Below are positions 1-18,752 of a stretch of 18,752 bases of DNA, one piece after another. The notes beneath the pieces were generated by a model. It saw only the letters and a list, made by a program, of their open reading frames with translations, searched no databases and was not told the origin of the DNA. The stretch covers positions 1-18,752 of the forward strand of contig JADMKE010000003.1 in the NCBI GenBank assembly GCA_018780035.1, in the 5' to 3' direction. Source of the stretch: Candidatus Sericytochromatia bacterium. GTDB lineage: Bacteria > Cyanobacteriota > Sericytochromatia > UBA7694. The position numbers were made by a program, and so were the translations under genes. Numbering within the stretch: the stretch's first letter is position 1; every line of letters begins with the position of its first letter.

Positions 1-13
1 CTTTTCATCCCAA

Positions 14-39
14 ATCCCCTGAAGGGGATGGGAATTCCC
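14..39 (-). terminator. Weak terminator-like hairpins downstream of the FlgG-like gene. One is ATCCCC-TGAA-GGGGAT (14-29) and the other is the palindrome GGGAATTCCC (31-40). There is no good U-tract.
   Basis: Inverted repeats read directly just 3' of the minus-strand stop. On the transcript they are followed by UUGGGAUGAAAAG, which is not U-rich. Confidence 0.15.
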
Positions 40-57
40 AGAGCGTTCTTTAAAAGC

Positions 58-1206
58 TCAATTGGATAAAGTGATCAATTTGCGCTCGCTGTCCACTGCC
101 AGATTAAAGCCCAATTCAGGCACGCAGCTTTCCAAATAACCAAGTTTGATCTGACCCAAACTGGCTTGCCCCGGTGGATAAGCCTTAACTGCGATTGATT
201 CTTCGCGATTGGGCAAAAGATAGGTGACTCCCCGGCTAAAACCCATGGCCTTGAGCGATTCAGGTTTCTCGGGTTTGGCCAATTGGAGTTGGCCCAATTT
301 TTGTGGCATCTGTGGATCGCTGCCTGACCAGACCGTACCGTCTGGATCCACTTTGAGCACCTTATGCCCTTTGGGCAAATAGAGTTGGGGCTCCAAGGGA
401 TAACCCTGTTCAGAGACCAACTGCCCATCTGGCGACTGCAGAATTTTGGCCTTGCGCGAAAACAGACGCTCACCGGTCAGCCGGTGGACAAAGACAAACA
501 GGCCCTGTCCATCGATGGCCCAATCCATGGGGTGTTCGGTTTTGCTCTGCTTTTCTGGGTGGGGAAATTGACACCCTGGCTGGGGGAGGGCGCTGACAGG
601 GGCCGAGAGATCTTCTAAAACGTTCTGGACGACAAAGCCAAAAAAGTTTTGGCCCGCTTGTCCTTGTTCAATTCGGCCAGAGTCGGGGGTGGTTTCATAA
701 TAACCAGGGAAATCCGGGTGGGCTTTGAGGGCCTCTGGATGAGGAACACGGCTCAGAGGAAATGCACCCAATTGTACGTCTTGCCCTTCAGCATTGAGCA
801 TTTTGGCATAGATACTGCCACTTTCGCTGACAAACCAAAATGCGCTCTCTTTGGGAAAGGTGATGGAGGGGTCAAAGAAAAAGCCCTCTTTTGTGACCAA
901 CTCGCCTTTGTCATTGATTTGAAAGGCCCCATTGCGGGTCAAATAGTGTTTGCCGTTGGACCGATCCAGAACCTGAAAGTAACCTTTGCCGTCGATGGCC
1001 CAGTCCAGCGCACGTTCACTGGCTTTCAGGGGGTGTTGTTTATAATCGGGGTCTGCAATTGCGCTTATGTCGGCAGGTACTTTCGCGGGCAAACCGGTAT
1101 TGACCAAAACGGTGCAGGCCATTTGCAGCGCGGCCAAAGAGCTGAACAGTATCATTTGCAAGGTCTGGCGTGTGCGGTGTGGACTGCGGGAAGAGGTTGA
1201 AGACAT
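58..1206 (-). CDS. Secreted protein made of two tandem FlgF/FlgG (flagellar rod/hook D1-core)-like modules. It has a Sec-type signal peptide and lacks the N-terminal flagellar rod helix. An alternative start at 1326 or 1155 is possible.
   Basis: The long minus-strand ORF is 58..1326. Two segments (aa ~108-205 and ~268-422 of the 422-aa ORF) match the FlgG core. Each begins DWAIDG(K/Q)G(Y/L)F and continues through ...TRNGAFQINDKGELVT..., ending in GY(Y/L)E-like C-terminal motifs (GYYETT, LGYLESCV). The N-terminal ANNxANxxTxGFK rod motif is absent. Starting from the internal Met at 1204-1206 gives n-region MSSTSSRSPHRTRQTLQ, h-region MILFSSLAALQMACTVLV, then NTGLPA|K. The TGA stop is at 58-60. 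There is no strong SD for any start. Confidence 0.6.
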   Translation of the reverse strand: MSSTSSRSPHRTRQTLQMILFSSLAALQMACTVLVNTGLPAKVPADISAIADPDYKQHPLKASERALDWAIDGKGYFQVLDRSNGKHYLTRNGAFQINDKGELVTKEGFFFDPSITFPKESAFWFVSESGSIYAKMLNAEGQDVQLGAFPLSRVPHPEALKAHPDFPGYYETTPDSGRIEQGQAGQNFFGFVVQNVLEDLSAPVSALPQPGCQFPHPEKQSKTEHPMDWAIDGQGLFVFVHRLTGERLFSRKAKILQSPDGQLVSEQGYPLEPQLYLPKGHKVLKVDPDGTVWSGSDPQMPQKLGQLQLAKPEKPESLKAMGFSRGVTYLLPNREESIAVKAYPPGQASLGQIKLGYLESCVPELGFNLAVDSERKLITLSN

Positions 1207-1242
1207 CGTGGATATACCCGTTTTTGCTGTAAATTCTCCCAG

Positions 1243-1262
1243 TGCAGGCGTATTGCAGGCGT
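1243..1262. promoter_or_regulatory. Direct repeat TGCAGGCGT x2 with 11-bp period, in the divergent promoter region between the FlgG-like gene and the MBL gene.
   Basis: tGCAGGCGTat tGCAGGCGTct at 1243-1251 and 1254-1262. This lies 37-58 nt upstream of the preferred minus-strand start at 1206. Confidence 0.25.
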
Positions 1263-1329
1263 CTAGCAGGAGTGTTTTAGTTATTCCCCAATTGCAGCGG
1301 TTATAACCACCCTCAGGTAAATTCACTTC

Positions 1330-1356
1330 GATTTGATTTTTGCCGCTGATTTGATT
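1330..1356. promoter_or_regulatory. Direct repeat GATTTGATT x2 with 18-bp spacing, about 40-65 bp upstream of the MBL start. A GGTTATAACC palindrome lies nearby at 1299-1308.
   Basis: GATTTGATT at 1330-1338 and 1348-1356. A TATCTA -10-like hexamer sits at 1361-1366 and the SD AAAGGAG at 1382-1388. Confidence 0.25.
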
Positions 1357-1394
1357 AGGCTATCTAAACGTGCTGTTTTTCAAAGGAGTTGTAT

Positions 1395-2243
1395 ATGTTA
1401 ACGTCTGGGTTAAAATCTGGGGTCATTTTTGCCCTTTTCACGCTGTCGGGACTGCTATCGCTATCTGGCACGTTCCAAGCCAATGCGGCCAATACAGCCC
1501 ATGCTGCCACCGAGATCTTGCGCCTGGACACAGGCATTGCCAATGTCTATTTGCTCAAGGGGCCCAAGTCATTTTTGATCGACAGCAGCTCAGTCGGCCA
1601 CGAGGCCGAGATTGAAGCTTGGCTCAAGGCCCACCAGACACCCGTTGAGAGCCTGGAAGCGATTATCTTGACCCACGGCCATGGCGATCACGCGGGTGGG
1701 GCGCTTAAATTGGGCAAATCGCGCGGCGTGCCGGTCTGGGTCGGAGCGGGAGACGCAGACATGTTGAATCGGGGCCGCAGCCGCGATTTAATTCCCACCA
1801 GTTTTTGGGCCGGGGTCTTGCGCCTCTTTGTGGATATGCCGTATACGCCCTTTCAAGCCGACCGCCTGATCACTGAACCGGTGGATCTCAGCCCCTTTGG
1901 CATTCAGGGCCGGGTCTTGCCGCTGCCGGGCCATACCTCTGGCTCGCTGGGGGTGGTGCTGGACGAAAAAAAACAGGCAGTGGTGGGTGATTTGTTCCGG
2001 GGAGGCGTCTTTCAAAACAGCACGCCCCGTGTGCATTTTTTCCACGAAGAGCGGCCCCAAACCATGTGGCAAATCTGGCATTTGCTTGAACACGAAGGCC
2101 TGCGCGAATTTTTTCCGGGGCATTTTGGCCCGCTCCAGGCGGCGGATCTCAAACGGGTCTTTTTTCCAAATGGGCATTTTAACTGGGCCATTCCTGCCGG
2201 GGGGCAGGATCCAGAAAGCTGCCCTTTTGAGACCGCCCTGTGA
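1395..2243 (+). CDS. Secreted metallo-beta-lactamase-fold hydrolase (MBL superfamily) with an N-terminal signal peptide.
   Basis: The HxHxDH zinc motif reads LTHGHGDHAGG. The N-terminus MLTSGLKSGVIFALFTLSGLLSLSGTFQANAA is a signal peptide. SD AAAGGAG sits 6 nt upstream of ATG 1395; the ORF track begins at TTG 1389, two codons earlier. A later GHTSGS His is typical of the MBL fold. TGA at 2241-2243. Confidence 0.85.
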   Translation: MLTSGLKSGVIFALFTLSGLLSLSGTFQANAANTAHAATEILRLDTGIANVYLLKGPKSFLIDSSSVGHEAEIEAWLKAHQTPVESLEAIILTHGHGDHAGGALKLGKSRGVPVWVGAGDADMLNRGRSRDLIPTSFWAGVLRLFVDMPYTPFQADRLITEPVDLSPFGIQGRVLPLPGHTSGSLGVVLDEKKQAVVGDLFRGGVFQNSTPRVHFFHEERPQTMWQIWHLLEHEGLREFFPGHFGPLQAADLKRVFFPNGHFNWAIPAGGQDPESCPFETAL

Positions 2244-2259
2244 TAGCGCTGCCTTGGGT

Positions 2260-2286
2260 GGCCTCCACAGCTGGGAAGCCATTTTT
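2260..2286 (+). terminator. Candidate intrinsic terminator after the MBL gene.
   Basis: GGCCTCC (2260-2266), loop ACAGCT, GGGAAGCC (2273-2280). The stem is GC-rich with one mismatch and is followed directly by ATTTTT (2281-2286). It starts 17 nt after the stop. Confidence 0.4.
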
Positions 2287-2392
2287 CGAGAATTGGCGCA
2301 GGAATTTCGGGCCTGCCCTGATGCCTAAGAACATTCGCTAGATTGACACTCCCGTCAAGGGGAGCGCTCTTGTAAAGTTCTGTGAACAGCGC

Positions 2393-2516
2393 TTGACCTG
2401 CTGTGCCCGAATCAGGGAAAATAGGTTAAGAATAAATTAAATTTTTGCGATGATTTTGTTTGAATTTGTTTTAAATTATTTGCAAAAATAATCAGTGAAT
2501 AATCAGATGGTATAAG
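2393..2516 (+). promoter_or_regulatory. AT-rich promoter region of the ether-lipid operon. It contains a candidate sigma70 -35/-10 pair, an extended -10-like element and an AATAATCAG direct repeat.
   Basis: TTGACC (2393-2398), a 17-18 nt spacer, then GAAAAT. TGgTATAAG lies at 2508-2516, only about 10 nt before the start codon. AATAATCAG occurs at 2487-2495 and 2498-2506 with 11-bp period. The A/T-rich stretch runs 2425-2520. Confidence 0.3.
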
Positions 2517-2526
2517 GTTGTTGGTG

Positions 2527-4395
2527 ATGGATAATCAGAAGAATGACTCAGCAAATAGTCGCTATGGCAGTGCTTTAGAGCGCTTGATGCCCGGTAGCGC
2601 ACCGACCCGGATTTTTCCGCCGGCGCCGGTGATTGGCAAAGATGAAATTGAGAGCCTTGGGGAATGGGGCTTCGAAGATTCCGGGTTTACGATCAATGAG
2701 CGCGGCCATGCCACTTTTACGGGGGGACGTTACACCCTCAGTGGTTTGGAACTGCCCTCGCTGGTGCCCTGGATTGGCGAAATGATGAAGGTGGAGATCA
2801 GCCGCGATGACATCCACCGCTCGGCAGGCACGCGCGAATTTCCAGCGGCCCGCCAAAATGCGGGCTTTGCTGAGGCCATTGCCCAGTTCTTAAAGCCCGA
2901 ACAAATCACCGCAGAGGGCGCGATTCGCCTGCGCCATGGCCACGGTCACACCCAAGAAGAAATGTACCAGGTCAATTATGGCATGTTGCCCCGCATCCCA
3001 GATTTGGTGGTGTTTCCGAACGAAGAGGAGCAGATCACAGCCTTGGTGGCTGCTGCCCTCAAACACAATGTGGTCCTCATTCCCTATGGCGGTGGCACCA
3101 GTGTCACCGAAGCCCTGGTCTGCCCCAGCAACGAAGAGCGGGTGATTGTCTCGGTTGACATGCAGGGCATGAACCGGATTCTCTGGATCGACCCCGTCAA
3201 CCGCATGGCCTGCATTCAAGCGGGCGCGGTGGGCCGCCATTTGGCCAAACAATTGGAGAGCTATGGCTTTACCATGGGCCACGAACCCGACAGCATCGAA
3301 TTTTCGACCCTCGGCGGCTGGATTGCCACCAACGCCAGCGGCATGAAGAAGAACAAATACGGCAATATTGAAGACATCGTGCTCGACGTGCATGTGGTCA
3401 CCACCTCCGGTGAACTGCGCCGCTCAGGCGTGGCCCCGCGGGAATCTGTTGGCACCGACCCCCGCCAGTGGATCTTTGGCTCTGAGGGCAATTTGGGGAT
3501 TATTACCTCAGCGGTGGTCAAACTCTTTGAATTGCCCGAAGCCCGCCGCTATGGCTCGATCCTCTTTCCCAGTTTCGAAGAGGGCACGGCTTTTATGTAC
3601 GAATTGGCCAAAGCGGGAAAGCCGCCTGCCAGCGTGCGTTTGGTCGACAATGTCCAGTTTCAATTTTCGATGGCACTCAAACCCGCCAGCACAGGTATGC
3701 GTGTGCTCAAGAAAAAGCTTGAAAAGATGATTGTGACCCAGCTCAAAGGCTTTGACCCGCTCAAAATGGTGGCCTGCACCCTGGTCTTCGAAGGCCGGGC
3801 CGATGAAGTGGCTGAGCAAGAGCGGCGCGTTTACAAAATAGCCAACCAACATGGCGGCATGAAAGCCGGGGCCGAAAATGGCCACAAAGGCTACGAATTG
3901 ACCTTTGGCATCGCCTATTTGCGCGATTGGATTATGAAACACTATCTTCTCGGGGAGTCCTTTGAAACCTCTGTGCCTTGGAGCCAATTGCTGGATCTCT
4001 GTGAAAAGGTCAAGGCCCGGATCAACAAAGAGCACCAGGCCTTAAAACTGCCGGGCAAACCCTTTGTCACGGCCCGCGTGACCCAGATCTACGATACCGG
4101 CGCCTGTGTCTATTTTTACCTGGGCGTCTCTTACAAAGGGGTTGAAAACCCCACCCAGACCTTCAAAGTGATCGAAGACGCGGCCCGCGAAGAGATTCTC
4201 AGCTGTGGCGGCTCGCTTTCTCACCACCATGGCATTGGCAAATTGCGTCAGCATTTTTTGCCCGAGATCATGAGTGAGACCCTGCTCAAATGGAATGCCC
4301 TGGTCAAAGAGGCGGTCGATCCCCAAAACGTCTTTGGGGTCGGCAATCTCTATCCCGTGGCAGAATTGGCACCCAAAGCCGGGGGCACTGTATGA
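2527..4395 (+). CDS. Alkyl-dihydroxyacetonephosphate synthase (alkylglycerone-phosphate synthase, AGPS), an FAD-linked oxidase. The start could instead be GTG 2524 or TTG 2518.
   Basis: The N-terminus has the AGPS-specific region LGEWGFEDSGFTINERGHATFTGGRYTLSGLELPSL, comparable to mammalian RWNGWGYxDSxF...GxRYxLSG. The FAD-binding PCMH fold reads VVFPNEEEQITALVAAALKHNVVLIPYGGGTSV. The C-terminal signature is HHHGIG. AAGG SD lies about 9 nt upstream. TGA at 4393-4395. Confidence 0.9.
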   Translation: MDNQKNDSANSRYGSALERLMPGSAPTRIFPPAPVIGKDEIESLGEWGFEDSGFTINERGHATFTGGRYTLSGLELPSLVPWIGEMMKVEISRDDIHRSAGTREFPAARQNAGFAEAIAQFLKPEQITAEGAIRLRHGHGHTQEEMYQVNYGMLPRIPDLVVFPNEEEQITALVAAALKHNVVLIPYGGGTSVTEALVCPSNEERVIVSVDMQGMNRILWIDPVNRMACIQAGAVGRHLAKQLESYGFTMGHEPDSIEFSTLGGWIATNASGMKKNKYGNIEDIVLDVHVVTTSGELRRSGVAPRESVGTDPRQWIFGSEGNLGIITSAVVKLFELPEARRYGSILFPSFEEGTAFMYELAKAGKPPASVRLVDNVQFQFSMALKPASTGMRVLKKKLEKMIVTQLKGFDPLKMVACTLVFEGRADEVAEQERRVYKIANQHGGMKAGAENGHKGYELTFGIAYLRDWIMKHYLLGESFETSVPWSQLLDLCEKVKARINKEHQALKLPGKPFVTARVTQIYDTGACVYFYLGVSYKGVENPTQTFKVIEDAAREEILSCGGSLSHHHGIGKLRQHFLPEIMSETLLKWNALVKEAVDPQNVFGVGNLYPVAELAPKAGGTV

Positions 4396-7070
4396 GCGCA
4401 GACCAACCCGGATACCGGGTCTTGCTGACGGGGGTGACAGGCTTTGTTGGCAAGGTGGTGCTCGAAGAGCTCTCGCGCCGGGCTGAAAGTCTCAAGCTTG
4501 AACAGATCTACGTCTTGATTCGGGCCAAAAAAAACCAGGCCGCAGAGGTGCGTTTTCGCGAAGAGGTGGTCGCCTCTGAATGTTTCAGTGCCCTGCCTGC
4601 GGGCTGGGAGAGCCGGGTCAAGGTGCTTTCGGGTGATTTGACCGAATGGAAGCTCGATCCCGCCACGCAACAGGAATTGCAAACTGAGTTGACCCATGTG
4701 ATTCACTGCGCCGCTTCGGTGGCCTTTGACCTGCCTGTCAAAGAGGCCGCCGAGGCCAATATTGTCAGTGCCTTAAACCTGTTAGAGGTGGTGCGCGGCT
4801 GTCGCAAATTGCAGCGCTTTGTTGATGTTTCCACCGCTTATGTCTCGCCCCACTCAGGCAATGATCTCACCCCGATTCCCGAAGCGCTGGTGCCCTTGCC
4901 TGAACCGGCCGAACTGCTGTTTAAAGGCATTATGGACGGCTCGCTCGAAGAAAAGGCCCTCTTGCAAAAATTGGGCTACCCCAATACCTATACCCTCACC
5001 AAATGCCTGAGTGAGCACCTGTTAACCGAGCGCAAAGGGGAGATTCCCCTGGCGATTGTTAGGCCCAGTATTATTTCTGCCAGTTGGCAATACCCCCGGC
5101 CCGGCTGGATCGACAGCTATGCCGCTTTTGCGGGTTTTGTCGGCCTGATTGGCGCGGGCATGCTCAAATGTGTCGTGGCCCAAGAAGAAACGGTTTTGGA
5201 CATTGTGCCCTGTGATGTGGTCTCCCACCGCATTATTGAGACCGCTTTTCAGCCCACCGGCACTCCCGCACTCGTGCAACACGTGGTCTCGGGCGTGGAC
5301 CAGGGCTGCCGGATCGACACCTGCCTGGCGGGCATCGAAAACTATTTCCGCCGCCACCCTGTGCAGGGCTGGCCGGGGCTCAAAGCGATCAGCAACGGTG
5401 GCTCAATCGCCATTCAAGATTGGCTGCAGCATAAATTGCCGACGATGGTTGCCAGCGCCTGGTTTGGCCTGCAGGGCAAGACCCGGCAAAAGCGCCAAAT
5501 TCAAAAAGTGGTCGAAAAAATTCAGTATCTCAACGATGCTTTTCCCTATTTTACCCACAATACCTTTCGCTTTGAATCGGCCACACCCATGGCTTTGACC
5601 GGTTTTGATGCCCGTCTCTATATTGAGCGGGTCTGCAAAGGCGTGCACACCCATCTGATGCGCGCCAAACCTTCAGAAACCCTGCTGGGTGGGGCGGATC
5701 ATCGCTACCCCAAAGGCGATTTGGCCTGGGCCCAGCAACAGCCCCGTGGCAATTGGGCGATTCGCACCGCTGCCTATGTCGTGCGCAAAGGCCTGCGCCG
5801 CAGCAACGATCGGATTACCTTTGACCGCGAGAGCTTTGAAAAGGCACTCAGCCAGGTTCCTGCTGAGAGCCTTTTGATTCTGGTGCCCAGCCACCGCAGT
5901 TATATGGACTTTGTGCTCTGCTCTTATTTGGTCTTTGCCCATCCCGAGTTAAATATTGCCATTCCCCGCATTGCCGCTGCCAGCGACTTTGGCAAATTGC
6001 CGCTGCTGGGCTGGTTTTTGCAAAAGACCCACGCCTTTTATATCCGCAGGGGCACAGGCAAAGCTGATCCCGAATTGACAGAGCGGATTCAAACCCTGGT
6101 CTCTCAGAACGAGACCTTGGAATTCTTTATCGAAGGCACCCGCAGCCGCTCGCGCCAGTTTTTGGCGCCCAAACGTGGCATTCTGCGGGCCTTGCAGCAA
6201 ACGGGTGTGAGCTGTACGCTTTTGCCGATTGCGATTAGCTACGATCTCGTGCCCGAAGCGCGGCCTTTTTTACAGGAATTGCAAGGCGGTGCCAAAGAGC
6301 GCATGAAAATGCGCACCTTTCTCAGGTGGACAGGCCGTTTGGCCGCAGGAAAAATTCGCTTGGGCCAGGTGCATTTGAGCTGTGGCACGCCCCTGAATTT
6401 GGATGGCGAGACAGATATTCACGCCCTCAGCCACTCGATTGTGGGTGAGTTGCAAGACAAAACCGCTGTTTCGACTTTGCACCTGCAGGCCTTTTTGCAG
6501 CAACATCCCGTAGAAGGGGTGGATTTGGAATGGCTGCAAAAAGCGATTCAAGCCCGTGGCGGTCAGGTGATCGCAAGCCCCTTGCAAGATGTGCAGCGGG
6601 TGGATTGGATCACCGAGCGCACCATGCGTTACCACTGGAAACACTATTTTTACCCCGATGTTTTGGCTTTGTTGCCGGGGCATCCGGTTTTTACCCGGCA
6701 TACTCAAGACAATGCCTATTTGCCGGTTTGGAAACAAGCGGCGCCAAGCAACCCGCGTGAAGACGCGATCTTAATGCGGCTTTTACATGCCCTGTTTGAA
6801 TCCATGACCCGCGACTATACCCGCATTGTCGATCTCGCCCGCCAGCAAGGCCACTTGCCGATCAAGGCCGAGGCCATTGTCGCCGCATCCCCTGAGATTT
6901 TTCTGCCCGTGGCCGAAGAGGTGCTCAAAGAGCTCTGCGAACGCGCTTTGATGAAGCCCGATCCAGCGGGGCAACGGCTGGTGCCCGGCGAAAACTGGGA
7001 AGATATCCGGGCCTTTGCCCTGGCCTGTGGCTGGCATGAGGCCTTAAACCGGGTCAAAACCGCCTCATGA
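4392..7070 (+). CDS. Bifunctional fatty acyl-CoA reductase (FAR, NAD_binding_4/male-sterility type) fused to a glycerol-3-P/DHAP acyltransferase (HX4D) domain. It is ElbD/MXAN_1675-like.
   Basis: ATG at 4392-4394 overlaps the AGPS TGA (ATGA), and GGGGG lies 6 nt upstream. The N-terminal Rossmann motif is LLTGVTGFVGKVV, with a YxxxK-type region YPNTYTLTK. The C-terminal acyltransferase has motif I HRSYMD (5893-5910) and motif III FIEGTRSRS (6125-6151). Confidence 0.9.
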   Translation: MSADQPGYRVLLTGVTGFVGKVVLEELSRRAESLKLEQIYVLIRAKKNQAAEVRFREEVVASECFSALPAGWESRVKVLSGDLTEWKLDPATQQELQTELTHVIHCAASVAFDLPVKEAAEANIVSALNLLEVVRGCRKLQRFVDVSTAYVSPHSGNDLTPIPEALVPLPEPAELLFKGIMDGSLEEKALLQKLGYPNTYTLTKCLSEHLLTERKGEIPLAIVRPSIISASWQYPRPGWIDSYAAFAGFVGLIGAGMLKCVVAQEETVLDIVPCDVVSHRIIETAFQPTGTPALVQHVVSGVDQGCRIDTCLAGIENYFRRHPVQGWPGLKAISNGGSIAIQDWLQHKLPTMVASAWFGLQGKTRQKRQIQKVVEKIQYLNDAFPYFTHNTFRFESATPMALTGFDARLYIERVCKGVHTHLMRAKPSETLLGGADHRYPKGDLAWAQQQPRGNWAIRTAAYVVRKGLRRSNDRITFDRESFEKALSQVPAESLLILVPSHRSYMDFVLCSYLVFAHPELNIAIPRIAAASDFGKLPLLGWFLQKTHAFYIRRGTGKADPELTERIQTLVSQNETLEFFIEGTRSRSRQFLAPKRGILRALQQTGVSCTLLPIAISYDLVPEARPFLQELQGGAKERMKMRTFLRWTGRLAAGKIRLGQVHLSCGTPLNLDGETDIHALSHSIVGELQDKTAVSTLHLQAFLQQHPVEGVDLEWLQKAIQARGGQVIASPLQDVQRVDWITERTMRYHWKHYFYPDVLALLPGHPVFTRHTQDNAYLPVWKQAAPSNPREDAILMRLLHALFESMTRDYTRIVDLARQQGHLPIKAEAIVAASPEIFLPVAEEVLKELCERALMKPDPAGQRLVPGENWEDIRAFALACGWHEALNRVKTAS

Positions 7071-8104
7071 GTACACACCCTTCGCATTATCTAATCACCG
7101 GCGCCACGGGCTTTCTCGGTCGCCATGTGATTGAACAATTGGCCGAACAGCAGTTGGCCTTTTTGCCGCTGGTGCGCGATCCACAAACCTGGAAAAAGCG
7201 CGATTGGGGCAAAAGTCTGCAGGCGGCTCAGGTCGTCACAGGGGGGTTAAACGACCTCTCTGCTTGGCAAGACAGCCTTCCGGCTTTGGATGGCATCTTT
7301 CACCTTGCCGCGCTTGTGCGCCACAGCCGCAGCGATGATTTGGCGCTAAAAGAGCTTTATGCCGCCAATGTGCAGGGCACGCTCAATATGGTCAAACTGG
7401 CAGCCTTAAAAAAATGCCGCTTGGTCTTTGTCTCGACCTCGGGCACGGTGGGTGTGTTTAACAGCAAACAGGAATGGGCCGATGAACATTCGCCTTTTTG
7501 TGAGACCATGATCAGCGATTGGCCCTATTACGATTCCAAATTGCAGGCCGAGCGCGAAGCGCGCAAACTGGCCCAGGAACTGGGCGTGGAGTTGGTGATT
7601 ATTCGCCCGCCGGTATTGCTCGGTCCGGGCGACCACCGCTTTCGTTCCACCGGCCATATTATTCGCTATCTGCGCAAACGCCTGCCTTTTCTCATTCGCG
7701 GGGGCATGCATTTTATCGACATCCGCGATGCGGCAGCCGCTTTGATTCGCGCCATGCAACACGACAGTCCCCAGCCGGTTTACCACCTCAGTGGTGTGGC
7801 CTGCAGCATCGACAGTTTTTTTCGCATGGTCGAAAAGGCGTCAGGGGTGGGGCCTGTGCCGCCCCAATTGCCCGCGCCACTGGCCCTGGCCATTGCCCGC
7901 ACGGCCAGCGGCCTGAGCAAGGTTGCTGGCCTGCACGAGAGCCCGCTGCCCGATCCGGTGGTTGTCGAAATGGCGGGCAAATACTGGGATGTGCGCTCGC
8001 GTTATGCGGCCCAAGACCTGGGTTTTCAGAACCGCTTTGGCCAAGACACGATCAACGACACCGTCGATTGGCTCAAATTACACCATCCTCAATTGCGATC
8101 CTGA
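7067..8104 (+). CDS. Extended short-chain dehydrogenase/reductase (NAD-dependent epimerase/dehydratase, 3beta-HSD-like fold). Candidate acyl/alkyl-DHAP reductase.
   Basis: ATG at 7067 overlaps the upstream TGA (ATGA). The NAD-binding motif is ITGATGFLGRHV and the catalytic pair is YYDSKLQAE. TGA at 8102-8104. Confidence 0.85.
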   Translation: MSTHPSHYLITGATGFLGRHVIEQLAEQQLAFLPLVRDPQTWKKRDWGKSLQAAQVVTGGLNDLSAWQDSLPALDGIFHLAALVRHSRSDDLALKELYAANVQGTLNMVKLAALKKCRLVFVSTSGTVGVFNSKQEWADEHSPFCETMISDWPYYDSKLQAEREARKLAQELGVELVIIRPPVLLGPGDHRFRSTGHIIRYLRKRLPFLIRGGMHFIDIRDAAAALIRAMQHDSPQPVYHLSGVACSIDSFFRMVEKASGVGPVPPQLPAPLALAIARTASGLSKVAGLHESPLPDPVVVEMAGKYWDVRSRYAAQDLGFQNRFGQDTINDTVDWLKLHHPQLRS

Positions 8105-9423
8105 ACCTGAATCCGGCAGCGTTTGACGCCCCGGCCCTCGATCTCACTGACCTGAATTTCAAAGTCGCCGTATTGGAGCCGGTCGCCGATTTGGGGGGCG
8201 TGGCCCAATAGCAGCAGCACCAGGCCTCCGATGGTCTCTACTTCTGGGTGTTCCAGCGCTTTTCCGAGAAATTCTTCCAGAGCGTGTAAACGCAGGTTTG
8301 CCGAGACCTCGATCTGAAATTCCCCTTGCACCTCGATCTCGGGTTTAACTGTGGTTTTGTTCTTGGGGGTGTCCAGAATTTGGGCACAGATATCTGTCAG
8401 GGTTAAAATCCCTGCGGTGCCGCCGTATTCATCCAAAACCCCAGCCATTTGCACATGGGCCTGTTGCAAAACCTGTAAGACGATTTCCAAGGGGGCCGAT
8501 GCAGACACAAAGGGCAGGCTGCGAATCACTTCAGGGTGTTTGTTCAGATCGTGCAGATGGGATTCCGGCGCGGTCTGCGTAAGCAAAATTAAGAGATCGC
8601 GCACATGTACAAATCCGACAATTTCGTCCAGGTTTTCGCCGTAGACCGGATAGCGGCTGTGAATCCGATCAGACAAAACCGCGCGGATTTTATCCGGGCT
8701 GGCATTTAAGGCCAGACCCTGGGTCTGAACCCGTGGGATCATAATATCTCGGGCTTTGAGGTCGCTAAAGGCCAACAGATCTTGCAAAATATCTGCGGTT
8801 TCTTCGCTGAGCAGGCCTGCGTTTTCGCTCTCTTCGACGATATAGTGGAAATCATCGAGGGTGGTCTGGTTCTCTGATTCAGGCGACCCTTCCAGTTTCA
8901 GCATTTTGAGTAAAAAATTCCCGATTTGATTGAGCAAATAGACCAGGGGAAACATCAGCCGTTTAAACAAGAACATCACGGGTGCCACCCGCAGAGCCGT
9001 TTGGCCAGCCCTTTGCAAGGCCAGGGTTTTGGGCACCATTTCGCCCAAGACAACATGGAAATACGTCAGCCCAGCAACGGCCAGAATACCTGCCACGCTG
9101 TGGCTGGCCAAGATCTGCAAAAACCCCACTTCGGCAAAGAAATGCAAGAGGCCTTCTGCCAAGACATATTCGCCATACATGCCAAGTCCCAGGCTGGCGA
9201 GGGTGATCCCCAATTGGGCCGTGGCGATATACGCATCTTGGGCCTGGGTGGAGGTTTTGGTCTCGATTAATTTTTGCAGAATCCCGCTCTGTTTTGCTGT
9301 TGCCAATTGCTGTAATTCCAGCGTTGAAGTCATCACAATGGCAAATTCGGCGGCCACAAACAAAGCGTTTAAAAACAACAAGAGCAGAATCAGAAAGGCC
9401 GGTAAAAGCACGGTTTCAAACAT
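8089..9423 (-). CDS. CNNM/HlyC/CorC-family membrane protein (DUF21 TM domain, CBS pair, CorC_HlyC C-terminal domain). Putative Mg2+/Co2+ efflux or hemolysin-family protein; copy 1.
   Basis: The N-terminal TM region is MFETVLLPAFLILLLLFLNALFVAAEFA. CBS-pair and CorC_HlyC signatures are present (ARDIMIPRV..., VLDEYGGTAGILTLTDI...). Its 3' end overlaps the SDR gene 3' end by 16 bp, convergently. Confidence 0.9.
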   Translation of the reverse strand: MFETVLLPAFLILLLLFLNALFVAAEFAIVMTSTLELQQLATAKQSGILQKLIETKTSTQAQDAYIATAQLGITLASLGLGMYGEYVLAEGLLHFFAEVGFLQILASHSVAGILAVAGLTYFHVVLGEMVPKTLALQRAGQTALRVAPVMFLFKRLMFPLVYLLNQIGNFLLKMLKLEGSPESENQTTLDDFHYIVEESENAGLLSEETADILQDLLAFSDLKARDIMIPRVQTQGLALNASPDKIRAVLSDRIHSRYPVYGENLDEIVGFVHVRDLLILLTQTAPESHLHDLNKHPEVIRSLPFVSASAPLEIVLQVLQQAHVQMAGVLDEYGGTAGILTLTDICAQILDTPKNKTTVKPEIEVQGEFQIEVSANLRLHALEEFLGKALEHPEVETIGGLVLLLLGHAPQIGDRLQYGDFEIQVSEIEGRGVKRCRIQVQDRN

Positions 9424-10738
9424 CGCTTTGGCCCTCTGCTGGATGGGGGGTATAGAGCACGGTTAAGATAATGGGGCCAGCCATTGCTTCGATTTGTATT
9501 TCTCCATGGGTATCCGACCAACGATCCCCTGGCGTGGGCAGGGTTGGGAATTGTTCGATTAAAAATCCGCTGACTGTTGTGGTGTGCTCTGAAATCCAGC
9601 GAATGCCGATCTGATCTTTGAGTCCTTCGAGACGCATGCGGCCTGGAATTTGGTAGCGACCCGCTCCCAAAGGGATGCAGAGGCTGCGCAGGGGTTTAAA
9701 TTCGTCGTTTAAATTGCCAGTTAATTCCCCCAGGATATCTTGCAGCGTCAAGAGGCCTGATACCCCCCCGTGTTCGTCGACCACCAGGGCCATCGATGCT
9801 TTGTGCTCTCGCAATTTGAGCAGGGCTCTTTCGACTGTGAGATCGCGGGGAATGGCCAATATGGGCTCCAAGAGCGGCTCTATTTCTGTAATCTGGCCCT
9901 GGCGGGCAAAGATTTGTACACAGTGTTTGACCGAAATGCTGCCGATTACCTGCTCGGGGGATTCACGCCAGACCGGCAGACGGGCAAAGGGAATTTCATG
10001 CATCCAGTCCAACATTTGTGCTGGGCTGAGCTTGAGATCCAGCATTTGGATTTCTTGGCGGGGTACCATTAGCTCGCGCACTGTGCGTTTGCCCAAATGC
10101 AGGGCTTTGCGCAGACGGCGAGAAATGCCTTTATCGAGCACACCCACTTTTTGGCTTTCGCGCAAGAGATAGTCGATTTCGGCAGGGGAATGGATGTGTT
10201 GATGGCTCTCTTGGCTCAGGCCGATCCGCCGACAAATAAAATGGCCGCTGCCATTGAGGACAGCCAAGGGCAGAGCCAAGAGCCAGAGTGAAATGCGCAT
10301 CGGCCAAACGGTATACAGCGCAAGCGGGGTCGGATAGCGCAGCGCCAGAGATTTGGGTAAAATTTCACCCAGGATCATCTGCAAAGCTGTCAAAACCAAT
10401 AAGACAAAACTGGCTGCGCCATATTCGGCAATTTGTGCAGGTAAAAAGCCCTTGAGCCAAGGAGCCAGGGCCTTTTGGCCGTAGGCCCCCAGAATCAAGC
10501 TGGAAAGGGTAATCCCCACCTGGCAGGCGGCAATATATTGGTCAAAACGCTGGGGGCTTTGCAAAATGTTGAGAAAGTGTTTTGCCAAAGGATGGCCCTC
10601 TTCAGCCAGGGCCTGGATCCGGGGCTGACGCACACTGACGGAGGCAAATTCAGCGGCCACAAAGAGGGCGTTGACCCCGATCAGCAATAACAGAACCAGC
10701 AGGACGATCAAGACATGATTTCTTTGGCCATTTGCCAT
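9416..10738 (-). CDS. CNNM/HlyC/CorC-family membrane protein (DUF21, CBS pair, CorC_HlyC); tandem paralog, copy 2.
   Basis: The N-terminus is MANGQRNHVLIVLLVLLLLIGVNALFVAAEFA. CBS and CorC signatures are VRELMVPRQEI... and VVDEHGGVSGLLTLQDI.... The stop overlaps the copy-1 start by 8 nt, and the 5' end overlaps the GNAT 3' end by 31 nt. Confidence 0.9.
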   Translation of the reverse strand: MANGQRNHVLIVLLVLLLLIGVNALFVAAEFASVSVRQPRIQALAEEGHPLAKHFLNILQSPQRFDQYIAACQVGITLSSLILGAYGQKALAPWLKGFLPAQIAEYGAASFVLLVLTALQMILGEILPKSLALRYPTPLALYTVWPMRISLWLLALPLAVLNGSGHFICRRIGLSQESHQHIHSPAEIDYLLRESQKVGVLDKGISRRLRKALHLGKRTVRELMVPRQEIQMLDLKLSPAQMLDWMHEIPFARLPVWRESPEQVIGSISVKHCVQIFARQGQITEIEPLLEPILAIPRDLTVERALLKLREHKASMALVVDEHGGVSGLLTLQDILGELTGNLNDEFKPLRSLCIPLGAGRYQIPGRMRLEGLKDQIGIRWISEHTTTVSGFLIEQFPTLPTPGDRWSDTHGEIQIEAMAGPIILTVLYTPHPAEGQSDV

Positions 10739-11235
10739 TCATCGAGATATTCACCGTCTACCCACAGCGCTTTGGGCTCGTTGCCATATTGAACAAAGCC
10801 CAGACGTTGGTACAGGCGAATGGCGGCGGTGTTGTAGGCCCCGACGCCGAGTTTAACGATCTGAATGCCGTGGACTTTGCCCCACTCAAGGCAGGCGGTG
10901 ATCAGTTTTTCGGCCAGACCCTGTCCTTGGTAAGCGGCTTTGACATAAATGCCAACCAAGAGGGCATTGTGGCGCTCTTTGGGTGATTCACCCCGTACCA
11001 GCCCAGCCGTGCCCACGAGACCTTCGGGGGTCTCTGCCAGATAGATGATTTGATTGGGGCTGTTGCAAGCGGATGAGACGCGCTGGGTCCAAAAATCCAT
11101 CGGACGGGTAACTTGATCTGCGTAATCGGAACTAAAAGCTTTGGGGTACAATTTCAGGCCTTCCAGACGCAGGTGTCGATAGGCTTCAGCATCGTCTGAT
11201 TGAATGGCGCGAAGGTGGATGGGGCTTTCTGACAT
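10708..11235 (-). CDS. GNAT-family N-acetyltransferase, 175 aa.
   Basis: The acetyl-CoA motif A is VKAAYQGQGLAEKLI and the N-terminal region reads IHLRAIQSDDAEAY. A strong SD (GAAAGAGGAAAT) sits directly upstream of ATG 11233-11235. The longer ORF-track start at 11349 would overlap the upstream gene and lacks an SD. Confidence 0.85.
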   Translation of the reverse strand: MSESPIHLRAIQSDDAEAYRHLRLEGLKLYPKAFSSDYADQVTRPMDFWTQRVSSACNSPNQIIYLAETPEGLVGTAGLVRGESPKERHNALLVGIYVKAAYQGQGLAEKLITACLEWGKVHGIQIVKLGVGAYNTAAIRLYQRLGFVQYGNEPKALWVDGEYLDEWQMAKEIMS

Positions 11236-11257
11236 ATTTCCTCTTTCGAGCATGGGG

Positions 11258-11650
11258 CTAGGGCATTGCGAGATTGGGGGGTTCGATTGGGCTGGCACTC
11301 GCTGGCTTTTCAACAGGACCTGCGCTTTGAGGCTCATTGTTGGGGCCATTTTGCGGCTTTTTTTTGTTTTTTGACTTCGCCTGTTTGTTGGGTTCTTTCT
11401 GCTGATGCGCTTTTGGCTCGGTTTTGTTTTTTCGGGCTGCTTGGATCTCGGCCGAAGAGGTTTCAGCCACCCGCCAAAAAGGATCGTCTAAGGTCACTTT
11501 GCTTTTGGGCAGGTCCAATTGCAGCGCTTTGGCGCCAGCCAGGATGATGCGGGCCGCGGCTTCTTGAATTTTAACATCGTAGTTGATCGCCACATGTCGA
11601 ATCAGCCTGTGAATTTCTGGTGAAACAGGAATCGTTTTGCTGGTGGTCAT
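11258..11650 (-). CDS. Small ribbon-helix-helix (CopG/Arc/omega-like) DNA-binding protein with a roughly 55-aa K/P/N/Q-rich disordered C-terminal tail, 130 aa.
   Basis: N-terminal KTIPVSPEIHRLIRHVAINYDVKIQEAAARIILAGAKA fits the beta-strand, helix, helix pattern of RHH. The tail is KNKTEPKAHQQKEPNKQAKSKNKKKPQNGPNNEPQSAGPVEKP. GGGGG SD lies about 9 nt upstream of ATG 11648-11650. TAG at 11258-11260 lies 22 nt before the GNAT start. Confidence 0.55.
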   Translation of the reverse strand: MTTSKTIPVSPEIHRLIRHVAINYDVKIQEAAARIILAGAKALQLDLPKSKVTLDDPFWRVAETSSAEIQAARKNKTEPKAHQQKEPNKQAKSKNKKKPQNGPNNEPQSAGPVEKPASASPIEPPNLAMP

Positions 11651-11662
11651 ACTTCAGCCCCC

Positions 11663-11710
11663 TTATATTTTTATAGCATTATAGCTTTATATTCTTATAA
11701 AATTATAAAA
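11663..11710. repeat. Iteron-like array of six tandem 8-bp units TTATAnnn, a candidate operator for the RHH protein. It overlaps the promoter of the RHH-GNAT(-CorC) transcription unit.
   Basis: TTATA begins at 11663, 11671, 11679, 11687, 11695 and 11703. The units are TTATAttt, TTATAgca, TTATAgct, TTATAttc, TTATAaaa, TTATAaaa. The same 143-bp intergenic region also has TTGCGATT x2 (11721-11728, 11749-11756) and the palindrome AAGTGCACTT (11778-11787). Confidence 0.6.
11678..11707 (-). promoter_or_regulatory. Candidate sigma70 promoter for the RHH gene on the minus strand: -10 TATAAT, 17-bp spacer, -35 TTATAA.
   Basis: The minus strand reads ...tttTTATAAgaatataaagcTATAATgctat.... The TATAAT is the reverse complement of 11678-11683, about 28 nt upstream of the ATG. 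The promoter is embedded in the TTATA array. Confidence 0.35.
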
Positions 11711-11793
11711 TAATCATCGATTGCGATTCAAGCCAGAACAGAGTTATTTTGCGATTGTCTTGGTTTTTGGTTAGCGAAAGTGCACTTGAGAGA

Positions 11794-12846
11794 CTAACAA
11801 ATCCGGGGCAATTGTTCTCCGCTGAGCAAATCCAGTAACCGTGTCGTGCCGTACGGATTGTGTAAGATCACACGGGGGGCACCTGTTTGAACCACGCCAA
11901 TTTGGGCGGCGTTCCTGCCCAAGGGATGGCTGCGCAGACACGCCAAAGCCGCTTCTGCTTGAGCTTGGGGCAAAAAGATCAGCATTTTGCCTTCATTGGC
12001 CACATAAAGCGGGTCAAATCCCAGAATTTCACAGGCGCTTGCCACAGCCGGGTCAATCGGAATCTGAGCGGCTTTGAGCTCAATTTGCAGCTCTGCTTGG
12101 GCTGCGATTTCGTTCAGCACACTGGCCACGCCGCCCCGTGTGGGATCGCGCAGGCAGTGTAATTCAAAACCTGCAGTTAAAAGTTCACTGACCAATTCAT
12201 GGAGGGGAGCACAATCACTTTTAATCGGACCTTCAAAGGCCAGACCTTCCCGTTCAGCCATCACGGCCATGCCGTGGGCCCCAATTTCCCCGTTGATCAA
12301 AATGGCGTCACCGACTTTGACCTGTTGGGGCCCAATTTCAAGTGCTGTCTCGATCAGGCCAATGCCAGCGGTGTGAATAAACAGGCCATCGCCTTTGCCT
12401 TTTTCGACCACCTTGGTATCCCCTGTGACCAACAAGACGCCACAGCGCTTGGCTGCTTCAGCCATGCTGGCCACCACCCGCTGCAAAACGGCCATTTCAA
12501 GCCCCTCTTCCAGAATCAGGCCGACACTTAAATAAAGCGGTTTGGCCCCACACATGGCCAGATCGTTGACCGTGCCAAAGACCGCCATTGAACCAATATC
12601 TCCACCTGCAAAAAACAGGGGATGGACCACATAGGAATCACAGCTAAAGGCCAGCACCTGATTGCCCAGCACCAAACGGGCGCCATCGTGTGCGGCGGCC
12701 AAAAAAGGGTTGGCAAAAGCGGGGAAAAGGGTGTCCTGCAACAGGTTTTGCATCAGCCGCCCGCCGCCGCCATGGGCCAGCAGGACGCGTTCGGGCTGCT
12801 CAAAAGGCAGGGGGCAATTCAGTTCAAATGCGGGGGGGTCTGTCAT
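11794..12846 (-). CDS. hypE: [NiFe]-hydrogenase maturation protein HypE (AIR-synthase-related carbamoyl dehydratase).
   Basis: ATG 12844-12846 overlaps the hypD TGA (ATGA). N-terminus is [33 protein letters not shown]. The C-terminus ends ...PRIC, the conserved C-terminal Cys. The ORF-track 5' extension to 12999 is rejected. Confidence 0.92.
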
Positions 12847-13934
12847 GGCGTGACTCTCCTGTATTGGTAATAGGCGGCACAGGCCCCTTCCGTCGAGACC
12901 ATGGTTGCTCCAAGTGGGCGTTCTGGGGTACAGCGGGTGCCAAAAGCCGGGCATTCCAAGGGCTTTTTTAGGCCGCTTAAAATTTCGCCGCTGAGGCACT
13001 CTGCGGGTTCAAGCACTTGCAACTCTTCCAAACCAAAGCGCAGGGTGGCGTCAAAGTGGCGATAGTTGCGATTCAAACTGAGTCCACTGTCAGGCAATTC
13101 ACCCAGTCCCCGCCATTTGCGGGGCACCACCTCAAAAACCTGTTTAAGCATGGCTTGGGCCTGTAAATTGCCCTCTGATTTCACCACCCGGTCGTAGGCA
13201 TTGGCGACGCTGTGTTGGCCGTTTTCGAGTTGCTCCAAACAGACCCAGACGCCTTTGAGCAGATCGACAGGCTCAAAACCAGTGACCACAATCGGGACTC
13301 GGTATTTCTCTGCCAGCGGGCCGTAGGCCTGCAGACCCATCACTGTGCAAACATGGCCAGCGGCCAAAAATCCCTGCACCTGGCAATTGGGCGCACTCAA
13401 CAGGGCTTCCAAAGCGGGGGGCACAAGCACATGAGAAACCAAGAGCGAAAAATTGGTCAGGCCTTCGCGCTCCGCTTGATACACCGCCATGGCATTGGCC
13501 GGGGCGGTGGTTTCAAAGCCCACGGCAAAAAACACCACTTCGCGCTGGGGGTTGTTGCGGGCCAAAGCCAGGGCATCCAGCGGGGAATAAACCATGCGAA
13601 TATCTGCCCCTTGGGCTTTGAGGCTGCGCAGATCCTGCCTGCTGCCGGGCACCCGCAGCATATCCCCAAAGGTGCAAAATAGGACCCCAGCTTGGGCTGC
13701 GATCTGATGTGCCCGATCGAGCATTTCCAGCGGCGTCACACAGACCGGGCAGCCAGGCCCGTGTAACAATTCAACCCCTGGGGGCAGCAGTTGATCGAGT
13801 CCATATTTGACGATTGCATGGGTCTGCCCACCACAGACCTCCATCAAGGTCCAGGGGCGGGTCACCGTTTTGGCGATCTGTTCAGCCAAGGCCCGAACCC
13901 CAGCCGGATCGCGGTATTCGTCTAAATATTTCAT
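12843..13934 (-). CDS. hypD: [NiFe]-hydrogenase maturation factor HypD.
   Basis: Signature motifs [13 protein letters not shown] and FETT are present. ATG 13932-13934 overlaps the hypC stop (ATGA). Confidence 0.95.
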
Positions 13935-14179
13935 GGCTTCAGCTCTTTTTCAATTTGGATCAGGGTCTGCAAATCCGCCAAGACCTTTTCCGCTGCTTCG
14001 GGGTCCAAAAGCGAAAGCGCAAAACCCACATGCACAAGCACATAGTCCCCCACTTGGGCCTCGGGCACATAGGCCAAACTGATCTCTTTGATGATTCCGC
14101 CAAAACTCACTTTGGCCGGGAGCAGCAGGTCATCGGGGTCGATGATTGCGATAATTTCACCGGGCAGGGCTAAACACAT
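13931..14179 (-). CDS. hypC: Hydrogenase assembly chaperone HypC/HupF, 82 aa.
   Basis: The start [10 protein letters not shown] is the HypC MCL(A/G)IP signature. ATG at 14177-14179 lies 4 nt after the hypF stop. Confidence 0.9.
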
Positions 14180-16536
14180 GTGCGCTCCTTTGATTTGGAT
14201 AAAAGCAGGGAATAGAGTTGACCAAGGGCCAGCCCGCCATCGTTGGGGGGCACAAGCTGGGGCCAATAGACCTTAAACCCAGCTGTTTGAAGGCCTTCGC
14301 GGCAGAGTTGATGCAAGAGGGCATTTTGAAAACAGCCCCCCGTGAGCACAATCTCTGGGATCTCAAACTGGATCGCCATTTTTACCAGGGCCTGGGCCAA
14401 ACTCCAGTGGAATTGGTAGGCGATCTGGGCCTTGGGCCTTTGTTCTGCAAGGGCCTGAAGCAGATCTGTGAGCAAGTCCGACGTGGGAAAGTAGAACAGG
14501 CCCCCTTTTTCGCGCAGGGCATAGTCAACCCCTGGGGTGGGGTGGACTTTTTCAGCCAAATACTCCAAAGCCATGGCGGCTTGGCCTTCAAAACTGCTGA
14601 AATGGCAGAGATCCAACAGCGACGCCACGGCATCAAAGAGCCGGCCCACACTGGAGGTCTGCAGGCAATTGAGATCTTGTTTGAGGGCTTGGTTTAAGAG
14701 CTTTTTTTCTTGCGAAGTCAGCGCGTTTAACGGGGCCAAGTCACTTTGCCAAAATGTTTCATCCAGTGTTTCATCCAGTGTTTCAGCCCATTTTTGCCAG
14801 AGCCAGCCATGGGCCTGATAAGCCGGTTTGCGCAGGGCACTTTCTCCCCCTGCGAAGCGCAGGGGTTCAATGCTGCCTCGGCGCAAATAACGGCCTCCGG
14901 GGGAGATTTCCAAAGCCTCTCCACCCCAGAGCTGGCCGTCGTCACCCAGCCCCAGGCCATCCCAAGCGAAGCCCAAGACCGGGCCCTGCAATTGGTGCTC
15001 TGCCATACAGGCCAAGACATGGGCGTGGTGGTGTTGCACAGGCCAAACCCGAATGCCCATTTTTTCTGCAGCCACACTTGAATAATAATCCGGATGGCTG
15101 TCTCGGGCCACGGCTTGGGGAGCCCATTGGTAAAGGGCTTGAAAATGGGCCAGGCTGGATTCAAACAGCGCGATACTCAAATCCTGATCCAGATCCCCCA
15201 GATGGGGACTGAGCAAGGCCTGGGGTCGGCCCGCTTGGGCAAAGGCCAAGCTGTTTTTTAAATGCCCGCCCACAGCCACGAGGTCGTGCTCAGGGGGCTG
15301 TGCAAGCGGAATCGGCAGCGGGGCAAAGCCGCGTGCCCGGCGCAAGACAACGGGCTTGCCGGCATAAAAGCGCAAAACGGAATCGTCAACGGGCCTGAGA
15401 ATGTCGCGATTGTGGCTCAAAAAAACATCGGCAATGCTGCCCAAGCGCTCAGGGGCCTCGGGATCGCGCCAAACCAAAGGCTCTTGTGAGCGATTGCCAC
15501 TGGTGGCCACCAACGGGCGCATGAGGGCCTGGGTTAACAGCCGGTGCAAAGGGGTGGTGGGCAACATCACGCCCAAAAGGGAATTGCCCGGCTGGGTGAT
15601 CGCATCGGCCAATGGCCCACCCGCTTTGCGGCGCAGAAGTAATATCGGGGCGGCGGGAGATTGCAGCATATCCGCTTCGGCCTCGGAAAGAAAACACAGC
15701 GCTTGGATACTTTGCAAATCGGGCAGCATCAGCGCCAACGGTTTGTCTGGGCGATTTTTGCGCCTGCGCAGCTCCAAGACCGTGGCCTGAGCGCTGGCAT
15801 CACAGACCAACTGATAGCCCCCGAGGCCTTTGAGTGCCAGGATTTTCCCCTGTTTAAGCGCTTGAATGGCTGCTTGCAAAGCCGCCTGGCCGCTGAGGGG
15901 CGGGGCCTTAAATTCACTTGGGCGGCTGTGCTCACTTAGCGTGGATTCAAATAAGGTGGATTCAAAAAAGACCAATTCGGGGCCACAATCGCCACAGGCG
16001 TTGGGCTGGGCATGAAAGCGGCGATCGCGGGGATCACGGTATTCACTTAAACAGGCCGGGCACATCTCAAAGGCTGCCATGCTGGTCTTGGGCCGATCGT
16101 AAGGCAAACCCGCAATGATCGAATAGCGGGGGCCACAATTTGTGCAATTGGTAAAGGCATAGCCAAAGCGCCGATTCTGGGGGTCGTCCATATCGGCGCT
16201 GCAGGCTGGGCAAATGGCCAAATCTGGCAGCACCACGGCTTGGCAGTCCCCAGTTAAGACACTCGGGCGAATCTCAAAGCCCTGCCAATCCTGAGCAGGC
16301 AACTCTTCCAGGTCAAAATTCTGGTAAGTCACCAAAGCGGGTTTTTCACTCTGGAGTGCCTGCAAAAAGGCCGCGACCGTGTGGGCGGGCCCTTCGGCGC
16401 AGATCTCAACCCCCTGGGGGGAATTGAAGACATAGCCGTTTAAGCCCTTTTGCAGGGCCAGATTGTAGACAAAAGGCCGAAAGCCTACACCTTGGACGCA
16501 TCCCTGGACGCGGAGGCGGATCGATCTTGTTTGCAT
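14170..16536 (-). CDS. hypF: Carbamoyltransferase HypF (acylphosphatase, two Zn-fingers, YrdC-like and Kae1-like domains).
   Basis: Acylphosphatase N-terminus is IRLRVQGCVQGVGFRPFVYNLA. The two CxxC-x18-CxxC fingers are CPACSADMDDPQNRRFGYAFTNCTNCGPRYSI and CPACLSEYRDPRDRRFHAQPNACGDCGP. Start is ATG 16534-16536 with GGAAGAAGA SD; the ORF track starts at TTG 16554. The 5' end overlaps the ppsA 3' end by about 52 nt. Confidence 0.92.
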   Translation of the reverse strand: MQTRSIRLRVQGCVQGVGFRPFVYNLALQKGLNGYVFNSPQGVEICAEGPAHTVAAFLQALQSEKPALVTYQNFDLEELPAQDWQGFEIRPSVLTGDCQAVVLPDLAICPACSADMDDPQNRRFGYAFTNCTNCGPRYSIIAGLPYDRPKTSMAAFEMCPACLSEYRDPRDRRFHAQPNACGDCGPELVFFESTLFESTLSEHSRPSEFKAPPLSGQAALQAAIQALKQGKILALKGLGGYQLVCDASAQATVLELRRRKNRPDKPLALMLPDLQSIQALCFLSEAEADMLQSPAAPILLLRRKAGGPLADAITQPGNSLLGVMLPTTPLHRLLTQALMRPLVATSGNRSQEPLVWRDPEAPERLGSIADVFLSHNRDILRPVDDSVLRFYAGKPVVLRRARGFAPLPIPLAQPPEHDLVAVGGHLKNSLAFAQAGRPQALLSPHLGDLDQDLSIALFESSLAHFQALYQWAPQAVARDSHPDYYSSVAAEKMGIRVWPVQHHHAHVLACMAEHQLQGPVLGFAWDGLGLGDDGQLWGGEALEISPGGRYLRRGSIEPLRFAGGESALRKPAYQAHGWLWQKWAETLDETLDETFWQSDLAPLNALTSQEKKLLNQALKQDLNCLQTSSVGRLFDAVASLLDLCHFSSFEGQAAMALEYLAEKVHPTPGVDYALREKGGLFYFPTSDLLTDLLQALAEQRPKAQIAYQFHWSLAQALVKMAIQFEIPEIVLTGGCFQNALLHQLCREGLQTAGFKVYWPQLVPPNDGGLALGQLYSLLLSKSKERTCV
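14755..14790. repeat. In-frame 12-bp tandem micro-duplication inside hypF: TGTTTCATCCAG x2 plus a degenerate third copy, encoding ETLD-ETLD-ET.
   Basis: tgtttcatccag at 14755-14766 and 14767-14778, then tgtttcagccca at 14779-14790. The protein reads AETLDETLDETFWQ. Confidence 0.8.
15941..15970. repeat. In-frame 15-bp tandem duplication inside hypF, encoding TLFES-TLFES.
   Basis: gtggattcaaataag at 15941-15955 and gtggattcaaaaaag at 15956-15970, with one mismatch. The protein reads FFESTLFESTLSEH. Confidence 0.8.
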
Positions 16537-18752
16537 TCTTCTTCCGCTTTGCAAATATTCTGAATGCCTTTTAAGAGGGCATCGGGATTAAACGAGATAC
16601 TGTTGATTCCCGCTTTGACCAAAAAGGCGGCAAAATCAGGGTGATCACTGGGCGCTTGCCCACACAGCCCTATTTTAGTCCCTTTTGCGTTCGCTGTGGC
16701 AATGGCCTGAGAAATCATTTTTGTCACGGCGGGGTTTAATTCCGAAAAAGAGTCCATCATGATCTCTGAATCGCGGTCCACGCCCAAAGTGAGTTGGGTC
16801 AGGTCATTGGAGCCAATCGAAAAACCATCAAAAATCTCTGCAAATTCTTCCGCCAGAATCACATTGCTGGGAATTTCACACATCACATAGATCTCCAGGC
16901 CATTTTCGCCCCGTTTAAGCCCACAGGCCTCCATGGTCAAGAGCACCCGGCGGCCCTCTTCGAGGGTGCGGCAGAAGGGGATCATCAGCTTGACATTCGT
17001 CAGCCCCATTTCCTCACGGACCCGTTTCATGGCCTCACACTCCAAGGCAAAGCCCGCCCGGTAGCGGGGGTGGTAATAGCGAGAGGCACCGCGAAAGCCA
17101 ATCATGGGATTTTCTTCGTGGGGTTCAAACTCCCGACCCCCAATCAAATTGGCGTATTCATTGGATTTAAAATCGCTCATACGCACAATTACATCGTGGG
17201 GGTAAAAGGCTGCTGCAATCGTGGCCACCGCCTCCGAGAGTTTTTCGACAAAATACGCACTTTTATTGGGGTAGTCTGCCGTCAGCTTTTCAATTTGTGC
17301 TTTGGCTTCTGCGTCTGCCAAATTGGGGTAATTGACCAGGGCCATGGGGTGAATTTGAATGCTGTTGTTGATCACAAATTCCAAGCGCATCAGCCCCACG
17401 CCGCGATTGGGCAAAAAGGCCAATTTAAACGCCTGTTCGGGGTCTGCCAAAATTAACATCACATCGGTTTTTTCTGGCAATTGCACGCCTGCGGTGTCGA
17501 TCACCTGTTCCTCCCAGTCCAGCAGGCCTTCGTAGACCTGGCCCACCGTGCCATCGATACACGAAACGGTCACCGTCTGGCCATCGCGGATTTTGCGTGT
17601 GCCATTGCCGGTGCCGACCACGGCCACAGCGCCGGTTTCGCGGGCCACAATCGCGGCATGACTGGTGCGACCGCCTTTGTCGGTCACGATCGCCGCCACT
17701 TTTTTTAAGATCGGGTCCCAGTCGGGGTTGGTAATTTCGGTGATCAGCACATCCCCTGTTTGAATTTTGTCGATTTCATCGGGCGATTTGAGCACCCGTG
17801 CGCGCCCCGAGGCAATGCGATCGCCGATGTTTTTGCCCGTGACCAAAACTGAACTTTTGCTTTTAAGTGTGTAACTGTGGTAGCGATAGGCTTGGCGGTG
17901 CCCACTGTGAACGGTTTCGGGCCGGGCCTGGACAATAAACAACTCCCCGCTCAGACCGTCTTTGGCCCATTCAATGTCCATCGGCTTTTGGTAATGGTCT
18001 TCAATCTTTTGGCACCACTGGGCCAATTGAATCACTTCAGCAGGGCTGAGCACCCATTTGGCTTGTAAATGTTCGGGTGTGGTGAGATTGACGATGGTGT
18101 GGCTCACCCCCACACTGTGACGGTGGCTGTGGGGGGCGTCTTCGGCATAGACCAGGGTTTGGTTCTTTGACCCCAGTTTTTTACTGATCATGGCGTTTTT
18201 ACCCTGCTTTAGCGCGGGTTTAAAGACATAAAATTCATCGGGGTTGACGTTGCCCTGCACGACATTTTCACCGAGGCCCCAAGCGCCCGTGATCAAAATT
18301 ATATTTTCAAAACCCGTTTCGGGATCGAGGGTAAAACAGACCCCCGCACAGGCTTTGTCGGAGCGCACCATTTTTTGGACCCCCAGCGAGAGGGCCACCT
18401 TCATATGGTCAAAGCCATTGTCTTCGCGGTATTTGATCGCCCGATCGGTAAACAGCGACGCATAACAATTGAGACAGGCTTCAAACAGTTCTTGTTCATT
18501 GCGGATATTTAAATACGATTCCTGTTGGCCGGCAAAACTGGCCTCGGGCAAGTCTTCAGCGGTGGCAGAGGAACGCACCGCCACCTCCAATCTGCCACCA
18601 GATTCGATACTGAGCTGGACATACGCAGAGAGAATTTCTGCCTTGAGATCTTCGGGCAGAACCGCGTGTAAGATCATTGAACGGGCTTGGCTGCCCACAG
18701 CATGTAAATTGCTGAATTGGCTCCGATCGAGGGTCTGTAACAAGACTTTCAG
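16485..18752 (-). CDS. ppsA: Phosphoenolpyruvate synthase (PEP synthase, pyruvate:water dikinase), 5'-truncated by the window edge with about 60 N-terminal aa missing.
   Basis: Collinear with E. coli PpsA: AVRSSATAEDLPEASFAGQQESYLN, a phosphohistidine-domain region, and the PEP-utilising C-terminal TIM-barrel motif (SNDLTQLTLGVDRDS). The reading frame is open to position 18752. It carries a short Cys/charged C-terminal extension that overlaps the hypF start. Confidence 0.92.
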   Translation of the reverse strand: MKVLLQTLDRSQFSNLHAVGSQARSMILHAVLPEDLKAEILSAYVQLSIESGGRLEVAVRSSATAEDLPEASFAGQQESYLNIRNEQELFEACLNCYASLFTDRAIKYREDNGFDHMKVALSLGVQKMVRSDKACAGVCFTLDPETGFENIILITGAWGLGENVVQGNVNPDEFYVFKPALKQGKNAMISKKLGSKNQTLVYAEDAPHSHRHSVGVSHTIVNLTTPEHLQAKWVLSPAEVIQLAQWCQKIEDHYQKPMDIEWAKDGLSGELFIVQARPETVHSGHRQAYRYHSYTLKSKSSVLVTGKNIGDRIASGRARVLKSPDEIDKIQTGDVLITEITNPDWDPILKKVAAIVTDKGGRTSHAAIVARETGAVAVVGTGNGTRKIRDGQTVTVSCIDGTVGQVYEGLLDWEEQVIDTAGVQLPEKTDVMLILADPEQAFKLAFLPNRGVGLMRLEFVINNSIQIHPMALVNYPNLADAEAKAQIEKLTADYPNKSAYFVEKLSEAVATIAAAFYPHDVIVRMSDFKSNEYANLIGGREFEPHEENPMIGFRGASRYYHPRYRAGFALECEAMKRVREEMGLTNVKLMIPFCRTLEEGRRVLLTMEACGLKRGENGLEIYVMCEIPSNVILAEEFAEIFDGFSIGSNDLTQLTLGVDRDSEIMMDSFSELNPAVTKMISQAIATANAKGTKIGLCGQAPSDHPDFAAFLVKAGINSISFNPDALLKGIQNICKAEEECKQDRSASASRDASKV

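Follow-up and report, generated by a model that had tools for sequence, protein, structure and literature searches.

In Myxococcus xanthus, three genes on a single strand encode, in this order, AGPS (MXAN_1676), a fusion of FAR and acyltransferase (FARAT, MXAN_1675) and an NAD-dependent epimerase/dehydratase (MXAN_1674), and deletion of MXAN_1676 lowers the ether lipids of this organism (PMC9131029, PMC13012113). The drop upon loss of MXAN_1676 alone is only minor because the elb pathway is dominant in M. xanthus (PMC9131029). The elb protein ElbD also contributes to ether lipids and contains FAR-like and acyltransferase domains; however, it has acyl-CoA synthetase and acyl-carrier-protein domains as well, its acyltransferase is AGPAT-like, and no AGPS gene adjoins it (PMC9131029). 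Eukaryotic FARATs, such as those of Tetrahymena thermophila (TtFARAT) and Dictyostelium, likewise have both domains in one polypeptide, FAR at the N-terminus and a DHAP-acyltransferase at the C-terminus, and experiments have shown TtFARAT to be bifunctional and to supply both AGPS substrates (as cited in PMC13012113; PMC7375469). In mammals, FAR1, GNPAT, AGPS and PexRAP/DHRS7B carry out the chemistry that is proposed here for the bacterial locus. Anaerobic routes based on the plasmalogen synthase PlsA/PlsR or the glycerol ester reductase Ger also end in sn-1 ether-linked glycerolipids (PMC13159169), but they use unrelated enzymes that reduce an existing ester bond, with no acyl-for-alkyl exchange on DHAP.

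The locus analyzed in this study lies in a DNA stretch of 18,752 nt (hereafter the window) and has the same gene families in the same order, again on a single strand, as the M. xanthus operon (PMC9131029, PMC13012113). A previous sequence-only reading had noted this arrangement of AGPS beside an MXAN_1675-type fusion, and the order was confirmed; its equation of ElbD with MXAN_1675 was wrong, as ElbD belongs to the separate elbA-E operon (MXAN_1531-1527) (PMC9131029). Neither an elb operon nor carF was visible in the window, and no PlsA/PlsR- or Ger-type genes were seen within it. The interpretation of the region as a genuine three-gene operon of the Myxococcus type holds, and from sequence comparison we consider it probable (about 0.75) that it initiates 1-O-alkyl glycerolipid synthesis by the DHAP route of animal peroxisomes, as encoded in M. 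xanthus. The features of the operon are listed in Table 1.

Table 1. Features of the candidate ether-lipid operon, with positions in the window
Feature	Position	Strand	Basis
Weak sigma-70-like promoter candidate (TTGACC-18-GAAAAT), non-coding	2393..2422	+	9/12 matches
Gene 1, AGPS, 622 aa	2527..4395	+	ORF and Pfam; = MBT9544051.1
ATGA, gene 1 stop/gene 2 start overlap	4392..4395	+	Sequence read directly
Gene 2, FARAT, 892 aa	4392..7070	+	ORF and Pfam; = MBT9544052.1
ATGA, gene 2 stop/gene 3 start overlap	7067..7070	+	Sequence read directly
Gene 3, extended SDR, 345 aa	7067..8104	+	ORF and Pfam; = MBT9544053.1
Operon end: 3' end of gene 3 overlaps 3' end of convergent gene by 16 nt	8089..8104		

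In the proposed pathway, the N-terminal FAR of gene 2 would use NAD(P)H to turn a fatty acyl thioester into the fatty alcohol, while its acyltransferase would convert DHAP to 1-acyl-DHAP. The flavoenzyme AGPS (gene 1) would then replace the acyl group by the fatty alcohol, thereby creating the ether bond of 1-O-alkyl-DHAP. From this, 1-O-alkyl-sn-glycerol-3-phosphate would most likely arise when the extended SDR (gene 3) reduces the keto group at C2. Acylation of this product and addition of a head group could be left to the general phospholipid enzymes of the cell, which would presumably yield the final lipid. Compared to the mammalian pathway, AGPS is orthologous, whereas FAR and acyltransferase are fused, peroxisomal targeting does not apply, and the reductase candidate belongs to the extended SDRs (PF01370) and not, like PexRAP, to the classical SDRs.

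The boundaries of the operon were defined as follows. The ORF of gene 1 opens at TTG 2518, but the likely start is ATG 2527, which is preceded by AAGG and gives a product identical to the NCBI protein model. The start at position 2393 given previously could not be retained, since this position lies in another reading frame than the ORF and stop codons are met on reading from it; the same position coincides with the weak promoter-like site of Table 1. The gap upstream of gene 1 is AT-rich and comprises 284 nt, and the number of promoter-like sites in this region does not exceed the shuffle expectation. Both ATGA junctions were found exactly where they had been reported, the first being formed by the TGA stop codon of gene 1 (4393-4395) and the ATG of gene 2 (4392). 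In 24 of 53 related loci, the first two genes could overlap in a similar way (by 4 nt or 1 nt), and the same holds for the gene 2/gene 3 junction in 15 of 30. Overlapping start/stop junctions are commonplace in the host genome: in the near-identical relative L081, the hyp genes and also the two CNNM genes overlap by 4-10 nt. Because such junctions are ordinary, the overlaps point to an operon but not to stoichiometric expression, and the description of the three genes as one stoichiometric unit was an over-reading. On the 3' side, the convergent neighbour is a CNNM/CorC-type gene on the minus strand (8089-9423).

By homology, gene 1 is an orthologue of AGPS (alkylglycerone-phosphate synthase, EC 2.5.1.26), as had been proposed. 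It aligns with guinea-pig AGPS over aa 27-608 (E 2.4e-166, 558 bits; about 44% identity in the trimmed alignment) and contains FAD_binding_4 (PF01565, E 4.5e-36, aa 158-299) and FAD-oxidase_C (PF02913, E 3.2e-40, aa 336-604). The alignment is unbroken from aa 27 (residue 74 of the guinea-pig chain), so that it includes the AGPS-specific N-terminal region (aa 27-157), which glycolate and D-lactate oxidases do not have; matches to oxidases start at aa 113-160. Structural work on guinea-pig AGPS has assigned roles to the HHH loop, the catalytic Tyr (Y578), R419 and T568. All of these positions are conserved: R371, T519, Y529 and H566-568 of gene 1 correspond to R419, T568, Y578 and H615-617, and the HHHGIG signature was verified, with the HHH loop at nt 4222-4230. 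The best oxidase scored 102 bits (E 2.9e-28). Consequently, gene 1 does not fall among the oxidases, and its identification as a glycolate, D-lactate or D-2-hydroxyglutarate dehydrogenase was rejected on the difference between 558 bits and at most 102 bits.

On its domains and motifs, gene 2 is a FARAT, that is, a fusion of FAR and a GPAT/DHAPAT-type acyltransferase with intact catalytic motifs, in agreement with the earlier description of a FAR-type reductase fused to an HX4D/FxxGTR acyltransferase. The FAR domain (NAD_binding_4, PF07993, E 1e-57, aa 12-279) carries TGVTGFVGK and Y200-K204, and the acyltransferase domain (PF01553, E 2e-23, aa 487-616) carries the HX4D motif as HRSYMD (H501-D506, nt 5892-5909) and FFIEGTRSR (aa 578-586). 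The nucleotide-binding motif, YxxxK, HX4D and FxEGxRSR show no variation across 16 diverse homologues, and H501, D506, F578-R586 and P612/Y617/D618 are invariant in the homologue alignment. No Pfam match was obtained for the C-terminal ~270 aa; the FAR C-terminal 'Sterile' domain (PF03015) scored 19.9 bits for gene 2, against a cut-off of 35.4. Along its entire length, the protein is collinear with its AGPS-adjacent counterparts in Cystobacter (L014; query aa 1-855, 43% identity) and Archangium (L032; query aa 10-881, 39% identity). ElbD could be ruled out as its identity, since gene 2 has no Pfam match to AMP-binding or PP-binding domains. It resembles TtFARAT and the Dictyostelium FARAT in architecture, but it is bacterial, has 892 aa compared to 1,140 aa, and lies in an operon with AGPS. 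This linkage to AGPS is what suggests DHAP, and not glycerol-3-phosphate, as the acyl acceptor.

The proteins of all three genes are 100% identical to entries of an uncultured Candidatus Sericytochromatia MAG (NCBI label; MBT9544051.1, MBT9544052.1 and MBT9544053.1), a non-photosynthetic cyanobacterial relative with ~55% GC, which bears out the suggestion of an instance outside the myxobacteria. The NCBI product names of these entries are generic only. In distance trees, the proteins of the window form their own well-supported clade, apart from that of Cystobacter/Archangium, and identity to the orthologues of these two genera is 52-55% for gene 1 and 38-45% for gene 3. Related loci span Gemmatimonadota, Binatia, Nitrospira, Spirochaetes, uncultured Myxococcota and others, and AGPS lies immediately 5' of FARAT in 42 of 42 of them. 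Moreover, a Nitrospira MAG (L011/P0105) has FAR-AT-SDR in a single ORF, and single-protein FAR-AT-AGPS and AT-AGPS fusions were found in metagenomes; such fusions tie the activities together. The operon type is already known and common in environmental genomes. The view that this route is rare and essentially restricted to myxobacteria applies to what has been studied by experiment, but it does not fit the genomes: a 2026 GTDB survey also found the cassette genes in several phyla (PMC13012113).

The claim that the cassette covers FAR, DHAP-AT, AGPS and a reductase stood for the first three at the level of protein family; the reductase is suggested by linkage and belongs to another SDR class than the mammalian enzyme. 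Gene 3 contains TGATGFLG, S123/T124 and Y154-K158, with an invariant S/T-Y-K triad, and matches the extended-SDR families Epimerase (PF01370), PF16363 and PF01073. Its structure model (pLDDT 93) is a carbonyl-reductase-type extended SDR, with extended SDRs as fold neighbours. With the Cystobacter/Archangium (Myxococcia) proteins used as stand-ins for MXAN_1674, gene 3 proved to be the counterpart of the third cassette gene. The known acyl/alkyl-DHAP reductases, PexRAP/DHRS7B and yeast Ayr1, are classical SDRs (adh_short, PF00106). Gene 3 had no PF00106 match in a Pfam search at E<=0.01, and its membership of the PexRAP/DHRS7B family was excluded on its extended-SDR matches; it may nevertheless work like PexRAP.

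It is also conceivable, though unlikely, that gene 3 reduces fatty aldehyde released by the FAR domain, serves as a second acyl-thioester reductase, or modifies a head group or sugar, with an unlinked enzyme reducing the keto group; alkyl-DHAP would still be made. Matches of gene 3 to NAD_binding_4 (E 1e-19) and to the thioester-reductase domain model TIGR01746 (E 1.8e-22) are in line with this, and its closest solved relatives include, besides ketoreductases, thioester/aldehyde reductases such as cinnamoyl-CoA reductases. In addition, 11 of 40 loci have no gene 3-type SDR adjoining the cassette, two of these 11 having one at another place in the locus, and in L085 an amidohydrolase occupies its position. 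In the remaining 29 loci, which represent several phyla, the SDR lies immediately 3' of FARAT, however, and in L011 it is fused to it. Alcohol-forming FARs of the gene 2 family are known to perform both reductions unaided (for TtFARAT, as cited in PMC13012113), and on the way from AGPS to general phospholipid synthesis only the keto reduction has no other candidate enzyme. These points favour gene 3 as the 1-O-alkyl-DHAP reductase.

The end products could also be plasmalogens (vinyl ethers), with PEDS1/CarF encoded elsewhere in the genome, but we regard this as rather improbable. The reported absence of CarF/PEDS1 from the window was reproduced: tblastn with a PEDS1 probe (which scored as PF10520 at 252 bits) gave nothing better than E 2.9 in the window, and none in the 22-kb loci of the relatives L081-L085. 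The conclusion drawn from it, an alkyl lipid and not a plasmalogen, cannot rest on 18.7 kb, because carF of M. xanthus also lies outside the MXAN_1676-1675-1674 operon (PMC9131029). With the same probe, PEDS1 homologues were found next to the cassette in two MAGs, one of Spirochaetales (L048, E 5e-38) and one of Legionellales (L057); on the other hand, the 2026 survey counted no more than 73 GTDB genomes with all four enzymes, of which 61 are Myxococcota (PMC13012113). Finally, it is very improbable that no ether lipids are made, with gene 2 producing fatty alcohols, wax esters or acyl-glycerol-3-phosphate and gene 1 being an FAD hydroxy-acid oxidase: the best named NCBIfam models are GlcD (gene 1) and PlsB (gene 2), but both are far below cut-offs, while gene 1 retains the AGPS features described above and the strict AGPS-FARAT adjacency and FAR-AT-AGPS fusions favour one pathway.

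With alkyl ether lipids as the preferred product, we tentatively suggest, at somewhat less than even odds, that the gene 3 family, as MXAN_1674 orthologues, represents the missing bacterial 1-O-alkyl-DHAP reductase, which would give Sericytochromatia and many uncultured lineages eukaryote-type alkyl ether lipids. If so, an extended SDR would do the job of the unrelated classical SDR PexRAP of animals, and a self-contained AGPS-FARAT-SDR module would also lead to alkyl ether lipids in Gemmatimonadota, Nitrospira, uncultured Myxococcota and others. The list of likely producers of monoalkyl glycerol ethers in sediments and soils would thereby become longer.

The three cassette genes of the window are co-oriented plus-strand ORFs whose content and order are the same as those of the M. 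xanthus operon MXAN_1676 (AGPS)-MXAN_1675-MXAN_1674, as presented in PMC9131029 and in Fig. 1 of PMC13012113. According to these two papers, MXAN_1675 combines a FAR with a GNPAT-like acyltransferase, and MXAN_1674 belongs to the NAD-dependent epimerase family. The core annotation made from the sequence alone is correct and the finding is real: the operon type is already known, but it has not previously been discussed for this lineage. Within the literature library searched, no paper links Sericytochromatia to ether lipids. With 100% identity, the three proteins match MBT9544051.1-MBT9544053.1 from a Candidatus Sericytochromatia MAG (406-kb contig), a class placed by NCBI in the Cyanobacteriota/Melainabacteria group, which confirms the suspected occurrence outside the myxobacteria. 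A 95.6%-identical cassette is present in two other assemblies.

Coordinates of the cassette genes, their neighbours and features of related loci (L numbers)
Locus	Feature	Position	Strand	Remarks
Window	Gene 1 (AGPS)	2527-4395	+	ORF opens at TTG 2518; ATG 2527 preceded by AAGG
Window	Gene 2 (FARAT)	4392-7070	+	ORF reading
Window	Gene 3 (extended SDR)	7067-8104	+	ORF reading
Window	Flagellar hook-type gene	58-1326	-	FlgE/F/G D1 domain
Window	Two tandem CNNM/CorC-type genes	8255-10719		No megablast match to L081/L082, though syntenic there
Window	Conserved 130-aa ORF	11258-11650	-	No Pfam match; between GNAT acetyltransferase and hypE; also called in L081 and L082
Window	hypE, hypD, hypF (by Pfam) and PEP-utilising enzyme	11794-18743	-	hypC-sized ORF called in L081 between hypD and hypF
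L081	~511 extra bases between MBL-fold gene and AGPS	7345-7855		Also in L082; absent from the window (2265/2266)
L011 (Nitrospira sp. MAG)	FAR-AT-SDR as a single ORF	7914-11483		P0105, 1170 aa
L031 (Sericytochromatia LF-bin-346)	FARAT	1108-3738		Upstream flank too short to show an AGPS
L048 (Spirochaetales MAG)	PEDS1/CarF-type desaturase	10006-10497	-	43% identity to human probe, E 5e-38
L057 (Legionellales MAG)	PEDS1/CarF-type lipid desaturase homologue	3097-3586		Adjoins AGPS-FAR cassette
L084 (57%-identical relative)	Patatin-like lipase and PlsC-like acyltransferase (291 aa)	5557-7877		Directly upstream of AGPS

The ATGA overlaps at 4392-4395 and 7067-7070, in each of which the stop codon overlaps the start of the next gene, were confirmed from the sequence. 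The left boundary of gene 1 had to be moved: position 2393, proposed in the sequence-only reading, is out of frame and leads into stop codons, and coincides with the first base of a TTGACC-18-GAAAAT site, weakly promoter-like, within an AT-rich gap. Translation from ATG 2527 gives a 622-aa product identical to the NCBI protein model. At the other end, gene 3 overlaps a convergent CNNM/CorC-type gene by 16 nt, and the operon is therefore closed after gene 3. Among related loci, 24 of 53 allow a start/stop overlap of 4 nt or 1 nt at the first junction, and 15 of 30 do so at the second. Genes that overlap at their junctions occur frequently in this genome, as hyp and CNNM genes of the near-identical relative L081 overlap by 4-10 nt; thus, the overlaps between genes 1-3 indicate an operon with possible translational coupling, and describing the genes as one stoichiometric unit went beyond what they demonstrate. 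Neither an Rfam scan of the window, a terminator scan after gene 3 nor a hydropathy scan of the three proteins gave a match, a convincing terminator or a convincing transmembrane segment, respectively. In L081 and L082, which are 99% identical to the window at the protein level, the gene caller places a 205-aa ORF without Pfam match in the ~511-base stretch upstream of AGPS; the stretch is absent from the window, so that an insertion or deletion has taken place shortly before the promoter region of the operon.

Gene 1 carries the Pfam domains FAD_binding_4 and FAD-oxidase_C and matches guinea-pig peroxisomal AGPS over residues 27-608 (E 2.4e-166, 558 bits) and Dictyostelium AGPS with E 1.7e-85. 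The best glycolate and D-lactate oxidases reach only 102 bits, and their alignments begin past residue 113, so the N-terminal region that marks AGPS is present; score and N-terminal coverage rule out an oxidase of this kind. Guinea-pig R419, T568, Y578 and H615-617, whose roles are known from the published structures, are conserved as R371, T519, Y529 and H566-568. On sequence grounds, gene 1 is an AGPS, and with 558 vs 102 bits it does not group with the oxidases, in agreement with the initial assignment. The strikingly good PDB match raised the idea of a special tie to eukaryotic AGPS, which was rejected: all 45 bacterial AGPSs in the comparison share 40-48% identity with the guinea-pig enzyme, and the 44% of the window protein is only mid-range. 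In the trees, the distance of the window AGPS to the animal enzyme is no smaller than that of other bacterial AGPSs, and it thus lends no support to a different donor of the pathway to eukaryotes.

Gene 2 contains NAD_binding_4 (aa 12-279, E 1e-57) and Acyltransferase (aa 487-616, E 2e-23) domains; the latter most closely resembles the PlsB/GPAT catalytic core, yet scores far under the cut-offs of those models. In an alignment of 16 homologues (44-68% identity), the nucleotide-binding motif, Y200/K204, H501/D506, F578-R586 and P612/Y617/D618 are invariant. These motifs were also confirmed in the window sequence itself, and gene 2 is a FAR-acyltransferase fusion with intact motifs. Such FAR-GNPAT fusions are currently named FARAT, and the Tetrahymena enzyme is bifunctional by experiment (cited in PMC13012113). 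The earlier label "ElbD/MXAN_1675" conflated two proteins: ElbD, which has ACS and ACP domains, is encoded in the separate elb operon (MXAN_1531-1527; PMC9131029). Gene 2 lacks both domains and is therefore no ElbD. Disruption of MXAN_1676 slightly lowers ether lipids in M. xanthus (PMC9131029); the drop is only slight because the elb operon dominates there. The C-terminal ~140 aa of the window FARAT have no Pfam match, and many Gemmatimonadota FARATs (L018-L025, L029, L030, L037, L042, L044) end near window residue 753, that is, without this part.

Gene 3 is an extended SDR (PF01370 and relatives) with an HpnA score under the cut-off. Across 30 homologues, TGATGFLG, S123/T124, Y154 and K158 do not vary. 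Its AlphaFold model is confident (pLDDT 93.4), and the nearest solved folds, Gox2253, cinnamoyl-CoA reductases, dihydroflavonol reductase and ketoreductases, point to a carbonyl-reductase-type enzyme, a fold that leaves the substrate unspecified. The main rival reading is that gene 3 reduces aldehydes or thioesters instead, and weak similarity to thioester reductase domains speaks for it. PexRAP/DHRS7B belongs to the classical-SDR family, of which gene 3 is no member, so that it would at most work like PexRAP/DHRS7B. The most useful lead of this analysis is this conserved gene, a candidate for the alkyl-DHAP reductase of bacteria.

For the cassette as a whole, family membership, motifs and linkage are observed directly, and the most likely mechanism is a five-step route. 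The FAR domain of gene 2 would make fatty alcohol and its acyltransferase domain, predicted to be DHAP-specific, 1-acyl-DHAP; AGPS would then swap the acyl for an alkyl group to give 1-O-alkyl-DHAP, whose keto group gene 3, if this is its substrate, would reduce to 1-O-alkyl-glycerol-3-phosphate, and general phospholipid enzymes would presumably finish the lipid. A human PEDS1 probe, validated as PF10520 (252 bits), found no homologue in the window, as had been claimed, or in L081-L085. Since M. xanthus carF is likewise unlinked to the operon, the absence of PEDS1 from 18.7 kb is compatible with either alkyl or alkenyl products. With the same probe, homologues were detected next to the cassette in two MAGs, one of Spirochaetales (L048) and one of Legionellales (L057), which suggests that complete plasmalogen clusters exist outside Myxococcota.

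Searching with gene 2 retrieved more than 1,100 relatives, the best 120 of which all have the FAR + acyltransferase architecture. P0122 is identical to gene 2. Gene 1 recovered 1,007 clusters (50% identity) at E<=1e-30 in a library of 1.8 billion proteins. Among species-representative genomes, 590 stretches encode gene 2 relatives, and the best 58 of these loci include MAGs labelled Sericytochromatia, Gemmatimonadota (many), Binatia, Nitrospira, Myxococcota/Myxococcales, Cystobacter, Archangium, Bradymonadales, Spirochaetes, Bacteroidetes, Marinimicrobia and Legionellales; lower-ranked matches in these genomes, e.g. from Marinobacter, are FAR-only enzymes. Linkage was counted over 44 loci with a FAR + AT gene. 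AGPS lies directly upstream of FARAT in all 42 loci with enough flank; of 40 loci, 29 have the SDR immediately after FARAT, and two more have it at another place in the locus. This strict AGPS-FARAT linkage across many phyla shows the DHAP ether-lipid route to be, at the genome level, far from a myxobacterial speciality, and its supposed near-confinement to myxobacteria is not borne out. A 2026 GTDB survey reports the individual genes from several bacterial phyla; the full set of four enzymes, PEDS1 among them, occurs there in 73 genomes, of which 61 are Myxococcota and 12 belong to five other phyla (PMC13012113).

Several loci encode fused enzymes. P0105 and P0118 (1,113-1,170 aa) join FAR, acyltransferase and a gene 3-type SDR in one ORF, with the SDR in place of the last ~135 aa of a window-type FARAT. 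Metagenomic single polypeptides of 1,725-2,727 aa (P0404, P0413, P0401) have the order FAR-AT-AGPS with AGPS at the C terminus; an acyl-CoA-binding domain (ACBP) precedes FAR in P0404 and P0413 and is absent in P0401, and P0404 also has an aminotransferase-like domain. P0416 and P0398, the latter from a Gammaproteobacteria MAG, are AT-AGPS proteins without FAR.

In the more distant relatives L083-L085 (52-67% identity), the cassette is kept while its flanks are entirely different, and L085 has transposases on its flanks and an amidohydrolase in place of the SDR. These differences indicate that, over longer times, the module has changed its place within a genome or passed from one genome to another, and the cassette behaves as a portable module. 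The window GC is 0.50-0.59, and the GC3 of the cassette (0.65-0.67) lies near the top of the range of the neighbouring genes (0.54-0.65) or just over it, which gives no clear signal of recent horizontal acquisition. Neighbour-joining analysis places the window with Sericytochromatia LF-bin-423 and L083-L085 (30/30 bootstraps in the FARAT tree), apart from Cystobacter/Archangium; both the AGPS and FARAT trees are distance trees and only indicative. The FARAT of L031 groups with Gemmatimonadaceae, outside the clade of the window, which could be an independent acquisition or a binning error. In L084, the PlsC-like acyltransferase is plausibly an sn-2 acylation step added to the module.

The cassette has no lipid genes among its neighbours in the window, which are a flagellar hook gene, an MBL-fold hydrolase, two CNNM/CorC genes, a GNAT gene, hypE/D/F and a PEP-utilising enzyme. 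The upstream MBL-fold gene and the downstream CNNM genes were rejected as cassette parts because they do not accompany the cassette in L083-L085. The segment with the CNNM genes lies between a cassette and hyp genes that are 95.6% and 93.3% identical to L081/L082, and is locally much more diverged, possibly through recombination or fast evolution. The flagellar hook-type gene and the hydrogenase-maturation set imply a predicted capacity for motility and hydrogenase use in this bacterium.

Sericytochromatia are a non-photosynthetic sister lineage of the oxygenic cyanobacteria. If active, the cassette would be the first stated indication of ether-linked membrane lipids made by the animal route in this class. 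The third gene, conserved and occasionally fused, offers a concrete candidate for the sole bacterial pathway step without an assigned enzyme. The wide AGPS-FARAT linkage bears on the debate over which organisms are the source of the alkyl glycerol ethers that serve as environmental biomarkers, and on whether eukaryotes obtained the pathway from Myxococcota.

Follow-up and report, generated by a model that had tools for sequence, protein, structure and literature searches.

Which enzyme reduces alkyl-DHAP in bacteria that carry AGPS, the alkyl-DHAP synthase? The product of AGPS is a ketone that has to be reduced before sn-2 acylation (PMC13256971, PMC9131029), and this reduction is the one step of aerobic ether-lipid and plasmalogen synthesis that has no assigned bacterial enzyme (PMC9131029, PMC13012113). 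In eukaryotes, decades passed before the gene was found, and it is even now just partly accounted for (PMC13256971). The question is raised by a three-gene operon in the window, as we call the whole analysed stretch of 18,752 nt, which comes from a Sericytochromatia/Blackallbacteria-like genome and is 97-99% identical to the MAG JBPXJQ010000049.1. The initial annotation had read the third gene of this operon, an SDR, as the missing reductase. The operon and its flanks are laid out as follows:

2244 to 2517, plus strand: intergenic region of 274 nt upstream of AGPS in the ORF map
2518 to 4395, plus strand: gene 1, alkyl-DHAP synthase (AGPS), 625 aa, PF01565 and PF02913
4392 to 4395, plus strand: ATGA start/stop overlap of AGPS and FARAT, read as ...ctgtATGAgcgc...
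4392 to 7070, plus strand: gene 2 (FARAT), 892 aa, FAR domain (PF07993) and PlsB/GNPAT-like acyltransferase domain (PF01553)
7067 to 7070, plus strand: ATGA start/stop overlap of FARAT and SDR, read as ...gcctcATGAgtaca...
7067 to 8104, plus strand: gene 3, extended SDR of 345 aa with an ATG start, candidate acyl/alkyl-DHAP reductase
8089 to 9423, minus strand: convergent CNNM/CorC gene, its 3' end overlapping the 3' end of the SDR gene by 16 nt

Gene 1 matched mammalian alkyldihydroxyacetonephosphate synthase (4bby, E = 2.4e-166) and the Dictyostelium enzyme (2uuu, 1.7e-85) over its full length and, judged by these matches, is a genuine AGPS. The gene 2 product combines a fatty acyl reductase domain (residues 12-279; PF07993, 1e-57) with an acyltransferase domain (residues 487-616; PF01553, 2e-23), and PlsB models matched its residues 492-672. 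The mechanical ORF of gene 2 opens too early, at 4290; homolog alignments open at the ATG at 4392, which is the probable start codon. The SDR start codon (ATG, 7067-7069) overlaps the FARAT stop codon (TGA, 7068-7070), so that the coupling claimed earlier is read directly in the sequence, and since a second ATGA overlap occurs at the AGPS/FARAT junction, all three genes are coupled. The convergent CNNM/CorC gene marks the end of the operon. The intergenic region at 2244-2517 is the likely promoter region; it held one weak sigma-70-like match (2393-2422), and such matches were not above shuffle expectation.

This type of operon has been published for Myxococcus xanthus as MXAN_1676-1675-1674 (PMC13012113, PMC9131029), where the third gene carries no more than the label "NAD-dependent epimerase/dehydratase family", with 'genes to be named' (PMC13012113; PMC9131029); we found no function or phenotype for MXAN_1674 in the literature examined. 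Likened by layout, the window operon has the identical gene order and Pfam families: its SDR gene lies directly 3' of, and co-directional with, the AGPS gene and the FAR-acyltransferase fusion gene, and its product is an extended SDR that Pfam places in the 'NAD-dependent epimerase/dehydratase' family. In many Myxococcota MAGs, the third-gene position is occupied by orthologs 49-55% identical to the window SDR. The window operon thus appears to belong to a known type, and what is newly proposed is a candidate function for its third gene. The statement of the initial annotation that the step has no clearly assigned bacterial enzyme agrees with the literature examined; the operon, its third gene included, had already been described in M. 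xanthus.

We further surveyed loci anchored on the SDR, covering 80 species-genome loci of the 111 relatives found, with M. xanthus outside the 80. All 65 loci with enough flanking DNA had AGPS no more than about 4 kb away and on the same strand, which bears out the neighbourhood that the initial annotation had expected. The order AGPS-FARAT-SDR was seen in 60 of these 65, the FARAT/SDR junction being mostly tiny or overlapping, and in two SDR-anchored loci AGPS was followed directly by the SDR, with FARAT absent within 8 kb. By submitters' labels, the lineages with SDR loci were Sericytochromatia, Myxococcota, Gemmatimonadota, Nitrospira, Gammaproteobacteria and Spirochaetales, together with Marinimicrobia via the encoding contig; the flanking genes vary from locus to locus. 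When metagenome loci were anchored on FARAT instead, the SDR was immediately downstream in 11 of 13 informative cases, and a known rearranged layout accounted for the other two. Some AGPS loci (L105, L112, L115) had a FAR-only gene, with no SDR found nearby. Gene fusions were also detected, comprising two FAR-AT-SDR proteins (1170 aa in a Nitrospira MAG; 1113 aa in an independent assembly, 77% identical to the former) and three FAR-SDR proteins (757, 888 and 855 aa), of which those of 757 and 888 aa adjoin AGPS directly downstream. This linkage and these fusions indicate membership in the ether-lipid pathway more firmly than they indicate which carbonyl the SDR reduces, and the reductase reading of the initial annotation divides along the same line, with pathway membership borne out by linkage, fusions and relatives and the choice of carbonyl less firm.

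The SDR has the following features, in residues of the 345-aa protein:

7094 to 7120, plus strand: ITGATGFLG dinucleotide-binding motif, residues 10-18
7175 to 7177, plus strand: R37, within 'LVRD' where beta-2 ends, the NADPH-preference position in DFR/ketoreductase relatives
7322 to 7330, plus strand: H86-S87-R88, clade-specific basic residues after beta-4
7433 to 7438, plus strand: S123-T124, Ser/Thr position of the SDR catalytic triad, S123 invariant and T124 nearly so
7526 to 7540, plus strand: Y154-Y155-D-S157-K158 (YYDSK, residues 154-158), catalytic YxxxK, invariant among homologs
7604 to 7651, plus strand: R180 and the GPGDHRFRST loop (residues 186-195), clade signature with H190/R191/R193

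The translation of 7067-8104 contains both motifs on which the gene had been called an extended SDR, ITGATGFLG and YYDSK, and its Pfam assignment, PF01370 Epimerase (1.3e-30, 107 bits), is of the extended-SDR type. It also shows the features of the extended class of the superfamily: GxxGxxG at the N-terminus, a catalytic Ser/Thr together with YxxxK, and a fold of two domains in a protein of ~330-350 aa. The aligned residues G12/G15/G18, S123/T124 and Y154/K158 are each invariant or nearly so (G12, G15 and F16 invariant across 91 homologs, G18 nearly), and Y154 and K158 fall on the catalytic YxxxK of dihydroflavonol reductase (DFR; Y-F-V-S-K). The AlphaFold2 model is confident (pLDDT 96.1) and adopts the extended-SDR fold, with TM-scores of 0.7-0.8 to extended SDRs. 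That 7067-8104 is no chance ORF follows from its orthologs, which share 47-97% identity and were counted in at least 80 species genomes, and from 155 matching clusters (50% identity level, E ≤ 1e-30).

R37 is nearly invariant and aligns with the VRD of DFR (2c29, 8fem) and of GinKR1 (9m3k); relatives solved with NADP include CCR (5tqm), kavalactone reductase (6nbr) and DFR (8fem). The VRD/R37 motif, common to NADPH-dependent relatives, suggests that the SDR prefers NADPH. H86 and R88 are invariant in homolog set A2, with L/W/V in Gox2253 and R/P in the next subfamily at these positions, while R180, D189, H190 and R193 are invariant and R191 and T195 nearly so. Among the ~30 nearest cluster representatives, at about 40% identity or above, most retain the R180/GPGDHRFRST signature with scattered substitutions; the fusion proteins keep it too, and in HpnA-like neighbours it is altered to N180/S193. 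These clade-specific basic residues sit in loops after beta-4 and beta-6, and we propose that H86, R88, R180, H190, R191 and R193 may hold the substrate phosphate.

As to kinship, the closest characterised relatives either reduce carbonyls with NADPH or are extended SDRs that act on lipids, and they are not the nucleotide-sugar epimerases that the initial annotation had named as counting against its reading. Gox2253 (PDB 3wj7) matched over the full length (5e-37), and DFR, CCR and ketoreductases matched at 1e-19 to 1e-22. The nearest solved structures (Gox2253, 2c29, 4r1s, 9m3k and 6nbr; TM 0.72-0.80) share the triad and VRD, but identity to Gox2253 and the plant DFR, CCR and ketoreductases is just 19-26%, the similarity, Gox2253 excepted, lies mostly in the first ~190-235 residues, and the substrates of these enzymes are soluble phenylpropanoids or unknown. 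The eukaryotic acyl/alkyl-DHAP reductases, Ayr1p, DHRS7B (PexRAP), DHRS7 and Dictyostelium ADHAPR c2/c3, are classical SDRs (PMC13256971, PMC7517302, PMC13200781). Like Ayr1 and DHRS7B, the window protein belongs to the SDR superfamily and has a Tyr/Lys active site, and its proposed reaction and slot come right after AGPS; unlike them, it is extended, with 345 aa and a C-terminal substrate domain, and its activity is predicted where theirs is proven. Since only extended-SDR families matched, with no PF00106 adh_short match at E ≤ 0.001, the SDR lies outside the Ayr1/DHRS7B family (EC 1.1.1.101), and membership in it was ruled out.

The near-constant linkage and fusion with ether-lipid enzymes make the SDR a strong candidate for converting alkyl-DHAP to alkyl-glycerol-3-phosphate. 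The four catalytic domains of the operon fit the four activities that the pathway requires, and among them only the SDR lacks an assignment. We consider that it is probably an NADPH-type acyl/alkyl-DHAP reductase (EC 1.1.1.101) of the extended-SDR class; if this function is right, it is a non-orthologous replacement of Ayr1/DHRS7B. In the proposed scheme, the FAR domain of gene 2 would convert acyl-CoA or acyl-ACP to fatty alcohol, its acyltransferase domain would form 1-acyl-DHAP, and AGPS would swap the acyl group for the alcohol to give 1-O-alkyl-DHAP. The SDR would then reduce the sn-2 carbonyl with hydride taken from NADPH, via the S123/Y154/K158 triad, giving 1-O-alkyl-sn-glycerol-3-phosphate, which ordinary PlsC-type acyltransferases and head-group enzymes could use, so that the SDR would complete a self-contained aerobic ether-lipid module. 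The analysis shows gene order and coupling, the fold, the catalytic motifs, the family relationships, and linkage and fusions across phyla; from these we infer the identity of the substrate, the cofactor and the phosphate-binding role. On balance we also favour the wider reading that this SDR clade, recognisable by H86/R88/R180 and the GPGDHRFRST loop, supplies the acyl/alkyl-DHAP reductase of bacteria, with AGPS-FARAT-SDR as a portable cassette in at least seven lineages.

The main rival, which we regard as unlikely, makes the SDR a reductase of fatty aldehydes (or acyl thioesters) that would finish the conversion of the FAR aldehyde to the fatty alcohol used by AGPS. PF07993 (FAR/thioester-reductase) scored 71 bits on the SDR (Pfam cutoff 20.1), overlapping the stronger PF01370 match, and the protein resembles CCR and NRPS/PKS thioester reductases, with CCR, cinnamyl-alcohol dehydrogenase 2 and aldehyde reductases among its structural or sequence neighbours; the 80 bits of the thioester-reductase model TIGR01746, however, are far under its cutoff of 213. 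The FAR-SDR fusions, which have no acyltransferase domain, fit a two-step acyl-to-alcohol reductase equally well, whereas AGPS-SDR pairs exist without a FAR nearby, and six clade-specific invariant basic residues would be odd for a neutral aldehyde. In eukaryotic FAR and FARAT enzymes, domains of the FAR1 type (PF07993 plus Sterile) form the alcohol unaided, and an aldehyde substrate would leave the obligatory alkyl-DHAP reduction without an enzyme. In M. xanthus, ElbE and ElbA (elbA-E) likewise carry the label 'NAD-dependent epimerase/dehydratase family' and lie beside the FAR plus acyltransferase protein ElbD, a likeness of family label and context. Findings summarised for that species lend this rival some weight: i15:0 aldehyde, and no fatty alcohol, was detected in connection with ElbD, and inactivation of the SDR-family gene elbE lowered ether lipids (PMC9131029). 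The Elb route, unlike the window operon, has no AGPS.

Slightly less probable still is another lipid-tailoring redox step in the pathway, on the head group or on a keto- or hydroxy-lipid intermediate, in the manner of HpnA, SdmB or OleD. These are the best full-length NCBIfam models (residues 8-339), their proteins act on hopanoids, sterols and 2-alkyl-3-oxoalkanoates, and they share the motifs D218-R220-D221, E301-M302-W307 and R323 with the SDR; OleD uses NADPH to reduce the keto group of a long-chain lipid. The SDR nevertheless scored far under all three cutoffs (HpnA, TIGR03466, 154.8 vs 367.65 bits; SdmB, NF052578, 75 vs 600; OleD, NF042422, 51 vs 580), neighbouring-subfamily representatives reached 160-248 bits on the HpnA model, the clade signature (H86, R88, R180, H190, R193 and H240) is replaced in HpnA-like neighbours, and the genomic contexts differ. 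A Gemmatimonadota cluster that also has a CDP-alcohol phosphatidyltransferase and two conserved ORFs without a Pfam match would suit such a step, but the linkage to AGPS and FARAT is tight and 1:1 whereas accessory genes are variable, and the route from alkyl-DHAP to a standard alkyl-acyl phospholipid needs no other redox step. Far less probable than either is an ordinary nucleotide-sugar epimerase or dehydratase placed by chance near lipid genes, as the source annotations ('NAD-dependent epimerase/dehydratase family' or 'nucleoside-diphosphate-sugar epimerase') and the UDP-glucose 4-epimerases of similar TM-score among the Foldseek matches might suggest. At the position of R37, an acidic residue is usual in NAD+-dependent epimerases. 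Matches to the galE, dTDP-, CDP- and GDP-sugar models were confined to the N-terminal Rossmann part and scored 22-46 bits where the cutoffs are 224-365 (galE TIGR01179, 46 vs 262, residues 9-180 only; dTDP-glucose dehydratase, 27.5 vs 365; CDP, 26.7 vs 278; rmlD, 22 vs 224), and profile E-values favour reductases by at least 8 orders of magnitude. These partial, sub-cutoff matches, the linkage at 65 of 65 loci over several phyla and the fusions to FAR and FARAT all disfavour a sugar substrate.

If the alkyl-DHAP reductase assignment is true, AGPS-FARAT-SDR is a full cassette for aerobic 1-O-alkyl-glycerol-3-phosphate synthesis in lineages that include non-photosynthetic relatives of cyanobacteria, and some lineages condense it into FAR-AT-SDR or FAR-SDR polypeptides. 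With confirmation, the bacterial AGPS route would be complete in a defined minimal set of three genes and four activities, transferable to E. coli for ether-lipid production. The SDR clade would also become a sequence marker predicting alkyl-ether-lipid producers in metagenomes, which bears on alkyl glycerol ethers as environmental biomarkers. Moreover, the SDR would offer a case of non-orthologous replacement for the debate on a myxobacterial origin of eukaryotic plasmalogen synthesis (PMC13012113), in which FAR, GNPAT and PEDS1 were apparently transferred and the reductase would not have been.

The candidate acyl/alkyl-DHAP reductase, an SDR, is encoded by the last of three co-directional genes. 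It follows the genes for an alkyl-DHAP synthase (AGPS) and for a protein in which a fatty acyl reductase (FAR) is fused to an acyltransferase (AT), a domain architecture called FARAT. The genes of the window are as follows:

58-1326, - strand: 422-aa protein with two copies (two stretches) of the flagellar hook/rod FlgE/F/G D1 domain (PF22692)
1389-2243, + strand: metallo-beta-lactamase-fold protein, 274 nt upstream of AGPS
2518-4395, + strand: gene 1, AGPS, 625-aa FAD enzyme
4392-7070, + strand: gene 2, FARAT, 892 aa, starting at ATG 4392 (mechanical ORF 4290-7070)
7067-8104, + strand: gene 3, SDR, 345 aa
8089-10738, - strand: pair of CNNM/CBS/CorC_HlyC transporter-type paralogs in tandem, encoding 444 and 440 aa; the first converges on the SDR gene
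11794-12999, - strand: HypE-type, AIR-synthase-like gene of a hydrogenase-maturation cluster
12843-13934, - strand: HypD, same cluster
13931-14266, - strand: HypC, same cluster
14170-16554, - strand: HypF, same cluster
16485-18743, - strand: PEP synthase/PPDK-family gene, upstream of the hydrogenase-maturation cluster

Reading of the sequence placed 4-base ATGA start/stop overlaps at both junctions (4392-4395 and 7067-7070). The mechanical FARAT ORF begins 102 nt too early (4290-4391), inside the AGPS gene, and the true start was set at 4392 on the basis of homolog alignments and the ATGA overlap. Given the 274-nt gap ahead of the AGPS gene and the convergent CNNM/CorC gene (8089-9423, - strand), which overlaps the end of the SDR gene by 16 nt, we regard the unit as a three-gene operon. 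Promoter and terminator scanning of 2200-8400 gave match counts not above shuffle expectation. Gene 1 aligns along its whole length with mammalian AGPS (4bby; E 2.4e-166) and, judging from its sequence, is a genuine alkyl-DHAP synthase, while gene 2 combines a FAR1-type domain (PF07993, 1e-57) with a PlsB/GNPAT-like acyltransferase domain (PF01553, 2e-23). The three genes share 97-99% identity with a Candidatus Blackallbacteria MAG and 87-96% with Sericytochromatia MAGs, which places the origin of the window in a non-photosynthetic relative of cyanobacteria. Elsewhere in the window, the protein of 58-1326 (- strand) repeats a 'DWAIDGxGxF' motif, and that of 1389-2243 (+ strand) has an apparent N-terminal signal-like hydrophobic stretch; some listed starts in 11794-18743 may be too early, given overlaps of up to ~150 nt between the mechanical ORFs.

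The initial annotation described gene 3 as an extended SDR with ITGATGFLG and YYDSK motifs, joined to the FARAT gene by ATGA, and this was fully confirmed by the ORF map, a PF01370 match (1.3e-30) and alignment to dihydroflavonol reductase. The motifs occupy residues 10-18 and 154-158, Y154 and K158 fall on the catalytic YxxxK, and the VRD motif that contains R37, at the end of beta-2, is matched in the alignment by a VRD in NADPH-dependent relatives. The AlphaFold2 model, based on 91 homologs, had a pLDDT of 96.1. Carbonyl reductases and lipid-related SDR models headed the PDB profile and NCBIfam searches, with nucleotide-sugar enzymes lower. Using a 91-sequence profile, the top PDB match was Gox2253 (3wj7; 5e-37, full length), followed at 1e-19 to 1e-22 by dihydroflavonol reductases, cinnamoyl-CoA reductases and GinKR1, an NADPH-dependent ketoreductase; thioester-reductase domains (e.g., AusA and MxaA) were also among the best matches, and nucleotide-sugar enzymes ranked below the reductases (1e-9 to 1e-14). 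Foldseek gave a similar family ranking for the model, in which UDP-glucose epimerases reached comparable TM-scores, as would be expected from the common fold. Only three NCBIfam models, all of lipid-acting extended SDR families, matched over the full length (HpnA, 155 bits; SdmB, 75 bits; OleD, 51 bits), and their scores lay far under the cutoffs, which ruled out membership of these families. Subfamilies adjoining the SDR in sequence space also scored best to these models, and the SDR was therefore placed in a lipid-oriented branch of extended SDRs, where it forms its own clade. This clade is marked by invariant H86, R88, R180, H190 and R193, nearly invariant R191, and a PDPVV-EMA motif. The loops after beta-4 and beta-6 line the substrate site of extended SDRs, and the clade-specific basic residues in these loops would suit a phosphate monoester.

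We further examined gene neighbourhoods with an SDR-anchored pattern scan (one genome per GTDB species, 22-homolog alignment), keeping 80 loci of the 111 relatives found (SDR orthologs, 47-97% identity) and seeking partners by tblastn with the window AGPS and FARAT proteins. Conservation next to AGPS, proposed in the initial annotation as a check, held in every informative locus: AGPS lay on the strand of the SDR in 65 loci, 60 of them in the order AGPS-FARAT-SDR, and none of the 80 contradicted the linkage. In two loci (L021:1021-4106, Sandaracinaceae MAG; L084:5835-9023, Spirochaetales MAG), the SDR comes next after AGPS and no FARAT occurs within 8 kb. In three Gemmatimonadota loci, ~3-4 kb separate AGPS from an SDR located upstream, before the CDP-alcohol phosphatidyltransferase-AGPS-FARAT block. 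The remaining loci either end inside FARAT just upstream of the SDR (n = 12) or have no upstream DNA (n = 3). In most loci, the end of FARAT overlaps the start of the SDR gene or precedes it by no more than a few tens of bases, and the flanking genes vary. Submitters labelled the loci as Sericytochromatia, Myxococcota, Gemmatimonadota, Nitrospira, Gammaproteobacteria (Woeseiaceae) and Spirochaetales. The same layout was seen for a Marinimicrobia ortholog on its encoding contig. In the converse, FARAT-anchored scan of metagenomes, 13 loci were informative (full-length bacterial-type FARAT and at least ~0.9 kb of downstream DNA), and the SDR was immediately downstream in 11. The other two (L089, L090) have a CDP-alcohol phosphatidyltransferase upstream of AGPS, their contigs stop short of the expected SDR position, and L090 also carries an ortholog of the intervening ORF X; the contig ends, and the layout they share with the Gemmatimonadota loci L074, L055 and L086, rule them out as counter-examples.

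The rearranged Gemmatimonadota cluster (L074:7992-16887; also L055, L086, L089 and L090) runs SDR (+ strand), ORF X, CDP-alcohol phosphatidyltransferase (PF01066), AGPS, FARAT, ORF Y. ORF X (~480 aa, on the strand opposite the SDR) and the conserved ORF Y (~265 aa) had no Pfam match, and ORF Y adjoins the cluster also in L020, L091, L037, L043 and L056. In three metagenome contigs (L105, L112, L115), the gene after AGPS is a stand-alone FAR that lacks the acyltransferase domain, and no SDR is nearby; this AGPS plus FAR-only layout is a third cluster architecture, and its remaining steps must be encoded elsewhere. L132 has a frameshifted FARAT with no SDR nearby, and L114 a distant FARAT without AGPS or SDR. 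Two metagenome contigs (L118, L137) invert the usual order, with a distant FARAT (29% identity) ahead of AGPS (41-45%), and no SDR was detected in them; their very long ORFs and a SET-domain gene nearby in L137 point to a possibly eukaryotic or divergent lineage. An alpha/beta hydrolase gene lies upstream of AGPS in L084. Three operon-bearing MAGs (L016, L017, L085) were submitted under the label 'uncultured Enterobacteriaceae', which looks like a taxonomic mislabel given sequences only 48-54% identical and their resemblance to marine/sediment lineages.

Fusions of the SDR to its partners were also found:

L015:5517-9029: FAR+AT+SDR, 1170 aa, single ORF, Nitrospira MAG SBBF01000041.1
L167:1252-4593: FAR+AT+SDR, P0121, 1113 aa, independent assembly, directly after the AGPS gene
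L168:5001-7274: FAR+SDR without acyltransferase domain, P0122, 757 aa, directly after AGPS
L169:3499-6165: FAR+SDR without acyltransferase domain, P0123, 888 aa, directly after AGPS
L170:1065-3632: FAR+SDR without acyltransferase domain, P0142, 855 aa, neighbour not identified as AGPS

P0121, recovered by searching 1.84 billion cluster representatives, as were the three FAR+SDR proteins, is 77% identical to the L015 fusion; as it comes from an independent assembly, the FAR-AT-SDR fusion is real and an assembly artefact at L015 is ruled out. The full window-clade residue signature is present in P0121 and in the 757- and 888-aa fusions, with several deviations in the 855-aa protein. P0142 has F at the position of catalytic Y154; the domain may be inactive, or the alignment may be offset there. 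Together, linkage, coupling and fusion make membership of the SDR in the ether-lipid pathway close to certain.

The product of AGPS is a ketone that requires reduction ahead of sn-2 acylation (PMC13256971, PMC9131029). In the proposed pathway, the FAR domain would yield the fatty alcohol, the acyltransferase domain would form 1-acyl-DHAP, AGPS would swap the acyl for the alkyl group, and the SDR, the sole unassigned catalyst of the operon, would reduce the resulting ketone. The predicted chemistry of the SDR (NADPH, Ser/Tyr/Lys, carbonyl to alcohol) fits alkyl-DHAP reduction, and we consider it the probable, candidate alkyl-DHAP reductase. The part of this earlier proposal that concerns the pathway stands, and is more firmly established than which carbonyl is reduced; the reading as a whole is a supported, well-founded hypothesis, as yet unproven.

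The main rival, that the SDR is a fatty-aldehyde reductase completing the FAR reaction, seems unlikely, given that FAR1-type domains are alcohol-forming by themselves. It would leave alkyl-DHAP reduction with no enzyme, AGPS-SDR pairs without FAR occur, and the basic-residue signature would be unexpected with a neutral substrate. In its favour are the similarity of the SDR to PF07993 and thioester reductase, the existence of FAR-SDR fusions and, for ElbD, the FAR+acyltransferase protein of the separate M. xanthus elb cluster, the reported detection of an aldehyde and not an alcohol (PMC9131029). Some other lipid-tailoring role is quite improbable. The initial annotation's view that the SDR is not an unrelated sugar epimerase was borne out: family scores (galE covers residues 9-180 only, at 46 bits) and genomic context speak against that identity, which we rejected as very improbable.

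An operon of this type has already been published in Myxococcus xanthus, with MXAN_1676 (AGPS), MXAN_1675 (FAR+GNPAT-like) and MXAN_1674. MXAN_1674 is without an assigned role there, and as late as 2026 the operon's genes were listed as 'to be named' (PMC9131029; PMC13012113, Fig. 1 legend). The window operon is a further case of this type, in a new lineage. The papers covered by our literature search contained neither an assigned bacterial alkyl-DHAP reductase, in agreement with the initial annotation, nor a heterologous reconstitution of the AGPS operon. The proven reductases (Ayr1p, DHRS7B, DHRS7 and two Dictyostelium enzymes) are all classical SDRs (PMC13256971, PMC7517302, PMC13200781), whereas the window SDR, with no PF00106 match in Pfam, lies outside their family; it may nevertheless work like the Ayr1p/DHRS7B-type reductases. 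With these findings, a step of bacterial ether-lipid synthesis that has no assigned enzyme becomes open to direct testing.
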